Notes under the pieces: model-generated
What the model saw: the letters and a program-made list of their open reading frames with translations, nothing else
Told to the model about the DNA's origin: nothing
Database searches by the model: none
Position numbers and translations under genes: made by a program
Origin: Candidatus Methanoperedens sp.
GTDB taxonomy: Archaea; Halobacteriota; Methanosarcinia; Methanosarcinales; Methanoperedenaceae
Length of the DNA stretch: 64,000 nucleotides
Assembly (NCBI GenBank): GCA_041491305.1
Contig: JBGPUU010000001.1
Span: 15,500 to 79,499, forward strand
Direction: 5' to 3'
Shown here: positions 1-64,000 of the stretch, in pieces
Layout of the letters: every line of letters begins with the position of its first letter
How positions within the stretch are numbered: position 1 is the first letter of the stretch

Positions 1-891
1 TTTGTTACTTTTACCAAGACGTATGCTCAAGCACCAGAAATACCGATCGTGATATTGACCGGTATTCCTGATGAAAAACTTGCATTAAAGGCGGTTCATG
101 AAGGTGCACAGGATTATTTGATCAAGAGTCATATTGACAGCGATCTGCTGATACGCACTATTCGTTATGCCATTGAGCGAAAATATGCTGAGAGGGAACT
201 AAAAAACTATGCAACAAAGCTCGAAAAGGCAAACCAACTCAAAGACCTTTTCACAGATATAATGCGTCATGACATATTAAATCCATTGGGTGTTATAAAA
301 TTAGCATCTGAACAACTGCTTGTGAAAGGCGTGGATACAGAGTCATCTAATAGCCTTCTGATGATAAAGCGCAACGCTGATAAACTAATCGACATGGTCA
401 AAAGCGCCAGTATGTATACTATACTGATGGAAGCTGAAAAATGGGAGAAGTCGATGTTAGATTTGAATTATATTTTCAGAGCAACAGCAAATGACTTCAT
501 GTCACAGATCGAAGAGAAAAACATGAAGCTGGGGTACTTAGCGAAGGGTGAATGTTATGTAATGGCAAATCCGATGATCGAGTCCATTTTTTCAAACCTT
601 TTGAGCAATGCCATAAAGTATTCTCCTTCTGGCGGGAAAATTGAGGCCAGCATTATAGACGAGAATGAACATTGTAAGATTTACGTTAAAGACTGGGGTT
701 ATGGAATAAAAGATGAGGACAAGGGAAAGCTCTTTACCCGCCTCACGAGAGTGGATAAGAAAGGGGTGAAAGGTACAGGACTGGGGCTTGCAATCGTGAA
801 GCGTGTTGCAGAATTACATGATGGAAAGGTCTGGGTAGAAGATAATCCGGAAGGTGGGAGTGTGTTTTATGTGCAAATTCCAAAGAAATGA
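1..891 (+). CDS. Hybrid response regulator-sensor histidine kinase (5' end outside window)
   Basis: Frame is open from base 1 (FVTFTKTYAQAPEIPIVILTG...). Receiver C-terminal half (GAQDYLIK), H-box (MRHDILNPL), N-box (NLLSNAIKY), D/G boxes (DWGYGI, GTGLGLAIV). Confidence 0.9.
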   Translation, partial: FVTFTKTYAQAPEIPIVILTGIPDEKLALKAVHEGAQDYLIKSHIDSDLLIRTIRYAIERKYAERELKNYATKLEKANQLKDLFTDIMRHDILNPLGVIKLASEQLLVKGVDTESSNSLLMIKRNADKLIDMVKSASMYTILMEAEKWEKSMLDLNYIFRATANDFMSQIEEKNMKLGYLAKGECYVMANPMIESIFSNLLSNAIKYSPSGGKIEASIIDENEHCKIYVKDWGYGIKDEDKGKLFTRLTRVDKKGVKGTGLGLAIVKRVAELHDGKVWVEDNPEGGSVFYVQIPKK

Positions 892-989
892 ACCTTATCT
901 TATAGGTAAAAGTTTTATTCTTTCATTGCATTGGCTTATAAAATGAGGAAATTGAAGGGGGGTCTTTAAATTCACAATAGGTGAACGAA

Positions 990-2048
990 ATGGAACGTAT
1001 CAAGGTCTTGCTAATTGAAGATAACCCGCCAGATGCTGTATTTATAGAGGAAATGCTGGCCGAAGCAAAGGATTTTTCATTCGATGTGGAATGGAAGGAA
1101 AGACTTTCTATTGGACTTGAACGCCTTGCTAAGAAAGGGGTGGATGTGGTTCTATTGGATCTCAATCTACCTGACAGCAAGGGTTTTAATACTTTTACAA
1201 AGACGCTTGCTCAAGCACCTGAAATACCGATCATAATATTAACTGGTCTTGATGATGAAACACTTGCAATCAGAGCCGTTAGAACAGGCGCACAGGATTA
1301 CCTGATCAAGAAACATGTGAACAGCAGCCTGCTGGTACGTACCATTCGCTACGCCATTGCGCGCAGGATGGGAGGAGAGAGGCGCTTTACAATCGAAGAG
1401 TTAAAAGAATATGATGGAAAAGAAGGAAAGCCTGCGTATGCAGTCTTCAAAGGAAAAGTCTATGACATTTCAAACAGTCCTCTCTGGAAAAATGGAATTC
1501 ATGCAGGTAAACACTCCGCAGGTGTTGATCTAACAGAGAGCATATTAAGTGCACCTCATAGTGAAGAAATATTAATAAAATTCCGCATTGTCGGAGAATT
1601 GGGCAAGGAAAAGTCTTTCGGACAGAAACTGTTGCTGAAATTAGAGGAGTTGCATCCTCATCCAATATTGGTTCATTTTCCCATAGCTTATTCTATCGGT
1701 GTTTCATTATTATCGCTTCTATATGTTTTCACGGGCAAAATTCCTTTTGAAATAGGATCATATTACATGCTTTTTCTGGGATTTTTAGCAACTCCTTTTG
1801 CTGGAATCTCTGGCTTTTTTTCCTGGAAAGTCACTTACGAAGGGAAGATGACCAAAATTTTCGCAAGAAAAATAATATTTACTGTAGTATTGATTGCTGT
1901 TATCACTACATGTTTTGTATGGCGAACTCTGAATCCAGATATACTCGTACCAACAGGCTTAAACTACATTTACTTAATATTGGTATTGAGTCTATTGCCC
2001 ATAGTCACTATTCTTGGATATGATGGTGGAGAGATAGTTTATACTTAA
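990..2048 (+). CDS. Response regulator receiver fused to a cytochrome b5-like heme domain and a DUF2231-type membrane domain
   Basis: Receiver (LLIEDN, LLDLNLPD, GAQDYLIK); b5-like FTIEELKEYDGKEGKPAY...VYDIS...HSAG.DLT...APH; membrane HPILVHFPIAY...GYDGGEIVY. AGGTGA precedes ATG 990. Confidence 0.8.
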   Translation: MERIKVLLIEDNPPDAVFIEEMLAEAKDFSFDVEWKERLSIGLERLAKKGVDVVLLDLNLPDSKGFNTFTKTLAQAPEIPIIILTGLDDETLAIRAVRTGAQDYLIKKHVNSSLLVRTIRYAIARRMGGERRFTIEELKEYDGKEGKPAYAVFKGKVYDISNSPLWKNGIHAGKHSAGVDLTESILSAPHSEEILIKFRIVGELGKEKSFGQKLLLKLEELHPHPILVHFPIAYSIGVSLLSLLYVFTGKIPFEIGSYYMLFLGFLATPFAGISGFFSWKVTYEGKMTKIFARKIIFTVVLIAVITTCFVWRTLNPDILVPTGLNYIYLILVLSLLPIVTILGYDGGEIVYT

Positions 2049-2235
2049 ATTGTTGTGTTGCATAACCGCTACTGCTATCGATTCTTTTAACATTGCAAGT
2101 AAATGCAAGAAATCGATCATGGAAGCTATATTTTTACTTCATTTTTATGTGTGTATTTGTGCAATATAATAGTAATTACTGGGTGTTATAACTCTCGTCC
2201 AGAGGTTCATACAAGTTTTCATTCAGTAAACTTAC

Positions 2236-2510
2236 TTAATTTTTAGCTCGCTCCATTTCTTCCATTTCACGTAGCTGTTCAGCTCTTTGTAAAACTCGGA
2301 TGATTCGAAGCGTCTCTTTAGTGCTCCGCCCGACTTCTATGGGATATATCATTGCAATTCTTAAAATGCCTTGAGGATTGATGATAAAAAGCCCTCTATA
2401 TGCAATATTCTTCTTCTTATGAAGGGACGCCACACTTTCTTGCCAGTTCTCTTTCAGTATCGGCTATAAGAGGATAGGTTATCTTCACACCTGTTTTCTT
2501 GTATCAACTA
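2236..2510 (-). pseudogene. Peroxiredoxin (AhpC/TSA) 3' fragment, frameshifted
   Basis: GVKITYPLIADTERELARKCGV in one frame, then AYRGLFIINPQGILRIAMIYPIEVGRSTKETLRII in another; the N-terminal peroxidatic-Cys region is absent. Confidence 0.75.
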
Positions 2511-2693
2511 TGTAAGGGGAACATCGCCACTTTATCGTTACAGTTATTTTCTATTTCAGATGTAATAGATTGTTTGTCGGTCCAGAATTAATTATCACAA
2601 AAGGTATTAATAAGCAACTTCTAATTTATGTAATATATTTTGCAGGGGGAAGAAATAAAAATAGATAAAATAATAAAAGTTTAGGATAAAAAT

Positions 2694-3416
2694 ATGGTCG
2701 AGATTACAATCATAGTTGCATTCATCGGGGGATTGGTATCTTTCTTATCGCCATGCATGCTGCCGATTATTCCAACGTTCTTAGCATATCTGGCTGGAGT
2801 CTCCCTGACGGAAACAAAATCGAAACAGAAACATATTTTTCTTAATAGTTTATTTTTTGTCCTTGGATTTTCAGTGGTCTTTGCACTCCTGGGTATCTTG
2901 CTCAATACCATTTTGCAGGCATTTGCCTATAATGTTCAGGTATGGCTTGCCCGGATCGGGGGCATTATTGTCATCTTCTTTGGACTTTATCTTGTCGGGC
3001 TTATTGAGATACCGTTTCTTGAACGGGAGTATAAATTTAAGATCGGATTAAAGTTCAAATCCAAATATTTCACATCATTCCTGTTCGGGTCTGCTCTTGC
3101 AGCTGGCTGGACACCATGCGTCGGGGTTGCGTTCGGAAGCATTCTGGGGCTTGCTGCTATAAAGCCAGGACTGGCATTTTACCTGTTGCTCTCCTATTCA
3201 TTTGGGCTTGGTGTTCCTTTCCTTATTGTAGGCTTATTCACGTCGCAGGCATCAAATCTCATTACCAATGTCACCATTCGCCATGCAAAAATATTTAAAT
3301 ATATAAACATTTTTTTCGGTACCATCCTTATTATTCTTGGTATCCTTGCCTTCACACAGAACTTAAATCTTATCGCCAATTTCGGCCCTCTTAACCGGTG
3401 GCTCTTAGGACAATGA
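2694..3416 (+). CDS. ccdA: Cytochrome c biogenesis protein CcdA (DsbD-beta family)
   Basis: SFLSPCMLP and GWTPCVG conserved Cys motifs; about 6 TM segments. Confidence 0.9.
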   Translation: MVEITIIVAFIGGLVSFLSPCMLPIIPTFLAYLAGVSLTETKSKQKHIFLNSLFFVLGFSVVFALLGILLNTILQAFAYNVQVWLARIGGIIVIFFGLYLVGLIEIPFLEREYKFKIGLKFKSKYFTSFLFGSALAAGWTPCVGVAFGSILGLAAIKPGLAFYLLLSYSFGLGVPFLIVGLFTSQASNLITNVTIRHAKIFKYINIFFGTILIILGILAFTQNLNLIANFGPLNRWLLGQ

Positions 3417-4519
3417 AACAGAAAACAATCGTACTTATCCTGGTTTTAATTGCAATCGCGGCATCGATCTTTTATTTGGAGTCGCTAAAACCTGTAAGGA
3501 TATCGCCAGGAGAAGCACAGATCAAACCTTTGAACAGTGCAAAAATCGGTAAATACCCTGTGGCAAAGGAAATTGTAAATCCTTCAGGTTTTATCAACAC
3601 CAATAATATCACGGTGGGAGAGCTAATTGGCAAGAAGGTTATACTTATTGATTTCTGGACTTATAGTTGTATTAACTGTCTTCGGACCTTACCCTATCTC
3701 AATAGCTGGTATGAAAAATATAAGGATAAAGGGCTTGTGATTATTGGAGTCCACACACCTGAGTTCCAGTTTGAACAAACCTATGACAATGTGCTTGCTG
3801 CAACGCAAAAATTCGGAATTAAGTATCCTATTGTTTTGGATAATAATTACTCAACATGGGTTGCCTATGGCAATCTTTATTGGCCACATGATTATCTCAT
3901 CGACATAGATGGTTTCATAGTCCATGACCATATTGGCGAGGGAGATTATGAAGCGACTGAGAAAAATATCCAAGATGCTTTAAAAGAAAGGATGGCGGTT
4001 TTAAAAATCAATGAAAATATCAGCACTGAAGTTTCAAAACCTGCCGGGGCTGTTAATGTTGATTTTACGAAAGTAAATAGCCCTGAAATTTATTTCGGTG
4101 CAAGCAAGAATACTTATTTAGGAAATGGAAAATCAAATACGGTTGGTCTTCAAAATCTTTCCGAACCCCCCGAAATTAATACAAATACATTGTATCTTGT
4201 AGGTGATTGGGAATTTCAAGATCAATTTGCTGAAAATAAAAATCCGGGGGCAAAAATCATTTTCCGTTATAACGCAAAAAATGTTAATTTTGTAGCCAGC
4301 GCAACAAATAATGTAACAGTCCAGGTTTTTCGTGATGGCAAGCCGCTTGGTAATGAGTCTGGAAAAGATGTTTCGATAAGAAATGGTTCAAGTTTCGTTA
4401 CTATTAGCGAACCTCGACTCTATACACTTATCGAAGATCCCCAAGGTTATGGTGAACATACACTTGAGATAACTATAGAAAATCTCGGTCTTCGTGCATT
4501 CACTTTCACTTTCGGTTAA
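3413..4519 (+). CDS. Membrane-anchored thioredoxin-like protein with DipZ-type C-terminal domain
   Basis: ATGA overlap with ccdA stop; DFWTYSCINCLRTLP, GVHTPEF, SPEIYFG, AFTFTFG. Confidence 0.85.
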   Translation: MKQKTIVLILVLIAIAASIFYLESLKPVRISPGEAQIKPLNSAKIGKYPVAKEIVNPSGFINTNNITVGELIGKKVILIDFWTYSCINCLRTLPYLNSWYEKYKDKGLVIIGVHTPEFQFEQTYDNVLAATQKFGIKYPIVLDNNYSTWVAYGNLYWPHDYLIDIDGFIVHDHIGEGDYEATEKNIQDALKERMAVLKINENISTEVSKPAGAVNVDFTKVNSPEIYFGASKNTYLGNGKSNTVGLQNLSEPPEINTNTLYLVGDWEFQDQFAENKNPGAKIIFRYNAKNVNFVASATNNVTVQVFRDGKPLGNESGKDVSIRNGSSFVTISEPRLYTLIEDPQGYGEHTLEITIENLGLRAFTFTFG

Positions 4520-4715
4520 TTTTCATAAACCAATGGACTGTTATGAAATAAGTTGAATAAGTTGACAATAATTGGGTACGAAAGTGTTAGCTGCTGAGGA
4601 GAGGAGACAAGAATTTCATCTTATCAATAACATATTTACGCCTCAAAATCCATTATACTTTTGCGGTTAGTTACTGTTAGAAAATTAATTGTATTATATT
4701 ATCAGGAGATTAAAC

Positions 4716-5024
4716 ATGAAACCGATTATCACAGCGGAACTTGAGATTGTCGCTCTGGGCACGGGAAGCACAAGCATGAGTTCTCATATTTCCGAGGCTG
4801 TAAAAGCTCTCGAAAAGTCTGGTATCAAATACCAGTTAACCCCGATGGGGACAGTAATAGAGGTATCTTCCATCGATGAAGCTTTCAATGCAATGAGAGC
4901 AGCGCACGAAGCGGTTATTAAGAAAGGCGTAAAGAGGGTAGTCATGCACATTACGATCGATGACAGAAGGGATGCTCCAAAGGGTATGGACGAGAAAATA
5001 GAATCTGTAAAAAGTAAAATTTAG
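4716..5024 (+). CDS. MTH1187/YkoF-family thiamine-binding protein
   Basis: GGAG before ATG 4716; TSMSSHI...YQLTPMGTVIE...IDDRRD. Confidence 0.85.
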   Translation: MKPIITAELEIVALGTGSTSMSSHISEAVKALEKSGIKYQLTPMGTVIEVSSIDEAFNAMRAAHEAVIKKGVKRVVMHITIDDRRDAPKGMDEKIESVKSKI

Positions 5025-5067
5025 ACCACTTCTTCCCATTCATAGGCGGGAGGAAGTCACGGGGAAC

Positions 5068-7110
5068 ATGGTAGACAAAATCCGCAAAAGGGACGGAAGA
5101 ATAGCAGATTTCGATAAGTCCAAAATAGCCAATGCGGTCTTCAAGGCTTTCCTCGCCACAAAAAGCAAAGATGGGAAGAAAGCCGAGAAAACAGCGAACT
5201 AGGTTGTAGAAATTATAGAGAAAAGAATCCCCGGAATGCCTGGCGTTGAGGATGTGCAAAATATCGTGGAAGAGGTTTTAATTAAAAACGGCTATACGGC
5301 AGTAGCTAAGGCATACATTCTCTACAGGGAGAAACGCGCCCAGATAAGGAGAGCAAAACAATTCTTCGGCGTCAGTGACGAATTAAAGTTAGGTATTAAT
5401 GCGGTACACGTACTTGAGCGGCGCTACCTGCTAAAAGATGAAAACGGGAATGTAGTAGAAACGCCTCTTGAACTTTTCCGGCGTATTGCTAAAGCCATAG
5501 CCCTTGACCCAGAATCCGAGGAGGATTTCTTTAACATGCTCGTCCGGCTTGAGTTCCTTCCTAACACCCCCACCCTTATGAATGCAGGAACAGACCTCGG
5601 GCAGCTTTCCGCCTGTTTTGTCATTCCTGTCGAGGACTCGCTGGTGAGAATTTTCGATGCAGTGAAGCACATGGTGCTCATCCAGCAATCCGGAGGAGGC
5701 ACGGGTTTCTCATTCACGCGCCTGCGACCGAAAGGCGACATTGTGCGGTCCACCAAAGGCGTGGCTTCAGGTCCGGTCTCTTTTATGCGTGTGTTCGATA
5801 CTACTACTGATATCATCAAACAGGGCGGCAAGCGGCGCGGCGCCAATATGGGGATACTCAGGGCTGACCATCCAGACATTATTGAATTCATAACCTCAAA
5901 AACTAAGGAAGGGTTCCTTACGAATTTCAACATCTCTGTTGCTGTAGATGATAAATTCATGAAAGCAGTAATTGAAGATTTGGAGTACGAGCTAATAAAC
6001 CCGCGGAACAGGGAAGCAGTGAGAAAAGTGTGGGCGAGGGAGATATGGAACCTTATAATAATAATGGCGTGGAGAACCGGGGATCCGGGTGTAGTGTTTA
6101 TCGATGAGATAAACAGGCGCAATCCTACGCCGCATATCGGGATGATGGAGAGTACAAATCCCTGTGGTGAATTGCCCCTATTACCTTATGAGTCCTGCAA
6201 TCTAGGCTCATTAAACCTTGCAAGCATGATAAAGGACGGCTCAATCGACTGGGAGAAATTTGATAAAACAATACCGTCAGCTGTCAAGTTCCTCGATAAC
6301 GTAATAGATGTAAATAAATATCCTCTTCGTGAGATAGATGAAATTACACATGCGAACAGGAAAATAGGTCTGGGTGTAATGGGTTTTGCAGATATGCTTG
6401 TGCAGATTGGTATTCCTTACAACTCAGAGGATGCCCTGAAAACCGGAGAGGAGATAATGCGATTCCTTGAAGAAAAATCACATGCGGCATCCGAGAGGCT
6501 GGCGGAAGAGCGGGGAGTGTTCCCCAATTTCCCTGGCAGTATCTTCAAAAAGGCCATTCGCAACTCCACCGTGACAACGATTGCCCCCACTGGCACAATC
6601 AGCATCATAGCAGGCTGCTCAAGCGGAATAGAGCCTCTGTTCGCAATATCCTTTGTACGCAATGTCCTTGAAGGGACAAAGCTCCTTGAGGTAAATCCTT
6701 ATTTTGAGGCTGTGGCAAAAGAAAGAGAATTCTACAGCGAGGAACTTATGATGAAAATCGCAAAACAGGGAAATCTTGCCGGGATCGATGAGGTACTTGA
6801 GGACGTGAAGCGTGTGTTCGTGACGGCATTTGACGTTGCGCCAGAGTGGCATGTAAGGATGCAGGCTGTTTTCCAGAAATATTGCGACAATGCGGTGTCA
6901 AAGACCATCAATTTCCCGAACGATGTGGATATCAAGGAAGTTGAGACGGCGTACATGCTTGCCTACCAACTGAAATGCAAGGGAATTACAGTTTACAGGT
7001 ACGGCAGCAAGGAGGAGCAGGTATTGTACCTAGGGGATAGGCTGGAAAAATATGTATCTGCGGATGCTGAATATGCTGGCGGGTGCGCTGCGCCTGTGTG
7101 CCCAGTGTAG
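5068..7110 (+). CDS. nrdJ: Class II (adenosylcobalamin) ribonucleotide reductase with N-terminal ATP cone; in-frame TAG at 5200-5202
   Basis: ATG 5068 reads MVDKIRKRDGRIADFDKSKIANAVFKA (ATP cone) in frame with ORF 5236. Catalytic motifs PNTPTLMN, SACFV, QGGKRRGANM, TNPCGE, TIAPTG; C-terminal CAAPVC. Confidence 0.9.
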
Positions 7111-7160
7111 ATTGAACTGAAGCCAAATAACCAATGTTAGATAAAAATGCTCATTGTGAA

Positions 7161-7826
7161 CTATCCAATCTTTTCCATCCAGATTTCAAGCTCGAAATTA
7201 ACGAAAGTCCACTCCCTTGTATCTCGTAATTCAGCCAAAAGAGTCCTGAAATCTTTTTCGTAAACATCCTTGAATTCGAAATAGGTCAGGAAATCATAGC
7301 TGAGCGCATCATTAAGACAGCGTGAATAGTAGAGCTTACGAAAAATTCGATCCACATACTTAAGTCCAATTGCCGTGTGGCCCTCGCTGATGCCGGTATT
7401 TTGGAAATGAGCTTGCCTCTGGTCATGTGCAAGTTTCCACCAATCTTCCGATTTTCCAATTGGAATCAAAACTGCTGTGGTGTGTTCTGATGGTTCCAGT
7501 TCTGAGATAGAACGCCTGTTTAGTTCCTGAAGCTGGGCATCATCGGTGTACTGAAAATGTCGGGTGACACCTTGAAACTGAATTAATGATGGGCGGATAG
7601 GAAACCTGGATTGCTCCGGGAATGATAACGGTGTTGATGCCTCAATGCGCACACAATCTGAAACCCGGGCGAGGTTGTATGAAACTTCACCTTTCACGGG
7701 GACAACCTTTCGTACACGGTAGCGACTGAGATAGCGTATGTGATAATTATTCAACTGCTTCAAAGATGTTTCTTTCATGCCAAAAAGAAAATATACCCAT
7801 GTTCGCATTTGAGGACTCATAAACAT
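7161..7826 (-). CDS. cld: Chlorite dismutase, short-chain (clade 2-like)
   Basis: LIPIGKSEDWW, proximal His (GHT), IFRKLYYSR, YDFLTYFEF, LRDTREWTFV. Confidence 0.75.
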   Translation of the reverse strand: MFMSPQMRTWVYFLFGMKETSLKQLNNYHIRYLSRYRVRKVVPVKGEVSYNLARVSDCVRIEASTPLSFPEQSRFPIRPSLIQFQGVTRHFQYTDDAQLQELNRRSISELEPSEHTTAVLIPIGKSEDWWKLAHDQRQAHFQNTGISEGHTAIGLKYVDRIFRKLYYSRCLNDALSYDFLTYFEFKDVYEKDFRTLLAELRDTREWTFVNFELEIWMEKIG

Positions 7827-7955
7827 TTTAGTTTGTATTTTTGGTCTAAATAGTCAAATTATTTCGCAAAGCCTGATTGCTAACTCTTTATTAGCAATTT
7901 TCGAGTACGGGTAAAGCGCAGGTATTTCATAATTCTGTAATGACTGCAATATTGA

Positions 7956-8618
7956 TTAAGAATTCATGGGATTAAAGCTTTGCCGCAGCGCCATGTTTAT
8001 TTGCTCGATAAAAACCTCTATCGGCTGCGCACCCGTAAACGCAGTATCCTCATTGATCACGATATGAGGAACGCTCATAATTCTGTACTTCTGAACAAGA
8101 TAGGGGAACTCTATCATCTCTATGACATCTGACCGTATAAACTCGCTCTCGATGGCCAATTGATGCGCCATACGTGCAGCTCTCGGGCAGAAAGGGCATG
8201 TAGGAGAAACAAATATTTGTAAATGGACTGGTTTTTTTATTTCTGAAAGTCTCTTCTTGATGCTATCCGGCAGGGAGGTGGCACCCCTTGAGACGTCTAT
8301 TATGTCTTCCACAATGACGGGAAACTCATATCCTGCTGGCACACCATAGTACCTGATGCCATAATCTTTGTTTCCAACGATCGCAATGGCAGGGATCCTC
8401 TTGATGTTGTATTTTATATCTTCGTCACCGTTCTTGACAAAGTCATAGACTTTTGTCTTTATTTTCGGAGATAATGTCCCAAGTTCCAGAACCAGTTCCC
8501 TTGTATCCTTGCAGAACAGGCACTCATTTTCCTGGGAGAAAACAATCAGTTCAACGTCTCCTGTAAGTTTTTCGAATTGTTTTTTTATTTGTTCTTTTTG
8601 GATATCATTGAGGACCAT
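7956..8618 (-). CDS. Protein disulfide oxidoreductase (PDO, two thioredoxin folds)
   Basis: CLFC and CPFC motifs; YGVPAGYEF, SVPHIVIN. Confidence 0.9.
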   Translation of the reverse strand: MVLNDIQKEQIKKQFEKLTGDVELIVFSQENECLFCKDTRELVLELGTLSPKIKTKVYDFVKNGDEDIKYNIKRIPAIAIVGNKDYGIRYYGVPAGYEFPVIVEDIIDVSRGATSLPDSIKKRLSEIKKPVHLQIFVSPTCPFCPRAARMAHQLAIESEFIRSDVIEMIEFPYLVQKYRIMSVPHIVINEDTAFTGAQPIEVFIEQINMALRQSFNPMNS

Positions 8619-8657
8619 ATGCTTCAACCAACGGATTTCAGAAATTTTTCCACTCTC

Positions 8658-8816
8658 TCAAAAACCATTCTCACCTATTTCATTCTTCCCACTGTAAAAG
8701 GACCTGCCATCCTGTACATAACTTAAATCCACATTTAACGATAACAACTTCCCCGGCCCTCACCTCTTCCCGTAGTGCTCTCCAATTATCTTCTTGTAAA
8801 ATGTTCTCCCTCCCAT
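8658..8816 (-). pseudogene. N-terminal remnant of aconitase-family (LeuC/HacA-like) large subunit
   Basis: MGGRTFYKKIIGEHYGK/VRPGKLLSLNVDLSYVQDG with one frameshift, resembling the MG.T..EKI..H...V.PG......D....QD start of LeuC; truncated after about 50 codons. Confidence 0.5.
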
Positions 8817-9061
8817 GTTTTCTAACCTCTACTTAAATATATGTTATTCATCGTATTAACCAAATGGATTTCTGTTTCGGGGTGAATTTATTAATGCCGA
8901 GTCCTTCCAAAAAGCAGGGTTAGGTATACATGCTGGAAACCCGCAGCATAGTACCCTGCTCTACGGCCTTGATCTGAAAAACGATGTTCAGCGTGCTTAA
9001 TGTGAGCAAGCAGAAAATATCTGGTAAGATGAATTTAAAGTAATGGTTTAGAATAATTTAT

Positions 9062-10453
9062 ATGAGTAATAATCATACAAACTACTTCATGGAAAAACTT
9101 GTTATAATCGGAAGTGGTTCCGGGGGCCTACCTATAGCTTCTACGGTAGCTAAATTTAGAAAAAACCAATATGATGTTACGGTTATCACACAAGACACAG
9201 ATATTGCTTACTCTCCCTGCGGCATCCCATACGCGCTTAAAGGTGACATCCATTCGTATAAAGACCTTATAATGCATTCTAAAGAACACTATACAGAGTC
9301 TGGAATAAAAATATTCACGAATACTTCTGTGGAGGAAATTGATCCTCAAAAGAAGAGAATACGCTATAAAAGTACATGGCTTGATTACAATTACCTTGTA
9401 ATTGCCACAGGAACAACCCAGAGAGTACCGAAAGTTGAAGGCATAGATCTTAATGGTGTGTTCAGTGCGCACATAAAAACCTTAAAAGAAGCTGAAAAAT
9501 TTGAGGAATTTATTTCGAATTCAAAAAAATCATTAAAGGTTATAATGACAGGCTCAAGTTCCATCGATCTTGAATTTGCAGTAGGACTAAAAGAGCGCGG
9601 TCATGATATCATAATTGTTGAAAAAGCAGCACATTTGATGCCAGATAGACTAGATACCGATATGGCAGAATACGTTCATAAATATCTGCATAGAATGGGT
9701 ATCACGGTAATCACTATGCAAAAGCTATCCGAAATAACAGGAACCGAGGCAATAGAATCGGTGAATTTTGGTGATTTAACCCTTCCTGCGGATTTATTGA
9801 TGCTTGGAACAGATTTTAAGCCAGAGATAGCTCTTGCAAAAAGTGCAGGTTTTGACATAGACAAGGATGGAATAAATATTGATGAAAAAGCGCGAGCGCT
9901 TATGAAAGGGAAAGCTGTAAATGGAGTTTATGCTTCAGGGGCATGTGCTCACGCGATCAACATAGTGACTGGAAAACGAGATTTCATGTACACAGGATCA
10001 ACATCAATACAAAAATCAAGAATAATATCAGAGCAACTTCTTGGCATAGATGCCAGCATAAAAGGAAGTACTAACCCAATGATTGCTGTGCTCCGGGATC
10101 TGAATATTGGCACAGTAGGATTAACAAAAGAGGAGGCAGAAAAAAACAATATCGAAGTAAAAACTTGTGTTACTGAAGAAAAAAGCACAGCAAGATATTA
10201 TCCTGGCGGTACCCCTGTTCATATGAAACTGCTTTTTGAAAAAAATTCTCTCAGGCTTATTGGAGCCCAGATTATATCCGAAGGATATGGAATTAAAGAA
10301 CGGGTTGATGCCCTGTCGATTGCAATGAGCTGCAAGCTTACCGCAAAAGAACTGGCGCACCTTGAAACCGGATATTCTCCTCCAGTATCACATATCTTTG
10401 ATATAATGGTTGAATTGGCAAACAGTGTGTGGCTTGAAAATAACATGAGATAA
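9062..10453 (+). CDS. FAD-dependent NADH oxidase / CoA-disulfide reductase family oxidoreductase
   Basis: VIIGSGSGG, AYSPCGIPY (redox Cys), LVIATG, ARYYPG, LIGAQI, GYSPP. Alternative start at 9089. Confidence 0.85.
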   Translation: MSNNHTNYFMEKLVIIGSGSGGLPIASTVAKFRKNQYDVTVITQDTDIAYSPCGIPYALKGDIHSYKDLIMHSKEHYTESGIKIFTNTSVEEIDPQKKRIRYKSTWLDYNYLVIATGTTQRVPKVEGIDLNGVFSAHIKTLKEAEKFEEFISNSKKSLKVIMTGSSSIDLEFAVGLKERGHDIIIVEKAAHLMPDRLDTDMAEYVHKYLHRMGITVITMQKLSEITGTEAIESVNFGDLTLPADLLMLGTDFKPEIALAKSAGFDIDKDGINIDEKARALMKGKAVNGVYASGACAHAINIVTGKRDFMYTGSTSIQKSRIISEQLLGIDASIKGSTNPMIAVLRDLNIGTVGLTKEEAEKNNIEVKTCVTEEKSTARYYPGGTPVHMKLLFEKNSLRLIGAQIISEGYGIKERVDALSIAMSCKLTAKELAHLETGYSPPVSHIFDIMVELANSVWLENNMR

Positions 10454-10557
10454 AGCATGTAAATCTTTTATTTGCTTCAGGTTTAAACCCAAATCCGAAA
10501 AGTACATAAGATTTTAGAACACAATGTATTTCGTGAGATTTTTTTGGGGTAATCAAT

Positions 10558-11126
10558 ATGAAATTCAATGGAGTAAATCATCTTGCAATGGCAACAGGTA
10601 ATATGGATAAAACCATACTTTTCTGGCGTGATTTTCTTGGCATGAGCCTTGTAGCTGGTCTTGGTCAGCCAGGGTATAGACATTACTTTTTTGAGATACC
10701 ACCCTTCGACCTGATAGCATTCTTTGAGTGGGAAGGCGTTGAGGCTATGGTAAAAAAGGAACATGGAAGGCCTGTAAGCGGCATGTTTGGTTTTGATCAT
10801 ATATCATTTGGGTTGAAGAAGAAGACGACCTGTGGGAACTAATGGATAAGCTTGAAGCCGCGGGTTTCTGGGTATCGGATTTAATCGACCATGGTTTCAT
10901 TCAATCTATTTGCAGCTATGACCCTGATAACATTTCAGTTGAGTTCAGCCATAATGTGAGCGGCATCGATACCAAAAAGAATCCTAGAATGGGAGATGCG
11001 CAACCAGCAAATTTAGCACTTGAAGGCTCGGAACCTCATAAGAATAAATGGCCAAAAGTCAAACGTGCAACGCCCCGTGGAGTGGAGACCCGGAAAATCC
11101 ACGCTGGGAAAAGTATAGGTATATGA
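10558..11126 (+). pseudogene. VOC/glyoxalase family protein, split by a 1-bp frameshift at about 10810
   Basis: GVNHLAMAT...FDHISFG; restoring one G in TTTGGG(G)TTGAA gives GVEEEDDLWELMDKLEAAG, joining ORFs 10558 and 10842. Could be a homopolymer sequencing error. Confidence 0.75.
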
Positions 11127-11159
11127 TAAAACCCGAGTGGCTTAAAATAGGAGTATAAT

Positions 11160-11999
11160 ATGTCAGAAGGATTACCAATATTCGGAAAAGAAGTGTTTGA
11201 TACACTTTTCATAGATTACAGAATTATGGTCACATTTGCGATCATCTCTATAATCATGTTCCTTTCAGGAATGTACATGCAGTTAGCTAAATGGGGACAG
11301 GGCATCCCCGAAGGTGCAACAAAACCCCTTGGAGCATGGAGCACACTTAAATTAATCATTCATAGAATTTTTGAGAAAGGTATTTACCCTGCTCTTGGAG
11401 TAATAGTCTTCGATGGTTTATTCCAGCGCAGAACATGGCGAAGAAGAAAGACCGAATGGTTGATGCATATATTTATTTTCTGGGGATGGTTCGGGTTGTT
11501 TATATTGACAATAACTGCTGCTGCAGCCGAATTCTATGGGCCGTTCATCCTGAATGAACCTGTAGGCCAGCCAAAATTATTTATCGATACATTTGCGGCT
11601 CTGAAAACCCCGAATCTCATATTTTCTTCAATGTTAACTATTGGAATAATTATAGCGATTGTGAGAAGAATCTTTTTTGCAGATGTCCCACCCGCAAGAT
11701 TCACAAGCGTTGATTGGATATCAATTACCGGGATTGCTATAGTTATAATATCTGGATTCCTTGCTTATTATCTCAGGATAGATTATTATGGAATAACGGG
11801 GCGAATGTTAATTGGTCAATATGTATTTACAGTTCCAAAATTCTTTAATAATCCTGCAGTTCTTTTTCATGAGGTATTTACCCTGCTGTTCTGTGTTGGT
11901 TATTTACCATTCAGCAAACTCTTCCATATGTTTGTTACCCCGCTTGTAATTATGATGAACAAAGGTGGCTATGTTGAAGTTAATGAAGTTAATGTATAG
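11160..11999 (+). CDS. Cytochrome b membrane subunit, HdrE/NarI-like
   Basis: About 5 TM helices with heme His residues: WLMHIFIFWG, LFHEVF, LPFSKLFHMF. Confidence 0.8.
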   Translation: MSEGLPIFGKEVFDTLFIDYRIMVTFAIISIIMFLSGMYMQLAKWGQGIPEGATKPLGAWSTLKLIIHRIFEKGIYPALGVIVFDGLFQRRTWRRRKTEWLMHIFIFWGWFGLFILTITAAAAEFYGPFILNEPVGQPKLFIDTFAALKTPNLIFSSMLTIGIIIAIVRRIFFADVPPARFTSVDWISITGIAIVIISGFLAYYLRIDYYGITGRMLIGQYVFTVPKFFNNPAVLFHEVFTLLFCVGYLPFSKLFHMFVTPLVIMMNKGGYVEVNEVNV

Positions 12000-12061
12000 G
12001 GAATTACTTGTTAGTCATATAACGAACAATATTTAAGCATAAATCAATATATACTAAAATC

Positions 12062-13372
12062 ATGGCTAAAAATAAACCTGCAATCTCGCTTGAAAATTTT
12101 ACCCCCACACAACTGATGGAGTATGACGCTTGCACACGATGTGGTGAATGCGTCAAGTATTGTCCTACATATGAGGGCCGAAATAAAGACCAGAATATCG
12201 AGCCCAGAGATAAGATCCTGCGGTGGAGAGAGTTTGTAATAAGGAGTTATGGCTGGAAAGCCAAGCTCTTCGGACCTGCAGCTATTCCCCCTGAGGAAAT
12301 TAAAAAGTACACGGATGACCTCTACAACTGCACAACTTGTGGAATGTGCGGCACTGTTTGCTGCGCTGGCATAGATACCATAGAACTCTGGGAATCAAAC
12401 CGCGCCAATCTCGTGAAGCATGGGACAGGACCTTATGGTAAGCAGAACCTCTTCCCAAAGCTAATAGGAGAAGGACATAATCCTTATATGAAACTGCAAA
12501 AAGACAGGCTTGCATGGATGACCCCTGATATCAAGGTAGCTGAAAAATCCGATATTGCATATTTCATAGGATGCACAGCAGGATACAACCAGCAGGTGCT
12601 TGGTGTCAGCACGGCAAGGATTTTGAACAAACTCAATGTTCCATTTATGGTACTTGGTGAAGATGAATGGTGCTGTGCCTCTGCGCTCATAAGGACAGGG
12701 CAACAACATTTAGGTGATGTGCCAAAACAAGCTGCACTGCATAATATTGAAGCGCTCAAAGCAAGAGGTGCAAAGAGAGTTATATTCGCATGCGCCGGAT
12801 GTTTCAGGGCCGCCAGGATAGACTGGCCGCGAGCATATGGAAAAGAATTACCCTTTGAGGCAATTCACATGTCACAGTTCCTTGCAGAGCAGCTTAATGA
12901 TGGAAAGATTAAATGGGAAAAGACGTTGAACAAGACCGTGGCCTATCATGACCCCTGCCATCTCGGAAGACATGTAGGCGTGTTTGAGGAGCCCAGAAAC
13001 GTCCTTAAGAGCATGCCGGGCATCAAGCTTGTAGAAATGGAGAGAAACCGCAATGAACAGCGCTGCTGTGGTGCTGGTGGAGGCGTTAAAGCTGGTCTCC
13101 CTGACCTTGCACTTGCTGTTGCTAAAGATCGCATGAATGATGCCAAAGCAACCGGCGCCATGGTATTGATCAGCACATGCCCGTTCTGCAGGCGTAACCT
13201 TCTTGATGGTAGAGATGACCTCAAGATGGATATGTACGTAGACGATCTTGTGGTTCTAACTGCAAACCTGATGGGGCTCTCAACAGATGTCAAACCACCA
13301 GCACCGGGTGCCCCAAAAGAGAGCATCAGCGACCTGTTCAGGACCCAGACAATACCACCAAAAATAAAATGA
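12062..13372 (+). CDS. HdrD-like Fe-S oxidoreductase (2x[4Fe-4S] + 2 CCG domains)
   Basis: [52 protein letters not shown]. Confidence 0.85.
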
Positions 13373-13400
13373 TAAGAATTTATTAAAAGGAGGTTTTTAA

Positions 13401-13949
13401 ATGAAGAAAATGACAGAACAGCATCTTATCAATGCATTTGGAGGAGAAAGCCAGGCAAATATGAGGTATTTGCATTTTGCAAACCAGGCTGAAAAAGAAA
13501 AACTCAATAATACGGCACGCTTATTTCGTGCAATCGCCCATGCTGAATATATACATGCAGGGGACCATTACCAGGAGCTAAAACACCTGGATGGGGGATT
13601 TGTCGCAAATAGCATGGCCGCTTTTGGCCCTGGTGATTCCAGGAAAAATCTCAAACTTGCCATCGCGGGGGAGACATTTGAAATCGAGGAAATGTATCCT
13701 GTATACCTGGAAGTAGCAAAATTCCAGGGAGAAAAGGGTGCCCAGAAAAGTTTTGAATGGGCGTATGGCACTGAAAAAATGCATAAGCAGCTTTATGAAA
13801 AAGCACTGGATTCGGTCAACTCTGGAAAGGACGTTAAACTCGGCCCGATCCAGGTTTGCGAAGTTTGCGGATATACACTGGAAGGAGAAGCACCTGATAA
13901 ATGTCCACTGTGCAATGCATCCAAAGACAAATTTAGTGCATTTAAATAG
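13401..13949 (+). CDS. rbr: Rubrerythrin
   Basis: AFGGESQANMRY, AEYIH, GETFE, EKMH; C-terminal rubredoxin CEVC...CPLC. Confidence 0.92.
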   Translation: MKKMTEQHLINAFGGESQANMRYLHFANQAEKEKLNNTARLFRAIAHAEYIHAGDHYQELKHLDGGFVANSMAAFGPGDSRKNLKLAIAGETFEIEEMYPVYLEVAKFQGEKGAQKSFEWAYGTEKMHKQLYEKALDSVNSGKDVKLGPIQVCEVCGYTLEGEAPDKCPLCNASKDKFSAFK

Positions 13950-14024
13950 CAGGCGGTGTCCTCACCGGGCTAGGGCAAGAAAGTGCAGATGTACATGATA
14001 AAGAGAAGGGTTGAAACGGGCGCC

Positions 14025-14543
14025 TTACCCATTTAACCCTTTATCGTGGATGGAGAAACCGTACCATGAACCCTCCTGGCCCAGATGATACAGTGCAGCT
14101 TCAAGAATCTCTTTGTGACCTTTCTCAAAAATCACGAGCTTTAAAAAAAGGTCTTTGCTTGATCTAATGTCTGTTTTTTGAGCACTCTTTGAATATAATT
14201 CAATAGACCTCTCTTCAGTTCTGATCCCAATTTTCAGAGCTTCCTGTGTTTCGGTTATGGTCATCTGCTCAAGTGATTCCCGGAAAACCCGCCTGGCTTG
14301 TTCCCTTTTCTTTTCATCCATCACCCCTTCTTCAATGGGTTTTCCTGATATCTGCCGGTACTCTTTCTCAAGGAGCTGTTTGTGGTCCCCTTCATCCCTG
14401 GAAAGCCTTTTGAAAATCGATTTAGCATTTTCTTCCTCAACGATGTCGCTAAATATCGAATAGTATTCCTGGCCATAGATCTCGATCGAAATAGCTTCTT
14501 TCAGAATATCAAGAATATTGCTTTGATTGTCCGTATTATTCAC
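14025..14543 (-). CDS. Ferritin-like / rubrerythrin-family diiron protein
   Basis: EIYG, DEGDH, TEERS, FEKGH (two ExxH-type ligand sets). Confidence 0.85.
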   Translation of the reverse strand: MNNTDNQSNILDILKEAISIEIYGQEYYSIFSDIVEEENAKSIFKRLSRDEGDHKQLLEKEYRQISGKPIEEGVMDEKKREQARRVFRESLEQMTITETQEALKIGIRTEERSIELYSKSAQKTDIRSSKDLFLKLVIFEKGHKEILEAALYHLGQEGSWYGFSIHDKGLNG

Positions 14544-14725
14544 CCATTAAAGGTTGATTTCAAACGATAATAAAGATAGTGTAATGATTGAAATTTTTTT
14601 GGATATTTTAATATGTTCTTGCATTTATCAAAGTAGAAATGCGGTTCTTAAAGTCTGTTTTATTTCTTCAGATAGTTAGCAATAATTAAATAGTTTGCAC
14701 ACCATGCAATATTCTGGGAGTTTTT

Positions 14726-15352
14726 ATGGCAAAAAATAAATTGAACATACTTATCGTCTTCTACAGCATGACCGGAAATGTTGCAAAACTGGCAAAAGCG
14801 GTAGCTGAAGGGGCGAGGAGCGTTAATGATACAGAAGTGAGAATTAGACAGGTTGAAGAGCTTATTCCCAAAGAGAAGTGGAACGACATTATGAAGAAAG
14901 TGAAAGAAGAACTGAAAGATATTCCAATTGCTTCAATGGGTGATCTGGAGTGGGCTGATGGCATAGCATTCGGAACTCCAACAAGATATGGCAATATGAC
15001 GGCTCAGATGAAGGAATATATAGATGAGACTGGGGGCCTCTGGCAAAAAGGTGCTCTTGAGAACAAGGTGGCAGGCATCTTTACAAGCACAAGCACCCAG
15101 CACGGGGGTCAGGAAACAACAATAATTACTTCGATGGTACCACTATTTCATCTGGGAATGATCGTCGTGGGAATTCCATATTCTGAACAGAGGTTGTTCG
15201 TATTTGATTCGATATCAGGCGGCTCTCCATATGGTGCCTCTTCAATATCTGGACCGATGGCCGATAGATCCCCTACTTCCAATGAACTCGAAATTGCAAA
15301 AACACTTGGCAGGAGAATAGCTGAGGTTAGCAGAAAGATTTCAGGTAAATAA
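14726..15352 (+). CDS. wrbA: NAD(P)H:quinone oxidoreductase WrbA
   Basis: FYSMTGNV, FGTPTRYGNM, STSTQHGGQETT, GGSPYGAS. Confidence 0.92.
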   Translation: MAKNKLNILIVFYSMTGNVAKLAKAVAEGARSVNDTEVRIRQVEELIPKEKWNDIMKKVKEELKDIPIASMGDLEWADGIAFGTPTRYGNMTAQMKEYIDETGGLWQKGALENKVAGIFTSTSTQHGGQETTIITSMVPLFHLGMIVVGIPYSEQRLFVFDSISGGSPYGASSISGPMADRSPTSNELEIAKTLGRRIAEVSRKISGK

Positions 15353-15541
15353 ATCATTTTATTTCACTATCTATCTCGGGAAGAGGAAGGAGCTTCTAAC
15401 AGCAGAAGAGATAATGAAGCTATCAGACCTGAAAATACGCTGGTGACCTGCAGAGGTGATGCAGAAAAAGTATATCCATAGGTTGCAGGTATTCTGCAAG
15501 ACTTCTGGCGAGCCCTAAATGCGGTTATCAGGGGAAAATAG

Positions 15542-15720
15542 GTCTTTGTTCCGCTAAACGACAAATTTGCAAGCATATATTCATGCAGTCCTACGGTTTA
15601 TGGTTTCGCCCATATCGGCAACCTCCGTGCCTATATTTTTGCGGATGTTCTCAGGAGGTATCCAGAATTAAGGGACATTATATCCGGGAGGTCATGAATA
15701 TCACTGACCTTGATGATTAT
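15542..15720 (+). pseudogene. cysS: Cysteinyl-tRNA synthetase N-terminal remnant
   Basis: [40 protein letters not shown] then (frameshift) [15 protein letters not shown]; matches CysRS CGPTVY...HIGN...NITDIDD. The rest of the gene is absent. Confidence 0.75.
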
Positions 15721-15870
15721 GGCTGCGCTTCAGCGTAATGTGAAGCGCATGAAAAAGGATACCCTCGTCTCGGCTTTGCTCTATAAATCGAATCTCACCT
15801 TTCTCTATTTCATTGGATCCCGCTTTGAATGTTACGATATATCCTATGGGACATTCCTACATTCTCGGCT

Positions 15871-16056
15871 TCAAACTTTTTCGGTAATTGCTTTTTCAAC
15901 CTCGCTGAATAAATTCTCCATACAGGCATTACATGTCCTTGCATGGTTTACAAGGAGCATATCTGCATTTCTCAGAATAGGCAGAACCTCGACCAGCTTC
16001 AAACCTGTGATCTATTTTTTTACCCTTCTGGACAAACAGAATGATTGGTAATCCAT
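15871..16056 (-). pseudogene. Possible small protein with HxxxCxxC motif, interrupted by TAG at 16012-16014
   Basis: MDYQSFCLSRRVKK*ITGLKLVEVLPILRNADMLLVNHARTCNACMENLF...; co-oriented downstream of the PRTase. Homology not recognised. Confidence 0.3.
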
Positions 16057-16093
16057 ATCAAAAAAATTAAGGCAGTCCGAAGAAACCCGGGAA

Positions 16094-16771
16094 CTAACAA
16101 ATCTTCCCGATGATAGAAAGAACCTCCACGTCCGAAAGGTCGTACCAGTTCCTGTATGCATCTGCCACTGCAAAAGAATTCCCGTGCCTCACGTTCAAGC
16201 ATACAAGTTCATCTACTTGAAGAAGAACAAGCTCCACAGTTCTTTTTGAGGCTGTTGGAACAGCAACAATAATTTTCCCTGGCTTGTTTCTTTTTACAAA
16301 ACTGACAGCAGCAAGCATCGTATAGCCCGATGCAAGCCCGTCGTCTACAAGAATCACAATCCTGTCTTTCAAGACTGGAAAGGGTCTTCCTCCCCTGAAG
16401 ATCTGATCTCGCCTTTTGATTACCTCTTTCGTCTTTTCAGCCTGCTCCCTTATCTTATCTTCGGTAAGACCAAGCTGGGCGAGCAATCCTTCATTTAAAA
16501 TAATTTCCCCACCCAGCCCCATTGCACCAAAGCCTGCCTCGGGATTGTAAGGTATCTGGAGCTTTCTCACTATCATTAAATCCATGGGAAGATGAAGCGC
16601 AACCGCTATCTCATGAGCCACGGGCACACCTCCGGAAGGGATTCCAAGAACTATGCCGCCAGAATCCCTGTAATGTACCAGTTTTCCGGCAATGAGGCTA
16701 CCTGCTTCGGTTCTGTTTTCAAAGACATGGAGTTTATTTCTCAGAGAAACTTCTTCAATCAGCCTGCCCAT
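16094..16771 (-). CDS. Type I phosphoribosyltransferase family protein
   Basis: FENRTEAG, LGIPSGGVPVA, VRKL, VILVDDGLASGYT (PRPP loop). Confidence 0.88.
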   Translation of the reverse strand: MGRLIEEVSLRNKLHVFENRTEAGSLIAGKLVHYRDSGGIVLGIPSGGVPVAHEIAVALHLPMDLMIVRKLQIPYNPEAGFGAMGLGGEIILNEGLLAQLGLTEDKIREQAEKTKEVIKRRDQIFRGGRPFPVLKDRIVILVDDGLASGYTMLAAVSFVKRNKPGKIIVAVPTASKRTVELVLLQVDELVCLNVRHGNSFAVADAYRNWYDLSDVEVLSIIGKIC

Positions 16772-16773
16772 TA

Positions 16774-17037
16774 CTACATCTTTTCCATCATTTCCAGAGC
16801 ATCTTCAAGCGGCAGCGCGGGCGCTATATGGGGCACTCCTAACTCCCTGAACGGGTAGGTTATTTTCAGGATAGCTTCCTCGTTGGGGGCATCGAATATA
16901 GCCACAGAGATGTGCCTTCCGATGAGGAGATACCTGCCTATCAGCTTCACTTCTTCGGGATATTTGAATTCTCTCCAGAGTTCAAGAAGCCGTGAAGTGT
17001 TCTCAGGCTGCCACTTAAACCATAGTATACACAGCAT
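16774..17037 (-). CDS. Small GYD/DUF3303-like protein
   Basis: 87 aa; YPEEVKLIGRYLLIGRHISVAIFDA...PALPLED pattern; RBS GGAGG upstream. Confidence 0.6.
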   Translation of the reverse strand: MLCILWFKWQPENTSRLLELWREFKYPEEVKLIGRYLLIGRHISVAIFDAPNEEAILKITYPFRELGVPHIAPALPLEDALEMMEKM

Positions 17038-17088
17038 AACTTACCTCCTATAATTTGTATATAATCAGGCATTATTTAAGGAATTCGG

Positions 17089-17327
17089 ATGAAGATTTTC
17101 TTCGCAGGCGCAATAAGAAGCGGCAGAAACCTTTTGCCTATCTGTGAAGCTCATGGAAACATGGCAGTGAGCCGGGATCATACGGGCCCAGGAGAGTAAC
17201 TCAAGCTGAGATACGGACCGCGTTCTGCAAAGGTTGGAAGATAAATTATATCAGGGAAGCGGAATTTGAATCAACGTTTGGTGCAGAGGGTGTGAAAGCA
17301 TGGCTATCCTCCATCACTCGTTTGTAG
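17089..17327 (+). pseudogene. Chimeric remnant: nucleoside 2-deoxyribosyltransferase-like start joined to a methyltransferase 3' end
   Basis: MKIFFAGAIRSGR at 17089; 17168-17327 is collinear with 23279-23438 (about 20 mismatches in 160 bp by manual alignment). Confidence 0.65.
17168..17327 (+). repeat. Dispersed 160-bp repeat (copy of 23279-23438)
   Basis: TGAGCCGGGATCATACGGGCC...ACTCGTTTGTAG at both sites, no indels. Confidence 0.9.
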
Positions 17328-17437
17328 GATCCCGTCCGATTATTTTCACATACCTCACCAAAAGACAGTCTCTATTTTTTACTCAGTTCACGATACAATG
17401 ATAACAAGATGCCAGGTTGTTGCTAAAGTCAAGATTA

Positions 17438-18004
17438 TTAAAGCAGACCCAATCCATCCAGTTCTATAACTACCTTCTCGACTGCTGCTTCTGCATCCTC
17501 TGGTTTCTTGCCGCCTGTCACCACAATTTTGCCAGAGCCGAACAATAGCATGACCACTTTGGGGCTGGACATCCTGTAAACAAGACCGGGGAATTGTTCA
17601 GGTTCATATTCAACATTCTCAAGCCCAAGACCGATAGCAACTGCATTGAGGTTGAGCACTCTTCCAAGATCTGCTGATGCAACGATATTCTGTATCTTAA
17701 TTTCAGGCTTATCCAGTACCTGGACACCCATTTCTCGTAATTTCTTAAACACGTTTGAAAGACCTATGTCTACATCAGCAATACTTTTTGCTCCTGTACA
17801 AACGATCTTGCCACTGCCGAAAATAAGCGCTGCGGTTTTCGGGGATTTTGTTCTGTAAACAACACCAGGGAATCTTTCTTTGTTATACTCTGCTCCTTCA
17901 AAAACCCTGAGGACTTGATTCAGGTCAAGTTTTGCTCCAATAGCTGTAGATGCAACAACATTTTCTATTTTTATAGTCTTCTTTTGTTCCGTAGTATTTA
18001 CCAT
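17438..18004 (-). CDS. tbp: TATA-box-binding protein
   Basis: [53 protein letters not shown]. Confidence 0.95.
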
Positions 18005-18023
18005 ATTCGCACCTTTAATTAGG

Positions 18024-18042
18024 GTATTTAAAGCTTTATATA
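18024..18042 (-). promoter_or_regulatory. Candidate TATA box(es) of tbp
   Basis: Minus strand TATATAAA (18035-18042) and TTTAAATA (18024-18031), 20-38 nt upstream of ATG 18004. Confidence 0.4.
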
Positions 18043-18261
18043 GGTTGGGATGCACCTATGGGATTCCTAAACAATTCTCTCAACGTATCTGGGATTATGA
18101 AAACCACATGCCAGTGAGAGACTTTTAAAAGCTTATGATGTATCTCATCTGCCATTCGTTAGCTGCCTTTGTCCCGACTTTGTAGTCTTCTCAGGCATTG
18201 CATGGGAAAAGTATTAATGCTATGGTTATTGTAATCGTTGCTGATGTCTTGGCTTTTGTTT

Positions 18262-18883
18262 TTAGAGACACAAACAAGAATGGAAGCCAAGAACATTAAT
18301 TTTTCTAATGAAAAATAAGCCGCACGTTTGGGGTATGATTTTATAGTTTCCTATACGTTCAAGAAAACAGGAATAGACCGCAGCATCCGAGATTATGCGG
18401 AGAGCGCCCGGATGGGAGTTGGATACGAGGGGCAGGAATTTATTCGTCCTTTCTGCTTTTTCAACTTTTTTCTGCTCTACCGAAGGTTCCAAGCCGTGTG
18501 TTGTGGGGGAAAACCACATCTGGATGAAACACATTTGGTTCGTCCGGCTTGTTATTGATTTCCGAAATGCCACATGCCCTTTCCCACGGTGGTATGCTGT
18601 ACCCAGCCCTTCTTCAGTATTCCACCTTTGCCGCGCTCGTCCTCATGGCGGAACTCCCCGCCTGCGCAGTAGGTCACAACCTCATTATCCCGGTGCGGAT
18701 GCAGGGGCCATACTGCACCCGAAGATAGCGTATCGTCGTTAAACACGCGCAGGGGGTGCCGAAATGAGTATATTCAGGATCATAGTACTGGTCAAAAGAG
18801 AAGTGCCACCGTCCATTGAATGTGCCGTTCTGGATTTGACCATGCGCTTGATAGATGGTTTCAGGATTGCGAACTGTTATCAT
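18262..18883 (-). pseudogene. Pirin family protein, multiple frameshifts
   Basis: WHFSFDQYYDP..HFG / VFNDD...LHPHRDNEVVTY...HED...VQHTTVG.GMWH / SEINN...FIQMWF spread over three frames. Confidence 0.85.
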
Positions 18884-19027
18884 AAATACTCACTCCCATG
18901 TCGTTATATAATAATTATCCCGCATAAAAATATATCTCCCTGTTTACTGCCAAATAATTATGCTGCAAAAATAGAGACAATAGGAACTATATACTGTTAT
19001 TATCAATACTCCTATTGGGAGAAGAAA

Positions 19028-19432
19028 ATGGAGAATGAATCTTCATGGGTTTATGTAATTGAAGAGAATGAATTGCAGGAAAATAGTGCGAACATGGTAT
19101 TTCCAAAAGGGCTGCCGGTTCTTCTCATCAAAAAAACTGGTGAAATTTACGCAATATTAAACAAATGTTCTCATATGACATGTGCCCTTGCAGGTTGCAC
19201 TTTAAAAGATTTTATAATCAAATATCCCTGCCACGCCTGGAAATACGATGTTAGGACAGGCGAGGTTTTAAGTGGCCCGGATCCTCACGATTATGGAGAG
19301 GAACCAATACCTGAAGGTCTAATGAAATATTTCCAGTATGTAGGTATGATGTTATCAAAGATCAAGACTTATGATTTAGAAACTTATCCTGTTAAAATAG
19401 AAGGGAATTCGATAATGGTGGACGTGGATTAA
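19028..19432 (+). CDS. Rieske [2Fe-2S]-type ferredoxin, second Cys ligand replaced by Tyr
   Basis: NKCSH...IKYPCHAWKYDVRTG; the canonical CPxH box reads YPCH. Confidence 0.75.
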   Translation: MENESSWVYVIEENELQENSANMVFPKGLPVLLIKKTGEIYAILNKCSHMTCALAGCTLKDFIIKYPCHAWKYDVRTGEVLSGPDPHDYGEEPIPEGLMKYFQYVGMMLSKIKTYDLETYPVKIEGNSIMVDVD

Positions 19433-19578
19433 TTTATGAATGGAATGTCTGATTACACAGTAGAGGATAAATACATCCCTGGAGTATGCAACATTGGTAA
19501 AAGTGAAATCAAAAGGAGAAAACAGGCAGGATGGACAGGCTAAAATAAAGTTGAAGGTATTTATCCACACGGAGGGAC

Positions 19579-20076
19579 ATGAGAACTGTTGCCGAGATGT
19601 TTGCTGAAATGAAGAAAATCGCTGACGAGGAAGGCTACCAGTTCAATCCCGTCATGGAAGAACTGGATGGTCTCCTGCAGGGATTATGGGATAACGAACA
19701 CAGGTACGGCTATCTTTCATGTCCCTGCCGCTTAGCAAGCGGCTTGCTGGCGGATGATATGGATATTATCTGTCCGTGTAACTACCGGGATGCCGATGTT
19801 GAAGAATATGGCTGCTGCCTGTGCGTGCTGTATGTGAGCGATGACTGGATAAGCGGAAAGAAGAAGCATGAGCCTATACCGGAAAGGCGCCCGCTGGAAT
19901 ATTATGAGAAAGGCTATCCGAGCATTATGGAACAAAAAGGAGCAGGAGATAAAGAAATGGCTCAAGTCTATCGATGTAATGTGTGCGGTTATCTCTGCGC
20001 AAGGGATGAGCCGCCAGACCTCTGCCCGATTTGCAGGGCGAAGAAGGAGAGGTTTGAGGAGTTTGAGATGATGTGA
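19579..20076 (+). CDS. Ferredoxin:thioredoxin/disulfide reductase catalytic subunit fused to rubredoxin (FDR-type)
   Basis: YLSCPCR, ICPC, GCCLC, C-terminal CNVC...CPIC; GGAGG RBS. Confidence 0.88.
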   Translation: MRTVAEMFAEMKKIADEEGYQFNPVMEELDGLLQGLWDNEHRYGYLSCPCRLASGLLADDMDIICPCNYRDADVEEYGCCLCVLYVSDDWISGKKKHEPIPERRPLEYYEKGYPSIMEQKGAGDKEMAQVYRCNVCGYLCARDEPPDLCPICRAKKERFEEFEMM

Positions 20077-20381
20077 TAAGGCGAATCTTAGAAAATGATG
20101 TATATATAATATAATACAAAATGCTAGAACTGTGGCATCCTTCAAACTTTGGTTTATGCGGAAACCAGAGACGGAATGGATCGCACGTTAAACCGGTTGC
20201 GACCATAACTGATACAATGGATAGCGTAGTCCGAAAGAATTAGAGTTATATCACAGAACTCTGGAAGCTTCTGGCTTTAGCCATGTTCAAATCCGTTTTC
20301 AAACTGTTTCCAGGGATTCCAATCCAAAATATTAATGATGCATTGGAGATATTTAATCCTTAACGAGTGAGGAGTGTTAAA

Positions 20382-20594
20382 ATGACTATATATACCCCTG
20401 AAGAAATTGTGGAAATGGCAGAAAAGTTGATGAAGGATATTGCGGATTCGACAAAGGATATCGCATCGGAAGAACCCGTTGATGTAACAATGGCAGTGAA
20501 TTATACAGATAGATGCGCCCGGCTAATAAAAAACCTTGCAGAAAGCGTATCCGAGCTCCATCAACGGGTTGATGTACTTACAGAAAAAGAGTAA
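20382..20594 (+). CDS. Hypothetical helical protein
   Basis: GAGGAG RBS before ATG 20382; 70 aa ORF. Confidence 0.55.
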   Translation: MTIYTPEEIVEMAEKLMKDIADSTKDIASEEPVDVTMAVNYTDRCARLIKNLAESVSELHQRVDVLTEKE

Positions 20595-20615
20595 CAGAGT
20601 ACCTCGAATCCGAAC

Positions 20616-20834
20616 GTGATGAAAGAGGTTCCCTTCATCGATGGTAAAACAAAGATAGGCATAAAAAATAGCAAGTTAGCGGCATATCTGGAAAATCTTC
20701 AATCCGCAGGCTATGTAGTGAAGGCAAATAAAAGCAAGGGTAAGGAAGGTTTCATTGATATTTTTATGATCGGGAGAGCCGGAGAATTTATTAAGTCAAA
20801 ACAGGTTTGTTTTTTGCCTGACCAACATTTATAA
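20616..20834 (+). CDS. Hypothetical protein
   Basis: 72 aa ORF co-oriented and closely spaced between neighbours. Confidence 0.45.
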   Translation: MMKEVPFIDGKTKIGIKNSKLAAYLENLQSAGYVVKANKSKGKEGFIDIFMIGRAGEFIKSKQVCFLPDQHL

Positions 20835-20859
20835 CAGTTAAAAGTGCTAACCAAATAAC

Positions 20860-21342
20860 ATGGAGAAACAACATAAGAAAATATCCGCAGGTTTTGTAGA
20901 AAACATAAAACGCCTCTCCAGGAAACATCAGCGGAATATCTGGAAGGCAGTTGCATTCTACTGGCACGTGCATCTATATGAACGCCACAAACTGAAGAAA
21001 TTAAAACCAGACATTCCTGATTACGAACTCATCCAGCAGGCTGCGGTGAAGGTATATGGTAATGAAAAGGCTGAGCCTGTTCTCAATACCCTCCTCGAAC
21101 TGGGAATCCATCCTCATCCTTTCAATACATTGATTTATGAAGCCGCTAATGGCATAGCTCCCACAGCAAGAGAAAAGATTCACAGCTTTTGCTTTGGCTG
21201 CATCGTCAGATTCGATACGGAGTATCGCGATGCTGTCAAAGAGCTTATCGAAAAAGGCATAATTAAAAAGACAAAAGACCAGGAATGGATAGGCTACCTT
21301 AAAAGATGCAACAGTTACGTGCCCGAGATAGAGCAGCTGTAA
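20860..21342 (+). CDS. Hypothetical protein
   Basis: 160 aa ORF, no recognised motif. Confidence 0.6.
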   Translation: MEKQHKKISAGFVENIKRLSRKHQRNIWKAVAFYWHVHLYERHKLKKLKPDIPDYELIQQAAVKVYGNEKAEPVLNTLLELGIHPHPFNTLIYEAANGIAPTAREKIHSFCFGCIVRFDTEYRDAVKELIEKGIIKKTKDQEWIGYLKRCNSYVPEIEQL

Positions 21343-21429
21343 GTATCAACCACGGCAAGAAAAGGGAATAATCTTCTTACAGTACATTTAAGTTTTGTTA
21401 TCTGAATATTATTATTTGTGGCGGTTAGT

Positions 21430-22821
21430 ATGACGAGAAGTAATATAGATGACGTAAACATTTTCCTTGCTGTTGAATGTTCCCTTGGCAATCCTCTCAG
21501 CAGGTTTGTCATAAACATGCTATCAAAAAAGAATAACGATTCAAGCCTTATTGAAGATGCACTTCTGAGTTACTGTGGCATCAAAAATTGCACTCTCCTG
21601 GAAAAGTTAAAAACTGCCCCGTTGTGCGCTCTGCTCGGGATTGGCCGCACTGCATTTGGCGCAGATAAGGATTCCATGCAGGAGTATTTCGGCGACCCGG
21701 TGGCAAGGAAGGGGCTAATCAATGTCATCCGAAGTATTGGCCTTTCAAACTTTCTGCTCCTTTCCTTGTGGTGTGGAATTACACCAACGCCTGCAACCTC
21801 CGCTGCAAGCACTGCTACCAGAGCGCATCGAAAGCACTACCGGATGAGCTTAACCTCGATGAGAAGCTGGATGTAATCGACCAGCTATCAGAGAATGATG
21901 TGGTGGCGCTTGCCTTCTCAGGCGGAGAACCTCTTATGGGAGATGATTTTTTTGAAGTTGCCTCCTATGCCACAAGGAAAAACATGTACGTGACCCTTGC
22001 CACCAACGGAACGCTTCTTACAATAAAAATGGTGGATAAGCTTGTAGAGTGCGGCGTGAAATACATTGAAATAAGTCTTGACGGCGCGACTCCGGTGAGC
22101 CATGATAGTTTCAGGTGCATTACAGGTGCCTGGAATAGAACGATAGAAGGAATAAAAAATGCGGTCGAACGTGAAGAACTCTTCGTATGTGTTGCCTCAA
22201 CCATCACAAAACATAATTTTGGGGAGGTGAACTTCCTAATCGACCTTGCAGGCGAGCTTGGAACAGAGCGGTTCCTTGCTTTTAATTTCATTCCCACGGG
22301 AAATGCAGTTAATATTCAAGATATGGACCTTACGCCTGCCATGCGGGAAGAACTCTTAGAAACCCTGTACCAGCGGCTCAAAAAAGGAGGTCTTGAAGTG
22401 ATGACTACTGCCCCGCAGTTTGCGAGGGTATGCATGAGTAAATCCAGGAATACCTTTGCGATGGCACATTTCGGCACATACGAGGATGCTGATAAAACCC
22501 GCATGCTTGCAGAATTAATCGGCGGCTGCGGGGCAGGACGCCTTTATTGCTCCATCCAGCCCAACGGCATCGTCACCCCCTGTGTATATATGCCCATCGA
22601 AGTGGGCGACCTTCGAACAGAGGGTTTCATGGATATATGGGAAAACTCAGGCACCTTAAAGCAACTGCGGCGTTTGTGATTTCAGGAACGTATGCGGCGG
22701 GTGCAGGGCGAGGGCGTATGCCTATACAGGTAACATTAACAGTGGTGACCCGGGATGCATCAGAAATAGTACAGCTTACCAATCGTCCAGTTTTAATCCT
22801 GCATTTAAAGCTCATGCGTGA
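21430..22821 (+). pseudogene. Radical SAM/SPASM protein with two frame-breaking deletions (about 21745 and about 22668)
   Basis: N-terminal part in one frame; VWNYTNACNLRCKHCY...GCGAGRLYC...PC in a second; CGVCDFRNVCGGCRARAY...GDPGC back in the first frame, ending TGA 22819-22821. Confidence 0.85.
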
Positions 22822-22859
22822 TTTAATCTACACATATGATATTTAGGAAGAGGAAAATC

Positions 22860-23438
22860 ATGGATTTTTTTAAATCTGCATACAAAGGCACTCCGCCGTG
22901 GGATATCGGGCGTCCACAGAAGGAATTCATCCGGCTTGCGGAGGATGGAGAGATAAGTGGAAGAGTGCTTGATATAGGATGCGGAACGGGAGAGAATGCA
23001 TTATATCTTGCGGGTCTCGGTTTTGAGGTGTGGGGCATCGATTCGGCACCATCTGCTATCAAAAAAGCAAAAGAAAAGGTTAAAAAACGTGGAATTACTG
23101 TAAACTTTCTCGTTTCCGATGCTCTTGAACTTGAATTGCTTCAGAATAAGTTCGATATTATAATCGACTGCGGCTTGTTTCATGTGTTTTCGGATGAGGA
23201 GCGCCCGATTTATGCTGCAAGTTTATCTTCTGCACTCCATCCCGGTGGCAAGTATTTCATGCTATGTTTCAGCGAGCATGAGCCGGGATCATACGGGCCA
23301 AGAAGAGTAACTCAGGCTGAGATACGTGCCACGTTCGGTAAAAGTTGGAAGATTAATTACATCAGAGAAGCGGAACTTGAAACAACGTTTGGTGAAGAGG
23401 GCGTTAAAGCATGGCTGTCCTCCGTTACTCGTTTGTAG
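22860..23438 (+). CDS. Class I SAM-dependent methyltransferase
   Basis: PPWDIGRPQ, VLDIGCGTGEN, IIDCGLFH. Confidence 0.9.
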   Translation: MDFFKSAYKGTPPWDIGRPQKEFIRLAEDGEISGRVLDIGCGTGENALYLAGLGFEVWGIDSAPSAIKKAKEKVKKRGITVNFLVSDALELELLQNKFDIIIDCGLFHVFSDEERPIYAASLSSALHPGGKYFMLCFSEHEPGSYGPRRVTQAEIRATFGKSWKINYIREAELETTFGEEGVKAWLSSVTRL

Positions 23439-23507
23439 ATCAACACTGCTCAGATGCATGATGAAAATCAAACCCTTCTTTGCATTGCTTTTTAGTCAAA
23501 TACTATC

Positions 23508-23528
23508 ATAATTAAAAATTTTAATTAT
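23508..23528. promoter_or_regulatory. Perfect 10-1-10 palindrome upstream of TATA box (TTATATA 23545-23551) of the HTH-NTase pair; candidate operator
   Basis: ATAATTAAAA-A-TTTTAATTAT. Confidence 0.4.
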
Positions 23529-23574
23529 CAAATTAGTAAACTACTTATATACTTGTTTACTATATTGATATAAA

Positions 23575-24504
23575 ATGAATTACAAACTATCGGCACTTGA
23601 ACTCCGCACAATAAGTATTCTGGATAATGCATTCTCCATTAGCGAGCTAACCGAAAAAATTGGCGCCACCAAAGGCTATATTTCAAGAACTGTAGCATCT
23701 TTGAAGGATAAAGGATTTGTGGAAATTTCAAAGAGTGGGATAACAAAGAAAGTGACCATATCCAGTAATATGCATGCATCCAGGCTCAAATCTATCCTCC
23801 ACAATCGCAGCTATATGCCCCTTGAAGAACTTTTGCAGGGAACAGGCATTCAGGTTCTGGCGGTTTTAGCGTGTGGCAGTGCTGATTTTGCACAGTTACA
23901 AGAAGAAAGTGGGTTATCGGAGGCAACCCTCCGGCGCTGGATCAAAAAATTTAAAGAACATGCGGTGCTGAGATCACAGAATGGTGAATATGAACTTCTG
24001 GAGGACCTTAAAGATATAAGAGAGTTTCTGGAGTATTACTGTTCTTATTTTGCGATATCCACATTGAAGAAAATCTCACCTGCAGGCAACTTCATAGCCG
24101 CAAAAGGCTTTGAATTCCTTTTCTCTCTAAAAGGGGAGATCATAAATAAAAACATAAGGCCAACTGGATTGACCTCGATATCTGAAGAAATCCCGCTTAT
24201 GCTCGCTGAAAATTACTATTTCTATTCTTCCAGAACACCATCCAGAGAAGAAATAGCACTGCACGCTATTGTTGCTGACCCGCGCAGCAAAAGGAATCTC
24301 ACCTATGTTATATTGTATATTTTGAAGGAAAAACTCGATACGGCTCTTTTTCTTAAAATAGCAAAACTGTATAAAATTGAAGACATTGCCGGGGGCGTAT
24401 TGAAACTGTTAAATACAGGGGAGCAGGCAGAAGAGCCATATATGCCCGACCCGGCATACGTCAGGGAAAAACTGAAGGAGTATAAAATACGATGGCGAGA
24501 GTAA
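23575..24504 (+). CDS. Tandem winged-HTH protein, candidate antitoxin/regulator
   Basis: Two wHTH-like segments (SISELTEKIGATKGYISRTVASL; ADFAQLQEESGLSEATLRRWIKKF); overlaps the downstream NTase start. Confidence 0.7.
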   Translation: MNYKLSALELRTISILDNAFSISELTEKIGATKGYISRTVASLKDKGFVEISKSGITKKVTISSNMHASRLKSILHNRSYMPLEELLQGTGIQVLAVLACGSADFAQLQEESGLSEATLRRWIKKFKEHAVLRSQNGEYELLEDLKDIREFLEYYCSYFAISTLKKISPAGNFIAAKGFEFLFSLKGEIINKNIRPTGLTSISEEIPLMLAENYYFYSSRTPSREEIALHAIVADPRSKRNLTYVILYILKEKLDTALFLKIAKLYKIEDIAGGVLKLLNTGEQAEEPYMPDPAYVREKLKEYKIRWRE

Positions 24505-25310
24505 AATTCGATGACAAATACGTATCTTCTGAGCTTTAAAAGGTTGGAGATGCCCTAACTTCGCCTGTTGCACTTTACCTTATAGGCGGCGCAGCCATGA
24601 TAAAATACGGCTTAAAAGCTGCCACGAAGGACATTGACGTTTTACTTTCTACCCGGAAAGAGACAGAGGAATTGACCCAGGCACTTCTAAACTCAGGATA
24701 CCATATAATCCAAACCAATAGACTTGGTGCCGAATATCAAGAGATGCAGGCAATACAGATTCTTGAAAATGAAGGTGGGTTCAGATGGGATATCTTCCAT
24801 GAATATGTATGCAGAAAACTCAGATTGTCAACAGGGATGATCGAGCGGTCAGAAGTTCTATTTAAATCAGGGCTGCTGACGGTGAGGCTGATTTCAAAAG
24901 AAGATATCTTCCTTTTTAAAACCGTTACAGAACGAGACGACGATGAGGCGGATTTATTGCTCCTTGCAAGATCAAAGGTCGATTGGGAGCTTGTTTTACG
25001 AGAATGCATTAGCCAGTCAAGGGAAGATCTCAGGTGCGAAGTCGATTTGTCTGATAAATTAGATAAGCTTGGGGCATCTTACGGCCTTGAGACTCCAATA
25101 TATGATCGTATTTCACAGGCAGCTCAAATTGGAATGGAAAAATGGTTTGAGGAACGAATAATTGAAGAACTCAATAGATCTCCAAGAACTGCGGAAGAGT
25201 TGCTGGTAAGATTCAAATGCGGAAGAGAGACTTTATTGCCCTCTCTGGTTAACCTTGAAAAAATGGGCAGAATAAGAAAAGTAAATGGTAAATATATATT
25301 AAAGAAATGA
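24492..25310 (+). pseudogene. DUF6036/AbiEii-like nucleotidyltransferase with premature TAA at 24537-24539; C-terminal HTH
   Basis: ATG 24492 reads MARVKFDDKYVSSEL*KVGDALTSPVALYLIGGAAMIKYGLKAATKDIDV, in frame with ORF 24597 (GG...TKDID NTase signature, KTVTERDDDEAD). Confidence 0.75.
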
Positions 25311-25326
25311 CATTATTAGAGTCTTT

Positions 25327-25701
25327 ATGAAAACTTTTAAAATAAAGCAGCTTGATGATAAAGACGAGGAAATTGCGGATGCTCTTATTTCTTTAGGCAT
25401 GAACAGGTCTATTGCAAGAACGCTGACATATCTTCAAAATGTTGATGAAGCTACCGCTGTTGAGCTTGAGAAGGGTGCTATGCTGCATCAACCCGAGGTC
25501 AGCAATGCTGTGAAAGAGTTAAAGGAACGCGGCTGGATAAATGAGAGGGAGGAAAAGAAGCCAGGCAAAGGAAGGCCGCATAAAATATACTCGCTTGAAG
25601 TCAGGTTTAACAATATTATCACTCAGTTAGAGAAACAGCAGAAAATAGTTGTTGATGAGGAACGGGCAAAGATTATGCGGTTGAAGGAATTGGGGAAATA
25701 A
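25327..25701 (+). CDS. Archaeal wHTH transcriptional regulator (COG4738/MarR-like)
   Basis: LGMNRSIARTLTYL, LHQPEVSNAV, GKGRPHKIYSL. Confidence 0.8.
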   Translation: MKTFKIKQLDDKDEEIADALISLGMNRSIARTLTYLQNVDEATAVELEKGAMLHQPEVSNAVKELKERGWINEREEKKPGKGRPHKIYSLEVRFNNIITQLEKQQKIVVDEERAKIMRLKELGK

Positions 25702-25906
25702 ACCTGTTATTTCAACTGCCCGTAGACTTAACGTTACCATTTAGCGAAGATTAATACTTTTAAATAGGTAATGTCAAATCTTCATCCGCTAAAAATACAA
25801 TGCTGTCTTGGTATCTGCCCATCGTTTTTCTTATAATCTTCGTTACATTTATCGTCATGTTATTATCCTCTTACTTTCTCGAACAGTTCGCCAGCTTCGT
25901 GATATA

Positions 25907-27633
25907 TCAAATATTTAATTTAAAAAGTTTCATTTCTTTATTTGCATAAACAATGTCGTATCCTTCCATTGTTTGATTAGTCCATAACTTATAATAATTG
26001 TTTCAGCTGCATCCGGTGTCATTGCTTCAATATGGTCTGTTTGATTAAAATTATAGAACACTTCCTTCCCTTCCCCGGAACAAATTTCAATAACAAAAGC
26101 TATTATGCCGTCGAATTTTCCAATCAAAAGATATACTTCTGAATTATTATGTTTACTTTTATAATTCCTGGCTATCTGCAAACCTTCAGTGCGATTAGTT
26201 CCCATAATAATTTTTGAAACATTGATTACATCAGGATCTTCAATATACATCTGATCAATTACAGTTCGTCTCTGTGCACGATATGCAATATCATTGCCAT
26301 AATCCCACCAATTAATTATCAGAGCATCAGGTGCAGTATTATTTCTGATATAACTGTATCCCTTCATCATATCAGAATTCCCTATTCCCGGATAATCATT
26401 GGATAATCTGGAGAACTTTATACTATCAATGGATGGTCCAGCAATAGATGAGAACAATAGAATCGCTGCAAGAATAGTTAACAATTGAATACCAATTCTT
26501 TTCCTCGAATCCAATTTGGCAGCCTGGTCAATTACCGCACTAAATCCTATTCCGATACTTATATATCCAAATATTGAAAAGAGATCCATAAAATGAGACC
26601 TAGTCAGTCCCAGAATCATTGAAATCCCGACGGCAGATATCAAAAGTAGCCCAAAGCCATTGTTTTTTAAATATAAACTATAAAGACCGAATACTAATAT
26701 TATAATTCCCAATATCAGATATTTTCCGAAAAACATCTCTAAAAATTGGAAATTAGAAGGCTGGAGGTCTGCGGTGAACATATATACGATTGGCCTTGAT
26801 GTAAATCCCATCATCTGCATTGCTCTTGTAATTTCTTCCAGGTTCCTGACAGGATAAAGAATACTTGAGAGAATAGTTCCTAAAATTAGCATAATTATGA
26901 TCAAAGTCAAAAAAGAGGAAAAGGGATATAAAGCCCGTTTAGTGGCAAAATAGTATAGGGTAATCAGCAGGCTGTAGAGAATGAGAATTGCGTGAATAAC
27001 AAAATAGCCACCCCATGAAAAGCCAGTGAGTCCAACAGAAATGGAAGGCAATAATATCCAGAATAAGTAAAGAATCTTTTCTTTCTTTTTTGTAGGCAAA
27101 GGATGTTGTAAAATGTCCAGTGCTCTAACTACAAGAAATATTGTTAATACAATCAAGAATAATGAAAGTGCATCATGAAAAGTAAATCCTTTCATTGTCC
27201 TCATCAGTAAGAAAGAGTAAACTGAAGCGAATATTCCACTTAATAATCCAGCTTTCCAGTTATATAATCTGCGAGCTAGCAAAAATATGACCACTATTGT
27301 TGCGGCACCAAGGAACGGAGGCAACAATCCTTCTGCCAAAGTCATACTTGACATTCCAAAATTGATGGGAATGATGTCAAATAATTTGCCAGCGAATGCC
27401 AGAAGGTATGCCATTCCCGGTTGATATAATGGAGCAGAACTAAATGGGTCTGGAACGGCTGGATGACCATATGAGTAAATATATTCTGCTTGTCTTGACA
27501 TGTATGCAGCATTGGCAACCTGAGTATCCTATACTCCCCCATATAATCGAAAAAAAAACGCAAAAGCAAATAGAGAAAATGCTATTAATATATCTCGAAA
27601 TTTAGGATGTCTGTAACAATTTAATATTGACAT
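25907..27633 (-). pseudogene. STT3/AglB-like oligosaccharyltransferase; in-frame TAG at 27529-27531 and frameshift at about 25993
   Basis: WWDYG motif, FHD, many TM helices. ATG 27633 is in frame with ORF 27501 via TAG at codon 35. The natural-looking C-terminus YKLWTNQTMEGYDIVYANKEMKLFKLNI lies in a shifted frame. Confidence 0.75.
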
Positions 27634-27648
27634 AATAAAAACCCACCT

Positions 27649-27792
27649 TTAATTTCTCCTAAATCCCATACATTTTAGTCTCCCTATATACTTTCCTTCA
27701 TACGATACCATATATACCTCCTCCTTTTTGTTTACAAATGCTGCATTCGGGCACCAGCCCAACCATAACCTTAATTTCTGAAAGGCATTCAT
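27649..27792 (-). pseudogene. Truncated DUF1673 gene
   Basis: MNAFQKLRLWLGWCPNAAFVNKKEE..., stops after 47 codons. Confidence 0.7.
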
Positions 27793-27813
27793 ACAGTTTC
27801 TTCCTTTATTTGG

Positions 27814-28605
27814 TTACCTATCAAGCCCTATCGATACCGCCACCCCTACGACCACCGAGATTGCTATGATTGCCGCCCATACCAGGAAACTCTTCCTGTC
27901 CATTTTATATAGATAATCAGGTTCTTCAAAACCTGCCCTCTTAGACAAAACGACGAGTATCAGCATAGACACTCCGAAGGCCGTAATGCCCTTCAGCAGA
28001 GGCATCAGCGGCATTTGCAGGGCATAATATCGAATTAGGACAAAGGCAGATGCTGTTGCATAGAATAGCATCATCTTAACACCGGTGGGGCGGTTAAGTT
28101 CGAATATTTTTGTCAGTTTTAAACCAATGAATAAGAGAATAATGAACCATGCTCTGTGTAGCACCGGGTATTGGAGGGAGAAATAAAGATACACTACATA
28201 AACCACAATCAAGGTAGCCAATTCTCTTAAAGGTTTAATATTTTCAAAGCGGTATATAATAGGACTCAGTATATTCTTTCTGTACCAGACCATGAATACG
28301 AAAAAGGCAAAGGTTACAATCGGCGCCAGGTAAAAGGTGTCAGTCAGGTCTGCTTTGATATAACCATAAGAAATCATCATCCCAATGGCAATAAATGAAT
28401 AAAATAAAACAGCGATCGAGCGCAGCAGTTCTCCTTTGACGATGTAATCCCATTCGAATAACGATGCAAATAACTTCGGAGATGCATCGTCCCCGCTATC
28501 TGGCTTATTGGCATAACCTTCTCCAGAAGGAGGCTCGTTGATTTTCGTATCCGCAACAGGGCACCAGCCCATCATTTTTTTAATTACTTCAACTCTGGAA
28601 TTCAT
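27814..28605 (-). CDS. DUF1673 family membrane protein
   Basis: IKKMMGWCP N-terminal motif; about 7 TM segments. Confidence 0.8.
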   Translation of the reverse strand: MNSRVEVIKKMMGWCPVADTKINEPPSGEGYANKPDSGDDASPKLFASLFEWDYIVKGELLRSIAVLFYSFIAIGMMISYGYIKADLTDTFYLAPIVTFAFFVFMVWYRKNILSPIIYRFENIKPLRELATLIVVYVVYLYFSLQYPVLHRAWFIILLFIGLKLTKIFELNRPTGVKMMLFYATASAFVLIRYYALQMPLMPLLKGITAFGVSMLILVVLSKRAGFEEPDYLYKMDRKSFLVWAAIIAISVVVGVAVSIGLDR

Positions 28606-28880
28606 AATAAACTGTTTCCTTTACGAATAATTTTCACATATACGAAAATGCCTAATATAGTCCAAACAAAAATCGATGAACTAAATAAGGACACGCCAAA
28701 CCACATTAGACCATTATAATAATCTATACCGTATACGAATAAAATCCCGGAAAACAAAAGCAAGAGCAAGCTTACAAGAAAAATACTGTAAGTCAGACTA
28801 TTTATTTTACTAAGGTATTCCCTGTTTTTAACTTCCCCTATAACCCGTTTGATTACCTGTTCTCCAAAATCAACTATCAT
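28602..28880 (-). CDS. Small 2-TM membrane protein
   Basis: ATGA-coupled to the next gene; hydrophobic. Confidence 0.6.
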   Translation of the reverse strand: MIVDFGEQVIKRVIGEVKNREYLSKINSLTYSIFLVSLLLLLFSGILFVYGIDYYNGLMWFGVSLFSSSIFVWTILGIFVYVKIIRKGNSLL

Positions 28881-28885
28881 ATTAT

Positions 28886-28981
28886 TCAGTCCCGCTCAGA
28901 ATATCCAATCGTTTTTGTACTCAGGCGCCGGCCCACCAATCGTTTTATCTTATCCGCAACGTTCACAAACAATTCAATCAC
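28886..28981 (-). pseudogene. Degenerate DUF1673 N-terminus
   Basis: GTG start; VNVADKIKRLVGRRLSTKT, where GGC CGG CGC CTG aligns to the GGC TGG TGC CCG (GWCP) of paralogs. Confidence 0.45.
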
Positions 28982-29165
28982 CAGAATCCTTTTGTTTCTG
29001 GGCGCTTTTCAACCAGTAATACTTCGATAAGATTCCAAACAGAGAACCGGTGGCAATTCCGAAAGATAATATCCAGTTAATTCTCCCGATAACGAAATGG
29101 CCAATAATCATAGTACCAATAAATACAATAACTGCAACCAGAATCCCCTGTTTAATCGGAGTCAT
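28974..29165 (-). CDS. Small 2-TM membrane protein
   Basis: 63 aa, ATGA overlap with the upstream gene. Confidence 0.6.
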   Translation of the reverse strand: MTPIKQGILVAVIVFIGTMIIGHFVIGRINWILSFGIATGSLFGILSKYYWLKSAQKQKDSGD

Positions 29166-29782
29166 TTGCTGCTGCCCACCTTAATATCCAATGCGTCCAC
29201 TGCGTAAAAAGATGTTTTCTCCACTATCAACGTCTTCCTGTTCTTCCGCTCCCAGTAAACCACTTCAAGATACTGTGTCCATACAAACAAAACGAAACCT
29301 GAGAGAAAGGCGTAATACCCGCTGATGCGTATCCCAGTTTTCACCAGCAAAAAGCCAGTTACAAAAATGACTACAGCTATTAATCCAAATATTATGAGGT
29401 AGTTAATGACCTTCTTTTTTCTGGTAATTTGCAACCCCCTGAACTCTCCTGATGCAGCTTTATTGAGTCTGCACCATTCGGCTATTCCAGTTACTATACT
29501 GAAGAAAGCCCCTGTGATTAAGCCATACAAGAAAAGGTTCATATTATCTTTTCCACCTAAATTAAACCAGGTGATTGCTAATAGCGTTAAAATAAATGAG
29601 TTCAATAAAACCCTGTTGCGCCATTTGTTCCACCATTTTGCAGTAGTATGAGTTAATTCCCCGCCGCTATCAGGCGCATTTACCATTATGTCATCAAATT
29701 GAACGGATTTTCTTGTTTCTATAGTCTTCGCATTCGGGCACCAGCCCATCAACTTCTTTATATGTTCGATAACAACGGTCAT
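29162..29782 (-). CDS. DUF1673 family membrane protein
   Basis: MTVVIEHIKKLMGWCPN...YLEVVYWERKNRKT. Confidence 0.85.
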   Translation of the reverse strand: MTVVIEHIKKLMGWCPNAKTIETRKSVQFDDIMVNAPDSGGELTHTTAKWWNKWRNRVLLNSFILTLLAITWFNLGGKDNMNLFLYGLITGAFFSIVTGIAEWCRLNKAASGEFRGLQITRKKKVINYLIIFGLIAVVIFVTGFLLVKTGIRISGYYAFLSGFVLFVWTQYLEVVYWERKNRKTLIVEKTSFYAVDALDIKVGSSK

Positions 29783-30360
29783 TCGTATTCCCCTGAATTT
29801 ATCGCGGCAAGAGTTGGCTTGTAAAAACCATGTGTAACTATGGTCCTCCGGTTTTTCTTTTCCCAATATACAATCTGTAAGTACCCGCCCCATGATGTAA
29901 ATGCAAAGCCGGAAATGAATGAAAGAGTTGTTCTTAAGCCATATACAGAAGCCAAATATCCAACTGTTGCGATGCCTAGAATTATTAAGATATAAACTGC
30001 AATCATATGTTTTGTTGAAGTTTTTATAGGCATCTCCCTGCCTGCTATCCTATCAAGTGACTGCAATCCTTGAGCCCATGTTAACACCCCACCCAATGTC
30101 CCTATAAAAAGTCCTGCAAGAAAAATATCTATTTTGCTTATTCCATTGTAAGCTACAAGTAGTGTAATAACTGCAGATTGTACTAAGACCTTGTTGCGAT
30201 ACTTGTTCCACCACCCCGCGGTAGTGCGAGTTAATTCACTACCACTATCAGGCGCATTTACCGTCAGGTTATCGAATTGCACGGATTTTCTTGTTTCTAT
30301 CGTGCTCGTATTGGGGCACCAGCCCATCATTTTCCTGATATTTTCGATAAATGCGGTCAT
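29779..30360 (-). CDS. DUF1673 family membrane protein
   Basis: MTAFIENIRKMMGWCPN...YLQIVYWEKKNRRT. Confidence 0.85.
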   Translation of the reverse strand: MTAFIENIRKMMGWCPNTSTIETRKSVQFDNLTVNAPDSGSELTRTTAGWWNKYRNKVLVQSAVITLLVAYNGISKIDIFLAGLFIGTLGGVLTWAQGLQSLDRIAGREMPIKTSTKHMIAVYILIILGIATVGYLASVYGLRTTLSFISGFAFTSWGGYLQIVYWEKKNRRTIVTHGFYKPTLAAINSGEYE

Positions 30361-30954
30361 TATTTGCTTCCCGAATTAATGATTACAACAGTCGGCTTGA
30401 AATATCCATGTGTAACTATTGTTTTCCTGTTTTTCTTTTCCCAGTATAAGACTTGTAAGTACCACACCCACGAGACAAGTAAAAAGCCAATAAAATATCC
30501 TGGAATTCTTTCCCAACCAAATAGACCACAAATAACTAAACGCAATTATGCTGAGAATGCCCAATATATAAACAACAAGCATTCGTTTTGTTGAAAGCTT
30601 TAGGGTATTCTCGCTCTTACTGCTTGCTATTTTATTCAGTGAATCAAATCCTGGCATCCTTGCCAGTACGCCAAAGAATATTCCTGTAAAAAGCACCGCC
30701 AGCAAAAAATCCATGTTGTTTATTTCCGGCGATATGAACCACTTAATAGAAAGGATGGTGAGACCGATTGATACTAGCAAAGCCAAGTTGCGATATTTAT
30801 TCCACCATCCAGCTGTAGTGTGAATTAATTCGCCACCACTCCCGGGTACATTTACCATTGGGTCATCAAACGGAACGGATTTTCTTGCTTCTATCGTGCT
30901 CGTATTGGGGCACCAGCCCATAATTTTCCTGATATTTTCGGTAAAAGCAGTCAT
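30360..30954 (-). pseudogene. DUF1673 family membrane protein, frameshift at about 30525
   Basis: MTAFTENIRKIMGWCPN in ORF 30376-30990; conserved tail YLQVLYWEKKNRKT in ORF 30360-30545. Confidence 0.8.
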
Positions 30955-30967
30955 TTCTCCTCCTTTC

Positions 30968-31645
30968 TCAATCCGACTTAGCAGGGGCAATACCTTTCAA
31001 TATCAAGAAGTCATGTTCATTGCGGGGATAAAGTAAAATGTCTCTTCCACCAGCGTTTATTCTAATCATATCCGGATAATTCGACATGCGGATAGCGGCA
31101 TAGAATACGTAAATAAATAAGAATATTGCAATAATATACATTTTATTCATGACGGAGTTTGGCATTGTAACTATAAAATAAATCGACAGCATTATCATCA
31201 CTGCCAACGAAACCAAGCTTCGCAACTTATGCCTGTTTCCGTAATTTTCAAATATTTCTATGCTTTTGATGCGATTTCTAGGAACAAGGGTATCGCCCAA
31301 AATCGGCGTGTTTATCCTTAATGTTTCACTGCCAACAGATAATTTTGTATGAAATAATATGAAAAGCAATGCAATCAAGATAAATGAGGATGGGAATAAG
31401 TATCTGTATGTGCCTATCCATGCACTTACGGATAAAATTAAAACAATAAGACCGCAAAGAATACCCCAGATTCGCCAGTCAAACATTTGCAAAGGTACAT
31501 CCTTACCCTTATGGATGGTATTACTATCGGCATGGGTCTTACTGCAATTGGCATATGCTGAAATAAATTCATCTTCAGTCCTGTAAACAATTTTTTTCTG
31601 CGGGCACCAGCCCATCGTTTTTCGTATTATTTCTGTTACATTCAT
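30968..31645 (-). CDS. DUF1673 family membrane protein (divergent)
   Basis: IRKTMGWCPQ; TM pairs flanking a beta-rich (PH-like?) segment. Confidence 0.8.
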   Translation of the reverse strand: MNVTEIIRKTMGWCPQKKIVYRTEDEFISAYANCSKTHADSNTIHKGKDVPLQMFDWRIWGILCGLIVLILSVSAWIGTYRYLFPSSFILIALLFILFHTKLSVGSETLRINTPILGDTLVPRNRIKSIEIFENYGNRHKLRSLVSLAVMIMLSIYFIVTMPNSVMNKMYIIAIFLFIYVFYAAIRMSNYPDMIRINAGGRDILLYPRNEHDFLILKGIAPAKSD

Positions 31646-31647
31646 CG

Positions 31648-32094
31648 TTATGCCAAACTCCTCAATTTCCCAAAAAGCTCATCTGCCAGCTTCGTGGGAT
31701 CATCCGTTTTCTCAAGCTTCAGTTTCATCTCATCAGCGAAATCCCACAGCAATTCAATGCACTGCGTGTATCTTGCACATGTGCCGCAGTTCCCCTCGTG
31801 CTCGTACCACACCTGTATCCCGTGCTTTGCAGATACGAAAATAATGGCGCTGGCATTAAACGGCGCCGAGTGACCGAACAGGATACCGCGCTCTGCATTC
31901 ACTTTCTCTACCTCTATCTGATTTGCCCCCGCCATCTCAAGAAGCGTCTTTCCTATACGTTCATCCATTGTGATGAGTGCTCTTGATACTGCCTGCTTGG
32001 ATATATCGAATAAGCGCGCTATATTCATATTGGGAAGACCGCCGCGCCGCAGCTTCCAGAACTCAAACTGCTTGTCATTTAAAGGCAGGAACAT
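31648..32094 (-). CDS. HTH (sigma-70 region 4-like) regulator heading the DUF1673 array
   Basis: KQFEFWKLRRGGLPNMNIARLFDISKQAVSRAL; C-terminal HEGNCGTC...C. Confidence 0.7.
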   Translation of the reverse strand: MFLPLNDKQFEFWKLRRGGLPNMNIARLFDISKQAVSRALITMDERIGKTLLEMAGANQIEVEKVNAERGILFGHSAPFNASAIIFVSAKHGIQVWYEHEGNCGTCARYTQCIELLWDFADEMKLKLEKTDDPTKLADELFGKLRSLA

Positions 32095-32186
32095 AAGTCA
32101 ATATATGTATGTTGACAATATAAATATTGTGACCCAAAATCTGGAAGAAAGACAATTACAATTCCATTCGTGTTTAAGATGATCTT

Positions 32187-33422
32187 TTATGGAACCTGTT
32201 TAGCAGGTGCACTCGATCCATAACCACCTGACATCTCAATGCTGCTTGGATGCACGAATATATAAACCGCGATTATCCAGAAAATGACAAGGGCAGATAA
32301 AAGCAATAGAACGTAATACTGCCTTATATTTTCCTGAATCTCTACATAAGGTTCCACTCTCCTTATCCCTATTTTATAGATGAGAGCTGAGAATATCAGC
32401 GCTATAAATGAAGGAAGGAACAGACTCGCTATCGGTTGCAGATATACCACGATTCGTATAAAAGACACAGTCGCAGAAGCATACAGCAGCCTTTTATTTT
32501 CCCTGAGAATCCCTGCCATTCCAAACGCGGAGATTATTACAGGAATCACGTAATCGATGCGGAAATCGCTGCATATTCGTCCTCCGCTTGTGGGCGAAGT
32601 CTGGTAAGCATAACAACCGCCGGTTACCAGTACAAACTCGGAATACAATGTCATGACCATTGCAGCAACCAGTGCGATACTTGCTAAAAGCATCGCGACC
32701 TTTTTCAATCTTGCATCCACCTTTTCCCTCTTGAATTCCCCTATTACTCCGTCCTGATAAGCGAAAGCTGATAGAACCAGCAGCAGGGACGAGGCAAGGA
32801 ATAAGGGCTGTCGCATAAGTAATCCTAAAAATATCGCTAACACCAGGGATATGGCGCAAGAAGCATACAAAAACTCCTTATTCCCGTTTCGTATTCCAAA
32901 TATCCCCAATATAGGAGATATAATTGGGAACGAAAAGAATATCAATCCGAAAGCCAGTGCTGCTGTTATAGACCCTGCGGATGACATTTGAGGCACGGTT
33001 GCAGCTATCGCAATTAATAAGGAGGCAAGGGCTGTTACGAGTGCAGCGCTTCTTGCCTTTTCATTCACCTTCACCACAGGTTCATCTCTCAGGTAAACGA
33101 AAGTGGAGATTATCAGGAGCAAAGATGGTGCTACAAAAAACAAACCAATGGACATTATTCCAAGGATAGTTAAGGCAAGGGATATAAGAGAAGAGATAAT
33201 CAAAACCTCTTTATTCCTTGATATAATCCCTATTATCCCGGCAAGAGGGGCCAATATCAGGATGAGCACTACAGGAGATGCCAGTGATGCAAGTACCAGT
33301 GGAGAGCTGTTGGCTTCAGTTGTGAAAAATAAGAACGACAGTAATGATGTTGCTAAAGAGAGACCTGCAAGCCATAACGCGTTTCTCCGGTTACCGATAA
33401 CTTCCATCATTTTTCCAGCCAC
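32187..33422 (-). CDS. Polytopic membrane protein with three internal repeats
   Basis: Repeated (G/A)IIGI..RNK(E/R).L..S units: GIIGIISRNKEVLIIS, GIFGIRNGNKEFLYAS, GMAGILRENKRLLYAS. Confidence 0.7.
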   Translation of the reverse strand: MAGKMMEVIGNRRNALWLAGLSLATSLLSFLFFTTEANSSPLVLASLASPVVLILILAPLAGIIGIISRNKEVLIISSLISLALTILGIMSIGLFFVAPSLLLIISTFVYLRDEPVVKVNEKARSAALVTALASLLIAIAATVPQMSSAGSITAALAFGLIFFSFPIISPILGIFGIRNGNKEFLYASCAISLVLAIFLGLLMRQPLFLASSLLLVLSAFAYQDGVIGEFKREKVDARLKKVAMLLASIALVAAMVMTLYSEFVLVTGGCYAYQTSPTSGGRICSDFRIDYVIPVIISAFGMAGILRENKRLLYASATVSFIRIVVYLQPIASLFLPSFIALIFSALIYKIGIRRVEPYVEIQENIRQYYVLLLLSALVIFWIIAVYIFVHPSSIEMSGGYGSSAPAKQVP

Positions 33423-34333
33423 GCGTTTTCCCCAACTTCAATTACCTTATTCCCGGTTAAATTAACCGTCACCGGGTAAGCCTTCCCCGTTCCATTCACA
33501 TGGATCAATACCTGCATAGGCCCCACTCTATTACCTGTCATCCAGTTTTCATAATCCACCACCTCTACAATCTCATATGCTCTGCCTCCGATTTTTTCTT
33601 TGACCTGTGAATCAGAGAGGGCTATTTTTATTGCCATGTTCCTGTCAACCTCTGACAAATTCATTGGAAGCGCGGGCTTTATAAACGAGTTATTCAGGAT
33701 GCGCACGACCCTTTTCTCTTTCAGGTCAACCAGAGGGATTATCTCCATAATGCTTGTCCACTCTTTGTTCCCTATGTATATCTGGACTCCCGGTAAATCC
33801 CAGGAAATCTCTTTCCCGTTCTCTGTGGCACTACCGCTGACCATGCTTATAGAACTGATTTTGACTTCTTTTCCCCTCAGCATCTCCTGCACAGTCTTAT
33901 TGTCCATCGCTATATTTACAGCTAACATTTGGTCTTCTGTTAAATTATCAGGAACCTGCACTCCCGGAATTTCTTCTTCGGTTAAATTATCTGGAATTCT
34001 TGAAGGGTATGGCTCGAAAGTAGAGGTAGTTGTTGTAGTTACTGCAAAAAGACTGAGTATTAGAATTATAACCACCGATGCCAGTAAAGCTATGCCGATA
34101 AGCCTATCCTGACGTGAATCTGTTCTTTTGATGAGGAAATAATAAATCAGCGCCCCGATAAGCCCTGTGAAAATTATAACCAGAACCCAGATAAGCTTGG
34201 CATTATTTCCTCCGAATTTGAACATATCATCCTTCCTCTTCAGACAATCTATGAGCATCCAGAGCCAGAAAATTGTCACAAAAACAAACACTGGGATAAA
34301 GAGAAACAAGAATACCTCACTTGTGCCTATCAT
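33407..34333 (-). CDS. PLDc_N-type membrane domain + duplicated extracellular domain protein
   Basis: FWLWMLIDC...KLIWVLVIIFTGLIGALIYY; repeats NLTEDQMLAVNIA / NLSEVDRNMAIKIA. Confidence 0.65.
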   Translation of the reverse strand: MIGTSEVFLFLFIPVFVFVTIFWLWMLIDCLKRKDDMFKFGGNNAKLIWVLVIIFTGLIGALIYYFLIKRTDSRQDRLIGIALLASVVIILILSLFAVTTTTTSTFEPYPSRIPDNLTEEEIPGVQVPDNLTEDQMLAVNIAMDNKTVQEMLRGKEVKISSISMVSGSATENGKEISWDLPGVQIYIGNKEWTSIMEIIPLVDLKEKRVVRILNNSFIKPALPMNLSEVDRNMAIKIALSDSQVKEKIGGRAYEIVEVVDYENWMTGNRVGPMQVLIHVNGTGKAYPVTVNLTGNKVIEVGENAWLEK

Positions 34334-34952
34334 TTTTATTCCTCCTTTCGCTTAATATCCTGCAAACGGCAAGAACTCCTATACCTCCAAGAATTATCTC
34401 AAACCCAGGTGCCTCTGGACTTGCCTGCGCTGCTGGAGTCGATACAGATGTTTCAGTATTTATTGGGGGGGTAGCGACAGGTGAAGCCGATTTAATTAAT
34501 GTAGATTCCACTTCATCTCTATCTGAAACTGGATGCTTCCCGTATGGCAGAATGAACACGCCCTTTTCTACGTCCCCATCTTTGAGCATAAAAAGTGTTT
34601 TCTCGCCCACGCTGAAGTTTGCTAAGGGTGGTCCAATATTTGGCCGCCCCATCCGTACAATTATTTCAGTCTTAGGTAAGGGATTCTTTAGCCATTCATC
34701 CACGGTTATAACTACATCAATGAAATCGTAGCTTGGGCGCAGTTCCTTTACGGTTCCAATGACGATTCTGTCGGAGAAATATACCTGATTGGTCATCGAA
34801 TTCGGTCCTAATTTGGAAATCGCTTGGGTCAGCTCAGCCGGTGTTCCTTCTGCTTCCACGGTTACGAGTGCTACGACTGTGTTTGAGAATAAACCGAGAA
34901 CAAATAATCCAAGCAAAATAGACAGTGCAATACTTTTAAGTACTTCTGACAT
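34317..34952 (-). CDS. Secreted protein with PGF-CTERM-like sorting signal
   Basis: Signal peptide; Thr/Pro linker, PGFEIILGGIGVLAVCRILSERR tail. Confidence 0.7.
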   Translation of the reverse strand: MSEVLKSIALSILLGLFVLGLFSNTVVALVTVEAEGTPAELTQAISKLGPNSMTNQVYFSDRIVIGTVKELRPSYDFIDVVITVDEWLKNPLPKTEIIVRMGRPNIGPPLANFSVGEKTLFMLKDGDVEKGVFILPYGKHPVSDRDEVESTLIKSASPVATPPINTETSVSTPAAQASPEAPGFEIILGGIGVLAVCRILSERRNKNDRHK

Positions 34953-35370
34953 TCAAATTCCTCCCTTAAATGGATAAAATAACAAACCTGTTTTAGAGCT
35001 ATTGACCTGAATGTCGATATTCCCCATCAGACGGATGGTATTTCCCGAAGTCAATTCAATCGGTTCTTTATTTCTGAGTTCAATAGTATCGTTTTTAACA
35101 GACGTAACTTCCATGACCCCGAAGGTATCGCCTTCTTTAACACCAGTAACGTTCTGTGACCTGAGCCATGTGTATTTAAAATCTGCTGCATCCGTTTCAG
35201 GTAAGCTGTATATTTTTGACAGATATGTAACTAAAATCGGTATATTACTTCCTTCTACATTCTGAGGATAATTGTACAGTTCCGTATAATGGGTTGCCAG
35301 GACTTTATCATCAATTTTGGTATTATCCTTGTCCAGACTTATAAAAACTAAACCTTCATTTATGAATATG
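34953..35370 (-). pseudogene. C-terminal half of a Methanosarcina-type S-layer (DUF1608) domain, 5' truncated
   Basis: ISLDKDNTKIDDKVL...VKEGDTFGVMEVTSVKNDTIELRNKEPIELTSGNTIRLMGNIDIQV...LLFYPF; no credible start codon or signal peptide. Confidence 0.7.
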
Positions 35371-35392
35371 AAACTCCATGGTGAGCGCAAGA

Positions 35393-36292
35393 ATGACAAA
35401 ATCCAAAAAAAGCGATGTATATCTGATACTCTCTGACATCCATGCCGATATAAAAGCCTTAGATACAATCATTGAGATAATAAATGATCCAAAATTCAAG
35501 AAAAGATACGGCAGTGTCAATAAAATAATAAACCTTGGCGATACCACTGGAAGAGGATATCATCCTGCTGAGGTCATAGAGCGGCTGATAGAGTTAGGAA
35601 AAGAAATCAGCGTTGTTTCGATAATGGGCAACCACGACGAGTCTTTTCTTTACGATTGGCCTGTATCCGGGGATGATGAAGACTGCATCAGGGCACATGA
35701 GGAGTTTAAAAGCGCTGTAAATAGCGATCATCGCAATAAAGCCAGCCCGGATTTCTTAAGTAAACTGCCGCAGTATTATGTAGATAAAGAGGAGAGGATT
35801 TTAGCGGTTCATGGAGGTCCTCTTGACCCTGAAAAGATAGCTCCTCCCGACCTTGAAGACTACGATAAATGGCTGTATCAGCGGACATGGCAGAGGATTT
35901 CGGAATATGATTTCGAATATCTGGATGATTACGGCTACCACTACCTGTCTGAGAACGCATTCCTGCATGCAAGAGAATTTTTTGATGGTGGCTTTATAAT
36001 ATTCTGTGGGCATCAGCATACTGAGGCAGTTTACAGGAATAAGGGCATGAAGACTGAGCTTGTGTCGGAGGAGCGCATGAAGATAAGGAAGGAAGAGCTT
36101 GCCGGGCATGTGGTTCAGGTGAAGGAGTTTGAGAGAAAGCGAGATGCAAATTATCTCATCCGTGTAGGTATTGCGGGACCCGAGGGATATTACAAAAGGT
36201 ACCGGTGGAATAAAATAGATTTTGGATTGGTGTGGGGAGAGAAGGGGATGCAAAAAGTAGGGATGTTTGAGAGCGAGTTGGAGTATGAATAG
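35393..36292 (+). CDS. Calcineurin-like metallophosphoesterase (candidate protein phosphatase)
   Basis: SDIH, LGDTTGRG, GNHDE, VHGG, CGHQH. Confidence 0.88.
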   Translation: MTKSKKSDVYLILSDIHADIKALDTIIEIINDPKFKKRYGSVNKIINLGDTTGRGYHPAEVIERLIELGKEISVVSIMGNHDESFLYDWPVSGDDEDCIRAHEEFKSAVNSDHRNKASPDFLSKLPQYYVDKEERILAVHGGPLDPEKIAPPDLEDYDKWLYQRTWQRISEYDFEYLDDYGYHYLSENAFLHAREFFDGGFIIFCGHQHTEAVYRNKGMKTELVSEERMKIRKEELAGHVVQVKEFERKRDANYLIRVGIAGPEGYYKRYRWNKIDFGLVWGEKGMQKVGMFESELEYE

Positions 36293-36442
36293 GTACCTGC
36301 GATAGGGTACATCTCTAAACAATGGCTATGTTTTTATCCGCTTCAATGTAGTGGCGCAAACTTCTATTTGGCGATAATTTAAAGCATCCTTTTTAGTTAT
36401 TCACAATATGCCAGCGTTTTGGAAAGCTCTATATTTTTCCCG

Positions 36443-38431
36443 TTACGTAATTTGACTTAGAATCTTAAAGCATGCATTTTTAATCTGCTCTGTGCCTTTG
36501 GGATATCGCTTGCAAATCTCAAGTGCTTCTTTTAACACACTTCGTGCTTTGCCAAATTCTTGGATTCTTGCATAAAAAATCCCCGTGTTTGTAAGGCATT
36601 TCGCTTGGTCTATATCTGCCCCAGGTATTGCTTTATACATCCTCAGTGCTTCTTTGAGGTTATACTCAGCCTCAAAGAATTTGTTCATGCGCCTATAAAC
36701 ATTCCCTAAGTTCGCATGACATTGCGCCTGATGCATTTCAGCTCCAAGTATCGCTTTATACATCCTCAATGCTTCTTTGTAATTGCCCTCAGCCTCAAAG
36801 AACTTATCTGTACTTTCGTAGACAACCCCCAGGTTCATAACGCATCTCGCTTGTTCTATCTCAGTACCAGATATTGCTTTATATATCCTCAGTGCTTCTT
36901 TAAGCTTGTCGGCGGCTTCAGAGAACTTGCCTATACTCAAATAAACGACACCTAGGTTCCTAATGCTGTAAGCTTGGCGTATCTCGGTTCCAGATATCGC
37001 TTTATATATCCTAAGTGCTTCTTTGTAATTGCCCTCAGCCTCAAAAAACTTGCCTGTGTGAAAATAGATATTCCCGACCTCCCCAAGGCATCTTGCCTGG
37101 ATTATTTCAGTTCCGGGTATGGTTTTTAATATCCTCAGTGCTTCTTTGAGGTTGCCAGCGGCTTCAGAGAACTTGCCTAAATCCATATAGACAACCCCTA
37201 AGCTCTTGAGGCATCTTGCCTGGTGTTTCTCAGTTCCAGATATAGTTTTCAACATCCTAAGTGCTTCTTTGAGATATTCCTCAGCATCAAAGAACCTGCC
37301 TAAGTTCTCATAGACATTCCCCAGATTCATAAGACATCCCCACTGGAAAAACTCGGTTCCAGATATAACTGTTAACATCCCCAGTGCCTTTTTGTAAGGT
37401 ATCTCAGCACTAGCATAACGACCAATGTTCTGAAGGGCTCGACCACGATTAAACCACCATTCAGGCGAATCGTTAATCTCCACCTCTGGGAAGCAGTATT
37501 CCTTCTTAAACTCACTTTTATATGTCTTAAGTAATTCCTTCTTTAGTTCTGAAATGTCATTAAAACGGTCTTCTATTTTTGGTTGAAGGCAGCGAGCAAT
37601 TATGCCTTTTAAGGATGAAGGAATGTTATCTGATAAAACCTCTCTTTGCGGGTCAGAGCGATTATACATAACTCTCTTTATCTGTTGATTTTGGGTATCT
37701 CCTCCTTTAAAGACATCATGCATTATCAGACCTACAGCAAACTGATCAGCACGATGGTCAACCTTTGCTCCCGCCACCTGCTCAGGTGCCATATATCCAG
37801 GAGTGCCCTTTACCCTTGCACTGAAATCGGTTACCTTATATATCCCATCCTTGTAAACCATGATATTCTCAGGCTTCAAGTCCTTATGGGCAGATATGCC
37901 ATGCTTATAGGCATGAAGCAAGCCCTCACAGATTTGTAAGCCCGCGCTGAGGGTTTCTTCCAGAGACAGACTTCCCTTTTCTATAACCAGACATCTCAGG
38001 TCTCCCCTTTCCATGAACTCTGAGAAAACAAACGGCACATTCCTTCTTGTTTTAGGATGGATGATATTTTCCAACAGGTGGACTGAAACAATATTAGGAT
38101 GCTGACCCATCTCAAGCCAAGGGAGAGCTTCTTCCAGAAAATCTTTTGCTATTTCTTCTTGCTTGGAAGGATGCAGTTTGAGGTAATCTTCTTTCAAGAA
38201 TTGCTGCAGGGTTTTGGCAGCGTATATCCTTTCACCAAAGTGGGTCGATTTTACGAAAAATACTGCTCCAAATCCGCCTGCTCTGAGCGCCAGAACCTTG
38301 AAGTTATCTCCAAAAGCATCGCTGTATTGCCATGGTATTTGGATGCCTTCTTTCTTCAAACGCTCCTCTGCCTGTCGGCTTGCTTCATCCCAGGAGAGTC
38401 TGTGTGTTGATATGATGTAGGATATATCCAT
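36443..38431 (-). CDS. Ser/Thr protein kinase with C-terminal 41-aa TPR-like repeats
   Basis: GGFGAV, AAKT, HKDLKPEN, TDFS, GTPGYMAPEQ, D.FAVG. Confidence 0.9.
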   Translation of the reverse strand: MDISYIISTHRLSWDEASRQAEERLKKEGIQIPWQYSDAFGDNFKVLALRAGGFGAVFFVKSTHFGERIYAAKTLQQFLKEDYLKLHPSKQEEIAKDFLEEALPWLEMGQHPNIVSVHLLENIIHPKTRRNVPFVFSEFMERGDLRCLVIEKGSLSLEETLSAGLQICEGLLHAYKHGISAHKDLKPENIMVYKDGIYKVTDFSARVKGTPGYMAPEQVAGAKVDHRADQFAVGLIMHDVFKGGDTQNQQIKRVMYNRSDPQREVLSDNIPSSLKGIIARCLQPKIEDRFNDISELKKELLKTYKSEFKKEYCFPEVEINDSPEWWFNRGRALQNIGRYASAEIPYKKALGMLTVISGTEFFQWGCLMNLGNVYENLGRFFDAEEYLKEALRMLKTISGTEKHQARCLKSLGVVYMDLGKFSEAAGNLKEALRILKTIPGTEIIQARCLGEVGNIYFHTGKFFEAEGNYKEALRIYKAISGTEIRQAYSIRNLGVVYLSIGKFSEAADKLKEALRIYKAISGTEIEQARCVMNLGVVYESTDKFFEAEGNYKEALRMYKAILGAEMHQAQCHANLGNVYRRMNKFFEAEYNLKEALRMYKAIPGADIDQAKCLTNTGIFYARIQEFGKARSVLKEALEICKRYPKGTEQIKNACFKILSQIT
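36500..37360 (-). repeat. Seven tandem ~123-bp (41-aa) repeats
   Basis: Units begin GTEFFQ, GTEKHQ, GTEIIQ, GTEIRQ, GTEIEQ, GAEMHQ, GADIDQ and share LKEALR; spacing 37360 to 37237 is 123 bp. Confidence 0.9.
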
Positions 38432-38600
38432 ATCGAATATTCATCTCATTTTAATAATTGTCTAATTTACTAATTTTTCCTACCTCGCAAAACTCTAATA
38501 CTTATTTTCAATCTTCTTTTGTGTGTATTTCATTATTACCCCAACGGAAGCTTGCTGCTTCTTTCATTTACTTTGCCTTTTTATTTGGATTTTTGAAATC

Positions 38601-40311
38601 TTACTCTAATTTCTTCAACCACTCCGTTGCAATTTCTATACTTTCTTTATCATCTGAAAATCTGATTACGTTTTCAAAGCATTTTTTCGCTTCCATATCC
38701 TCATCTAAAACATATAGAACACATCCTTTTCCGATCCAAGCCCTTGCATTTTTAGGATTTGTCTCCAATACTCTAATAAAGCATTTCATTGCATCTTTAA
38801 TTCTATGCTCCTTTAAATCACGCGATCCTAAAAGAAAACATGCATAACCTCTTTCGCACCAAGCTTCAACGTTCCTCGAATCAATGCTTATTACTTTTTC
38901 AAAGCTTTCAATTGCCTCACCATATCTTTCTAATTCCATGAGTATTTTTCCCTTAATAATCAGACAATCGGGATTTCTTGGATACAATCTCAGAGCTTCA
39001 TTTGTGCTATCTAAGGCAAGTTGGTATTTTTTTAATCTGAGTAAGCAAAAACCTTTATTTGCCAGCAGTGACATTCTCTCGAAATAATCTAATTGATTGA
39101 TGAAAGATTTCTGTAAACCCCTATCAAGATATTCTATTGCATCTTCATATCGATTCATTTTTATTAAGCATAATGCTTTTGCATTTAACGCAATGTTGTC
39201 GCTCGGCTTAATTATCAAAGCCTTATCTATATAAAGTATAGCATCTTTAATGTTATTTAAACTACGCAGACATTGTCCCTTTTCGCAAAGTGCCTCAGTA
39301 TTTTTTGGATTTTGCAAGTATATTATCGTAACATTTCAAAGCATTTTCAAATTTCTCTAACTGTTGATAGGAAAATCCTTTATTCAACCAGTCTACTTCA
39401 TCTAATTCCTCCTTTTTTCCAATTATTATATAATCGTCTGTGAAAATATTACGATGCATCTCAATTAATTCATCTTTCAGTTCTTTAAAACTTTGATGTC
39501 TTTCCTCGGGATCTTTTTTTAAACATCGCATTATCAATTCGTCAAGTTCTTTAGGAATAGTTTGGTTAATTAATTTAGGATTCACTGGATTCGTCTGGAA
39601 GATTTCATCTACATTTGAAAATGGGCGCTTACCAGTGGATACTTCATATAAAGTTGCACCAAAAGCGTAAATATCCGAGCGAGTTGTTATTGGTTTGGGT
39701 GTAAAGGAATAATGATCTAAAAACTTTCTGGGGAATTGTTCAGGAGGCATATAGGGCCATGTACCTACTCCACGAGAAACTTGTTCTGGCAACATTTCCA
39801 ATTTTTTTTCTTGATATGCATCCTCCAAAATAGCCACTAAACCGAAGTCAGTAATTTTGTATATTCTCTTATTATTACGTTCACTAATCAATATATTTCC
39901 AGGTTTGATATCTCGATGAACGATTCCAAGTTTGCTATATGCATAATCCATACCGTCACAGAATTGAATAGCAAAGTCGAACAGTTCAAAGATGTTAAGT
40001 TTACCAATCCATTGTGCAAGATTTCCTCCTTTAATATATTCTAATAAGATGTGAGGTTTTCCCTCTATAATAATTGTGAAGATTGCAAAAACTATGTTTG
40101 TATGCTTTTCGAGATTTACCCAAGTATCTGCTTCTTTTATAAATTTTTTGATTATTTCCTCTTCCCAGAAAAATTCGTCCTTAAAAGTCTTGATAGCAAT
40201 ATGTTGGTTCCATCTATGGTCCAAAACAACATAAACTATTCCCATGCCTCCTTCAAGGATGTTTAGTACTTCATAACGATTTAATATTATATCTCCACAA
40301 TCTCGCCTCAT
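38601..40311 (-). pseudogene. Ser/Thr kinase-TPR protein split by a frameshift at about 39315
   Basis: GGMGIV, IAIKT, HRDIKPGN, DFG, GTWPYMPPEQ; the TPR ...ENALKCYDNIL continues as QNPKNTEALCEKG in the other frame (ORFs 39295-40311 and 38601-39317). Confidence 0.85.
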
Positions 40312-40396
40312 TTTATCACAGTCTCTAGCATTTCACAAAATTACAATTGTAATATTTACCAAAAGCACTTACTTTACAGACCATATTTTTCTTTTA

Positions 40397-40888
40397 TCAG
40401 TTTAATCTTAGTTCAGTTTTTGGATCCAACTGACTTGCTTTATCAAAGCATTGCATAGCTTCTCTCTTTTTGCCAAGAAGATACGAAATACTTCCTTTAT
40501 TGAACCAAGCTCCAACATTTTGCGGATCCGTTTTCACAGCCTTATCATAGCAATCTAATGCTTCTATATATTTGCCTAATGATAGTAAAGAATTCCCCTT
40601 GTTGACAAAAATAACAGCATACTTTGAACTGTTTCTTGGAAGAATATCCAAAACTTTGTTAAAACAATTTATGGCTTCTTCGTGTTTGCCTACTTGAGCC
40701 AAAGTATCTCCTTTATTGTTCCAAACATCAACATCTTTTGGAGTTATTTCCAGCGCTTTGTCATAATATTTCAAGGATTCTTCAAGCTTTCCTATCATTA
40801 ATAATGATTCCGCCTTACTAGACCACTTTTCATCAGGGATATTCTTTTCTTTCGTTTTCTGTAACTTATTAAATATACCCATTTCCAC
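40397..40888 (-). CDS. TPR repeat protein
   Basis: 34-aa TPRs (WNNKGDTLA...AINCFNKVL; WFNKG...). Confidence 0.85.
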   Translation of the reverse strand: MEMGIFNKLQKTKEKNIPDEKWSSKAESLLMIGKLEESLKYYDKALEITPKDVDVWNNKGDTLAQVGKHEEAINCFNKVLDILPRNSSKYAVIFVNKGNSLLSLGKYIEALDCYDKAVKTDPQNVGAWFNKGSISYLLGKKREAMQCFDKASQLDPKTELRLN

Positions 40889-40928
40889 TAGCTAATATAT
40901 TTTATATAGTGATTTCTGTAATATAAAT

Positions 40929-42047
40929 TTATTTTTTGATTGACCTTTTTATTAACTCTCTAGTTTCTTTTGCATGTTTAACCGTAGGATCGATTTCTAA
41001 TGCTTTGTCGAAACATTGTATAGCTTCATCACATTTTAATAAACAACCTAAAGAAAGTCCTTTACCTGTCCATGCAACAGCACATTCTGGATCTATTTGT
41101 AAAACCTTCTCGTACCATTCAATAGCCTCTTCATATCTCTTTAAACAAGCTAAAGTAGTGCCCTTATTGTACCATATGGTAGAATTATCGGGATCCAGCT
41201 TTAAAACCACCTCTTCACATTTTAATGCTTCATCGAACTTGCCCATTTTATGCAAAACCTCCCCTTTATTAATCCAAGCTTTACCAAGCTTAGGGTTTAT
41301 TTTTAGTGCTTCATCAAAGCATTTCAAAGCATCATTGATTTTACCTGCTTCTAAAAATGATTCTCCCTTAAAATTCCATGCTCCTGCCGATATGTTTTCT
41401 TTTTCTCTAATGGTTTCATTTTTAATTTCAACTTTTTGTTTACACATTTCTATTTTATCTTGTATCTCCTTTATTTTCCTCGGACGCTCATATTCAGGAA
41501 CTACTTCTATCGCTCTTTTTATATATTCAGCAAAGTTATCTGTTTTTCCTGAAAGAAGATAAACGAAGGCAATGTTAGCTAACACCATATAATTTTGTGG
41601 ATCCAAAGCCAAAGCTAATCGAAAACATTCGTCTGCCTCTCGTTCTCTACCCAAGCTTACTAATAGACTACCTTTTTCGCTTAAAATCATTCCTTTCACC
41701 GAGTCCTCAGGATGCGCTTTAAGGGCTTTATCGTAGAAGAATAAAGTATCATCTATCTTTCCCAAATCAACAAGAACATTCGCTTTACCGTGCCAAGGGG
41801 CACTATGTTCAGTATTTAATTTTAAAGCCTCTTCGAAACAACACAAAGACTCATCGAATCTCCCCAAACGTCTTAAAGCATTTCCTTTATTGTTCAACGC
41901 TATACAAGAGAGCTCAAATGCAAGAACTTTATCATAATATTTTATTGCTTCCTCAAATCTCTCCTCATCAAATAACGAAATTCCCATGTTAATCCATTCA
42001 TCTATCTGCTGTCTCTTTGATGTTGCAATGCCATTGAACAGACTCAT
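40929..42047 (-). CDS. TPR repeat protein
   Basis: About 9 TPRs; ATG 42047 (MSLFNG) just downstream of the previous stop. Confidence 0.85.
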   Translation of the reverse strand: MSLFNGIATSKRQQIDEWINMGISLFDEERFEEAIKYYDKVLAFELSCIALNNKGNALRRLGRFDESLCCFEEALKLNTEHSAPWHGKANVLVDLGKIDDTLFFYDKALKAHPEDSVKGMILSEKGSLLVSLGREREADECFRLALALDPQNYMVLANIAFVYLLSGKTDNFAEYIKRAIEVVPEYERPRKIKEIQDKIEMCKQKVEIKNETIREKENISAGAWNFKGESFLEAGKINDALKCFDEALKINPKLGKAWINKGEVLHKMGKFDEALKCEEVVLKLDPDNSTIWYNKGTTLACLKRYEEAIEWYEKVLQIDPECAVAWTGKGLSLGCLLKCDEAIQCFDKALEIDPTVKHAKETRELIKRSIKK

Positions 42048-42061
42048 TTTCTTTCCACTTG

Positions 42062-43279
42062 TCAAACCTTGTAGGTAACCATAACTGCATAAATCACAGC
42101 AATTAAAATTATCACTAGGCTCATCGCAAACCGCTTCCATTCTCTGTTCATATAAGCATGTGCTCCCAAGGGTACGAAAACAGCAAGACTTGATCCTATC
42201 ATAATCTTATACATTGAGGGGATGGCCGCCAATTTTTCTTCTCCAATTATGAAGTGCCATGCACCCAGAGAGTAGTAAAATACAAATATAATCTCCACAA
42301 CTGCCAGCGCAGCCTGCATTGATACTCCCCTGCTCTGGATCGCTATAGAACTCATGCCCCTTAGCAAATCAAGCCCTGTATGGACGCTGCTTATTGTAGA
42401 TTGACAGTAGTTTAAGTCGTAACTTATCTGATTGAGTGATATTTCAAATCTTTTTAAATGAAATTTATAAACCTGATCGTTCTCCCTCCGTAGAATCTCT
42501 AATCTATCCTTGTAATTGTCAATGTTAATCTGGAGCGTGTTTTGGAGCTTGTTAACCAGGGAGACCTTTTCCACAAAGCTCATGTATTTTTGGGTCACGT
42601 CGCTCAATTTCTCCCTCTGCCTTTGGGCATCCTCATTCCTAAGAGTATCGAGTAATGTTACCAGTTCTTCGTCAAGTTTCTTTGCGCCCCCCATCAGTTC
42701 CTCCCGAACTTTATCGTATTCCCTTATCTCGGTGCTTGCCTTATGAAAATGCGACTCGATTTTTACGAGTCCACGATCTATTGCAAAGAGAAAATTCTTC
42801 CGTGTTATATCCTCTAAAGTCCTGGGTGTATGCAGAATATACCCAATCTCTCTTTCTTTCATTGGTCGTGCAGCCTGCCATAAGTTCCCAAACTTGGTTA
42901 TCGTTGGGGGAACTGTCCCATCTTTTTCACCTTCCAGACCATCAACCAGCTCCCAGTATACAATGCTTGACCCCAGAAAATTGTCCACCTCGACAGGAAT
43001 TTCTAAATTCTGAATTATCTGATTTAAAGATTCTCGTTGATTAAGCCATTTCTGCGAAGAGAACTCTCCATCTTCTCTTATATAGAACCGCAATACAGTG
43101 GTATCATAATAGGTTAACCATTCCAGTTGATATCCATTGCCTCTAAAGACCTTGTGGTCTGCTTCATCACCTATTAAAGATAATCTGCTTCTCAATCTAT
43201 CTGGCGGCGCCTCATTGGTGTTATCACGTTTATAAAAACAGAGAGCAATTAGCGAGGGATTAGTAATTATTTCTTTCAT
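42062..43279 (-). CDS. Membrane protein with soluble N-domain, long helical stalk and 3 C-terminal TM segments (CorA-like architecture, no GMN motif)
   Basis: ATGA overlap with the FHA gene; coiled-coil KLQNTLQINIDNY...; hydrophobic tail segments. Confidence 0.6.
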   Translation of the reverse strand: MKEIITNPSLIALCFYKRDNTNEAPPDRLRSRLSLIGDEADHKVFRGNGYQLEWLTYYDTTVLRFYIREDGEFSSQKWLNQRESLNQIIQNLEIPVEVDNFLGSSIVYWELVDGLEGEKDGTVPPTITKFGNLWQAARPMKEREIGYILHTPRTLEDITRKNFLFAIDRGLVKIESHFHKASTEIREYDKVREELMGGAKKLDEELVTLLDTLRNEDAQRQREKLSDVTQKYMSFVEKVSLVNKLQNTLQINIDNYKDRLEILRRENDQVYKFHLKRFEISLNQISYDLNYCQSTISSVHTGLDLLRGMSSIAIQSRGVSMQAALAVVEIIFVFYYSLGAWHFIIGEEKLAAIPSMYKIMIGSSLAVFVPLGAHAYMNREWKRFAMSLVIILIAVIYAVMVTYKV

Positions 43280-43923
43280 TTATGTTTCTTAAACCTCTTC
43301 TCCAAAAGAATTAACTCATTTTTAATGCTGTGTATATCCTGATCATTTACTTCAGTGGGGCATATTCTAATAGGCTCTGGCGGTGGTGTTTTCTGTGCCT
43401 TACTGATTTCATTTCTCATTTCGTTCATAACATTGACAAGTTCTTCAACTTCTATAGCTTTTTTAGCTTTTTGCAATTTCTTAATAATATTGTTGAGCAG
43501 CTTTTCAAACTCTGCCTGCGAAAGTCTTTTGCCTGCCTCCTCAAATTGGTTGTGTATATCCTTGGCATCTTTTTGGAGCTTTTCTATATCATCTTTACAT
43601 TCGAACTTCAGCCATACAGGGCCCAATTTTAATATTGCACCAGAAGCTAAAGGGGTGATGGTTCCGGCAGGAATAGGCTTGGCAGCTTTGTCCTCTATAA
43701 TATAAGTCTTATTAGTGCTCCCTTCTCCTTCTGGACCCACATCCTCTATAAAATAGGTATCTTTTTCATTTGTGATTCGTGCATGATGTCTGGAAACTCT
43801 TTTATCAAAAGGTAAGTAAACATCATCTTTTTCATGTCTCCCCAGCATGATTGGAGTCTTCTCAAACTCAAATACTTTTCCATCGTCTGCGCCGCTCATT
43901 ATGGTGATAAATATATGGCTCAA
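43276..43923 (-). CDS. FHA domain protein with C-terminal helical domain
   Basis: MLGRHE, RVSRHHARI, GSTNKT (FHA GR/SRxH/STN motifs). Confidence 0.9.
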   Translation of the reverse strand: MSHIFITIMSGADDGKVFEFEKTPIMLGRHEKDDVYLPFDKRVSRHHARITNEKDTYFIEDVGPEGEGSTNKTYIIEDKAAKPIPAGTITPLASGAILKLGPVWLKFECKDDIEKLQKDAKDIHNQFEEAGKRLSQAEFEKLLNNIIKKLQKAKKAIEVEELVNVMNEMRNEISKAQKTPPPEPIRICPTEVNDQDIHSIKNELILLEKRFKKHK

Positions 43924-44507
43924 TCCCTTACCTCCTTTTTTAATGTTATTTCATCGCTGGTTGCATCAACATTAATCACATCCCTCTGTGCAAAATCGCC
44001 TTTTAATATCTTTTCACTCAGAGGCTGAGCGATCATTCTCTCGATTTCACGCTGCAGCAGCCTGGCCCCTTTGGCTGGATCATAACCTTTGCGACAGATA
44101 AAATCAATTGCATTTTGAGTGCCCTGCAGGCTTATTCCTTTTTCTTTTAATAGGCTGTTCAAGCTTCCCAACATAATCTGCGCTATCTTATGGATATCCT
44201 CCTGACCGAGTGGTTTGAATAAGATTAGCTCGTCTATGCGGTTGAGGAACTCAGGTCGAAAGACGCTTCTTACCTTTCGGAGCATTTCTTCCCGATGATT
44301 CTTTGTATAAACCCCAAAGGGTATCTCATGCCCTAGAAATGCCTGCTTGACATCAGGAGTAGGTGGCTCCAAATACCTAAGCACCATTTCAAGGCTGCAG
44401 GTGCATATGAATTTATGCTCTTTCTCAATGTACTGATGTTTTGCAGCAGCGGCTTCTCTGGCTGTTATCTGCCAGGTCAATGATGCGCCAACCGAAAGTT
44501 CATTCAT
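43920..44507 (-). pseudogene. Internally deleted Clp/Hsp100 ATPase (N-domain start fused to D2-small domain)
   Basis: AREAAAAKHQYIEKEH (Clp-N), FRPEFLNRIDE, GYDPAKGARLLQREI (D2-small); no Walker A/B motifs. Confidence 0.8.
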
Positions 44508-44613
44508 ATTCGTAACCTATTGGTAAAGGTATGCCCCGTTCCAAAATAGAAAGATTCATTTCCATACATGGATAAGTTCTTTGATTTTTGATTGAGGTTA
44601 CCATACAGCATGT

Positions 44614-46125
44614 TCACATCTTCTTAAGCATAAGGATAGTCTCTTTGAGTCTTTCTACATGGGATGCGTACTGCGGTGGCGCAAATTCAATAAATTTCTG
44701 GAAAGATAATATCGCTTCATCACCCCGACCCAAACTGAACAGCGCAACGCCTTTGTTATTCCATGCGTCAGCATATCGTGGGTTTATGTCAAGAGCCTTA
44801 TCATAGCAGGCTATTGCTTCATCACCCCTTCCCAAACTATGTAGTACAACGCCTTTGTTAAGCCATGCCAAGGCATATCGTGGGTTTATATCAAGAGCCT
44901 TATCATAACAGGAAATCGATTCAGTAGACCGGTGCAATTTATAAAATGTATTGCCTTTGTTGTACCATGCCTTGTCATCTCGTGGATTAAGATCAAGACC
45001 CTTATCGTACCAGGTTATAGCTTCAGCTTGCCGGCCCAAATCATCCAGAGCAGTGCCCTTGTTACACCATATCTTGAAATCTCGTGGGTTTATGTCAAGA
45101 GCCTTATCATAGCAGGTTATGGCTTCCTCAGATCTGTCCAGTTCAGCCAGAGCATTGCCTTTGTTGATTAAATCATCCACTTCCAATTCCCCACCAGATT
45201 CTTCAGGAATCGTTTCACCAGTCAAATCAAAATATATCTTAGAAATATCCTGTCGCATCTCGCTGAAGTTCTGGTATCTTTTTGCAGGATCCTTCTCAAG
45301 GCACTTGCCAATGAGAACAGCAAGTTCAGCAGGAATACCTTGCTTGATAGGAATTGGAGATTCCTTCAAATGCATCTCTTTCCATGAACTCTTCCGTTGG
45401 TAAGGATAGCTGCTTGTAACCATCTGGTAGAGAACTATGCCAAAGGCATAGATATCAGCCTTTGTATCGATTTCCTTGCATGTGAACTGTTCAGGAGCCA
45501 TGTACGGCAAAGTCCCGGCAGTACTGCTCTGGACATAGCTCACATCTCGTGGAACCGCTATCTGTTCAGCTCTTGCTTCTATTGCCTTCGCCAGACCAAA
45601 ATCTGTTATCTTTACAGTTTTATCTCTGGTAAGTAATATGTTACCAGGCTTGATATCCCGATGAACAAGTTTCATTTTATTATATGCATAATACATCCCA
45701 TTGCAGAACTGGATAGCGAAGTTCAGGGCTAAGGGAAGGTCTAACATCTTTGTGTAGAGCCAGTCATCCAGATTCCCGCCTGCTGCGTATTCCACGAAAA
45801 TATAAGGCTGGCCCTCGATGTTTTTTACATAGTACGGTCTGACAATGTTCTTATGCTTATCAAGCTTGATCCATTTTTCGGCTTCACTGGTAAAATCATC
45901 CCTTGCCCTCTGGCTCTGTAGGAACTTTGTCTGAAAGGTTTTGATTGCAAGCGGCCCTTTATCTTCATGATCATAGCATATATACACAACCCCGAAGCCG
46001 CCTCTTTTTATTTTATGTATCTCATACCTGTTCTCGATCCTATCTCCAATCTGCCACCTCTCGTGCTCTTCTATTCCAGCGACCTCTTTTTTCCTTCTGA
46101 GGCTATCAAGCAGTTCCACGTCCAT
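44614..46125 (-). CDS. Ser/Thr protein kinase with TPR repeats
   Basis: GGFGVV, LAIKT, HRDIKPGN, DFG, GTLPYMAPEQ; 102-bp DNA repeats encoding CYDKALDINPR. Confidence 0.92.
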   Translation of the reverse strand: MDVELLDSLRRKKEVAGIEEHERWQIGDRIENRYEIHKIKRGGFGVVYICYDHEDKGPLAIKTFQTKFLQSQRARDDFTSEAEKWIKLDKHKNIVRPYYVKNIEGQPYIFVEYAAGGNLDDWLYTKMLDLPLALNFAIQFCNGMYYAYNKMKLVHRDIKPGNILLTRDKTVKITDFGLAKAIEARAEQIAVPRDVSYVQSSTAGTLPYMAPEQFTCKEIDTKADIYAFGIVLYQMVTSSYPYQRKSSWKEMHLKESPIPIKQGIPAELAVLIGKCLEKDPAKRYQNFSEMRQDISKIYFDLTGETIPEESGGELEVDDLINKGNALAELDRSEEAITCYDKALDINPRDFKIWCNKGTALDDLGRQAEAITWYDKGLDLNPRDDKAWYNKGNTFYKLHRSTESISCYDKALDINPRYALAWLNKGVVLHSLGRGDEAIACYDKALDINPRYADAWNNKGVALFSLGRGDEAILSFQKFIEFAPPQYASHVERLKETILMLKKM

Positions 46126-46446
46126 CTCTCCTGCGCATATTCATAAGAATACCTTTTCAGGTTATAATAAGCTTTTCATTCGTCATTCGAAATACATTTA
46201 AAACCATTAATTGGTCATCTTTGTATGCAGAACCGCAAACTCAGAATCAGCCTGAAAATCAATCGAAATTGGATGTCTGAATGATGTCCCTTTTATTTGT
46301 ATTTGTATCCAAGAATGGAGAGAAATGGAGGGATTTACAAAAAAGTCTCAGGCAACCAGATATGCCTTTTTGTTGATGACAAGTCAAATTTATTCACGGA
46401 TGCTGCTTCCAATATTACTTGGTTTCATTTTAATCACAGATGGTTG

Positions 46447-47529
46447 TTAACATGGCATTGGCTGTTTCACTGTTATTATTCGTGTCCTCCCATTTTTACC
46501 CCGGTTCTCAATACATGTATCGACCAATTTGGCATTGATTAACTTATCCAGCGCTTTATGAAATGTAGTATATCCTTTTTTTGTTCGCTTATGAAATTCG
46601 ATAAATAGCTCACCGGCATGCGATGTACCCATTTCAGACGCTGCGTTGAGGAGCGCGGTTTCTGTATCGGTGAATACTTTCAGATATCTTTTCAATCTAT
46701 CTTCCGAGGCTTCGATGAGTGCGGTATCAACATCCGTGAAATCAACGGTCTTAGAAGCGCGCATTTCTGCGTTAATAACAGATCTTTTCAGAAGATCGAT
46801 ACCAAACCTGATATCTCCTTTAGGTACGGTGCAGCCGGTTATTTTCTCGATAATTCCTTTCTCAACAACATTCGGGTATAACCCGATTTTTGCCCGCCTA
46901 TCCAGGATGTCAAAGGTTTCGTCCCAGGTATATCCGGGAAATTTAACGATTTTTGGTGTGAATATCGAGGTTATATCATCCAGTGGTGGATATGAAATGC
47001 TGTGTACGGCGGCTAAACCGATATTAAGGGGATACTCTTCATAAAGTCTTAAAATATTATTCACTACATCATGGAAAATCCCCCTTGAAATCAAGAAATC
47101 CGCATCATCCAGTATCACAAACATTGTCTTGTTTTTGGCAGTGAGCGTCTCCGCTATCTTTTCGTATAATTTTTTCAATGCTATTCCGGAGGGGGGCAGC
47201 TCTATTCCTGTCATCTTCCTGTAGATTTCCGCAAGTACGGAGTAATGAGTCTGCGTATACCTGCAGTTGATATAAGCCAAAATGAGGCTTGAAGGGGATA
47301 TCTGTTCTGCTAGCTCGATAATTTTTTTGACCGAAGTGGTCTTTCCTGTTCCAGGCGGACCAATGCATATTATGTTCTGCGGATGCTTGCCATCTATCCC
47401 GGGCGCTATAGCATAACCTATTCTTTTTATCTGCAGGTCTCGATAGAGAAACTCATCCGGGACGTATCCAAGCTCAAATATTTCCTTATCCTTAAACAGC
47501 GTCTGCTCCCATGCAAGTAGATTTTTCAT
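46447..47529 (-). CDS. cdc6: Orc1/Cdc6 family replication initiator
   Basis: GPPGTGKT (Walker A), YINC, ILDDAD (Walker B-like), GDIRFGI, C-terminal wHTH. Confidence 0.9.
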   Translation of the reverse strand: MKNLLAWEQTLFKDKEIFELGYVPDEFLYRDLQIKRIGYAIAPGIDGKHPQNIICIGPPGTGKTTSVKKIIELAEQISPSSLILAYINCRYTQTHYSVLAEIYRKMTGIELPPSGIALKKLYEKIAETLTAKNKTMFVILDDADFLISRGIFHDVVNNILRLYEEYPLNIGLAAVHSISYPPLDDITSIFTPKIVKFPGYTWDETFDILDRRAKIGLYPNVVEKGIIEKITGCTVPKGDIRFGIDLLKRSVINAEMRASKTVDFTDVDTALIEASEDRLKRYLKVFTDTETALLNAASEMGTSHAGELFIEFHKRTKKGYTTFHKALDKLINAKLVDTCIENRGKNGRTRIITVKQPMPC

Positions 47530-47631
47530 TTTTTATCACCCAAAGCACGTTTTTTGTTTTTTTCCGATACCCGTTTTTTGCGAAAATTGTTTTAATTGTT
47601 ATTAAAGATTCAATGAGCGGGGTGAAAGTAT

Positions 47632-48816
47632 TCAAGTGCCTGTTTTCCTTGATTCCATGCGGCTCTTTATCAGCTCCAAAATAGCAGGTTCCTGCCTTAT
47701 CAAATCCATAAGTTCTATTGTGAGAGATACCTTTTCCTTATCAATATTTATTGCTGTAACAAGGTCAAGCGCTGCGCCGCATTTATAGCAGAACTTCCCT
47801 GTAGTTCCATTTACTGTGCTACACCTGGGGCATTGAATAGGAGCCAGTTCTTTATCCTGTGGTGTTGAGGTTTTTGAAATACCATATGCCCTGAGAAGCG
47901 TTTCGTCTAAGTTCTTGCCTGAACGATGAACATATATCCGGGTCATTCTGGATCCCTGTATCCAGCCAAAGTATTCATCCATCATCGAATCTGTGAGAAT
48001 TCCAGACTTCTCGGTAGCACTGGTGTGCCTGAAAAGATGGTTATATACCCGTTTTTGGATGCCAGCTCTCTTGGCAATTCTTTTTATCCGCATGGTTATT
48101 GCAGGATACAGGAGCTGCTGACAGGTGGTGCCTTCGAGCCCGTTAGTTCTTCCATTTTCTCCCAGTCTTATCCAAAAAGGAGCATTGGGATCTAATTTCT
48201 TGGGATGGACATTAAGCCATGCACTGAGATAAGGAGATGAGAATATTGCCCTGACGCGTCTCATTCCAGTCTTCCCGTTGACTATGAAAATTGCGCCATA
48301 ATCATCAAAATGAACGTCCTTAATCTGCAAGGTTGCAAGTTCTCCTATCCTGCAGCCTGTTTCGTATAGAGCCGCTATCATAGCTTTGTCCATAGGATGC
48401 ATGGCGCAATCTATCATTTTCAAGACTTCTTCTCTTGTGAAAATGTCCGGGATTTTATTCTTGACATTTTTCATGATAATCAGATTTCCAAGGTCGTTTT
48501 TCCCTGTTTGTTTAAGAAATGTTTTGAAAATCTGCTTGTATGTGTATTTTGTCCAGTCTGCTATATCCTTGCGCTGCACCCATTCTAAAAAAGAGTAAAT
48601 ATCTTCTTTTTCCAAAGAATCGAGATCCTTGTTCAATTTCCCGCTTATTATTCTAAGAACAGAAATACACCTTTCTATTCTGGCCTTACTAAATTCTTTT
48701 ATAAACAACTGCCTTTCATAATCGAATATTATCTTCTTATTGTTTCCACTGATGCTGGCATTTCTAATATTTTCTTCTGCGCGTTTCAGTATTCCCTCGT
48801 AACCATAGATATCCAT
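47632..48816 (-). CDS. Tyrosine recombinase/integrase with C-terminal Zn ribbon
   Basis: ETGCRIGEL, GKTGMR, HLFRH, FGW...SRM...YVH (catalytic R-K-H-R-W-Y); CPRC...CYKC. Confidence 0.92.
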   Translation of the reverse strand: MDIYGYEGILKRAEENIRNASISGNNKKIIFDYERQLFIKEFSKARIERCISVLRIISGKLNKDLDSLEKEDIYSFLEWVQRKDIADWTKYTYKQIFKTFLKQTGKNDLGNLIIMKNVKNKIPDIFTREEVLKMIDCAMHPMDKAMIAALYETGCRIGELATLQIKDVHFDDYGAIFIVNGKTGMRRVRAIFSSPYLSAWLNVHPKKLDPNAPFWIRLGENGRTNGLEGTTCQQLLYPAITMRIKRIAKRAGIQKRVYNHLFRHTSATEKSGILTDSMMDEYFGWIQGSRMTRIYVHRSGKNLDETLLRAYGISKTSTPQDKELAPIQCPRCSTVNGTTGKFCYKCGAALDLVTAINIDKEKVSLTIELMDLIRQEPAILELIKSRMESRKTGT

Positions 48817-48926
48817 AGTTAACCACTCCAATCTGGTTTGAGAATATAATCGTGAGGTAAGTACTGGTGAAAGTGCACTATTGAAAGAATATTTGGCCTT
48901 TGTAGGGCGTTTAACAAAAATTTGAG

Positions 48927-49012
48927 CGCCGAGGTAGGGATTTGAACCCTAGCTTACCAGAAGGTAAAACAGGTCTCGAGCCTGCCGCGTTAGTCCGCTC
49001 TGCCACCTCGGC
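48927..49012 (-). tRNA. tRNA-Ser (anticodon CGA), no encoded CCA
   Basis: GCCGAGG/CCTCGGC acceptor stem, GCAGG-CTCGAGA-CCTGT anticodon arm, long variable arm TTACC/GGTAA, TAGGG-TTCAAAT-CCCTA T arm, discriminator G. Confidence 0.95.
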
Positions 49013-49034
49013 ACTGGTCATTTTTAATAAAGTT

Positions 49035-49059
49035 TGTAGCCTATTAACCTGACGCTACA
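49035..49059. repeat. Left copy of 25-bp inverted repeat (itself TGTAGC-N13-GCTACA palindrome)
   Basis: TGTAGCCTATTAACCTGACGCTACA; 21/25 identical to the reverse complement of 51752-51776. Confidence 0.75.
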
Positions 49060-49198
49060 TTCGTTTATTACCTTTTATCTTACCCAAATACACCTGTGTG
49101 ATTATAATCTTGTCTGAATATAGTCAAAATAATTCTCTAATTGTTTTTATGTGTCATCTCTATATACGTGAGAATACTTATGTATTAAGGGGAAGAGC

Positions 49199-51742
49199 AT
49201 GGCTTACATCTTTGATTATAAAAACCGGGATAACCATGGATGCGGCACAGGGCAGTGCATAGGAATAGTTCTTGCTTTGTTAATGGTCTTGGTGCTGGCA
49301 GGGGAGGGCAGTGCCGCAACTACTACTTATAAATGGTTTTTTAATACTGATAACGAGTCATGGGTATTTTCCAATTCGACATGCGGCACATCCTGTACGG
49401 TAAGTTCAGGCGTCAACTTATCAGATGGTGCGCCCGGCTCGTTAACCGCCAATATTTCTGTTAACACGTCCAACTCAAGATCTGCAGCTACATCCTGGCG
49501 TTCACCCAATTTTACCTGGAATAACGGGACTCCTAATTCCGCGGTTTTAAACTTTAGCTTCAAAGTTGCAATTTTTAATGAGACATCCGGTATCAATAAC
49601 TATAGTATATTCCTCAAAGATCCGGATGACAATGTACAACAAATATATCCAATTACTGCATTTAATGAAACCGGCAGCTGGGGTAACTTTTCCAATAATT
49701 CGATCAATGCATCGTATTTTAGTAAATCCGGCAATTATAGTTTGTTATTGAATGCAAGTTTAAATGCCTCAAGGGATGATGATAATAATACTCCGGTTAT
49801 AGTCGAGGTTAGATGGGACAACCCCAACATTACCTTAACAACCCTGCCTCCCGACGTCATTTCAAACACGAACCGCCAGTATGTCAAAACCGGTGAAAAT
49901 GTATCCTTGAATGCAACTATTACTGCGACTGCAGGCGTGCGGAATGCAACAGTCAATGTCTCTGCGATAAACTCCACAATAGTCCAGGCTGTTCTAAATA
50001 ATGTAGGTGGATTCTGGATCAATAATTCCATAATAGCAGACAGAACCGATACCAACGGGTTAATGAATCTCACAATAACTGCCTATAATAACGCCAGCGA
50101 TGTTAACAACAGCATCAACATGACGGTAGGAATAGATGATACACCGCCATCCGTGTTCTCCAATACCGATGACGTTGATGTGCCGAATTGTAGTGCCCCG
50201 TCATTGAATGCAACTATAACTGATTCAGGTGCCGGAGTGAAAAATGCAACAGTCAACATCTCAGCTATAAATTCGACAATAAATGAGGCTATTCTTAATA
50301 ATGTCAGCGGGTTCTGGATTAATAATTCCATAACAGCAGATAAAGTGACTGTAGGGTTCGTGAACCTCACAATAACAGCTTACGATAACGCTGGCAATGT
50401 TAATAATGGCACAAACCTGACAGTGCAAGTGACACCGGTCAGGGCAGTCAATCTTTCGAATATTTCATTCCTTTCCCATTCAACAGCCGCGGGAACCAAC
50501 GCCACCTATGTTCTACACCTTACAAATAACGGAAGTGATCCTGATTCATATACGCTTATATTGGACAATCCGGACAGTGCCTCAGTATACGGCTTAAACG
50601 TTTCATCTCCTGTCTTCCTGAATGCAAATGAAACGAGTATATTCGCGCTCAATGTAACCAATACAACGCCAGGCACATTTCATGTCAATGTCACAGCAAT
50701 CTCGGTGAATGACTCAAACAGGTTTTCATACATCAATACCACAACCACCGTGACTGCACCGGAAGGGCCTAACTTTACGAGCTTCGCTCCACCATCGCCA
50801 GTCAATGACGTAGCGGGAGCAAGTAGGACATTCAATATCACCACAAACCAGACAGTGAACGTGACCTGGTACATCAACGGCACTTTTGCCCAGAGTAATG
50901 TGAGCGTAACCGATGCAAACTACACCAATATCTCTCCTGTCGCTGGCTTCTGGAACGTAACAGCAATTGCAAATAATACCAACGGCACAGTTTATCAGAC
51001 ATGGAATTGGAGCGTTACTTCTCCAACACACTTTTCAACAGGCGGAGGAGGCGGCGGCTGCACAGGAGGCGGAGTAATTACGTCCGAGCCTTATACCAAC
51101 ATAGAAAAAGCAGAGAGGTACGACAACGACCTTATCACCGACACGCCAGTCACCTATACATACAAAGTGCCTGAACTTGGTGTATACGAAATAGCAGTCA
51201 CAGACGAACTGAACGAAGATTGTAAGGCCATAAGAGTAGAAGTGCTTAAAGGCACATCAAAACTTGTAACAGTTTCACCGCCAGGAACAGTAAACAAGAA
51301 TGTGAATATCTGGGCAGGAACTGATAGTATAGAAGAAGCATTAATCAGATTCAAAGTCGAGAATTCCTGGCTCAGCAGCAACAGTTTTGCAACCAGTGAC
51401 GTGAAAATGGTCAAATGGGACGGAAGCAAATGGGTGCAGCTTGAAACCATGGAGAAAAATAAGGACAGCGCATTCACTTACTTTGAGGCAAAGACAGATA
51501 CCTTCTCGGTGTTCGCAATAACCGGATTAAATGGCGCGGAAGTGCCCACACCTACGCCGGCAGGCGTGGTAACAGAAATTCCGGCTAAGCAAACAGGTAC
51601 GTCAGCTCCGGCGCCGGCAAAGAAGGGAATCCCCTGGTTTGAAATAATTATGGTTTTTGTTACAATAGCGTTGCTGATAGCATCGCTGAACAAGGATCGA
51701 AAGAGGCAGCGAAAAGATATTAATGACGCGGTGAAGAGGTAG
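49199..51742 (+). CDS. Cell-surface glycoprotein with PGF-pre-PGF domain and C-terminal PGF-like anchor
   Basis: Signal/TM segment; many N-x-S/T sites; two ~97-aa internal repeats; GGGGG linker, SEPYTNIEK..., WVQLET...FSVFAITG; KKGIPWFE + TM + basic tail. Confidence 0.85.
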   Translation: MAYIFDYKNRDNHGCGTGQCIGIVLALLMVLVLAGEGSAATTTYKWFFNTDNESWVFSNSTCGTSCTVSSGVNLSDGAPGSLTANISVNTSNSRSAATSWRSPNFTWNNGTPNSAVLNFSFKVAIFNETSGINNYSIFLKDPDDNVQQIYPITAFNETGSWGNFSNNSINASYFSKSGNYSLLLNASLNASRDDDNNTPVIVEVRWDNPNITLTTLPPDVISNTNRQYVKTGENVSLNATITATAGVRNATVNVSAINSTIVQAVLNNVGGFWINNSIIADRTDTNGLMNLTITAYNNASDVNNSINMTVGIDDTPPSVFSNTDDVDVPNCSAPSLNATITDSGAGVKNATVNISAINSTINEAILNNVSGFWINNSITADKVTVGFVNLTITAYDNAGNVNNGTNLTVQVTPVRAVNLSNISFLSHSTAAGTNATYVLHLTNNGSDPDSYTLILDNPDSASVYGLNVSSPVFLNANETSIFALNVTNTTPGTFHVNVTAISVNDSNRFSYINTTTTVTAPEGPNFTSFAPPSPVNDVAGASRTFNITTNQTVNVTWYINGTFAQSNVSVTDANYTNISPVAGFWNVTAIANNTNGTVYQTWNWSVTSPTHFSTGGGGGGCTGGGVITSEPYTNIEKAERYDNDLITDTPVTYTYKVPELGVYEIAVTDELNEDCKAIRVEVLKGTSKLVTVSPPGTVNKNVNIWAGTDSIEEALIRFKVENSWLSSNSFATSDVKMVKWDGSKWVQLETMEKNKDSAFTYFEAKTDTFSVFAITGLNGAEVPTPTPAGVVTEIPAKQTGTSAPAPAKKGIPWFEIIMVFVTIALLIASLNKDRKRQRKDINDAVKR

Positions 51743-51751
51743 GTAAACCTT

Positions 51752-51776
51752 TGTAGCTTCAAGTCAATAGGCTACC
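51752..51776. repeat. Right copy of 25-bp inverted repeat
   Basis: TGTAGCTTCAAGTCAATAGGCTACC. Confidence 0.75.
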
Positions 51777-51800
51777 TTTGTAATACTTATCAGGTGATTC

Positions 51801-52457
51801 ATGAGACTTGACTCTTATCTCGTCGAGATTGGTAATCTTGGTTCCCGCGGGCGCGCAAAACGCGCCGTTGTTGAGGGGCAGGTGAAAGTCAATGGTAAGA
51901 TTACCACCAAACCCTCGTTTGATGTTGCATATTCCGACAGCATTGAAGTAACTGAGGGGCTTGACAGGCCCGCAGGCTACTGGAAACTAAAAGAGATACA
52001 GGAGAAGACCCATCTTATTAAGGACGGAGATACGGTACTCGACATAGGTTCAAGCGCGGGGGGTTTTCTCATGTTCGCTTCAGAGATTGCTTCCAGTGTC
52101 CATGGCATCGAGTTCAGCCATGAGTTCCGCGGTGAACTTGGAAAACTCGCGCATGAACACCAGAATGTAACCGTGGAATTCGGCGATGTTTTTTCAATAC
52201 CTGTTGGAAAAGAGAAAATTGCAGTATTTGATGTTTTACTTCTGGATATCACCGCAAGCCCTTTATCTTCTATAAAAGCTCTTGAGAATGTGCTGCCTGC
52301 CTTAAAAAGCGGCGGAATGCTCCTTCAGGTAATTAAATTGCCAAAAGACAGGGACAGGGAACCGATACTCAGGAAGCTCACTTCCCTGGGATTGGAAATT
52401 ACCGGAGTGCTTGAACCGGAGAAAAAAGAAGCATATATCATTGCAAGGAAGTTATAA
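51801..52457 (+). CDS. S4-domain + FtsJ-like rRNA methyltransferase (TlyA-like)
   Basis: MRLDSYLV...SRGRAK...KPS (S4); [11 protein letters not shown]. Confidence 0.85.
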
Positions 52458-53437
52458 TGGAGCAATTTGATTTTGACCTGGAACGCATTTTTAAAATCAT
52501 AAAAGACAAAAAATGCAAAAATATCGGTCTTCAGTTCCCTGAGGGTTTGAAAAGGCAGGGAATAAAAATCGCTAAGGAGATTGAAGAAAAAACCGGGGTA
52601 AGTACAATTATTTCAGGTAACCCCTGCTTCGGGGCATGCGATATTGATGCAGTCCTTGAAAGAAAAGTCGATTTGCTTTTCCACTTCGGGCATTCAAAAA
52701 TGGGAAAACACGATAACGTGGTTTTTATTGAAATGCGTTCAAATATCGATGTCCTGCCCGCCGTTAAAATTGCGATTCCCCTGTTAAAAGAAAAGAAAAT
52801 CGGTCTTGTAACTACAGTCCAGCATATTCATAAACTGGATGAAGTCTCAAAATTCCTGAAGCGCAACGAAAAGGAACCGGTAATCGGGAAGGGCGATTTG
52901 AGAGTCAGTTATCCCGGGCAGGTACTGGGATGCAATTTCACGTCTGCACGCATTGATTGCGAGGAGTACCTTTACATCGGCAGCGGGTTTTTCCACCCCC
53001 TCGGGGTTGCTATTGCAACGGGAAAAAGAGTAATAGCGGCAGACCCGTATTTGAACCAGGCACAAGAGGTCTCTCCTGAAAAGTTCCTTCGCAAGCGAAG
53101 CGGGTATATCGCAAAGGCGATGGATGCAAAAGTCTTCGGGATAATCGTTTCAACAAAAAGCGGGCAGGACAGGATGACGCTTGCAAGACGGCTTCTTGAA
53201 ATCGCAAATAAGCGCGGTATTTCGGCGCAAATTATCATGATGGACCTTGTAACTCCCGAACAATTGCTCGGATTCAAAGCCGATGCTTATGTAAATACGG
53301 CATGCCCCAGAATCACGATTGACGATTCGGAACGATTTCATGTGCCTGTGCTTACACCTGCGGAGTTTGAGATTGTGATAGGGGAAAGAAAATGGGAATC
53401 CCTTGAAATGGATGAGATTCTGGAAGAAAAGGAGTAG
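52457..53437 (+). CDS. dph2: Diphthamide biosynthesis enzyme Dph2
   Basis: [40 protein letters not shown]. Confidence 0.95.
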
Positions 53438-53442
53438 GGCCA

Positions 53443-54234
53443 CTATGGCAGGTATCTTTTCTTTTCAGGATTGCTGACCGAATGATTAAAAGGTTGCGGG
53501 GGAAGAATGGTAATATTTACAGTGGTATCCGTATGGCATCCTTCGCATGTCCAGTATCCTCTTGAAATGAATCTGCTTGAACCGTTTGCATTGCCCGGTG
53601 TTCGTCCGAATGGCTGGCTAATTCCATAGCTTGAGGACTGGTTGCTGGCCTGTAGATAAAATGGCTGGTGTGCGTTTGACTGGCTTAAATTATATCCTGC
53701 TGCCGTAATGTTGGGGAAACTCCCGAGAATCTGCGGGCTGTTATCGGAATAAATCCTGTTTCCGTGGCACCTGTCGTCATCGCATGTTATGACTGTTATT
53801 CCCGTATGCGTGGTTGCGTTGAAGAGAGTGGCGTTATGGCAAAGCATGCAGATCTCGGCACTATCTATTTGTCCGTTCCTGTTCGCATCAAGGCTGACGT
53901 TTACCAATATATTCAGGTTGCTTGAGTTCTGCCACTTTCGTTCAGAGATGTTCCAGTTCCATACAATATTATTATAATCAGTTATGGAATTTCCATTGTA
54001 ACTTATCCCGCCAATGGAAAGATATGAGGTGTAATTAGCATTTCCAGCCGCAGCTTTATGTTTTTCATAAACATATCCGCTATGCTCAACCTCAGATAAT
54101 ACATCGGTATGGCATTTCTCGCATGAAACACTGCTGTAAAAGGTGTGCTGCCCTGCAAGAAGAGAAACCGTATTGGGCATCACGTATAAACCCAATATCA
54201 TCAAAGCAAAATATAATATGATTTTCCTGTTCAT
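53443..54234 (-). CDS. Tetraheme c-type cytochrome, candidate extracellular filament subunit
   Basis: Signal/TM then SLLAGQHTFY; CEKCH, CMLCH, CDDDRCH (CX4CH), CEGCH. Confidence 0.8.
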   Translation of the reverse strand: MNRKIILYFALMILGLYVMPNTVSLLAGQHTFYSSVSCEKCHTDVLSEVEHSGYVYEKHKAAAGNANYTSYLSIGGISYNGNSITDYNNIVWNWNISERKWQNSSNLNILVNVSLDANRNGQIDSAEICMLCHNATLFNATTHTGITVITCDDDRCHGNRIYSDNSPQILGSFPNITAAGYNLSQSNAHQPFYLQASNQSSSYGISQPFGRTPGNANGSSRFISRGYWTCEGCHTDTTVNITILPPQPFNHSVSNPEKKRYLP

Positions 54235-54238
54235 CTTA

Positions 54239-54676
54239 TCACCCCGAACTGTTTGCAAAGAATTGTTTTGCATGCCTGTACAGGGTCGCAGTATCGCCGG
54301 TTATGTAATGGGCCGACTGGTTCAACCCGCTGACGTTATTGCCGCCGTCATTGTGAATAGTGATATTTCCTGCATCATCATAATTTGAATGGCAGTTGGT
54401 GCAGTAGATATTCTTTGTAAGGTTATGCGCTGCATTGATATTGTAAATTTCAGTACTGTTAGGATTATAGCCATGGCATATACATCCCGCATTGGCGTGG
54501 GCGCTCACGCTCACGATTGATACCTTTGTAGGATGGCATTTTATGCAGAAATCTGTTGCTGTTGTTGTGTTTTTATAGACCGTATGGCTTCCTGAGAATA
54601 TCGCGTATGTTGTAAACATGGAGGCGGCTAACAGTACCCCGAAAATCGCAAACAGTAACAATATTTTCTTATCCAT
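54239..54676 (-). CDS. Small multiheme c-type cytochrome (2 CXXCH + 1 CXCH)
   Basis: Signal/TM then AIFSGSHTVY; CIKCH, CICH, CTNCH. Confidence 0.8.
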   Translation of the reverse strand: MDKKILLLFAIFGVLLAASMFTTYAIFSGSHTVYKNTTTATDFCIKCHPTKVSIVSVSAHANAGCICHGYNPNSTEIYNINAAHNLTKNIYCTNCHSNYDDAGNITIHNDGGNNVSGLNQSAHYITGDTATLYRHAKQFFANSSG

Positions 54677-54683
54677 ATTTACC

Positions 54684-57600
54684 TCATGAATATACCTTGT
54701 CCGGATATGTATGACAGTAATTACAATCTATGGTCTTATTGTAACCATAAGTGGCAATTGCGTTATTATAATATGACGAATCATGGCAGACGGTGCAGTC
54801 AGTGATATTTACAACATTTATTCCATTGTAATTATATGTGCTCGGACTGCTTGTTATGTTATGCCTGTCTGTCTCATTCTTTGGATCACTCTGGTAGGCA
54901 TGGCAGTCCTCGCATGCTTTTCTTGCGCCAATGTTATTATGTCCTTTCGTGTGGCAGTCCTGGCATGCCAATGAACCGTGCGGGCTCCCACTGAACATGG
55001 TCTGGTTCACGAATTTGTCCGGAGAACCTACCCCATTCATGTATTCATAGCTGAAATGGCAGCTTGTGCATAACCCTGTGTTTACATTATGAACAAATTC
55101 TTTTATAGTGCCGTCAGACAGGGATTTACCATGGCAGCCCTTGCACGTGGTATCGTTATAATCAGGTGTCAGGGAATGGTTATAATAGCCGCTCAAATTG
55201 TAAGGTGAATAGATTGAGGAGTTCGTAATCTCAGGAGGGACTGAAAGATTGACGCCGGTAAAGGCCTGAGTCATGTTTATGTAGATCATTCCGCTGTTTG
55301 AATAACCCTGATAGTGACATCCTGCACACCAGTTGCCGTTACCGGAAATCTGGGAATCCATAATGTTACTTCCGCTCCAGTTGGAGGGTCTTCCAAGGCC
55401 TGTTGCATTATGTTTTGAGTCGCCGTGGCAATAATCGCACATACTCTCCTGGCTTGTATTAGTCCAATACCCCTGCTGCGTGCCGTTCCAGAAAGAACTA
55501 TTCAGCGAGCTATTGCCATGCTGGACTGTAGAGACTTTTGGAGGCGTTTTTGACAGCTTTGAATCCAATGTATTTTGCTGGTGGCAATCGGTGCAATTTA
55601 CAGCGCTCTGGTTCCCGGTATCATATGTGCCATCAGGCTTGAGATATGTCATCGGATGGATATTTTTCTTATCCGGACCTGTATGGCATTCCGTGCAATT
55701 GACCGAATTGTTGTGCATTTCTTTATATGTTGTCACCGCTCCGGTATAATTTATGGTGCCATTTGATACATTCAGTCCATGGCAGGCCAGGCAATATGAA
55801 CTGTTTATATTGTTGATTTCAGGTTTAATTAATTGAGCGCCGTGCAGTGATGAATTTGTACTATTGTGACATTCGTTTACACTGCATGACGGGTTTGAGG
55901 AATTGTATCTCAGGCTGTGATTGGAAATGCTACTATTGGCAACGTCCTGGAATACGCTGCTGAATTCACCTGTTGCATTTCTGTGGCAGTATATACAATA
56001 ATCATAACTTCCCGCGGTGATTCCAAAGTTTGACCTGTTAGTGCCGTAATGGTAGAAGCTCGTGTTTCCTCCGCTAACACCAACCCCGTCGCTTGCGAAT
56101 GAGCCATAATCCGTATCATTATTGGGAGTTATCATTCCGGAAACATTTTCATGGCATCCCAGGCAGGAGGCAAGGTCGCTCGTCCGGTTATCCAGAGCAC
56201 TGATATTTGTGCCGTTCCTGTAATGGTTGGATATAATCGTTGCATTGTATGCTCCTGCATTGCTTCCATTTGCTAAGTGGCAGTCCGGGCAGGTATAGGG
56301 TGTATCTCTCTTATCCGGATGTGTGTTGTTAGCTACTGCGTAGCCGCTTGAGTTATGGCATGCCCAGCAGCTTGCGTTTATACCGTAGCCTGAAGCGTTA
56401 TTGCTGTTCAAGTTTGCATGCACGGATATGCTGAAATTCGAGCCGTCTATGTAATTCAGGCCAGTGAAGTTCTGGGGATTGGACTTGTTATGGCAGTCAA
56501 GGCATCCGGGACCGCCGCCGAGCACTACTTCGTTTGAATGGAAATCAACCGGTATGCTCTGGTTTCTGGTATGACAGGCATAGCATGAATCGCTGCTTAT
56601 TGTAAATCTATTCCCGAACATGTTGCTGGCGTTTACCTGCAAAGCATTGCCCCATCCATTTCTTATTGTTTCAACACTCTGGTTGTGGCAGAACAGGCAG
56701 TTCGTGGTAGTGGGCATGCGGTCTATGGGAACTGTCCAGTGAGGTGGATCGTACTTGCCACCTGGTCCATCCGGGTAGTTATACTGTGCATAGTAACCAC
56801 CGAAATTAGATTTGTTGAAATAAGGGGCTGCGTGACAGGTTCCTTCCCCGGTGACTGCATTGTAACTATAGCAAGTTGTGGGATATGTATCAGTGCCGCC
56901 CTGTGAGGGTACGCTTACGTTTGTGCCCGTTATGCTGGAATAATTCGTGTGGGAATAAACATAAGGCAGCGTATTGTTGATGTCGCTTCTCAGGGAATAG
57001 AAAGCTGTCCTGTTCGGTCCTGTGAATATGGAGCTTACGTTTATGTGACAGTTTTCGCAAAGTTTAACACTCTGGAGGTTAGCTGTGATCAAGCTGGGAT
57101 TTCCAGTGCCGTGGCAGGCATAGCAGTCTGACCCGTCCAGGGTGGCTGAATTATTTTCCCAGTCAAATCCTCCGCTTGTCTCCCAGCCGCCGTGTATTAT
57201 CCAGGGAAGCCGCAAGGGTTGGGAGTGTAAGGTTGTTGCATTGGTACCGTTGTGGCAGTTGCCACAGGACTGGGTTTTTGCAGGATGTCTTGTGATAATG
57301 GCGTACCATTCCGTTGCATTTACCTGGGATTTGTGACACAGCGAGCAGTCGATGCTGTTTTTGATAAGGCTTGTATTGGTGGAGTAGTGGGATATATTGG
57401 AATAGATGGCATCTATATTGTCGCCACCATTTATATAAAAACCACTTGTATTAAAACCACCCATGCTTTTTATGTGGCAGGCGGCGCAATCTACCGAAGA
57501 GTTCCAGAAATCCGAGGTTATCTTGTAGATATCCGTGGTATAGTTCGCCGGGATATGATTGTATATTTTCTTTTCAGTCAGGTCATTAATCCTGCCAGCA

Positions 57601-59129
57601 TTGGTGTATGTGAGGTTTACAGTCGCGTTATGGCATGCAACGCAGCCGGTAACTATTATTGTGGTGTTAAACTCTGTGCCGTTGGTATGGCAAGCCCAGC
57701 AGGCTTTGTCCACTAAATCCGAAAGCTCGGTCGTATTGGTTGCATTCCGGTTTAGATATTTATGGGTTGAATTCGAGGACGAATTCATTGATGAAACATC
57801 CACTTTAGCTATCGAATTTGTAGTATTTGATACGCCATGGCAATTAACACAGTCAGAAATACTCCCGCCCGGATGCGATATTACAAGCGATTCCTGCCCT
57901 GATATAGCAAAAGGGGACAGCGAACCGGTGCCGGCGCTTAACGTGCTGTTTGTAATGTCCCGGATAGTTTCAAGCTGCTCCCATTGTGTAACATTCCAGT
58001 GATATATAAAAAGTGTCCTTTCATCTATATTGTTAAGTTCGGCTTTGTTGTAGTGTATTGTTATTTCAGCAGATGAAAAAGATATATTCTCCGCGCTTAT
58101 CTCCACATATTTTACAACCCTTCCCGGAACCGGAACAGACACAGGGTTTCTTTTCCCGAAATCATCGAGAATGACTTTTCCTTTCCCGTGAACTGAAGCA
58201 TTTTCCAGTTTCAGGGCGGCATTTTTTGTGGGGATTGCATCAATTTTAAAGATTTTTGGATTATCCGGTGCTGCACTGGCTACTGGTATAAAAAAATCAA
58301 GGATTGAATAAAAAAATACTGCAGGCCCGGTGATAATCGGGAAAGCCACTCCGATTAGCCCGGAACTGTTTACCTTACGATAAGATTTGACAAGCGAATT
58401 ATTTTCAAATATCTCGACTGTTGAATTGACAAGAGAACCTGATGTATCTATGACATTGATATCCCACTCCGGGGAAGGTGCCACAATCGCAAAGACTGAC
58501 AAGGAATTCACTGTTGTACTAATGACATTATTTGCTACATCGATTTTTGTCGGCAGTTCGTTCCAAACCTGCCCGGCATTATCGTAACTGTAAATAGTAA
58601 GATTATTCACATCCAACCCTTTGACTTCCGTATCAGTGAATTTTATTGATATATCAACGTTAGAAAAAGAAACGCCGCCGGAATTGACTTCTACATACTT
58701 TACCGGCGTGCCGGGCGCTGATACATTTACGCTCCCGGGCTGGTTAATGCCGTAATTTTCCAGCACCACCCTTCCTTTTGGTGATTCCCCTGAAATCCGA
58801 AGATTGATTGATAATCCCTTGTTGGCAAAATCATCATAACTGATTACAGCGCCAGGAATTCCGTGCCAGCTTATAAGATTGACATTCGGTCTTGGCGGTC
58901 CGCTTGATACCCCTTCCCCGCTTAACGATATTGCACCGGTTAACGGATTTCCTGCGGCATCTGTGAATGTTATCTCGCCGCTTGTTTTTAGCGCTTCGGT
59001 CCGGGTTGGTATTGGAGGGAAATACAATAAAGCCGCAGCTATACCTGATAAAACTACAAACACAAGTATTATGAGCCTGGTTTTAGAGAGCCCTGCTCTA
59101 TCCCGTAAAATATCCATTTTTTTGACCAT
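54684..59129 (-). CDS. Large multiheme cytochrome c (26 CXXCH + CX11CH + CX4CH) with two N-terminal PGF-pre-PGF-like domains
   Basis: Motifs counted by hand; N-terminal TM segment; duplicated VKYVE...W..L.T......SLS.FAI domains. Confidence 0.9.
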   Translation of the reverse strand: MVKKMDILRDRAGLSKTRLIILVFVVLSGIAAALLYFPPIPTRTEALKTSGEITFTDAAGNPLTGAISLSGEGVSSGPPRPNVNLISWHGIPGAVISYDDFANKGLSINLRISGESPKGRVVLENYGINQPGSVNVSAPGTPVKYVEVNSGGVSFSNVDISIKFTDTEVKGLDVNNLTIYSYDNAGQVWNELPTKIDVANNVISTTVNSLSVFAIVAPSPEWDINVIDTSGSLVNSTVEIFENNSLVKSYRKVNSSGLIGVAFPIITGPAVFFYSILDFFIPVASAAPDNPKIFKIDAIPTKNAALKLENASVHGKGKVILDDFGKRNPVSVPVPGRVVKYVEISAENISFSSAEITIHYNKAELNNIDERTLFIYHWNVTQWEQLETIRDITNSTLSAGTGSLSPFAISGQESLVISHPGGSISDCVNCHGVSNTTNSIAKVDVSSMNSSSNSTHKYLNRNATNTTELSDLVDKACWACHTNGTEFNTTIIVTGCVACHNATVNLTYTNAGRINDLTEKKIYNHIPANYTTDIYKITSDFWNSSVDCAACHIKSMGGFNTSGFYINGGDNIDAIYSNISHYSTNTSLIKNSIDCSLCHKSQVNATEWYAIITRHPAKTQSCGNCHNGTNATTLHSQPLRLPWIIHGGWETSGGFDWENNSATLDGSDCYACHGTGNPSLITANLQSVKLCENCHINVSSIFTGPNRTAFYSLRSDINNTLPYVYSHTNYSSITGTNVSVPSQGGTDTYPTTCYSYNAVTGEGTCHAAPYFNKSNFGGYYAQYNYPDGPGGKYDPPHWTVPIDRMPTTTNCLFCHNQSVETIRNGWGNALQVNASNMFGNRFTISSDSCYACHTRNQSIPVDFHSNEVVLGGGPGCLDCHNKSNPQNFTGLNYIDGSNFSISVHANLNSNNASGYGINASCWACHNSSGYAVANNTHPDKRDTPYTCPDCHLANGSNAGAYNATIISNHYRNGTNISALDNRTSDLASCLGCHENVSGMITPNNDTDYGSFASDGVGVSGGNTSFYHYGTNRSNFGITAGSYDYCIYCHRNATGEFSSVFQDVANSSISNHSLRYNSSNPSCSVNECHNSTNSSLHGAQLIKPEINNINSSYCLACHGLNVSNGTINYTGAVTTYKEMHNNSVNCTECHTGPDKKNIHPMTYLKPDGTYDTGNQSAVNCTDCHQQNTLDSKLSKTPPKVSTVQHGNSSLNSSFWNGTQQGYWTNTSQESMCDYCHGDSKHNATGLGRPSNWSGSNIMDSQISGNGNWCAGCHYQGYSNSGMIYINMTQAFTGVNLSVPPEITNSSIYSPYNLSGYYNHSLTPDYNDTTCKGCHGKSLSDGTIKEFVHNVNTGLCTSCHFSYEYMNGVGSPDKFVNQTMFSGSPHGSLACQDCHTKGHNNIGARKACEDCHAYQSDPKNETDRHNITSSPSTYNYNGINVVNITDCTVCHDSSYYNNAIATYGYNKTIDCNYCHTYPDKVYS

Positions 59130-59289
59130 GGGGTTTCTACATTGTTTTCATTCCAATCCTGTTTTCCTATCACCTTAATTGTTATTTATGTGCGTCCAAA
59201 ATAAATAGGTTTACATGATTTTAATTAATTACATGAACATTTATTATCAATCCGGAACCCGGCTTTTGGGAATGTTTTGAATGGCATTA

Positions 59290-60126
59290 TCACGATGTTA
59301 AATAATCCGTATGACGTCCGCTGTATACATACCCGACACCGAATGCGGAAAATGCAAGTACGAAGATGCTGAAAATAATCAGCCATGCAATCCTTTTTCC
59401 GGTCCATCCCGCGTTCATCCGCAGGTGCAGGCAAATCCCGTATGTGAACCATGAAATTAAAGACCATGTCTCGATGGGGTCCCAGCCCCAGTACCTGCCC
59501 CATGTCTGGTTTGCCCAAATTGCTCCTGCCGCTATCATTATAGTAAGGGCGAAAAATCCCATCGCCACGAAATGATACATAAGATCGTCCATTGTTCTTA
59601 ATCCGGGAAGCCTTTCGTAAAATGAATCCTGGATTCCGGTATTTAACTGCTTCTCTTTCAATATATAAAGAGCAGCAGTGGCTGCCGCAACCATTACCGA
59701 CCCGAAGCCAAGGCTTGCAAAACCTACATGGGCTATCAGCCAGTAACTCTGGAGAGAAGCCGGTATCATCTGGATATCCCTTGAATAAGTCGAACCTATA
59801 GCCATCAGCAAAAAGGATGCAGGCAGCACTATAAATCCTGCAATCTTAATCTTTTCATATTTTTGCTGCGAAAATAAGAATATAACTACTGAAAACCATG
59901 CATATTTTGATAAAACCTCGTACATACTGATGTAGGGACCGTGCCCGGTTTCTATCCACCGAAGGGCTATGGAAACACTGTGGAACAACAAGCCGGCAAA
60001 CGCGGTACTGACTGCAAGATTTATTCTTTCTTCTTTCTTGAAAACAAGGCAGTACAGGTATATAGCCGAACTGAGCGCATAAAGCACTGCAGCGGCCACG
60101 TAGATAATCCATTCAGTCTGTGCCAT
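59290..60126 (-). CDS. ccsA: Cytochrome c synthase CcsA/ResC (System II)
   Basis: WWD domain GAIWANQTWGRYWGWDPIETWSLISW; conserved His (HVGFA, SGRH). Confidence 0.92.
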   Translation of the reverse strand: MAQTEWIIYVAAAVLYALSSAIYLYCLVFKKEERINLAVSTAFAGLLFHSVSIALRWIETGHGPYISMYEVLSKYAWFSVVIFLFSQQKYEKIKIAGFIVLPASFLLMAIGSTYSRDIQMIPASLQSYWLIAHVGFASLGFGSVMVAAATAALYILKEKQLNTGIQDSFYERLPGLRTMDDLMYHFVAMGFFALTIMIAAGAIWANQTWGRYWGWDPIETWSLISWFTYGICLHLRMNAGWTGKRIAWLIIFSIFVLAFSAFGVGYVYSGRHTDYLTS

Positions 60127-61525
60127 GTAACCTCTTCATTTTATCGACAATACCTGAATATTCTTCTTCATATAAAGACCTGAACTTATCAGCCCGCCCC
60201 CCGATATAAATCTCCATTGCATCGGAATCACTGACAACCTCAACCCATATCCTCTTAGGGATTATAAAGAAAGATAACATGAGGCTGAATATCATAAATC
60301 CGACTCCCGCATACACAAGAAGCGTCCCGTCATCCTTCACCACGTAGAAATTACTCCAGTATTTTATATCATAAAATCCCAGGGTTCTGTCATAGCCAAG
60401 GTAATTATCGTGTATTTTTATTGTATCATTCAGCCTGAGCGTACCATCGTATATCTGCTTTCCCCCGTCAAATATCCTCAAAAACATGATTGGTGTTTTT
60501 TCGGCTTCGGATTCCATTAGTTGTCCTGTTAAAGGCGCAGTCATGTATACCATCAATCCCCCTTCAAGACCCGTATTCCCCATTTGGAAAGATGAGACAT
60601 ACCTCCCGCTGTTATCGAGGTCTTGTGCGGTTATATACGAGCCGGAATATACCGTCCCGTCCGGATTCTTCAACAACAGCAGCGGCGCAAGACCATAGAC
60701 ATTCCCAAGAAACGTGTATCCATTATAAGTCATCATGTGATTTGAAAATACAATATCAGTTTTCATCTTCTGGCCATTCTCTATTATAGAAAGCTCGCCT
60801 GCTGCTCCGCGAGGCGTATTTGTTTCATCCTTGTAATCAGGGAAGAATTTCAGAAGTGAAATACCGAATCCCTGGTGGTTTTCGTTAAAAAAATGACCCT
60901 CGTTGATAAACATATAGTTCGCGTGCTCTTCTTCCAGGGTCTGCCCTTCTATTAATCGCATATCCCCTTCCATCCTGCCCAAACTTCCGTAAACCACAGC
61001 TATTATGATGAAAAGTATGCTGATGTGAAACAGCGATGTGCCCAGTATCCCGAACCTGTTTTTTTCCGCAAGAATGCAATTCCCCTGCTGCCGTACCTTA
61101 TACCCTGCTGACTTAAGTAAAGAACCCGTTTCAGAAATAACACTATTGCTATCTTTTTTTGTTTTAATTACCGAGCTGTTCTCAAGTCCTGTAATGTATG
61201 CCTTTTTCTGGAATTGCTGGGCGTTGAGCCTTCGAAAAGCGCTTTTCAGCATCGTTCTTGTGCAGAAAAGAGTATTAACGACAAGGAGCGCCACTATGCT
61301 TAAAAATATAACTGATGAATAAAGATGGGTAAAACCGATTTTCTCAAAGGTTTCAGCCTGCCCCGGATTCGTAGATTTCCATTTATCATATACGTCAGGT
61401 TTGAGCTGCGATTGCTGGGGTACATAGGTCCCGATTATCGAAAATACGATAATGAGAGTAATAAGAACTATCGCAAGTTTTCTGGAGCTAAAAAAAGTAG
61501 CGATTTTCCCGGTACTAAAATCCAT
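60113..61525 (-). CDS. resB: Cytochrome c biogenesis protein ResB/CcsB (System II)
   Basis: SSRKLA...SIIGTYVPQ, NTLFCT, FHISIL, large extracytoplasmic domain, DDGTLLVYAG...KRIWV; overlaps ccsA. Confidence 0.88.
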   Translation of the reverse strand: MDFSTGKIATFFSSRKLAIVLITLIIVFSIIGTYVPQQSQLKPDVYDKWKSTNPGQAETFEKIGFTHLYSSVIFLSIVALLVVNTLFCTRTMLKSAFRRLNAQQFQKKAYITGLENSSVIKTKKDSNSVISETGSLLKSAGYKVRQQGNCILAEKNRFGILGTSLFHISILFIIIAVVYGSLGRMEGDMRLIEGQTLEEEHANYMFINEGHFFNENHQGFGISLLKFFPDYKDETNTPRGAAGELSIIENGQKMKTDIVFSNHMMTYNGYTFLGNVYGLAPLLLLKNPDGTVYSGSYITAQDLDNSGRYVSSFQMGNTGLEGGLMVYMTAPLTGQLMESEAEKTPIMFLRIFDGGKQIYDGTLRLNDTIKIHDNYLGYDRTLGFYDIKYWSNFYVVKDDGTLLVYAGVGFMIFSLMLSFFIIPKRIWVEVVSDSDAMEIYIGGRADKFRSLYEEEYSGIVDKMKRLHGTD

Positions 61526-61609
61526 TATTTTATCTTTCCTGACTTATCTTACTATACCCTTGATAAGTAGATATAAATAACTTTGCAGACGATGTAAACG
61601 TAAACTAAA

Positions 61610-62077
61610 ATGACGCCTCTAAATAAAATAATCGTCCTGATTGCCGTGGGTTCAGTTCTCGTTTTATCGGCAGCCTGGTGGGATTCACAATCAGGAAACA
61701 ATTCGGCTTTTATCAAACTTGGCGGTGTTTCATTTCATACATCAATAGAACCTGGAATCACAGAGGCAAAGAACTCAAGCAAACCTGTTTTCCTGTATTT
61801 CAGGTCGGAAACGTGTTACTGGTGCATAAGATTTGAAAATGAAGCTTTATCTGATAAAAGGGTCATCGATAAACTCAATAATAATTTTGTTCTTATTTCG
61901 ATTGATACATTCAAACAAAAAAATGTTTCCCTGAATCTCAATGTACGAACCACCCCGTATATGATTTTCTTTACAAAAGACGGCGAAGAGATATCAAGAA
62001 TCCCGGGTTACCTGCAAACTGATGATTTCCTTGTACAATTAAATTCCGTATCGGACAAACTCAACCGGAGCTCTTAG
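61610..62077 (+). CDS. Membrane-anchored thioredoxin family protein
   Basis: N-terminal TM; TCYWC, RTTPY cis-Pro loop, RIPGY. Confidence 0.85.
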   Translation: MTPLNKIIVLIAVGSVLVLSAAWWDSQSGNNSAFIKLGGVSFHTSIEPGITEAKNSSKPVFLYFRSETCYWCIRFENEALSDKRVIDKLNNNFVLISIDTFKQKNVSLNLNVRTTPYMIFFTKDGEEISRIPGYLQTDDFLVQLNSVSDKLNRSS

Positions 62078-63521
62078 TTGCGGTTATATATTTTTCAATA
62101 AACTTCCGAACCTCAGGAGGCATCTCGCCTTTCATCTGGTTTGAGAGGTAAGAATCGTTGATGAGCAGCCGCGTGACCTCTATCATGTAGTTTTTCTTGA
62201 ATTCACTCATCTCCTCAATTTTTTCAAGCTTTCCCATGTAAAAATCCCGGAATCCCTTTAAAAGATGAATATTTAGTTCCTCCCGCGTCATGTTAATGGG
62301 CTTGACTATCGGTTCGATAAGATTGTATTTTGAATAATCAAATTCCTCTATGAATGGTGCAAGTTCAGGATAAATATCAGAATAAGGCCATGGGGCAATT
62401 GCAAGGAAAAACGCAAGGTCAGGATTATAGTACTGCGCCAGTTTTCGTGCCGTCTCTATGGATCCGGGCGTTTCTTCAGGCATCCCGAGGACAAAGGACG
62501 TTTCCGAAATAATCCCGGTATTGTTTATCAATTCAATCGCTTCCCTTGACTGCTCTACCCTGATATTTTTCTGATAGCGGTCAAGCGTATCCTGGCTTGC
62601 GGATTCTGCTCCCACGTAAATATGCAGGATTCCCGCTTTTTTGTATTTATCAATTATATCCTTATCACGCAGGATGTCGTCCACCCTTGTTTCCATCAAT
62701 ATTTCAAGGTCAAGTTCTTTCGCGATAAGAAGATCAAGGATTTTTTCCCACCGTTTGCGGTCATACGTCGGTGTTTCATCGGCTATCATGGCAACATCCA
62801 CGCCGTAATTGCTGTTTAAGAATTCAAGCTCGGATACGAAGTTTTCAGGGCTTCTCCCTCTCCATTTCTCCCTCCAGAAAAGACGCTGCGAACAGAATGT
62901 GCATTTCTGGGTACAGCCCCTTGAAGAACTTACGACTGCAAGTGTGGAATTTTTCTTTGTCTTGAATGTATAATCCTTCCACTCTATAAGGTTCCATGCC
63001 GCAGGCATTACGTCCAGATTTGATACGAGCGGCCGTTCTTTCGTGCAGATGGTTTTCCCATCCCGCACATAAGCAATTCCCGCGACATCCGGGCTTAATC
63101 CTTCGAAAACCTGGCTGAGAAGTTCTGATGTGGTGATTTCACCTTCGCCGCGTATTATATAATCTACAACGCTGCTCTCTTTTTGCAGGATTTCCTTCCA
63201 GCAGAACGTGGGATGTATGCCTCCAAGGAGCGTAATTATTTCCGGGTTAACCTCTTTAGCAATTCTTAGAACCGAAATAGCATCGTAAAGGCTTGATGTA
63301 TATGCCGCTGTGCCCACTACATCCGGATTGGTTTCTTTTATGCGCCTTTTGATGTCGTCAAAAGTATGATATTTTGACATCGCATCGTATATGCTGACCT
63401 CATACCCGGCTTTTTGCAGGCTTCCGGCAACGTACACCATGCCAAGAGGCATCCATGTGCCTGCGGATTCGAGTACGCCGCAGTGGTATGGCGGTGTTAT
63501 TAACAGGACTTTATTGGACAT
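62061..63521 (-). CDS. Cobalamin-binding (class B) radical SAM enzyme
   Basis: PLGMVYVAG, PDVVGTAAYT, GGIHPT, GEGE, SSRGCTQKCTFC, GAES; ATG 63521. Confidence 0.9.
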   Translation of the reverse strand: MSNKVLLITPPYHCGVLESAGTWMPLGMVYVAGSLQKAGYEVSIYDAMSKYHTFDDIKRRIKETNPDVVGTAAYTSSLYDAISVLRIAKEVNPEIITLLGGIHPTFCWKEILQKESSVVDYIIRGEGEITTSELLSQVFEGLSPDVAGIAYVRDGKTICTKERPLVSNLDVMPAAWNLIEWKDYTFKTKKNSTLAVVSSSRGCTQKCTFCSQRLFWREKWRGRSPENFVSELEFLNSNYGVDVAMIADETPTYDRKRWEKILDLLIAKELDLEILMETRVDDILRDKDIIDKYKKAGILHIYVGAESASQDTLDRYQKNIRVEQSREAIELINNTGIISETSFVLGMPEETPGSIETARKLAQYYNPDLAFFLAIAPWPYSDIYPELAPFIEEFDYSKYNLIEPIVKPINMTREELNIHLLKGFRDFYMGKLEKIEEMSEFKKNYMIEVTRLLINDSYLSNQMKGEMPPEVRKFIEKYITATKSSG

Positions 63522-63549
63522 TTCGTTTCTTTGAATACCGCTATGATAA

Positions 63550-64000
63550 TTATTTTTTGTGTTTCTTCCAGAACCATAGCGCAACTATTGCTATTACTAA
63601 CGAAAATGCAGCTATGTAGGTTAAATATGTTTTTGTTACGGTTTTAACAATCTCTTTCCCATGGAAACTTTTTAATTCTCCTTCGACATGGCATCCCAGG
63701 CAATCCTTATTGCCAACATTACTATGCTGCGAATCCGAAGGCAGGGCTCCGGGATTGCCCCATGCTTTTCTAATATTTTCATTTTCCTGGATATGGCAGA
63801 AAATGCAATTTTTTGATTCAGGCATGAAATCGACAGGAGAATTCCAGTGGTAAGGGTCACCCCTGTTAAATATTGTGCCTGTATAATTTGTATTGAATGA
63901 AAAATAACCGCCTGCTTTTTCTTTATTCCCGAACGTCACTCCATGGCATGAACCCTGGCCGGTTGCTGCATCAAATCCGAAGCAGGAAGACCTTGTATTT
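63550..64000 (-). CDS. C-terminal part of a membrane-anchored multiheme cytochrome (5' end outside window)
   Basis: Frame open from the window end: CFGFDAATGQGSCH (CX11CH), CIFCH, CLGCH, C-terminal TM + WKKHKK. Confidence 0.85.
   Translation of the reverse strand, partial: NTRSSCFGFDAATGQGSCHGVTFGNKEKAGGYFSFNTNYTGTIFNRGDPYHWNSPVDFMPESKNCIFCHIQENENIRKAWGNPGALPSDSQHSNVGNKDCLGCHVEGELKSFHGKEIVKTVTKTYLTYIAAFSLVIAIVALWFWKKHKK

Follow-up and report, generated by a model that had tools for sequence, protein, structure and literature searches.

Ten genes at positions 35378–46218 of the window (the whole 64,000-nucleotide stretch of DNA that was analysed) form one unit and not a chance cluster, and this unit is accessory rather than core in its host, the methane-oxidising archaeon Candidatus Methanoperedens (ANME-2d). 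The cassette holds three Hanks kinase-TPR genes, two TPR proteins, an FHA protein, a Clp remnant, a membrane protein and a convergent metallophosphoesterase, all of which had been named in the preliminary description and were found where it had placed them. A genome-wide search located all three full Pkinase matches of the 2.5-Mb source genome and its sole FHA domain inside the cassette, which is therefore self-contained. Our assessment is evenly balanced on whether it is a single mobile, self-contained Ser/Thr-phosphorylation module (approximately 35378–46218) that works in the way proposed below; its probable role is in conflict or defence, gated by phosphorylation. The low GC content reported earlier is real, but the contrast is smaller than claimed: 31.5–35% at 39–42 kb versus 43.6–46.5% at 51–54 kb. 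The orthologous genes of a second cassette are low in GC as well.

The second cassette, from another Methanoperedens genome (L001/G027), matches it gene for gene over all ten genes, in unchanged order and at 58–87% amino-acid identity, so that the gene set recurs elsewhere as a unit, as had been anticipated. Homology to L001 detected by blastn extends from window position 46218 down to 35602, i.e. from 93 nt upstream of kinase 1 into the phosphoesterase, and its upstream end is marked by a conserved leader (46126–46218, minus strand). Outside these limits the flanks are unrelated, with integrase, Cdc6 and tRNA here versus Y1 and rve transposases in L001. Between the two copies dN/dS was 0.20–0.55 for all cassette genes, and the TPR sensor parts diverge fastest (58–64% identity versus 77–87% for the core). 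The membrane gene is carried by 2 of the 53 genomes of the family.

Behind the cassette lie, as described before, an Orc1/Cdc6 gene (46447–47529, minus strand; Pfam Cdc6_lid 1.8e-13, AAA_22) and a tyrosine integrase with a C-terminal zinc ribbon (47632–48831, minus strand; Phage_integrase 1.2e-14), and we additionally found an adjoining tRNA-Ser(CGA) (48926–49012, minus strand; ARAGORN), whose 3' end faces the integrase at a distance of 95 nt. Since Orc1/Cdc6 and integrase are absent from the flanks of the second cassette (no homologue of either was found in L001), we place them outside the cassette proper. Within the genus, 46 of 49 genomes have the tRNA-Ser(CGA) gene; the 20 kb on its 3' side show no similarity to the window in three relatives, and in G009 a homologous integrase occupies the same tRNA. 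This tRNA gene is a variable integration hotspot, and the tyrosine recombinase lies next to its 3' end, as is characteristic of archaeal integrative elements that target tRNA genes. The presence in 2 of 53 genomes bears out the expectation that the locus is not fixed core genome. Allowing up to 3 mismatches, we detected no second att copy, i.e. a direct repeat of the 3' part of the tRNA, anywhere in the 64 kb of the window. In its left part the window is built as a mosaic, with individual pieces mapping to separate contigs in relatives.

This mosaic structure, together with the commonness of TPR proteins, could suggest that unrelated signalling paralogues came to lie side by side by chance on a variable island. 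We consider this very improbable: the ten genes are syntenic in two genomes with different flanks, the parts are linked by gene overlaps and fusions (see below), and the genome encodes no full kinase and no FHA domain outside this locus. The synteny and fusion data thus refute a chance juxtaposition.

The genes that converge on the metallophosphoesterase all lie on the minus strand. Kinase 1 (44614–46125, 503 aa; Pfam Pkinase 1.5e-47, TPR_1 3e-48) is a canonical RD Hanks kinase followed by a TPR_1 array of 102-bp repeats and is 68% identical to its L001 counterpart K683, which has more repeats (503 versus 683 aa). Kinase 2 is split into a kinase half (39295–40311, 338 aa; Pkinase 1.2e-39), 80% identical to residues 1–335 of L001 K570, and an overlapping TPR half (38601–39317, 238 aa), which aligns to residues 334–569 of the same 570-aa kinase-TPR protein. 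In the alignment kinases 1 and 2 both keep the AIKT, HRDIKPGN, DFG and APE/PPE motifs; the kinase half of kinase 2, with PPE, is likewise canonical RD. Kinase 3 (36443–38431, 662 aa; Pkinase 2.8e-23, TPR_12 4.8e-47) shows AAKT, HKDLKPEN, DFS and APE, and its activation segment is very short; K, D and N are kept, and it is classed as a non-RD, atypical kinase because of HKDLKPEN, DFS and the short segment. Its kinase domain is followed by seven 123-bp (41-aa) TPR_12/TPR_10 tandem repeats, and it is 58% identical to a 749-aa L001 orthologue with a different repeat number. Judged by the hallmarks of active Hanks-type Ser/Thr kinases (VAIK lysine, HRDxKxxN, DFG and APE), the cassette kinases are candidate active enzymes, kinase 3 being atypical.

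The two stand-alone TPR proteins are a 163-aa protein (40397–40888; Pfam TPR_1 1.6e-36), 64% identical to a 172-aa TPR protein of L001, and a 403-aa ORF (40929–42140; TPR_1 1.2e-64), whose residues 32–403 are 58% identical to residues 1–373 of L001 TPR377 and whose true start is probably near 42047. The metallophosphoesterase (35378–36292, plus strand, 304 aa; Pfam Metallophos E 1.4e-14) is convergent with the kinase operon and calcineurin-like, with DIH, GDTTGRG, GNHDE and GHQH motifs visible in the sequence; among solved structures its nearest relatives are 2gju and 1nnw, two Pyrococcus proteins that are themselves uncharacterised. With the L001 orthologue, of which an rve insertion sequence cuts off the N-terminus, it shares 76% identity, and it is a candidate for the reset phosphatase of the cassette.

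The FHA protein (43276–43923, minus strand, 215 aa; Pfam FHA E 3.9e-12) consists of an FHA head and a helical tail of about 100 aa. FHA domains bind phosphothreonine, and the head retains the residues required for this (G28-R29, S44, H47 and N71, corresponding to the Gly-Arg, Ser-x-x-His and Asn signature), so that it is predicted to be a pThr reader. The domain also scores on the Pfam model Yop-YscD_cpl. The preliminary description had called Clp, FHA and membrane genes an ATGA-coupled trio. This holds for the overlap of the FHA stop with the start of the membrane gene, but at the Clp–FHA junction a TTG start overlaps a TGA stop, with GGAGG 7 nt upstream. Partner gene and membrane gene overlap likewise in L001, L025, L068 and L069. 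Across loci, the gene upstream of the membrane gene carries the tail of about 100 aa behind heads that vary, namely FHA, Clp_N or a whole Clp: the tail of the FHA protein shares 36–40% identity with the C-termini of Clp_N-tail and Clp-tail proteins, it sits on Clp_N in L002 and L005 and on a full Clp in L032 (E 4e-14), and the tail HMM matches the L069 partner at 8e-13. No tail was detected by the HMM in the L025 and L033 partners. In the relative P0031, FHA is fused directly to the membrane-family region. Because one and the same tail is fused to FHA, Clp_N or whole Clp in different loci, it ties FHA, Clp and membrane protein together.

The membrane protein (42062–43279, minus strand, 405 aa) has three C-terminal hydrophobic helices and no Pfam or PADLOC match, and is 87% identical to its L001 orthologue. 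In its AF2 model, of moderate confidence (pLDDT 66), an alpha/beta domain at the N-terminus is followed by a loop that is conserved but modelled with low confidence, then by three long helices and finally by three TM helices at the C-terminus; a fold search with this model returned no significant structural match. Within the loop, no threonine is invariant among the more distant FHA-linked members. The protein had earlier been called CorA-like. The sequence does not support membership of the CorA family, since PF01544 gave no match even at E<=10 and since CorA/Mrs2 proteins are expected to have two TM helices and a GMN motif, whereas three helices and the motif YYSLGxWH are present here; the fold matches to Mrs2 (E 0.06, TM 0.25–0.30) are weak and not significant, and what remains of the likeness is architectural alone. 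Homologues numbered 12 in a search of 5.8 billion proteins and 161 representative clusters in a search of 1.84 billion, and the family is therefore too rare for enrichment statistics. Remote homologues, which match over the C-terminal half alone, occur in nearly all members of one further family of the phylum, where they stand in housekeeping neighbourhoods devoid of kinases or FHA. Within the cassette, the membrane protein is presumed to be the output or effector.

The present copy is damaged at two sites. The remnant of Clp (43920–44507, minus strand, 195 aa) matches only ClpB_D2-small in Pfam. The second cassette encodes the intact Clp that had been expected in a homologous locus (944 aa), and BLASTP against it aligned residues 1–43 of the remnant with 3–45 and residues 57–195 with 806–944. 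What had been noted simply as a Clp remnant can thus be specified as an in-frame internal deletion of a Clp/Hsp100 ATPase of about 944 aa: at the junction (44341–44379) 39 nt stand in place of 2279 nt of L001, so that about 2.2 kb or some 760 codons are gone, both AAA+ rings included, while the coupling to FHA is preserved. In kinase 2, a frameshift due to the loss of 2 nt relative to L001 separates the two halves at the kinase/TPR junction. Three sediment metagenome runs, one of which may be the source sample, had been assembled separately, and in their contigs both lesions were identical and the sole form seen. With a Clp that lacks both ATPase rings and a kinase 2 parted from its TPR array, the cassette is probably inactive here or at best a reduced form, and the proposed mechanism, if right, may not operate in this genome.

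A related reading, to which we assign an appreciable but lesser probability than to the module itself, is that this copy is a decaying relic that worked once, has no present function and is heading for loss. Besides the two lesions and their exclusive occurrence in the three runs, it is consistent with the smaller number of TPR repeats in kinase 1 than in its orthologue and with decay at other loci: L004 retains only one kinase and a truncated membrane gene, the L001 phosphoesterase is interrupted as described above, and the L032 Clp is frameshifted. However, the Clp deletion is in frame and keeps the FHA coupling, the other eight genes are intact with dN/dS below 1, and the split kinase 2 could still yield two separate proteins. 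Moreover, the naturally ring-less Clp_N-tail variants of L002 and L005 keep intact, diverged ORFs, from which it follows that the Clp ATPase may be dispensable.

With regard to function, the context of the related loci hints at conflict or defence. In Methanobacterium oryzae a Dsr1 homologue (PADLOC E 4.7e-250) adjoins the pair of partner and membrane genes, the L032 locus contains a TPR-CHAT protease, and an AAA_15/21 ATPase adjoins an FHA-fused relative; in P0064 and P0150 a RelA/SpoT domain stands in place of the TM helices. Together with the mobile flanks, these contextual features suggest a conflict or defence role. Kinase-TPR genes are found in L002, L004, L005 and L032, and in L025 the FHA–membrane pair lies amid FHA-kinase and kinase-WD40 genes and two PP2C phosphatases. 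Components are lost or disrupted by insertion sequences time and again across loci. L003 and L026 lack kinases altogether, the former being located beside a HAMP protein and an ABC transporter and the latter between LplA and DUF503. PADLOC recognised no system in the cassette, only generic kinase, TPR and Clp domains (kinases to PD-T4-6 and mad6, Clp to DolB and PDC-M37B), and no account of the combination was found in the literature searched, in agreement with the earlier remark that it is not a described system.

From these data we infer both the defence role and the following order of events. The constant core would be a translationally coupled pair, consisting of a tail adaptor with an exchangeable head and a 3-TM protein of no known family, around which three paralogous Hanks kinases with differing TPR arrays, two free TPR proteins, a Clp/Hsp100 and a metallophosphoesterase are arranged. 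The TPR arrays would keep the kinases inactive in the absence of a protein ligand or stress signal; once released, the kinases would phosphorylate a threonine on some component of the cassette, the FHA head would bind this pThr, and the tail would switch the membrane protein as the output, the result probably being a permeabilised membrane or some other costly state of the kind seen in abortive-infection-type systems. The Clp ATPase would remodel or reset the complex, and the phosphatase would remove the mark.

Alternatively, the same parts could serve physiological signalling, with kinase-TPRs, FHA and phosphatase adjusting the membrane protein (a channel, a transporter regulator or an envelope-stress factor) to cues from the environment or the cell surface and with mobile carriage being incidental. 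Hanks kinase/FHA/phosphatase sets mostly regulate cell physiology, as in the actinobacterial fhaA-fhaB-pstP-pknA-pknB cluster or the Sulfolobus Arn network, and the lack of a PADLOC system, the surroundings of L026 and L003, and the remote homologues that are core genes in metabolic and housekeeping neighbourhoods of another family are all in line with such a role. Yet a physiological regulator would not usually be restricted to 2 of 53 genomes on differing mobile flanks, have Dsr1, TPR-CHAT and an AAA_15/21 ATPase as neighbours, exchange its TM output for RelA/SpoT in some relatives, be truncated frequently, or diverge fastest in its TPR sensor parts, and we consider this explanation rather unlikely. 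The phosphorylation-gated conflict module thus remains the preferred reading. Extended to all related loci, it would tentatively, and at a probability clearly below even, define an undescribed class of mobile phosphorylation-gated abortive-infection or conflict systems in archaea and bacteria, with a core of tail adaptor and 3-TM effector, swappable reader heads (FHA, Clp_N, whole Clp, and an unknown head beside Dsr1), swappable outputs (TM helices or a RelA/SpoT pyrophosphokinase), repeat-domain Hanks kinases that drive it and phosphatases that reset it.

The characterisation of bacterial immunity and conflict systems using Ser/Thr phosphorylation is just beginning, and to our knowledge none is known from archaea. 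Encoding every full-length Hanks kinase of one genome along with its sole FHA domain, the cassette makes a compact, self-contained test case, and it provides a functional handle on a membrane family that has no Pfam model and remote relatives that are core elsewhere in the phylum. Which parts are dispensable can be read from natural 'deletion mutants' that lack Clp, FHA or the phosphatase. Methanoperedens is important in methane cycling and is noted for its large extrachromosomal elements, the biology of which will be better understood once its conflict systems are known.

Among known systems, the T6SS threonine-phosphorylation pathway of Pseudomonas aeruginosa (PpkA kinase, PppA phosphatase, Fha1 and ClpV ATPase) had been put forward as a parallel. 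The logic of the parts is indeed shared, in that pThr is written by a kinase, read by FHA and erased by a phosphatase while a Clp-family ATPase remodels the complex, and the cassette co-encodes three Hanks kinases, FHA and a Clp-family protein (intact in the sister locus). This co-occurrence, together with the Yop-YscD_cpl score of the FHA domain, could indicate that the cassette regulates a secretion or contractile apparatus in the manner of PpkA-PppA-Fha1/ClpV, a possibility to which we give almost no credence. PF05943 (VipB/TssC) had no match in the 2.5-Mb genome with a positive E. coli control, so the likeness does not extend to the machinery itself, and neither the cassette nor the homologous loci contain sheath, tube or baseplate genes. 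Furthermore, PppA is a PP2C enzyme whereas the cassette phosphatase is a calcineurin-like metallophosphoesterase (among homologous loci PP2C occurs only in the distant L025), and the FHA protein is coupled through a helical tail to a small, novel 3-TM protein. T6SS has one membrane kinase, in contrast to the three cytoplasmic TPR kinases of the cassette, whose host is archaeal.

In Sulfolobus acidocaldarius the Arn network (FHA protein ArnA, vWA protein ArnB, Hanks kinases ArnC/ArnD and PP2A) regulates archaellum transcription. Compared by shared domains alone, it is a similar archaeal set of Hanks kinase, FHA and metallophosphatase, but it consists of chromosomal core genes, has a vWA partner and is devoid of Clp or a membrane effector. 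Dodola comprises DolA (DUF6414) and the ClpB-like DolB; the Clp of the sister cassette matches the DolB and PDC-M37B models in its D2 ring only (E 3e-37 to 2e-45), over a generic AAA_2 core, and no cassette protein matched DolA in PADLOC. The kinase domains match the PD-T4-6 models with a best E of 2.7e-59 and Stk2 with 5e-19, values to be read in the light of the fact that these models catch any Hanks kinase core; PD-T4-6 and Stk2 are stand-alone kinases, whereas those of the cassette are TPR fusions in a ten-gene set. CorA/Mrs2 channels and the CorA-type effectors of type III CRISPR systems resemble the membrane protein in their layout, in which a cytoplasmic alpha/beta domain at the N-terminus precedes long helices and TM helices at the C-terminus, and differ from it in TM number and in possessing the GMN motif; the weak Foldseek matches to Mrs2 span the whole length.

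Parallels in design are also offered by the Esr threat-sensing pathway of Actinomycetales and the vWA-MoxR ternary conflict systems, in which variable repeat-domain sensors likewise feed a kinase/phosphatase pair, the FHA output protein has an exchangeable non-FHA part, and the outputs are diversified (preprint 10.64898/2026.09.08.750141; Kaur et al. 2020, PMC7159879). In the passages of PMC7159879 on FHA, kinase or ClpB, the gene set of the cassette is not among the architectures given. Neither vWA nor MoxR was detected by Pfam or PADLOC among the cassette proteins; in the cassette a Clp/Hsp100 ATPase fills the place of the NTPase, the sensors are kinase-fused TPR arrays, and the output is an uncharacterised membrane family. 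In the Esr pathway a kinase/phosphatase pair controls whether an FHA output protein, whose partner domains vary, is phosphorylated on threonine (10.64898/2026.09.08.750141), which provides an experimental precedent for the logic proposed for the cassette, leading from kinase and phosphatase to an FHA-linked output.

The cassette is a real, conserved and accessory gene set that is so far undescribed. It spans approximately 35378-46218, on contig 1 of a 2.5 Mb genome that is 94% complete, and ORF listing combined with Pfam scans confirmed all genes named in the preliminary description. The minus-strand run starts at 46125 with kinase 1 (503 aa; Pkinase, E 1.5e-47, plus TPR_1 repeats), followed by a Clp remnant of 195 aa with ClpB D2-small as the sole domain detected, the FHA protein (215 aa), a membrane protein (405 aa) without a Pfam or PADLOC match, two TPR-only proteins (403 and 163 aa), kinase 2, in which a 338-aa kinase ORF overlaps a 238-aa TPR ORF, and kinase 3 (662 aa, down to 36443), whose seven 123-bp repeats correspond to 41-aa TPR_12/TPR_10 units. 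A calcineurin-like metallophosphoesterase (304 aa, 35378-36292) converges on this operon, and Orc1/Cdc6, a tyrosine integrase with a zinc ribbon and tRNA-Ser(CGA), its 3' end toward the integrase, lie upstream. The Clp, FHA and membrane genes had been described as an ATGA-coupled trio; this holds for the FHA and membrane genes, whereas the Clp/FHA overlap consists of a TTG start and a TGA stop behind GGAGG. The low GC content was likewise found (31.5-35% at 39-42 kb), but the contrast is smaller than claimed, with 43.6-46.5% at 51-54 kb. Since the low GC content recurs in the orthologues from the second cassette, it belongs to the cassette rather than to this insertion. A scan for sigma-70 promoters and terminators, a model not relevant to an archaeon, gave counts equal to the shuffled expectation.

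The second cassette (locus L001) was found in another Methanoperedens MAG, which carries the nearest homologue of the membrane protein (87% identical). The predicted co-occurrence of the genes elsewhere was borne out at this locus: each cassette gene in the window has an orthologue there, in identical order and with 58-87% identity. L001 encodes a kinase-TPR protein (683 aa), Clp (944 aa), FHA protein (215 aa), membrane protein (406 aa), TPR proteins of 377 and 172 aa, kinase-TPR proteins of 570 and 749 aa and a convergent phosphoesterase. As had been anticipated for a homologous locus, its Clp is intact, with Clp_N, AAA, AAA_lid_9, AAA_2 and D2-small domains. DNA similarity extends from 46218, 93 nt upstream of kinase 1, to 35602, within the phosphoesterase gene. 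Beyond this span the flanks are unrelated, i.e. integrase, Cdc6 and tRNA in the window versus a Y1 transposase and an rve IS in L001, the latter having removed the first ~75 phosphoesterase codons. The dN/dS ratio between the two copies is 0.20-0.55 in all ten genes, and the TPR parts diverge faster than the cassette core. Across 36443-46125, the FHA and membrane genes have a dS of 0.22, the Clp C-terminus and kinase 2 domain are at 0.4, and kinases 1 and 3 reach 0.9-1.0, high values that repeat alignments may inflate; owing to these alignments, the uneven dS is a soft hint at recombination between cassette variants. The membrane gene is present in 2 of the 53 species genomes of the family, which speaks against the alternative that the locus is fixed core genome. 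The cassette genes constitute a parts list whose members are coupled and co-inherited.

The window copy of the cassette is partly decayed. Relative to L001, 2279 nt of the Clp gene are replaced by 39 nt (44341-44379), leaving an in-frame product of 195 aa in which 43 Clp_N residues are joined to the last 139 residues, and a 2-nt deletion separates kinase 2 from its TPR array. Both lesions are present, with zero differences, in contigs assembled separately from three sediment metagenome runs, one of which may be the source sample. One further Clp is encoded elsewhere in the genome (873 aa, 47-50% identical). Damage was also seen in other loci: the phosphoesterase gene of L001 is cut by the IS, the Clp gene of L032 is frameshifted, and L004 is reduced to a truncated membrane gene and kinase 3.

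Searches for repeats and for a pattern allowing up to 3 mismatches did not detect the tRNA-Ser 3' end (att) a second time within the 64-kb window. In three close relatives, the 20 kb adjoining this tRNA did not match the window. Synteny did not yield a clean empty site either; pieces of the left half map to scattered contigs in relatives. This left half is mosaic (9062-13949 and 21400-25700), adjacent pieces lying on different contigs in close relatives; the genome carrying L001 has 9062-13364 at 92-94% identity on another contig than its cassette. Over 20 genomes of the genus have sequence matching the window from 51774 onwards (71-93% identity) within ~40-150 nt after tRNA-Ser(CGA), which marks the 2.7-kb segment at 49035-51776 as an insertion unique to this genome. 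It contains an 847-aa surface-protein gene and is bracketed by 25-bp inverted repeats. Adjoining the phosphoesterase end of the cassette, a 171-aa ORF on the minus strand (34953-35468) matches only positions 136-257 of the 259 in a Methanosarcina-type S-layer domain profile and may be a gene truncated by insertion.

The signaling components are self-contained. Over the whole genome, the Pkinase profile matched the three cassette kinases and gave only two other hits, both weak and partial (39.8 and 27.3 bits), and the FHA profile matched the cassette protein alone; the only Hanks kinases available to the FHA reader are thus those of the cassette. The full set of catalytic motifs is present in kinases 1 and 2, and kinase 3 is a non-RD variant conserved in both genomes (HKD, DFS and a very short activation segment). 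The FHA protein retains G28-R29, S44, H47 and N71.

Homologous loci revealed which parts of the cassette are constant. In the metagenome loci L002 and L005, the gene overlapping the membrane gene encodes 288-294 aa with a Clp_N head (E 2.5e-11), and the last ~110 residues of this product share 36% identity with the C-terminal half of the window FHA protein, i.e. with its helical tail. In L032, whose membrane protein is 64% identical to that of the window, this tail sits at the C-terminus of a full Clp (40% identity, E 4e-14), now split by the frameshift. An HMM built from five tails matched the FHA-tail partner in L069, a more distant member (E 8e-13), and a partial partner in L068 (E 4e-5). 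In P0031, a remote relative, FHA is fused directly to the membrane-family region. The constant unit is thus a tail adaptor plus membrane protein with exchangeable FHA, Clp_N or Clp heads. Tail homology is claimed for the window, L001, L002, L005, L032, L068 and L069 only; the partners in L025 and L033 looked plausible in a MAFFT alignment and were rejected, as the five-tail HMM gave no match.

The accompanying genes vary. One to four kinase-TPR genes are present in each of L002, L004, L005 and L032; exceptions are L003, with a HAMP and ABC-transporter context, and L033. L025, whose membrane protein is 34% identical to that of the window, has the order FHA-kinase, PP2C, kinase-WD40, a 327-aa protein without Pfam match, FHA overlapping the membrane gene, a second PP2C and kinase-TPR-WD40. 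L033 (Methanobacterium oryzae DSM 11106) has no kinase; its pair directly follows a Dsr1 homologue and an AAA protein adjoins. The structure model of its 268-aa partner (pLDDT 40) is uninformative. The Dsr1 ORF (4162-6873, 903 aa; PADLOC E 4.7e-250) covers only model positions 302-1225, and the N-terminal SIR2 part may be absent or encoded upstream of the ORF start used. L032 (3041-19142), which also carries a TPR-CHAT protease and a kinase-DUF4384 protein, is a close cassette version. Its contig was binned to an anammox bacterium (Candidatus Scalindua rubra), through either transfer between domains or mis-binning of an archaeal contig. Pattern scans of metagenomes and genomes gave only 3 + 4 further loci, the four metagenome ones being remote and without kinases, and the co-occurrence statistics are thin.

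The proposed CorA-like identity of the membrane protein did not hold up: Pfam gave no match at E<=10 and Foldseek against the PDB nothing at E<=1e-3, Mrs2 channels appearing only at E 0.06 (TM 0.25-0.30), so that a CorA identity lacks support and was rejected. The AlphaFold model (pLDDT 66) places a low-confidence loop (residues 108-169) between an N-terminal alpha/beta domain and three long helices, which are followed by three hydrophobic helices at the C-terminus. T126, T151 and T159 in this loop are invariant across close homologues. None of them can be put forward with confidence as a conserved phospho-acceptor, since the invariance is lost in more distant FHA-linked members, which have a serine at position 151. 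Remote relatives share the C-terminal half only, occur almost universally in one further family of the phylum and lie among metabolic genes without kinases or FHA. In a phylum-level search (L008-L024), such proteins had 340-400 aa and no Pfam match and shared the C-terminal helices and TM region; they were restricted to two families (f6 and f36), with 42 of the 400 other genomes sampled having them, lay in housekeeping neighbourhoods, and look like an uncharacterised core membrane protein family. Two other relatives of 724 aa (P0064 and P0150; L030 608-2782) keep the N-terminal domain and long helices and end in a RelA/SpoT domain in place of the TM helices.

From this architecture we infer a possible signaling route. 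The TPR arrays would gate the kinases, which would write pThr on some cassette component; the FHA head would read this mark and switch the membrane protein via the tail. Clp would remodel or reset the complex, an action on this same complex being suggested by the direct fusion of Clp to the tail in L032. The phosphoesterase, or PP2C in L025, would erase the mark. Several contexts are of the conflict type: mobile flanks in both Methanoperedens genomes, Dsr1 adjoining the pair in L033, the TPR-CHAT protease within L032, an AAA_15/AAA_21 ATPase beside the FHA-fused relative, RelA/SpoT replacing the TM helices in two relatives, the more rapid divergence of the TPR parts relative to the core, and the recurrent damage. 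A defence role of the cassette is plausible but unproven.

PADLOC returned nothing for the cassette beyond generic kinase, TPR and Clp domain matches, and searches of the literature on Methanoperedens or archaea did not turn up the combination of kinase, FHA, Clp and membrane genes. The passages on FHA, kinases and ClpB in Kaur et al., 2020 (PMC7159879) describe no such gene set. A Dodola system was rejected, there being no DolA. The T6SS pathway PpkA-PppA-Fha1-ClpV shares its logic with the cassette but not its machinery, and a T6SS reading was discarded as the genome has no TssC. In the Esr pathway, described in a preprint (10.64898/2026.09.08.750141), a kinase/phosphatase pair was shown by experiment to control an FHA output protein with variable parts in defence, which sets a precedent; unlike the cassette, this pathway uses vWA/MoxR. 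The cassette is best filed among the kinase/phosphatase/FHA threat-signaling modules, with the adaptor-plus-membrane core as its novel element.

Follow-up and report, generated by a model that had tools for sequence, protein, structure and literature searches.

Two small cytochrome genes, here called A and B, follow a large multihaem cytochrome (MHC) gene in the window (the whole 64,000-nucleotide stretch of DNA that was analysed). Their products are very likely members of one superfamily with AvECN from Archaeoglobus veneficus (PDB 8E5G, UniProt F2KMU8), and are very likely located outside the cell. The account that we favour, and consider somewhat probable, is that A and B, as c-type cytochromes of this superfamily, are exported and heavily N-glycosylated, form an obligate two-gene module and operate by the wire mechanism proposed below. 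The AvECN nanowire structure (8E5G) was reportedly described by Baquero et al. in Cell in 2023. AvECN homologues in Methanoperedens are already published; the co-occurrence of A and B is new here. The genes concerned are as follows, with coordinates given as positions in the window.

53443..54234, minus strand: gene B, putative 263-aa tetrahaem cytochrome, probable divergent AvECN-family member, start at M14 of a 276-aa open reading frame
54239..54676, minus strand: gene A, small cytochrome of 145 aa carrying two CXXCH motifs and a single CXCH, AvECN-type leader/arm/haem-1 module
54684..59129, minus strand: 1481-aa MHC with 26 CXXCH and one CX4CH, PGF-pre-PGF-like N-terminal domains
59290..61525, minus strand: CcsA-like and ResB-like genes for haem attachment, lying upstream and given as context, adjacency to A-B not conserved

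The open reading frame listed for B spans 53443-54273 (276 aa); because 71 homologues begin at M14 (MNKKI...), the gene was taken as 53443-54234 (263 aa). The order of genes is the 1481-aa MHC, then A, then B, with 7 nt between the MHC stop and the ATG of A and 4 nt between the A stop and the ATG of B, so that A and the re-started B do not overlap. GGTGA/GAGGT-like ribosome-binding sequences are present at both junctions, and the MHC is very probably co-transcribed with A and B. Its motif count is consistent with the roughly 28 haems assigned to it in the sequence-only reading, an earlier note on this DNA. The same note had described a common histidine block in the two small cytochromes, and this was confirmed: both carry a leader helix followed by x-F/L-x-G-(Q/S)-H-T-x-Y. 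The N-terminal regions of A and B match by BLASTP (E = 7e-7 over 61 aa) and the two families match by profile-profile comparison (96.9%, E = 1.6e-10), indicating a similarity that, at the level of sequence, exceeds chance.

Sequence and profile searches against all PDB chains connected B to 8E5G only (chain A, phmmer E = 4e-5; B-family profile, E = 3.8e-9) and A to nothing relevant, and no match was found in these searches to PcECN (8E5F), OmcE (7TFS), OmcS (6EF8) or OmcZ (7LQ5/8D9M). In hhalign comparisons, the B family matched the AvECN family at 99.8% (E = 8e-28 over the N-terminal module). When the first 55 residues were removed from both profiles, the body of B alone matched AvECN at 94.4% (E = 8.7e-8, 81 columns), and CMLCH, AAGY and CEGCHT.V.I of B were paired with CMACH, AGGF and CIACHT.V.I of AvECN, respectively. 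Unrelated multihaem bodies, used as a control, gave only E values of about 0.01-0.02 over no more than 14 columns. The A family matched the AvECN family at 96.6% (E = 5e-10) and has a relaxed form of the N-terminal module (T-x-A, I-F-S-G-S-H-T-x-Y), while the A body beyond this module gave a non-significant 2.5% in the same module-removed test. These comparisons point to B as a divergent full-length AvECN homologue and to A as a protein that shares the leader/arm/haem-1 module. The kinship to solved nanowires that had been suggested for the pair is thus supported in part, for AvECN only and less strongly for A than for B, and finds no sequence match in PcECN or OmcE.

B is like AvECN in its size (263 and 262 aa, respectively), its four putative haem sites, its approximately four conserved candidate distal histidines, and its leader and P-x-T-x-S / L-F-x-G-Q-H-x-(W/F)-Y arm, in which the histidine is invariant and which haem 1 directly follows. 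In contrast, haem 2 of AvECN has no counterpart in B by alignment, and B has an invariant CX4CH motif as a putative haem site and a beta domain of roughly 60 residues with an EF-hand-like loop. Pairwise BLASTP between the two proteins extends over 54 residues only (about 20% coverage), and B, unlike AvECN, comes with a small partner, A, which we call obligate. A pattern-seeded scan found no B-type (CDDDRCH) gene in any Archaeoglobus genome. Foldseek searches of AF2 models against the PDB, which the sequence-only reading had proposed as a check, found no polymerising cytochrome: the best E values were 2.8 for B and 7.9 for A, and 8E5G was absent. Such a lack of structural matches was among the refuting outcomes named in that reading. 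We do not treat this as a refutation because the haem-free models were poor (pLDDT 69 and pTM 0.67 for B; pLDDT 62 and pTM 0.37 for A) and the search had no positive control. OmcE, OmcS and PcECN resemble the proposed assembly of A and B in being insulated haem wires made of small multihaem subunits, and each subunit of OmcE or OmcS contributes a histidine that ligates a haem in its neighbour. These three show no detectable sequence relationship or Foldseek match to A or B, and the likeness is one of working and not of membership.

The leaders and N-terminal arms map as follows.

54163..54234, minus strand: B leader, residues 1-24, ending in P20-x-T22-x-S24, predicted signal-peptidase I site, P20 invariant in the B family
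54136..54162, minus strand: B arm LLAGQHTFY, invariant His30 (codon 54145-54147)
54602..54676, minus strand: A leader, residues 1-25, ending in T23-Y-A25, predicted cleavage site
54575..54601, minus strand: A arm IFSGSHTVY, invariant His31 (codon 54584-54586)

The common block resembles a signal-peptidase site; behind it, at mature position 6, stands an invariant histidine that is likely a haem ligand. P22, T24 and S26 of the AvECN family, the equivalents of P20, T22 and S24 of B, are invariant, and we infer cleavage after the P-x-T-x-S of B from this -5/-3/-1 pattern and from homology to the AvECN leader. The A leader contains no proline in this clade and AF2 predicts a 25-residue helix over residues 3-27, so A may remain anchored in the membrane by an uncleaved leader. 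The B arm had a pLDDT below 50 in the monomer model, i.e. it is predicted to be disordered. Sequon density was 4.6-4.8 per 100 residues in A and B versus 0.2-0.8 in cytoplasmic and membrane neighbours, which argues for an extracellular location of both proteins. The same leader/arm module also heads larger proteins, such as an 8-haem PKD-domain protein, and B-like N-terminal halves are fused into ORFs of 639-1064 aa; the module alone is therefore no mark of a homopolymer subunit. Elsewhere, both in other loci and on this genome's contig C55, a dedicated S26 signal peptidase adjoins genes of the B or ECN-like type, and in several loci and on C55 such genes are flanked by the peptidase together with a multi-transmembrane protein; the window's own cluster has no peptidase gene. 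This arrangement is like that of ANME MHC clusters containing a signal peptidase and an '8x TMH' protein (Chadwick et al. 2022, PMC9012536).

The haem-attachment motifs of the two proteins are located as follows.

54109..54123, minus strand: B haem site 1, CEKCH, aligned with AvECN haem 1
53836..53850, minus strand: B haem site 2, CMLCH, aligned with AvECN haem 3 (CMACH)
53764..53784, minus strand: B haem site 3, CDDDRCH (CX4CH), invariant, opposite a gap in AvECN
53533..53547, minus strand: B haem site 4, CEGCH, aligned with AvECN haem 4 (CIACH)
54533..54547, minus strand: A haem site 1, CIKCH
54473..54484, minus strand: A atypical CXCH (CICH), in the column of AvECN haem 2 (CGECH)
54389..54403, minus strand: A haem site 3, CTNCH
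53854..53889, minus strand: B residues 116-127, DANRNGQIDSAE, EF-hand-like loop directly before haem site 2, closing the beta domain

The four and three haem sites counted earlier in B and A hold for three CXXCH motifs in B (CEKCH, CMLCH and CEGCH) and two in A (CIKCH and CTNCH); the full numbers would be reached only if one atypical motif in each protein, CDDDRCH and the non-canonical CICH, binds haem. Both atypical spacings are strictly kept, CX4CH in 71/71 B sequences and CXCH in 73/73 A sequences, and the CXCH of A is aligned to a canonical CXXCH haem site. We know of no natural precedent for the contracted CXCH haem-attachment spacing, and a search likewise found none. The beta domain of B is confidently predicted (residues 60-120, pLDDT 86-96). 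The loop that closes it gave a weak EF-hand_1 match and a weak dockerin-like match; its D116 is invariant, and the loop is deleted in some family members.

The arm histidine is invariant in all three families (H30 in 71/71 B sequences, H31 in 73/73 A sequences, and 44/44 in the AvECN family). Non-motif histidines of B comprise the invariant H30, H59, H189 and H251 and the near-invariant H143, and A has four invariant ones. The AvECN family has just four (near-)invariant non-motif histidines for four haems described as bis-His. A role of the N-terminal histidine as an inter-subunit haem ligand had been proposed for A and B; its ligand part gains from the invariance across the superfamily and from the need for this residue to complete the distal ligands, and its inter-subunit part is plausible because three of the four AvECN haems draw their distal histidine from another subunit (review, PMC12203936). 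The ligand role of AvECN His32 and the mature N-terminus of AvECN are inferred, and the AvECN details used come from secondary sources. An argument for A as a cap based on surplus histidines was dropped; since the AvECN family also has a semi-conserved fifth histidine (H64, 36/44), the parity of histidines and haems does not discriminate.

Among 151 Methanosarcinales genomes, both genes were found in 53, B only in 6, A only in 2 and neither in 90 (Fisher p = 3e-31, uncorrected for phylogeny). Most of the 8/61 cases with a single gene were incomplete genomes or contig ends, and in about 10-14 genomes A and B lie on different contigs and both are kept. The A family is rare: 1.84 billion proteins yielded no more than 31 representatives of it at 50% identity. 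The A-B module was absent from at least 20 sampled Methanoperedens genomes. Because the two genes almost always occur together, A and B probably act jointly in extracellular electron transport.

Giant MHCs frequently adjoin A-B, either upstream or downstream, and the orthologous MHC precedes A-B in those Methanoperedenaceae loci whose flanks reach far enough upstream. The large MHC is no constant partner: in ANME-2c, A-B is a stand-alone bicistron with a 4-nt overlap and no MHC neighbour, and in Methanocellales the B-family gene lies in a different cluster, which also contains an AvECN-like four-haem gene. A dedicated role of the CcsA/ResB genes in maturing the atypical motifs was considered and rejected, as, within flanks of 8 kb, they adjoin A-B only in the window and in its closest relative.

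Other AvECN-superfamily four-haem cytochromes of related archaea have, like B, been proposed as nanowire subunits, namely ECN^Mv of 'Ca. Methanoperedens vercellensis' (DOEMACJB_01452; 29% identity and 86% coverage to AvECN; Wissink et al. 2026, PMC13748539) and MmcX of 'Ca. Serpentinarchaeum' Met12 (Suzuki et al. 2024, PMC11176372). ECN^Mv is closer to AvECN than B is, and neither paper describes the A-B pair. The AvECN-like four-haem gene of Methanocellales may correspond to MmcX. In this genome, the closer AvECN-like genes are on contig C55, outside the window. A 196-aa cytochrome beside AvECN genes was rejected as a homologue of A (hhalign, 13.9%), yet it contains a CXCH (CRCH). A widespread and highly transcribed group of small MHCs in ANME has been described without singling out the A-B pair or the atypical motifs (Chadwick et al. 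2022, PMC9012536), and an electrode transcriptome paper highlights clusters other than A/B (PMC10874420). In the only experimental study of Methanoperedens filaments, the dominant wire was OmcZ-type, and a 'thicker' filament was also described (PMC13748539).

In the mechanism that we propose, both proteins would be exported by Sec, and signal peptidase I would cut after the P-x-T-x-S of B or the T-x-A of A. Cleavage would free an arm, (L/I)-(F/L)-x-G-(Q/S)-H, with the invariant histidine at mature position 6. This histidine would serve as a distal haem ligand, most likely in a neighbouring subunit, and subunits would thereby be locked head to tail, their haems forming an unbroken chain like that of AvECN. 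B, which by alignment lacks AvECN haem 2 and has the extra putative CX4CH haem and the beta domain, would be the more likely repeating unit, and the chance that it assembles into a polymer is about even. A, with about half the size of B and three motifs, would be a dedicated partner that co-polymerises, acts as nucleator or base, or caps; a physical partnership with B is probable, and the specific role of a cap is unlikely. In Methanoperedens the module would be translationally coupled to the giant surface MHC, its probable electron feeder. The sequence-only reading had placed the large MHC as the anchor, B as the polymer and A as the cap or an adaptor; these are candidate roles.

The strict co-occurrence and translational coupling of A and B could also reflect a closed hetero-oligomer that forms no filament, such as a heterodimer with seven haems held by reciprocal exchange of N-terminal His arms, that would act as a short-range relay from membrane electron donors to large surface cytochromes. 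The frequent position of A-B beside giant MHCs is in line with such a relay, as are the divergence of the B body from AvECN (no haem 2 counterpart, an extra haem and the beta domain) and the fact that no filament containing A- or B-type proteins has been reported. We regard it as rather unlikely, because homology to AvECN, in which neighbouring subunits complete most of the haems, speaks for an open-ended assembly; in addition, the ANME-2c pair has no MHC beside it. Improbable as well is that A and B form two separate homopolymeric wires for different acceptors or conditions and co-occur through shared regulation or inheritance. Both proteins do have the arm module, and Geobacter makes several distinct wires. 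In A. veneficus, AvECN is encoded beside a second ECN paralogue, and only the former is the subunit of the solved filament. However, both genes are kept even when unlinked, genomes with one alone are few and mostly incomplete, and A is about half the size of B with no significant body similarity to AvECN.

Very improbable is a third reading, in which A and perhaps B would be membrane-anchored, NapC/CymA/NrfH-like quinol dehydrogenases that pass electrons into the large cytochrome. It could draw on the long predicted N-terminal helix of A, a JGI label on one homologue ('nitrate/TMAO reductase-like tetraheme cytochrome c subunit') and a weak N-terminal match of A to Pfam NapC/NirT (E = 0.0076). 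This PF03264 match reaches 16.4 bits, below the cut-off of 24.1, and is confined to the helix and first CXXCH, the TIGR02161 score of A is 11.5 against a cut-off of 310.6, and B matches neither model. A NapC/NrfH identity was rejected on these scores and because the same JGI label is carried by AvECN-family proteins (P0202 and P0244). Moreover, A has three motifs and not four, the sequon density of A and B is that of extracellular glycoproteins, and their leader shares ancestry with that of an extracellular filament protein obtained by shearing.

How electrons leave anaerobic methane oxidisers is a central question, and the sole ANME wire solved so far is OmcZ-type. The inheritance of A and B together across ANME-2a/c/d and relatives makes them a testable subunit-plus-accessory candidate within the AvECN superfamily. 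Every cytochrome wire solved to date has been described as a homopolymer. It is conceivable, and in our judgement quite unlikely, that A-B would be the first two-component (heteromeric) cytochrome nanowire, in which B polymerises and A, carrying a contracted CXCH haem-attachment site, starts, terminates or alternates with it through the same His arm. If the CXCH of A binds haem, the known haem-attachment spacings would be extended, and counting CXXCH motifs would miss haems in these genomes.

The small cytochromes A and B lie on the minus strand, directly downstream of a large multihaem cytochrome (MHC), in the following arrangement.

60113-61525, minus strand: ResB-like gene
59290-60126, minus strand: CcsA-like gene
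54684-59129, minus strand: 1481-aa multihaem cytochrome, after a 160-nt gap from the CcsA-like gene
54239-54676, minus strand: A, 145-aa ORF
53443-54273, minus strand: B, ORF as listed, 276 aa
53443-54234, minus strand: B, real gene, 263 aa, starting at Met14 of the 276-aa ORF (MNKKI...)

Because Met14 was the start in 71/71 B homologues, the 263-aa frame was taken as the real gene, which does not overlap A. The MHC/A junction is 7 nt (TGAGGTAAATATG) and the A/B junction 4 nt (GGGGTGATAAGATG). Each carries a Shine-Dalgarno-like purine run, so the MHC, A and B genes very probably share a transcript and are translationally coupled. B is the last of the series, and the next gene converges from the opposite strand. 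The CcsA/ResB pair was adjacent to the module only in the window and in one other locus, L004. The window belongs to a Candidatus Methanoperedens (ANME-2d) genome, and the named relatives of A and of B were Methanoperedens MAGs.

B contains CEKCH, CMLCH, CEGCH and a CX4CH motif, CDDDRCH, invariant in 71/71 homologues; A contains CIKCH, CTNCH and a CXCH motif, CICH, invariant in 73/73. With only three CXXCH sites in B and two in A, the haem counts of 4 and 3 in the sequence-only reading hold only if the atypical motif of each protein is counted. The large cytochrome has 26 CXXCH motifs and one CX4CH. Non-motif histidines were also conserved, in B (H30, H59, H189 and H251, each 71/71; H143, 67/71) and in A (H31, H60, H84 and H123, each 73/73; H108, 64/73). 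Residues 116-127 of B (window 53854-53889; DANRNGQIDSAE), directly preceding haem site 2, are spaced like a calcium loop of EF-hand/dockerin type (D-x-N-x-N-G-x-I-x-x-x-E). Its D116 is invariant, yet the loop is deleted in several B-family members, and its Pfam and PDB matches were weak.

The N-terminal block noticed in both proteins was indeed common to A and B beyond chance (BLASTP E 7e-7; profile-profile 96.9%, E 1.6e-10). Pfam and NCBIfam searches of A and B gave only sub-threshold generic cytochrome matches. When B was compared with all PDB chains, a single entry was matched, 8E5G chain A (E 4e-5 with the single sequence, 3.8e-9 with the family profile), in a stretch running from the leader through the GQH block to the first haem. 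This entry is AvECN, the extracellular cytochrome nanowire subunit of Archaeoglobus veneficus (F2KMU8). PDB sequence and profile searches found no relationship of A or B to the Pyrobaculum wire PcECN (8E5F), OmcE, OmcS or OmcZ, and by these searches AvECN is the only relevant known relative. Kinship with known nanowires is supported for AvECN and not for PcECN or OmcE.

Searching with fragments printed in the 8E5G alignments recovered the sequence of AvECN (P0193) together with 170 relatives, from which an AvECN-family alignment was built. In hhalign, the B family matched the AvECN family at 99.8% (E 8e-28) but over only 61 N-terminal columns, and the A family at 96.6% (E 5e-10) over 101 columns. 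When the N-terminal module was cut from both profiles and the bodies were re-aligned, the B body matched the AvECN body (94.4%, E 8.7e-8, 81 columns), pairing CMLCH of B with haem 3 CMACH, AAGY with the invariant AGGF, and CEGCHT.V.I with haem 4 CIACHT.V.I; the CDDDRCH region fell opposite a gap. The A body gave no match in the same test (2.5%), and two unrelated multihaem bodies, as a negative control, gave E of about 0.01 over 14 columns. Because its body still aligns after removal of the module, B is, as judged from the profiles, a divergent but full-length AvECN homologue. For A, the alignments securely support a relationship through the leader/arm/haem-1 module only. Compared with AvECN, B has by alignment no counterpart of haem 2 and has gained the CX4CH haem site and, at residues of about 60-125, a beta-rich insertion (model pLDDT 86-96). 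In A. veneficus, a 196-aa multihaem cytochrome (P0313; L074, 11861-12451) lies downstream of AvECN and an AvECN paralogue. It too has a CXCH (CRCH), and a His soon follows its predicted cleavage site between ALSA and QQH; hhalign showed no detectable relationship to A (13.9%).

AlphaFold2 models had pLDDT 69 and pTM 0.67 for B, and pLDDT 62 and pTM 0.37 for A. Foldseek found no convincing PDB match (best E 2.8 for B and 7.9 for A), a result that formally counts against the sequence-only reading. It is not decisive for these models, because they were haem-free, AvECN-type subunits reportedly need their neighbours for haem ligation, and the search had no AvECN positive control.

The AvECN family has invariant P22, T24, S26, F28, G30, Q31, H32, W34 and Y35. 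The corresponding N-terminus of B reads P20-N-T22-V-S24 followed by LLAGQH30TFY, and that of A T23-Y-A25 followed by IFSGSH31TVY; the leader Pro reappears in more distant A-family members. A helix-breaking Pro at -5 together with small residues at -3 and -1 agrees with the known rule for signal peptidase I sites. Cleavage at this predicted site would make the invariant His the sixth residue of the mature protein in all three families. The four AvECN haems are described as bis-His in the literature, and because the non-motif histidines that are invariant or nearly so in the AvECN family number exactly four (H32, H108, H165 and H200), H32 is very probably a haem ligand. According to a review, the distal His is supplied by another subunit for three of these haems (PMC12203936). 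In the monomer model of B, the arm (residues 21-35) was the lowest-confidence segment. Together with the invariance of the His, these points make the proposed inter-subunit role plausible: the arm His of A and B is probably a haem ligand, and possibly one acting between subunits.

In the superfamily alignment, the CXCH of A (window 54473-54484) shares a column with AvECN haem 2, CGECH. At this column CGPCH occurs in one A-family protein (P0317). Among members whose arm is of the usual AvECN type, the motif is CSCH in P0335, CFCH in P0334 and CDCH in P0257 (from ANME-1), and other superfamily members have a canonical CXXCH. Because the spacer flips between one and two residues in several lineages and the motif is invariant inside the A family, CXCH is a likely candidate for a functional haem site with contracted attachment spacing. 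To our knowledge no natural CXCH c-type haem site is known, and a full-text literature search found no report of one.

Of 60 loci taken from other genomes, about 36 had an A-family gene directly upstream of B in the same orientation. When 151 whole genomes of Methanosarcinales were searched, both genes were found in 53, B only in 6, A only in 2 and neither in 90 (Fisher p 3e-31, uncorrected for phylogeny); most genomes with one gene alone were incomplete, had it at a contig end or carried a fusion. The two genes sat on different contigs, with both retained, in about 10-14 genomes. By this distribution A counts as an obligate partner of B. The A family is small (31 representatives at 50% identity with E <= 1e-3 among 1.84 billion proteins), and within Methanoperedens the module is accessory, being present in 19 sampled genomes and absent from at least 20.

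The large MHC, which the sequence-only reading had made the surface anchor, is a lineage-specific neighbour of A-B and does not always accompany the module. An orthologue precedes A-B in Methanoperedenaceae loci with long enough upstream flanks. A and B stand alone in ANME-2c E20, as a bicistron whose genes overlap by 4 nt and have no other cytochrome nearby. Other ANME-2 loci place a 15-haem MHC of roughly 1600 aa after B and have A elsewhere in the genome. Methanocellales have an AvECN-like four-haem gene, an S26 signal peptidase, B and a multi-TM protein, without A. A compact example from a Methanocellales MAG (L017, 5982-9678) encodes a 141-aa unknown protein, a 190-aa AvECN-like four-haem cytochrome, possibly of MmcX type, the S26 peptidase, a B-family protein (CDDDRCH) and a 305-aa multi-TM protein. 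In three other Methanoperedens genomes (G133:C34:14602-15246, G101:C39:1583-2086 and G054:C53:1399-1902), an N-terminal portion of B, covering about positions 3-160 of the profile (to 212 in G133), heads far larger frames of 1064, 700 and 639 aa, indicating that the module is reused as the head of bigger cytochromes.

Six Methanoperedens loci (L005, L007, L009, L050, L053 and L054) have, after A-B, an 11-12-haem cytochrome of about 320-340 aa encoded on the opposite strand and a four-haem protein of roughly 205-246 aa; in L050, L053 and L054 an S26 peptidase comes next. This layout places A-B inside a larger ECN-type cluster, whereas the window's genome carries the two clusters on separate contigs. 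There, a second cytochrome cluster (L073, contig C55, 198-5948) has AvECN-like genes that are closer to AvECN than B is. Its cytochromes are of 413 aa with five haems (LPSTVALFAGQH...), 206 aa with six haems and 455 aa with eight haems; the last also has PKD repeats and bears the same arm (PNTVSLFADTH...). Next come genes for an S26 signal peptidase (4036-4731) and for a multi-TM protein of 445 aa without a Pfam match, a pair corresponding to the 'signal peptidase + 8x TMH' one already described for ANME cytochrome clusters.

Per 100 residues, A has 4.8 sequons (N-x-S/T), B 4.6 and the large cytochrome 5.6, compared with 7.3 in the neighbouring surface glycoprotein and 0.2-0.8 in cytoplasmic or membrane neighbours. 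These values fit extracellular glycoproteins of archaea; heavy N-glycosylation is also a feature of the solved Methanoperedens OmcZ-type wire.

That AvECN has relatives in ANME and Methanoperedens is already known. Chadwick et al. 2022 described a widespread, highly transcribed small-MHC group in ANME and the signal peptidase/8xTMH pair (PMC9012536), Suzuki et al. 2024 introduced the name MmcX and assigned to its clade Methanoperedenaceae proteins that have 3-5 haem motifs (PMC11176372), and a 2026 review notes AvECN homologues in Methanoperedenaceae. Wissink et al. 2026, whose solved wire is OmcZ-type, reported a four-haem 'ECN^Mv' with 29% identity to AvECN over 86% coverage (PMC13748539). 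B is not this protein, since its BLASTP alignment with AvECN spans only 54 residues. No published description was found of the A-B pair, the rearranged haem set of B or the CXCH site. What is new here is the genomic context and the analysis of A-B pairing. The sequence-only observation is confirmed, and its interpretation is supported in part: B is a credible, divergent subunit of the nanowire family, and polymerisation is inferred from homology.

What the first reader, a model, noticed from the sequence alone, without database searches (positions are those of the whole stretch)
56640..64000. Conserved CX11CH heme-like module shared by two cytochromes (plus CX4CH and CXCH variants)
Seen: the large MHC has CYSYNAVTGEGTCH...GGYY...DPPHW...P...NCLFCH.Q..E.IR..WGN, and the terminal MHC has CFGFDAATGQGSCH...GGYF...DPYHW...P...NCIFCH.Q..E.IR..WGN. 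Both Cys and the 11-residue spacing are conserved while the loop diverges. CX4CH occurs twice (CDDDRCH, CSVNECH) and CXCH once. Established: extended motifs such as CX15CH in MccA bind heme and need a dedicated synthase. Inference: an unrecognised extended heme-binding module that CXXCH scans miss, possibly a catalytic or special-potential site.
Basis: partly seen in the sequence, partly recalled or inferred. Interest (0 to 1): 0.7.

Follow-up and report, generated by a model that had tools for sequence, protein, structure and literature searches.

The report
Stretched CX11CH heme site in archaeal cytochromes
Two surface cytochromes of the methane-oxidising archaeon Candidatus Methanoperedens share a conserved three-heme building block whose first heme site is very probably a stretched Cys-11 residues-Cys-His motif, so ordinary CXXCH counts miss one heme per copy; it is a new example of a known kind of site, not a new mechanism.

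Summary
The 1481-aa cytochrome (54684-59129, minus strand) carries CYSYNAVTGEGTCH. The cytochrome cut by the window end carries CFGFDAATGQGSCH. The two ~120-aa modules align at 35% identity (E 2e-24).

An all-against-all search found 57 cluster representatives, and 54 of the extended motifs they carry are CX11CH. In 49 aligned modules (~35% identity) both Cys, the His and one loop Gly are invariant. Rare variants have 7 to 10 loop residues.

Heme binding is supported only indirectly:
- Every Cys in these proteins sits in a CXnCH motif.
- The site fills a 120-residue gap in the heme spacing.
- The module is homologous to a canonical three-heme unit in the same proteins, with its CH aligned on a canonical CH.
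- Histidine budgets fit one extra heme.

A disulfide-stapled hairpin is not excluded, and no solved structure covers the module.

The adjacent rSAM-Trx-ResB-CcsA (System II) cassette is enriched with the module but is neither specific nor indispensable for it. The module is confined to ANME-2 lineages in the genomes sampled. Precedents are OmcZ CX14CH and MccA CX15CH. I found no evidence of a catalytic role. The CX4CH and CXCH motifs are also confirmed and conserved.

The parts
54684..59129 (-). Large multiheme cytochrome, 1481 aa. It has an N-terminal membrane or signal segment, PGF-pre-PGF domains, then 28 CXnCH motifs (26 CXXCH, CX11CH, CX4CH). It carries 83 N-x-S/T sequons.
   Evidence: Pfam Cytochrome_C7 scores 107.5 bits and MtrC/MtrF II-IV 87.7 bits. 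TIGR04213 scores 37.8 bits against a cut-off of 28. Composition shuffles give 30.6 +/- 4.7 sequons against the 83 observed.
56832..56873 (-). CX11CH motif CYSYNAVTGEGTCH (residues 753-766), the proposed stretched heme c attachment site.
   Evidence: C, G, C and H are invariant in 49 aligned modules.
56529..56891 (-). Tri-heme module of the large MHC (residues 747-867). It comprises CX11CH, GGYY, DPPHW, CLFCH (811), CYACH (849) and the invariant F-H.
   Evidence: AlphaFold2 of this module with 49 sequences gives pLDDT 84.4 and pTM 0.75, with a beta-hairpin between the two Cys.
56949..56993 (-). Conserved upstream element LRSDINNTLPYVYSH (residues 713-727). The His is kept in at least 85% of modules and is a candidate distal heme ligand.
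57219..57524 (-). Canonical tri-heme unit of the same protein (residues 536-637: CAACH, SHY, CSLCH, RHPAK, CGNCH, LH). It is a paralogue of the CX11CH module.
   Evidence: hhalign of A1 against A3 gives probability 93.1% and E 3.2e-7. In extended and global alignments, C19-H20 of the module falls on C16-H17 of CAACH. The same register appears in hmmsearch and BLASTP.
55866..55886 (-). CX4CH motif CSVNECH (residues 1082-1088).
   Evidence: In the two internal repeats of homologue P0006 the homologous site reads CTNSTCH in one and CSQCH in the other.
63550..63999 (-). C-terminal 149 aa of a propeller-Ig-heptaheme fusion protein (1007-codon frame), cut by the window and contig end. It holds CX11CH, two CXXCH and a C-terminal transmembrane helix (63568-63627).
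   Evidence: The ortholog in genome G228 is an intact 1007-codon frame in the same gene order.
63943..63984 (-). CX11CH motif CFGFDAATGQGSCH of the terminal cytochrome.
59290..60126 (-). CcsA/ResC-type System II cytochrome c synthase subunit with the WWD motif WGRYWGWDPIETWSLISW.
   Evidence: PF01578 scores 135.6 bits. TIGR03144 scores 193.6 bits against a cut-off of 187.6. The motif was found.
60113..61525 (-). ResB/CcsB-type System II subunit, 470 aa.
   Evidence: PF05140 scores 187 bits over profile positions 2-485. It is the only ResB in the genome.
61610..62077 (+). Membrane-anchored thioredoxin-like protein with a CYWC active site (ResA/CcsX-like).
   Evidence: Pfam Thioredoxin_2 scores 53.7 bits. 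The CxxC motif was found.
62061..63584 (-). B12-binding radical SAM enzyme, BchE-like, cytoplasmic. It is the best-conserved gene of the cassette.
   Evidence: Pfam B12-binding and Radical_SAM domains. TIGR02026 BchE scores 400.8 bits, below its cut-off of 481. It is 71% identical to the ANME-2 copy, against 39% for ResB.
54239..54676 (-). 145-aa membrane-anchored cytochrome with 2 CXXCH and the contracted CXCH motif (CICH, 54473-54484).
   Evidence: AGC[ILSAV]CHGY is present in 120 of 120 listed homologues.
53443..54273 (-). 276-aa cytochrome with 3 CXXCH and the CX4CH motif CDDDRCH (53764-53784).

Best explanation
CX11CH is the first heme c attachment site of a conserved tri-heme module of about 150 residues. 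The module reads P-x-V-Y-x-H, then C-[FY]-x-[FYW]-[ND]-x-x-T-G-E-G-[TS]-C-H, then G-G-Y-F, P-Y-(H/M/x), [LM]-P-[DN]-[TS]-x-x-CXXCH, W-G, CXXCH and F-H. It occurs in multiheme cytochromes of ANME-2 lineages (Methanoperedens and ANME-2 cluster archaea).

The proposed mechanism is inferred, not shown. The two Cys form the thioether bonds to the heme vinyls and the following His is the proximal iron ligand. The 11 intervening residues form a conserved beta-hairpin in the place of the usual two residues.

On this reading the large cytochrome carries 28 hemes, not 26, and the terminal cytochrome domain carries 7, not 6. The site is an ordinary link in the electron-transfer chain, because it closes what would otherwise be a 120-residue hole in the heme spacing.

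Heme is attached by the cell's own maturation machinery. The genome has System I (CcmF- and CcmC-like genes) plus one System II set. The System II set (rSAM-Trx-ResB-CcsA) lies between the two cytochrome genes. It is a plausible maturase for the neighbouring giant cytochromes in general, not a lyase dedicated to CX11CH.
For: Shown here:
1. The motif is conserved. 54 of the extended motifs in the 57 representatives are CX11CH. C7, G17, C19 and H20 are invariant in 49 modules at about 35% identity.
2. Loop-length variants of 7, 8, 9 and 10 residues all keep both Cys and the His.
3. No Cys is spare. All 56 Cys of the large MHC and all Cys of the fusion protein sit in CXnCH motifs.
4. Spacing fits a heme here. 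Gaps between successive motifs are 17-62 residues. Without residue 753 the largest gap would be 120.
5. The module is homologous to a canonical tri-heme unit of the same proteins (hhalign probability 93%, E 3e-7). In extended and global alignments the CH of CX11CH falls on the CH of CAACH. The ligand distances match: 31 against 29 residues, and 14 against 14.
6. The histidine budget fits an extra heme. In 22 small Methanoperedens cytochromes without extended motifs, total His minus twice the motif count has median 0. For CX11CH heptahemes it is 1-2 if the site binds heme and 3-4 if it does not. Across 80 proteins the medians are 1 and 3.
7. In the P0036/97/98 clade two variable His positions are both replaced by Met, as expected of axial ligands. 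That gives five distal candidates for five sites.
8. AlphaFold2 of the module gives pLDDT 84 with a hairpin between the Cys.

From the literature: extended motifs do bind heme. OmcZ CX14CH forms a solvent-exposed loop in the cryo-EM structure (PMC11208441, PMC13748539). MccA CX15CH is a further case (PMC6976685, PMC11492766).
Against: - There is no direct evidence of heme at this site.
- No solved structure covers the CX11CH half of the module. The PDB profile search gave only generic CXXCH hits and Foldseek gave none.
- The hhalign score rests on the two canonical hemes. The register over the first site has low per-column confidence.
- In the minimal 4+1 family only 8 His columns are conserved at 80% or more. 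That equals exactly 2 x 4 canonical hemes, which also fits a non-heme hairpin whose His ligates a neighbouring heme.
- The histidine-budget samples are phylogenetically related and few.
Confidence: 0.72

Rival explanations
1. The two Cys form a disulfide that staples a conserved beta-hairpin. No heme is attached there. The following His serves as the distal ligand of a neighbouring canonical heme. The module would then hold two hemes.
For: - A C-x11-C hairpin with a conserved T-G-E-G turn is a plausible disulfide-stapled hairpin.
- In the minimal 4+1 proteins the conserved His columns number 8, exactly enough for four bis-His hemes if H20 is a distal ligand.
- These are extracytoplasmic proteins, and a thiol-disulfide oxidoreductase gene lies nearby.
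Against: - No other Cys in these proteins lies outside a heme motif.
- The Cys-His dyad is invariant.
- The site sits where a heme is needed to keep motif spacing at 62 residues or less.
- It aligns with a canonical CXXCH in the paralogous unit.
- The His surplus would be 3-4, against a median of 0 in control cytochromes.
- H-to-M switches at two further positions give more ligand candidates than four hemes need.
- In the AlphaFold2 secondary-structure string the bridge residues 10 and 17 imply that C7 and C19 are not directly opposite each other. This point is weak.
Confidence: 0.15
2. CX11CH binds heme, but only through a dedicated lyase, namely the ResB-CcsA pair encoded between the two cytochrome genes. 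This would parallel CcsA1 for the CX15CH of MccA in Wolinella.
For: - The cassette rSAM-Trx-ResB-CcsA lies between the two CX11CH genes here. The same holds in 8 other loci, including an ANME-2 cluster genome of another family.
- In 401 genomes of the phylum, full-length ResB and the full module occur in the same 4 genomes.
- In 251 genomes of the order, 17 of 22 module-bearing genomes have this ResB, against 12 of 229 without the module.
- The genome also has System I, so System II is an extra.
- Native CX14CH OmcZ could not be expressed in Shewanella, while the loop-deleted form could (bioRxiv 10.64898/2026.07.18.739370).
Against: - There is a double dissociation. 12 genomes, 8 of them at least 90% complete, carry the cassette but no full module when all candidates are scored. 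There the cassette flanks giant cytochromes with only canonical or short-variant motifs.
- 5 genomes carry the module without any ResB hit. Three of them are at least 95% complete, though one of these three (G493) is known only from a 1-kb contig.
- In G499 the heptaheme gene, the rSAM gene and a giant CX11CH cytochrome are adjacent with Trx-ResB-CcsA absent from between them.
- The co-occurrence is confounded by shared ancestry, since only two lineages are involved.
Confidence: 0.25
3. The CX11CH heme is a catalytic or special-potential centre (open or unusual distal coordination), not a wire heme.
For: - One ligand-candidate position of the module (position 51) is variable: His in 16 of 49, Met in 7 of 49 and other residues in 26 of 49. 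In about half the family some heme may therefore lack a protein distal ligand there.
- The loop carries a frequently conserved Glu.
- The OmcZ CX14CH loop affects reduction of soluble acceptors (PMC11208441).
Against: - Both window copies have His at position 51 (DPPHW, DPYHW).
- It is unknown which heme that position serves.
- The module occurs inside long heme chains and in small anchored cytochromes, with no partner typical of an enzyme.
- There is no similarity to MccA, NrfA or HAO active sites.
Confidence: 0.08

Closest known systems
OmcZ of Geobacter sulfurreducens: heme bound by CX14CH (PDB 7LQ5; described in PMC11208441, PMC13748539 and bioRxiv 10.64898/2026.07.18.739370)
   Same: It is an extracellular electron-transfer multiheme cytochrome in which one heme of the chain is bound by a motif with a long insertion between the two Cys. 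The extra residues form a loop. Replacing the loop with XX gives a canonical site.
   Different: There is no detectable homology. 7lq5 appears only at E 0.8 and on another part of the profile. The loop has 11 residues, is conserved and is predicted to be a hairpin. The hosts are archaeal. The Methanoperedens OmcZ2 nanowire itself has only canonical motifs (PMC13748539).
MccA/SirA octaheme sulfite reductase: CX15CH or CX17CH heme 8, with the dedicated lyase CcsA1 in Wolinella (PMC6976685, PMC11492766, PMC9250108)
   Same: It has an extended CXnCH motif that binds heme. A System II synthase gene lies next to the cytochrome gene. CX11CH is listed among the motifs of this literature.
   Different: No sequence relation to MccA was found. 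There is no copper-site context and no enzyme partner. The neighbouring System II cassette is not specific to the motif.
Large ANME multiheme cytochromes (Chadwick et al. 2022, PMC9012536)
   Same: The organism group and protein class are the same. [quoted passage not shown]
   Different: In the text I searched, that paper does not define this CX11CH module, its consensus or its distribution, and does not mention ResB or CcsA. The cytochrome here has PGF-pre-PGF domains. No S-layer domain came up in the Pfam or NCBIfam scans.
CX3CH and CX4CH motifs of cytochrome c3-type proteins, and the contracted one-residue motif of an anammox tetraheme cytochrome (Ferousi et al. 2019, cited in PMC11492766 as CXCK)
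   Same: They explain the CX4CH (CSVNECH, CDDDRCH) and CXCH (CICH) motifs of the window as known kinds of variant heme sites.
   Different: The CXCH site here belongs to a large archaeal family of 145-aa proteins (120 of 120 conserved). I could not read the Ferousi paper, so whether its motif ends in H or K rests on the citing paper.

Membership tests
c-type heme attachment site (CXnCH) | Two Cys followed directly by the proximal His, conserved among homologues | tested here: met
   C7, C19 and H20 are invariant in 49 modules. 54 of the extended motifs in the 57 representatives are CX11CH.
c-type heme attachment site (CXnCH) | The protein is exported to the side of the membrane where heme is attached | tested here: met
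   An N-terminal hydrophobic segment is present in the large MHC. The terminal MHC has a C-terminal transmembrane helix and sits in a fusion with a signal-like N-terminus. Sequons number 83 against 31 expected. This is read from the sequence; no predictor was run.
c-type heme attachment site (CXnCH) | Cytochrome c maturation machinery in the genome | tested here: met
   Four PF01578 genes are present, three of which (765, 232 and 318 codons) are read as CcmF-, CcmC- and CcmF-like by size alone, and the window's CcsA, plus one ResB.
c-type heme attachment site (CXnCH) | Covalent heme on both Cys | not testable with these tools
   This needs mass spectrometry or a structure.
MccA-type CX15CH/CX17CH site | Homology to MccA/SirA octaheme sulfite reductase | tested here: not met
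   No MccA chain appears among the PDB hits of the protein or of the module profile at E up to 10.
MccA-type CX15CH/CX17CH site | Dependence on a dedicated, co-encoded System II lyase | tested here: inconclusive
   The site is co-encoded with the cassette here and in 8 other loci. However, 12 genomes have the cassette without the module and 5 have the module without ResB.
OmcZ family | Sequence or fold similarity to OmcZ (PDB 7LQ5) | tested here: not met
   7lq5_A scores E 0.8 on profile positions 91-116 only. Foldseek found no match.
System II cytochrome c synthase (CcsBA/ResBC) | CcsA subunit above the curated cut-off, with a WWD motif | tested here: met
   TIGR03144 scores 193.6 against a cut-off of 187.6. 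The motif is WGRYWGWDPIETWSLISW.
System II cytochrome c synthase (CcsBA/ResBC) | Full-length ResB/CcsB subunit adjacent to CcsA | tested here: met
   PF05140 scores 187 bits over profile positions 2-485 of 486. The ResB and CcsA genes overlap by 14 bases.
MtrC/MtrF domain II/IV (PF22113) | Score above the Pfam gathering threshold over the module | tested here: inconclusive
   The whole large MHC scores 87.7 bits (cut-off 30), but the best stretch is residues 474-632, not the module. The terminal fragment scores 19.9 bits and matches only the last two hemes.
BchE (anaerobic Mg-protoporphyrin IX monomethyl ester cyclase) | Score above the equivalog cut-off | tested here: not met
   TIGR02026 scores 400.8 bits against a cut-off of 481.35. 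The enzyme is BchE-like, not BchE.

The most novel reading that the evidence does not exclude
The conserved rSAM-Trx-ResB-CcsA cassette would be an archaeal System II specialised for giant surface cytochromes. Its BchE-like, B12-dependent radical SAM enzyme, a relative of an enzyme that acts on a porphyrin, would modify the heme (or the apoprotein) delivered by CcsBA. Some sites of these cytochromes, such as CX11CH, would then carry a chemically modified heme c or need a special attachment route.
Probability: 0.12. Interest if true: 0.8.

Novelty: new member of a known kind. Interest (0 to 1): 0.45.

Why it matters
Heme counts for ANME cytochromes are routinely made with CXXCH, or CX2-4CH, patterns (for example PMC13748539, PMC12180501). 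Such counts miss one heme per copy of this module, at a position that would otherwise look like a break in the wire. This matters for models of extracellular electron transfer during anaerobic methane oxidation.

The module also gives a compact test object for asking how archaea mature non-canonical heme sites: heptaheme and pentaheme proteins of 280-310 aa. The flanking System II cassette, with its BchE-like radical SAM enzyme, is a candidate for the still-unknown route by which 30- to 100-heme proteins are loaded. A 2015 survey found no System II in Archaea (PMC4429474).

Tried and rejected
- AlphaFold2 of a whole 308-aa heptaheme homologue with 36 sequences gave pLDDT 51 and was unusable.
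- The good module model could not be measured, because coordinates are not exposed to the Python box.
- Foldseek against the PDB gave no match.
- phmmer of the protein against PDB sequences gave nothing. The module profile gave only generic CXXCH hits.
I used the genome search instead.
- No RNA sequencing run holds the stretch, so expression is untested.
- The Ferousi et al. paper on the contracted motif is not held.
- I considered and rejected the idea that the cassette is an exclusive CX11CH lyase.
- I considered that C57 carries a second paralogous copy. I rejected this in favour of an overlapping contig end from a strain variant, given the end-to-end overlap of 934 bp.
- The conserved-column His count in the 4+1 family at first seemed to favour the disulfide rival. 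The H-to-M switches and the semi-conserved His columns removed most of that advantage.
Full report
**What is there**

The region holds, all on the minus strand unless noted:
- two small cytochromes: 53443-54273, with 3 CXXCH plus CDDDRCH; and 54239-54676, with 2 CXXCH plus CICH;
- a 1481-aa multiheme cytochrome (54684-59129);
- CcsA (59290-60126);
- ResB (60113-61525);
- a thioredoxin-like protein on the plus strand (61610-62077);
- a B12-binding radical SAM enzyme (62061-63584);
- the C-terminal 149 aa of another cytochrome (63550-63999), which runs off the window.

Names attached to close homologues place the window in Candidatus Methanoperedens.

The large cytochrome has 26 CXXCH, one CX11CH (CYSYNAVTGEGTCH, residues 753-766) and one CX4CH (CSVNECH). 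All 56 of its Cys are in such motifs. The terminal cytochrome has CFGFDAATGQGSCH followed by two CXXCH.

The two modules align over 120 residues at 35% identity, E 2e-24. C-x11-CH is rare in non-cytochrome frames of this genome: 12 in 1.14 million residues.

**The terminal protein**

The window ends 206 bases before the end of contig C1. Contig C57 overlaps the end of C1 over about 934 bp at about 95% identity, end to end. C57 carries the full gene as a 1007-codon frame. The protein has a signal-like N-terminus, an FG-GAP-like repeat region, three Ig-like repeats, then a heptaheme domain (6 CXXCH plus CX11CH) and a C-terminal transmembrane helix.

Genome G228, of the same genus, has the same gene order with an intact 1007-codon frame. 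In other Methanoperedens genomes the heptaheme part is a stand-alone protein of 302-327 aa at the same place next to the radical SAM gene.

**How conserved the motif is**

A search of 1.84 billion cluster representatives with the 141-aa module gave 57 hits. Among the extended motifs they carry, 54 are CX11CH. Variants with 10 (two cases), 8 and 7 loop residues also occur, and all keep both Cys and the His. A 9-residue variant turned up in another genome.

In an alignment of 49 modules (mean identity to the window copy about 35%) the invariant columns are C7, G17, C19, H20, P60, both later CXXCH motifs and H118.

It reads C-[FY]-x-[FYW]-[ND]-x-x-T-G-E-G-[TS]-C-H, with 76-100% conservation at five loop positions (+3, +4, +7, +8 and +10) and 82% F/Y at +1. 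An upstream P-x-V-Y-x-H element also belongs to the module, with its His kept in at least 85% of cases.

**Distribution**

Named members come from Methanoperedens, 'ANME-2 cluster archaeon', Methanosarcinaceae or Methanosarcinales MAGs, and one Hydrothermarchaeales MAG. One 'Dehalococcoidia' MAG is probably a binning error.

Among 401 genomes sampled across the phylum, the full module is found only in two Methanoperedens genomes and two genomes of one other genus of the order. A contig of that genus matches an 'ANME-2 cluster archaeon' record in length and encoded cytochrome. In a 251-genome sample of the order, 22 genomes have it.

**Does it bind heme?**

Nothing here shows it directly. The indirect case is as follows.

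1. The C...CH signature is invariant over deep divergence and over changes in loop length.
2. There are no Cys outside CXnCH motifs in these proteins.
3. Spacing fits. Successive motifs in the large cytochrome are 17-62 residues apart. Removing residue 753 would open a 120-residue gap.
4. There is homology to a canonical unit. The tri-heme unit just upstream in the same proteins (CAACH...SHY...CSLCH...RHPAK...CGNCH...FH) matches the module by profile-profile comparison (probability 93%, E 3e-7).
   - When the alignment is extended or made global, the CH of CX11CH falls on the CH of CAACH, and the canonical first Cys falls inside T-G-E-G.
   - hmmsearch and BLASTP give the same register.
   - The distances from the proximal His to the next landmarks agree: 31 against 29 residues, and 14 against 14.
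   - The register over the first site has low column confidence, so this is support, not proof.
5. The histidine budget fits.
   - In 22 small Methanoperedens cytochromes without extended motifs, total His minus twice the number of motifs has median 0, and is exactly 0 in 10 of 22. His is used almost only as a heme ligand there.
   - CX11CH heptahemes give 1-2 if the site counts as a heme and 3-4 if it does not.
   - Over 80 proteins the medians are 1 and 3.
6. In one clade of 4+1 proteins, two variable His positions are both Met (MLEH to LMQM, and DPYHW to DPYMW). This is the behaviour of axial ligands, and it gives five distal candidates for five sites.
7. AlphaFold2 of the module with the 49-sequence alignment is confident (pLDDT 84.4, pTM 0.75). 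It places a beta-hairpin between the two Cys.

Precedents exist. OmcZ of Geobacter binds one heme through CX14CH, whose extra residues form a solvent-exposed loop (PMC11208441, PMC13748539). MccA binds one heme through CX15CH (PMC6976685). I put heme binding at about 0.72.

**The main rival**

The main rival is a disulfide-stapled hairpin whose His ligates a neighbouring heme. It is favoured by one observation. In the minimal 4+1 family only eight His columns are conserved at 80% or more, which is exactly enough for four bis-His hemes.

The semi-conserved His and Met columns, the spacing, the full Cys accounting and the budget comparison all weigh against it. It stands at about 0.15.

No solved structure helps. 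PDB sequence and profile searches gave only generic CXXCH matches, and Foldseek gave none. I could not read the model's coordinates.

**Is there a dedicated synthase?**

The genes between the two cytochromes are a complete System II set:
- CcsA scores above the TIGR03144 cut-off and has a WWD motif.
- ResB is full length.
- The thioredoxin-like protein is membrane-anchored with a CYWC site.
- A BchE-like B12 radical SAM enzyme accompanies them.

The genome also has System I genes, read by size as CcmF- and CcmC-like.

The cassette is conserved in 20 loci that I inspected, always beside giant cytochromes. This includes an ANME-2 cluster genome, where the order is giant CX11CH cytochrome, ResB, CcsA, rSAM.

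Co-occurrence with the module is strong in the crude counts:
- phylum sample: the same 4 of 401 genomes have both;
- order sample of 251: 17 genomes have both, 5 have the module only, 12 have ResB only, and 217 have neither.

The exceptions are real, however. The 12 ResB-only genomes have no full module even when every candidate is scored. There the cassette flanks cytochromes with canonical or short-variant motifs. Among the five module-only genomes, three are at least 95% complete, but one of those (G493) is known only from a 1-kb contig. In G499 the heptaheme gene, the rSAM gene and a giant CX11CH cytochrome are adjacent with Trx-ResB-CcsA missing from between them.

The cassette is therefore better read as maturation machinery for the neighbouring giant cytochromes than as a CX11CH-specific lyase. 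I give 0.25 to a strict requirement. MAG incompleteness and shared ancestry limit both directions of this argument.

**Catalytic or special site?**

One ligand-candidate position (51) is variable: His in 16 of 49, Met in 7 of 49 and other residues in 26 of 49. Some family members may therefore have a heme without a protein distal ligand there. Both window copies have His at that position, and it is unknown which heme the position serves. There is no similarity to known catalytic multiheme enzymes. I give this reading 0.08.

**The other motifs**

- CX4CH is a known variant. At the site homologous to CSVNECH, the two internal repeats of homologue P0006 read CTNSTCH and CSQCH. CX4CH and CXXCH therefore interchange at one position.
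- CXCH (CICH) lies in a 145-aa anchored protein. All 120 of its listed homologues keep AGC[ILSAV]CHGY.
- A contracted motif has been shown to bind heme in an anammox cytochrome. This rests on a citation in PMC11492766; I could not read the original.

**Literature and novelty**

CX11CH appears in the searched literature only in lists of rare motifs tied to MccA. Chadwick et al. [quoted passage not shown] The text I searched does not describe this module and does not mention ResB or CcsA. Kletzin et al. 2015 found no System II in Archaea. Gupta et al. 2022 do not mention it.

The CX11CH module is thus a new, family-specific member of the known class of extended CXnCH heme sites. The archaeal System II cassette with its radical SAM partner is the more unusual by-product of this work.

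Two earlier notes of this scan, on another genome, reached the same reading of the motif and of the propeller-heptaheme fusion. I treated them as leads and re-derived both points independently.

Noticed in passing
window 59290-63584: A complete System II cytochrome c maturation set lies in an archaeon that also has System I. It comprises CcsA, ResB, a CYWC thioredoxin-like protein and a BchE-like B12 radical SAM enzyme. It is conserved as a cassette in 20 inspected loci of Methanoperedens and ANME-2 genomes, always beside giant cytochromes. A 2015 survey reported no System II in Archaea (PMC4429474). The rSAM is the best-conserved gene of the cassette, at 71% identity between families against 39% for ResB.
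   Followed up: partly
window 63550-64000; G000:C57:13260-16280: The terminal cytochrome is the end of a 1007-codon fusion of an FG-GAP-like propeller, three Ig-like repeats and a heptaheme domain. Contigs C1 and C57 overlap end to end (about 934 bp at about 95% identity), which looks like a strain-variant assembly break. In other genomes the heptaheme part is a separate protein of 302-327 aa.
   Followed up: partly
window 54239-54676: This 145-aa anchored cytochrome belongs to a family of at least 246 clusters. In all 120 listed members the contracted motif AGC[ILSAV]CHGY is kept beside two CXXCH.
   Followed up: yes
window 54684-59129: The large cytochrome has 83 N-x-S/T sequons, against 30.6 +/- 4.7 in composition shuffles. 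This suggests very dense N-glycosylation of a surface protein.
   Followed up: partly
L054 (G499:C16:50001-70000): In this locus the heptaheme CX11CH gene, the rSAM gene and a giant CX11CH cytochrome are adjacent, with the Trx-ResB-CcsA genes absent from between them. It is a natural deletion variant of the cassette.
   Followed up: no
genomes of family f8 in the phylum sample: A shorter ResB-like protein (320-345 codons, matching profile positions 52-269 and 417-486) is present in 27 genomes of another family of the phylum. That family lacks the CX11CH module. It appears to be a second archaeal ResB type.
   Followed up: no
small cytochromes of G000 and related loci: In small Methanoperedens cytochromes the total number of His equals exactly twice the number of heme motifs in 10 of 22 proteins. 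The His count is therefore a usable check on heme-site predictions in this group.
   Followed up: partly
P0006: A 1156-aa homologue at 62% identity is labelled 'Dehalococcoidia bacterium' on a 3.5-kb contig. Given that every other named member is archaeal, this is probably a binning error.
   Followed up: no

Follow-up and report, generated by a model that had tools for sequence, protein, structure and literature searches.

A bacterial-type System II cytochrome c maturation cassette with a radical SAM neighbor at a multiheme cytochrome locus of Candidatus Methanoperedens

The window analyzed here is a stretch of 64,000 nucleotides from Candidatus Methanoperedens sp. (assembly GCA_041491305.1), in which genes for cytochrome c maturation lie among genes for multiheme cytochromes (MHCs). 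Table 1 presents an overview of the features at this locus. The locus is chromosomal Methanoperedens DNA; its gene order recurs on a Methanoperedens contig of 494 kb and in some 20 further Methanoperedens MAGs. An initial annotation had placed ccsA and resB directly upstream of the MHC genes, together with a divergent gene for a membrane thioredoxin. This arrangement is borne out by gene calls, which reproduce the coordinates of all three genes exactly, and by profile matches. The reading frames of resB and ccsA overlap by 14 nt, and three cytochrome genes follow ccsA on the same strand.

Table 1. Features of the maturation cassette and its surroundings (positions within the window)
Feature	Coordinates	Strand	Description
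ccsA (= ccsB/resC)	59290..60126	-	System II heme-handling synthase subunit, 278 aa
resB (= ccsB/ccs1)	60113..61525	-	System II partner subunit, 470 aa
thioredoxin-like, membrane-anchored	61610..62077	+	155 aa, CYWC, divergent from resB
class B (B12-binding) radical SAM, BchE-like	62061..63584	-	507 aa, conserved ResB-CcsA partner
giant multiheme cytochrome	54684..59129	-	1481 aa; 26 CXXCH + CX11CH + CX4CH; presumed client
small cytochrome	54239..54676	-	145 aa; 2 CXXCH + CXCH
small cytochrome	53443..54273	-	276 aa; 3 CXXCH + CX4CH
cytochrome 3' end with CX11CH module	63550..64000	-	upstream of the radical SAM gene, runs off the window
resB-thioredoxin divergent intergenic region	61526..61609	.	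84 bp, TATA-like AT-rich boxes (candidate), read from sequence
gap between ccsA and the 1481-aa cytochrome gene	59130..59289	.	160 bp, AT-rich, read from sequence

By their domains, motifs, helices and histidines, the two central proteins belong to the System II families CcsA/ResC and ResB/CcsB/Ccs1. CcsA matches PF01578 (E 2.5e-39, 135.6 bits) and passes the cut-off of the TIGR03144 CcsB equivalog model (193.6 bits against 187.6). Aligned to the CcsBA of H. hepaticus (7S9Y), its P-His1, TM-His2 and P-His2 are H133, H234 and H272, corresponding to H761, H858 and H897, and its WWD motif (WGRYWGWDPIETW) spans residues 209-221. These three heme-ligand histidines and the WWD motif are invariant or nearly so in an alignment of 20 sequences. 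ResB matches PF05140 over profile positions 2-485 of 486 (E 7.9e-55) and has four hydrophobic helices (17-35, 71-89, 160-178 and 404-422) as well as a large loop (179-403). By virtue of its invariance in 84 of 84 archaeal and bacterial homologues, His167 in helix 3 is a candidate for TM-His1. A comparison of ResB with solved structures returned no match, and the genome contains no second ResB. Judged by family membership and catalytic residues, the proposal of a bacterial-type System II within an archaeal MHC locus is sound.

The genes for CcsA, ResB, the thioredoxin and the radical SAM (rSAM) protein are all under purifying selection, with dN/dS of 0.10-0.30 at dS up to about 1 (0.12-0.14 for ccsA and about 0.2 for resB). 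In the data of Leu et al. 2020 (PMC7082337, Suppl. Dataset 1), orthologues of resB and ccsA in Ca. M. ferrireducens are transcribed at levels similar to those of its ccm genes; both reach 2.6 mRNA-TPM, as compared with 1.9-3.2 for ccmF, while ccmC stands at 2.5 and ccmE at 5.0.

Turning to the thioredoxin, the protein matches Thioredoxin_2 (E 2.9e-14) and DsbD C-terminal-like models, carries a C69-Y-W-C72 motif and has a single TM helix at its N-terminus. It shares 41% identity with the thioredoxin adjoining ccdA and ccmF on contig C19, where a CcdA-type protein of 241 aa is also encoded. The genome thus holds both parts of the System II thiol-reduction branch, an extracytoplasmic CXXC thioredoxin and a CcdA/DsbD reductase. 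The 155-aa protein is a candidate apocytochrome thiol reductase. Its sequence is closest to that of the archaeal paralogue, and it would be ResA-type by role with no orthology to ResA implied. Among the loci compared, it is conserved beside resB in Methanoperedens and missing from ANME-2a and bacterial cassettes.

A search of the genome for ccm genes identified its other maturation pathway, a complete System I (Ccm), the heme-attachment machinery customary in archaea, with ccmABC on contig C43, ccmE on contig C114, and ccmF on contig C19, which also carries ccdA and two thioredoxin genes; a split ccmF is located on contig C90. ResB-CcsA is therefore not the sole maturation system. Among 53 Methanoperedenaceae genomes, CcmE is present in 52 and ResB in 24, which marks System II as accessory, and ResB is missing even from 99%-complete genomes assembled into 10-40 contigs. 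Two further groups of matches were set aside. Weak ResB matches in Methanosarcina and relatives (about 20-40 bits) involve proteins of about 360 aa and a short region of the model, and are not System II. The short ResB and long CcsA of the Bog-38/Methanoflorens type form a divergent lineage (32-34% identity) with no rSAM and no neighboring cytochromes, and these pairs were left out of the cassette counts.

The rSAM protein, whose membership in the cassette was not part of the initial annotation, combines PF02310 and PF04055 domains. It scores 400.8 bits against the BchE equivalog model TIGR02026, below the cut-off of 481.35, and is a relative of BchE only; the host is not a phototroph. Within the family, ResB and rSAM occur together in 22 genomes, ResB alone in two, rSAM alone in one and neither in 28; in other words, rSAM accompanies ResB in 22 of 24 genomes and is missing from 28 of the 29 that lack ResB. 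A sample of 401 genomes from the phylum gives the same picture, with rSAM in all four genomes that have a full-length ResB and in none of the other 397. Among bacteria, rSAM adjoins ccsA in 13 of 18 loci of the Bacillota clade and 11 of 16 of the Nitrospirota clade. The most constant partner of ResB-CcsA is rSAM, which belongs to the same conserved, co-transferred cassette.

Gene order around the cassette is well preserved. In 14 of the 17 archaeal loci having flanking sequence, the rSAM, thioredoxin, ResB and CcsA genes are joined by a large MHC, which lies downstream of ccsA in 13 of 15 Methanoperedens loci and upstream of resB in one of two ANME-2a loci. Most bacterial relatives likewise have a large MHC beside the cluster, and many Bacillota and Nitrospirota show the order MHC-ResB-CcsA-rSAM. 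When the neighboring MHCs of archaea and bacteria are compared, the sole match is weak (25%). Archaeal CcsA sequences form one clade (SH-aLRT 99) among bacterial clades. In the rSAM tree, ccsA-linked sequences form a clade of their own, within which the archaeal proteins, again one clade (support 100), are nested as sister to ccsA-linked Nitrospirota rSAMs. This placement of the archaeal proteins, a single clade in each tree with bacterial sequences around it, indicates that the cassette was probably transferred from bacteria into ANME-2d and terrestrial ANME-2a. The deep node of a quick CcsA tree singles out no particular bacterial donor for the archaeal clade, whose closest non-archaeal relatives are from Frackibacter and Thermoleophilia (43-44% identity); the rSAM tree gives a clearer donor signal, namely Nitrospirota.

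Collectively, these results make it likely that ResB-CcsA is a functional, horizontally acquired System II that operates in parallel with System I (CcmABCEF) and provides accessory, locus-linked heme loading for giant cytochromes. Following the known System II model, ResB and CcsA would together build a channel through the membrane, in which heme b is drawn from the cytoplasm by way of the TM histidines and displayed externally at the WWD site, flanked by the two P-histidines. There, the complex would join the heme through thioether bonds to CXXCH cysteines of apocytochromes exported via Sec. These cysteines would be held in the reduced state by the anchored thioredoxin, which would itself be re-reduced, probably by the CcdA of contig C19. 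The cassette probably came from bacteria together with the BchE-like rSAM gene, its nearest relatives being MHC-linked cassettes of Nitrospirota and Bacillota. Since the cassette, an accessory in about half of Methanoperedens species, is kept beside very large extracellular MHCs, it may offer extra or locus-coupled heme-loading capacity rather than special motif recognition. High-throughput or locus-linked MHC loading, one of two roles put forward in the initial annotation, fits both the large MHCs adjoining most archaeal loci and the distribution of giants resembling the 1481-aa cytochrome, which occur in 23 of 24 genomes with ResB and 11 of 29 without it, an association between genomes that, as in all such counts given here, are not phylogenetically independent. 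The 11 genomes that encode such giants without ResB imply that System II is not required for them.

One extension of this reading concerns rSAM, which may also take part in the cytochrome maturation pathway. ResB-CcsA and the BchE-like rSAM could constitute one previously undescribed three-gene module for multiheme cytochrome maturation, in which the cytoplasmic rSAM would modify the exported heme or the apocytochrome; we regard this as speculative and rather unlikely. If true, the module would be common to Nitrospirota, Bacillota and metal-reducing ANME archaea, and if rSAM modifies heme, the giant extracellular cytochromes would carry a modified heme c unavailable via System I. In literature searches for radical SAM enzymes linked to ccs genes, no paper discussing such a link was found.

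The other role put forward in the initial annotation was that of a locus-specific synthase for the CX11CH, CX4CH and CXCH sites. Like NrfI or CcsA1 of Wolinella, such an enzyme would attach heme to unconventional sites, here ones beyond the reach of System I. The sites themselves were all found by motif reading. The 1481-aa cytochrome, which has an N-terminal anchor, PGF-pre-PGF-like domains and about 28 hemes, has its CX11CH site at residue 753 and its CX4CH site at residue 1082, while CXCH lies at residue 65 of the 145-aa cytochrome and CX4CH at residue 164 of the 276-aa cytochrome. The context of the CX11CH module is conserved, the module is found again by the cassette in close relatives and in one ANME-2a locus, and seven of the ten family genomes with the CX11CH pattern have ResB. 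However, the module also occurs in genomes that lack both ResB and rSAM (G014, at 99% completeness, and G050), and at locus L051 CX11CH cytochromes flank rSAM with no ResB-CcsA in between. Conversely, 17 of 24 ResB-positive genomes lack the pattern, and at many Methanoperedens loci the MHC downstream of ccsA has no CX11CH. CX4CH is likewise present in cytochromes elsewhere in the genome, away from the cassette. Among bacterial MHCs adjoining this CcsA clade, 52 of 86 have CXXCH sites only. Moreover, in Frackibacter, two Thermoanaerobacteraceae and one Bacteroidota genome, this type of ResB is the sole one encoded, and in the Bacillota genomes among these it must therefore be general-purpose. 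A tie between this CcsA clade and CX11CH proteins is thus not seen, and dedication to these motifs is quite unlikely.

Another possibility is a hybrid pathway, in which ResB-CcsA is no self-sufficient synthase and serves mainly as a heme exporter feeding paralogous CcmE and CcmF. The second-copy loci, at which the cassette adjoins ccmE and a divergent ccmF instead of an MHC (Methanoperedens L011/L042 and L014/L041, and ANME-2a L040), lend some weight to this idea and show that MHC adjacency is not universal; CcmE also adjoins ResB in genomes G009 and G012. Yet no ccm gene is adjacent at the window's own locus, CcsA retains the full external active site needed for synthase activity (WWD and both P-His), and maturation genes would be expected to cluster even without a physical hand-over. 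Such a hybrid is accordingly considered very improbable.

It would also be conceivable that the CcsA-like protein is a HemX-type regulator or exporter of heme biosynthesis and that rSAM is an unrelated tetrapyrrole enzyme. A Thermoanaerobacteraceae locus in which rSAM is followed by sirC/cysG-N, hemA and hemC could be taken to point this way, as could the KEGG call for the Ca. M. ferrireducens orthologue (K02497, HemX). Nevertheless, the equivalog score of CcsA, a cognate ResB with an invariant TM-His and the MHCs flanking CcsA in most loci make a non-synthase role extremely unlikely; in addition, half of Methanoperedens species lack the cassette, yet all must make heme. The notion that the System II genes arrived as neutral passengers of a transferred cytochrome gene and are now decaying or unused would agree with their patchy distribution within the genus and an insertion between resB and ccsA at locus L020, but is hardly credible given the intact reading frames, invariant catalytic residues, low dN/dS, synteny kept across two archaeal families and transcripts detected in Ca. 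M. ferrireducens.

With an accessory, locus-linked System II as the favored reading, the cassette can be set beside known systems. As in the Gram-positive System II (ResA-ResB-ResC of B. subtilis; CcsB/CcsA), the two subunits are encoded by separate genes with overlapping frames, and an anchored thioredoxin and CcdA are present in the genome; WWD, P-His1, P-His2, TM-His2 and the candidate TM-His1 are likewise conserved, a comparison that takes in the fused CcsBA of Helicobacter and Bacteroides (PDB 7S9Y, 25VK). The differences are that the Methanoperedens host is an archaeon with System I as well, that its thioredoxin appears to be an archaeal paralogue and no ResA orthologue, and that the cassette has a constant BchE-like rSAM neighbor and sits among giant MHC genes. 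Wolinella succinogenes reportedly employs three CcsA isoenzymes, namely NrfI for CXXCK, CcsA1 for CX15CH and CcsA2 for CXXCH (Kern et al. 2010). There too, a System II synthase gene lies by a particular cytochrome gene and the organism has more than one heme-attachment enzyme; in Methanoperedens, however, it is System I rather than a CcsA paralogue that serves as the second system, and no link to a particular motif was found. Duplicated or extra maturation machinery beside a giant ANME cytochrome is also known from Chadwick et al. 2022 (PMC9012536), in the form of CcmF2, an ANME-specific paralogue that is encoded next to ANME MHC-B and taken to be dedicated to this cytochrome, although CcmF2 belongs to System I whereas the Methanoperedens cassette is a foreign System II. 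Anammox bacteria, which likewise have a very large complement of c-type cytochromes, mature them by System II (Ferousi et al. 2013, PMC4222556); they have no other system, whereas in Methanoperedens System II is an accessory to System I.

To date, the System II genes of these archaea have been named by automatic annotation only. The main comparison of ANME genomes, by Chadwick et al. 2022 (PMC9012536), treats Ccm paralogues alone and makes no mention of CcsA or ResB. In literature searches, no paper discussing System II, CcsA or ResB of Methanoperedens or ANME was found, and the genes appeared only in a supplementary annotation table. The present analysis shows that a bacterial System II, intact, under selection and transcribed, lies beside giant extracellular cytochromes in about half of Methanoperedens species and in a terrestrial ANME-2a lineage that reduces Fe(III). 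This bears on how cytochromes are matured in cells whose extracellular electron transfer calls for the export of hundreds of hemes, and adds a further case of bacterial genes backing metal-dependent methane oxidation. A class B radical SAM enzyme that travels with System II across domains offers a testable candidate. In practical terms, expression of ANME cytochromes in other hosts may need the cassette.

Aside from the maturation genes, the cytochrome neighborhood itself resembles that of locus L008, where the 145-aa and 276-aa cytochromes have orthologues at the same position. As regards the truncated CX11CH cytochrome upstream of the rSAM gene, contigs C1 and C57 overlap at their ends (934 bp, 94% identity), and contig C57 carries a 984-aa CX11CH cytochrome and a 1670-aa cytochrome with 25 hemes, as in L008.

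The ResB-CcsA pair in the window is probably an intact accessory System II cassette, gained by horizontal transfer, that works beside the Ccm pathway (System I) and is coupled by its location to giant extracellular cytochromes. The initial annotation placed ccsA and resB upstream of multiheme cytochrome (MHC) genes with a divergent thioredoxin, and this arrangement is borne out by the gene calls and by matches to PF01578, TIGR03144 and PF05140. Together with a BchE-like radical SAM gene (rSAM), these genes form the cassette listed below.

Genes of the System II cassette in the window
Gene	Coordinates	Strand	Product
resB	61525..60113	-	470 aa; PF05140, E 7.9e-55, nearly whole profile
ccsA	60126..59290	-	278 aa; PF01578, E 2.5e-39; TIGR03144
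trx (thioredoxin-like)	61610..62077	+	155 aa; thioredoxin fold, DsbD-C-like affinities
rSAM (B12 radical SAM)	63584..62061	-	507 aa; B12-binding and radical SAM domains

The resB and ccsA genes overlap by 14 nt, and 84 bp separate resB from the divergent trx. Downstream of ccsA, an AT-rich gap of 160 bp is followed on the same (-) strand by cytochrome genes of 1481, 145 and 276 aa. The CX11CH, CX4CH and CXCH sites claimed for these neighbors are correct by motif count: the 1481-aa protein (MHC1481) has a CX11CH and a CX4CH besides its 26 CXXCH motifs, the 145-aa protein one CXCH and the 276-aa protein one CX4CH. CcsA scores above the curated CcsB equivalog cut-off (TIGR03144, 193.6 versus 187.6 bits) and can be aligned to the solved CcsBA structures from Bacteroides thetaiotaomicron and Helicobacter hepaticus, where His133, His234 and His272 correspond to H761, H858 and H897 in the Helicobacter structure (7S9Y). 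Residues 209-221 hold the WWD motif, WGRYWGWDPIETW; like the three histidines, they are invariant or nearly so in an alignment of 20 sequences. ResB has four hydrophobic helices with a large loop separating helices 3 and 4; His167 in helix 3 is the sole invariant histidine among archaeal and bacterial homologues (84/84). Trx has a single N-terminal helix and a C69-Y-W-C72 motif. In pairwise comparisons with three Methanoperedens orthologues (dS up to ~1), dN/dS is 0.12-0.14 for ccsA, ~0.2 for resB, 0.13-0.30 for trx and 0.10-0.18 for rSAM, low values that indicate purifying selection on all four genes. Judged by sequence, these genes have every feature of System II. In the Methanoperedens MAG Ig 1 (L020:6442-7306), two opposite-strand ORFs of 207 and 134 aa lie between resB and ccsA, a pair that may have been split by a mobile-element insertion.

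System II is not the sole maturation system of this genome (2.5 Mb, 150 contigs, completeness 94%), which related loci place in Candidatus Methanoperedens, since ccmA/B/C/E/F are present beside its single ResB. On contig C19, genes for two thioredoxins, a CcdA-type protein and an Fe-S membrane protein surround a 757-aa ccmF; C43 carries ccmA, ccmB and ccmC, C114 carries ccmE, and C90 has a split ccmF-like pair. Across the family, 52 of 53 species-level genomes have CcmE, among them 34/34 high-quality ones, and 24 have ResB, which is missing even in several 99%-complete genomes of 10-40 contigs. This distribution marks System I as the universal pathway, with System II as an accessory to it. In Ca. 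M. ferrireducens, the annotation table of Leu et al. 2020 (PMC7082337, Suppl. Dataset 1) gives mRNA-TPM values for the cassette orthologues (locus L021) of 4.6 for the bchE-like rSAM, 2.0 for the 'DsbD' thioredoxin and 2.6 for both resB and ccsA, along with 1.9 and 3.2 for ccmF, 2.5 for ccmC and 5.0 for ccmE. Maturation is absent from the main text of that paper.

Elsewhere in the order, full-length ResB is confined to one genus of a second family, the terrestrial ANME-2a (HR1), whose MAGs B4-03 and B4-08 come from a mud volcano enrichment that reduces Fe(III) (PMC10052568). In the phylum-level sample, Bog-38/Methanoflorens-type peat archaea add a divergent third lineage, in which a short ResB (~320-345 aa) adjoins a long CcsA (~355-369 aa) in 24/24 sampled genomes. 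These pairs are set apart from the cassette on account of their lengths, their 32-34% identity and neighborhoods without cytochrome genes (L154 = G204:C1:1531532-1533645, L155, L156-L173); the lineage is presumed to be cytochrome-poor methanogens, though it carries ResB and CcsA. Methanosarcina-like genomes encode ~340-395-aa proteins with a weak, short ResB-model match (~20-40 bits; e.g. G113:C1:2212160-2212354, G101:C1:1720971-1721102), and the M. acetivorans control also matches the model.

Among Methanoperedens loci with enough flank, 13 of 15 share the order rSAM, Trx, ResB, CcsA, large MHC, and the MHCs after ccsA range from ~860 to >2200 aa, many being cut by the locus end. ANME-2a loci comprise ResB-CcsA-rSAM with Trx absent, one of them having a 45-heme cytochrome of 2233 aa directly upstream. 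Second cassette copies in two Methanoperedens genomes (G009:C76, L011/L042; G012:C3, L014/L041) carry ccmE and a divergent ccmF of 666 aa after ccsA, in place of an MHC. ANME-2a locus L040 (G108:C255) is arranged likewise (ccmF 650-666 aa across such loci), so that System I and System II genes share one cluster. The window's genome has 35 ORFs with at least two CXXCH motifs and 263 CXXCH in total. The end of the window's contig, C1, overlaps that of C57 (C1:78773-79705 versus C57:15627-16560; 934 bp, 94% identity, opposite orientation), probably an assembly break due to strain variation; C57 would add a 984-aa CX11CH cytochrome and a 25-heme cytochrome of 1670 aa to the locus. In another Methanoperedens genome, a 5615-aa open frame (G009:C49) with repeated MHC1481-like modules represents an extremely large modular cytochrome.

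The initial annotation read ResB-CcsA as a locus-specific synthase, either for the unusual motifs or for high-throughput MHC loading. The CX11CH module, searched with the pattern C[YF]x[YF][ND]xx[TS]Gx[GA]xCH (zero matches for the reversed control), is found in 10 of the 53 family genomes, and 7 of those 10 have ResB, as a motif-specific synthase would predict. However, the module is present without ResB or rSAM in G014 (99% complete) and G050 (another genus), and the pattern is missing in 17 of the 24 genomes with ResB. Among bacterial MHCs beside this CcsA clade, 52/86 are CXXCH-only, including 15-, 25- and 31-heme proteins. Moreover, the cassette-type ResB is the only one in Frackibacter, two Thermoanaerobacteraceae and one Bacteroidota genome, and must therefore serve all their cytochromes; Nitrospirota have a canonical ResB in addition. 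A motif-specific synthase is thus unlikely, and the interpretation holds in part, as a bacterial-type System II tied to large MHCs generally. MHC1481-like proteins (E<=1e-40) are enriched in genomes with ResB (23/24 versus 11/29 without), although the counts are not phylogenetically independent. Since 11 genomes have such giants without ResB, System II is not indispensable for them, and the pattern fits an accessory or capacity role.

The cassette appears to have been transferred from bacteria to ANME-2 archaea. A named-genome scan returned 80 loci. Candidatus Frackibacter and a Thermoleophilia MAG have the closest non-archaeal CcsA proteins (43-44% identity). Archaeal CcsA sequences form a single clade (SH-aLRT 99), split into Methanoperedenaceae and ANME-2a, amid Bacillota, Nitrospirota and Actinomycetota clades; the deeper nodes of the tree lack resolution. 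The MHC-ResB-CcsA-rSAM unit is common among those bacteria: an rSAM (46-59% identity to the window's) lies next to ccsA in 13/18 Bacillota-clade and 11/16 Nitrospirota-clade loci, and such a neighbor is essentially lacking from the Actinomycetota clade. In the rSAM tree, archaeal sequences likewise group as one clade (support 100), which splits in the same way and is nested beside a Nitrospirota group whose every member is ccsA-linked. In agreement with both trees, UniRef best matches for Ca. M. ferrireducens are a Halobacteroidaceae bacterium (ResB, CcsA) and a Nitrospirae bacterium (rSAM) (PMC7082337, Suppl. Dataset 1). Trx is 41% identical to a ccmF-linked Trx and absent from bacterial and ANME-2a cassettes; Methanoperedens appears to have recruited an archaeal thioredoxin paralogue after the transfer. 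Several Bacillota (L089, L097, L102, L103, G551, G554) have tandem or multiple ResB-CcsA pairs, with ~6 ResB genes at most in a Carboxydocellales MAG, which suggests paralogue specialization of System II in cytochrome-rich Gram-positives.

Compared with System II in general, this one is unusual in its archaeal host, in sharing a genome with System I, in its placement within an MHC super-locus and in its constant B12 radical SAM partner. Literature searches returned no paper connecting ccs genes to Methanoperedens or to a radical SAM enzyme. Since annotation pipelines already give the names CcsB, CcsA and ResB, the gene identities are not new; the comparative picture of the cassette is.

The role of the co-travelling rSAM is the question of greatest interest here. 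With a CX3CX2C motif in addition to its two domains, it matches BchE best among curated families (400.8 bits, under the 481 cut-off). In archaea, ResB-CcsA has no partner more conserved or more closely linked than rSAM, which shows 70% identity between the two archaeal families versus 39% for ResB. Both genes occur in 22 of the 53 family genomes, ResB only in two fragmentary assemblies, rSAM only in one 66%-complete genome and neither in 28; among 401 phylum genomes, both occur in four (every genome with full-length ResB), neither in 397 and one without the other in none. Other B12 radical SAM paralogues of the window's genome are at most 33% identical and fall outside the rSAM clade. In a Thermoanaerobacteraceae locus (L085), rSAM is followed by sirC/cysG-N, hemA and hemC. 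Two archaeal loci keep rSAM with CX11CH cytochromes rather than System II: in L051 (MFD03899 contig, 5008-13464) such cytochromes flank it, with Trx-ResB-CcsA missing in between, and in G047 (G047:C16:60397-62376) rSAM and the CX11CH module are found with no ResB.
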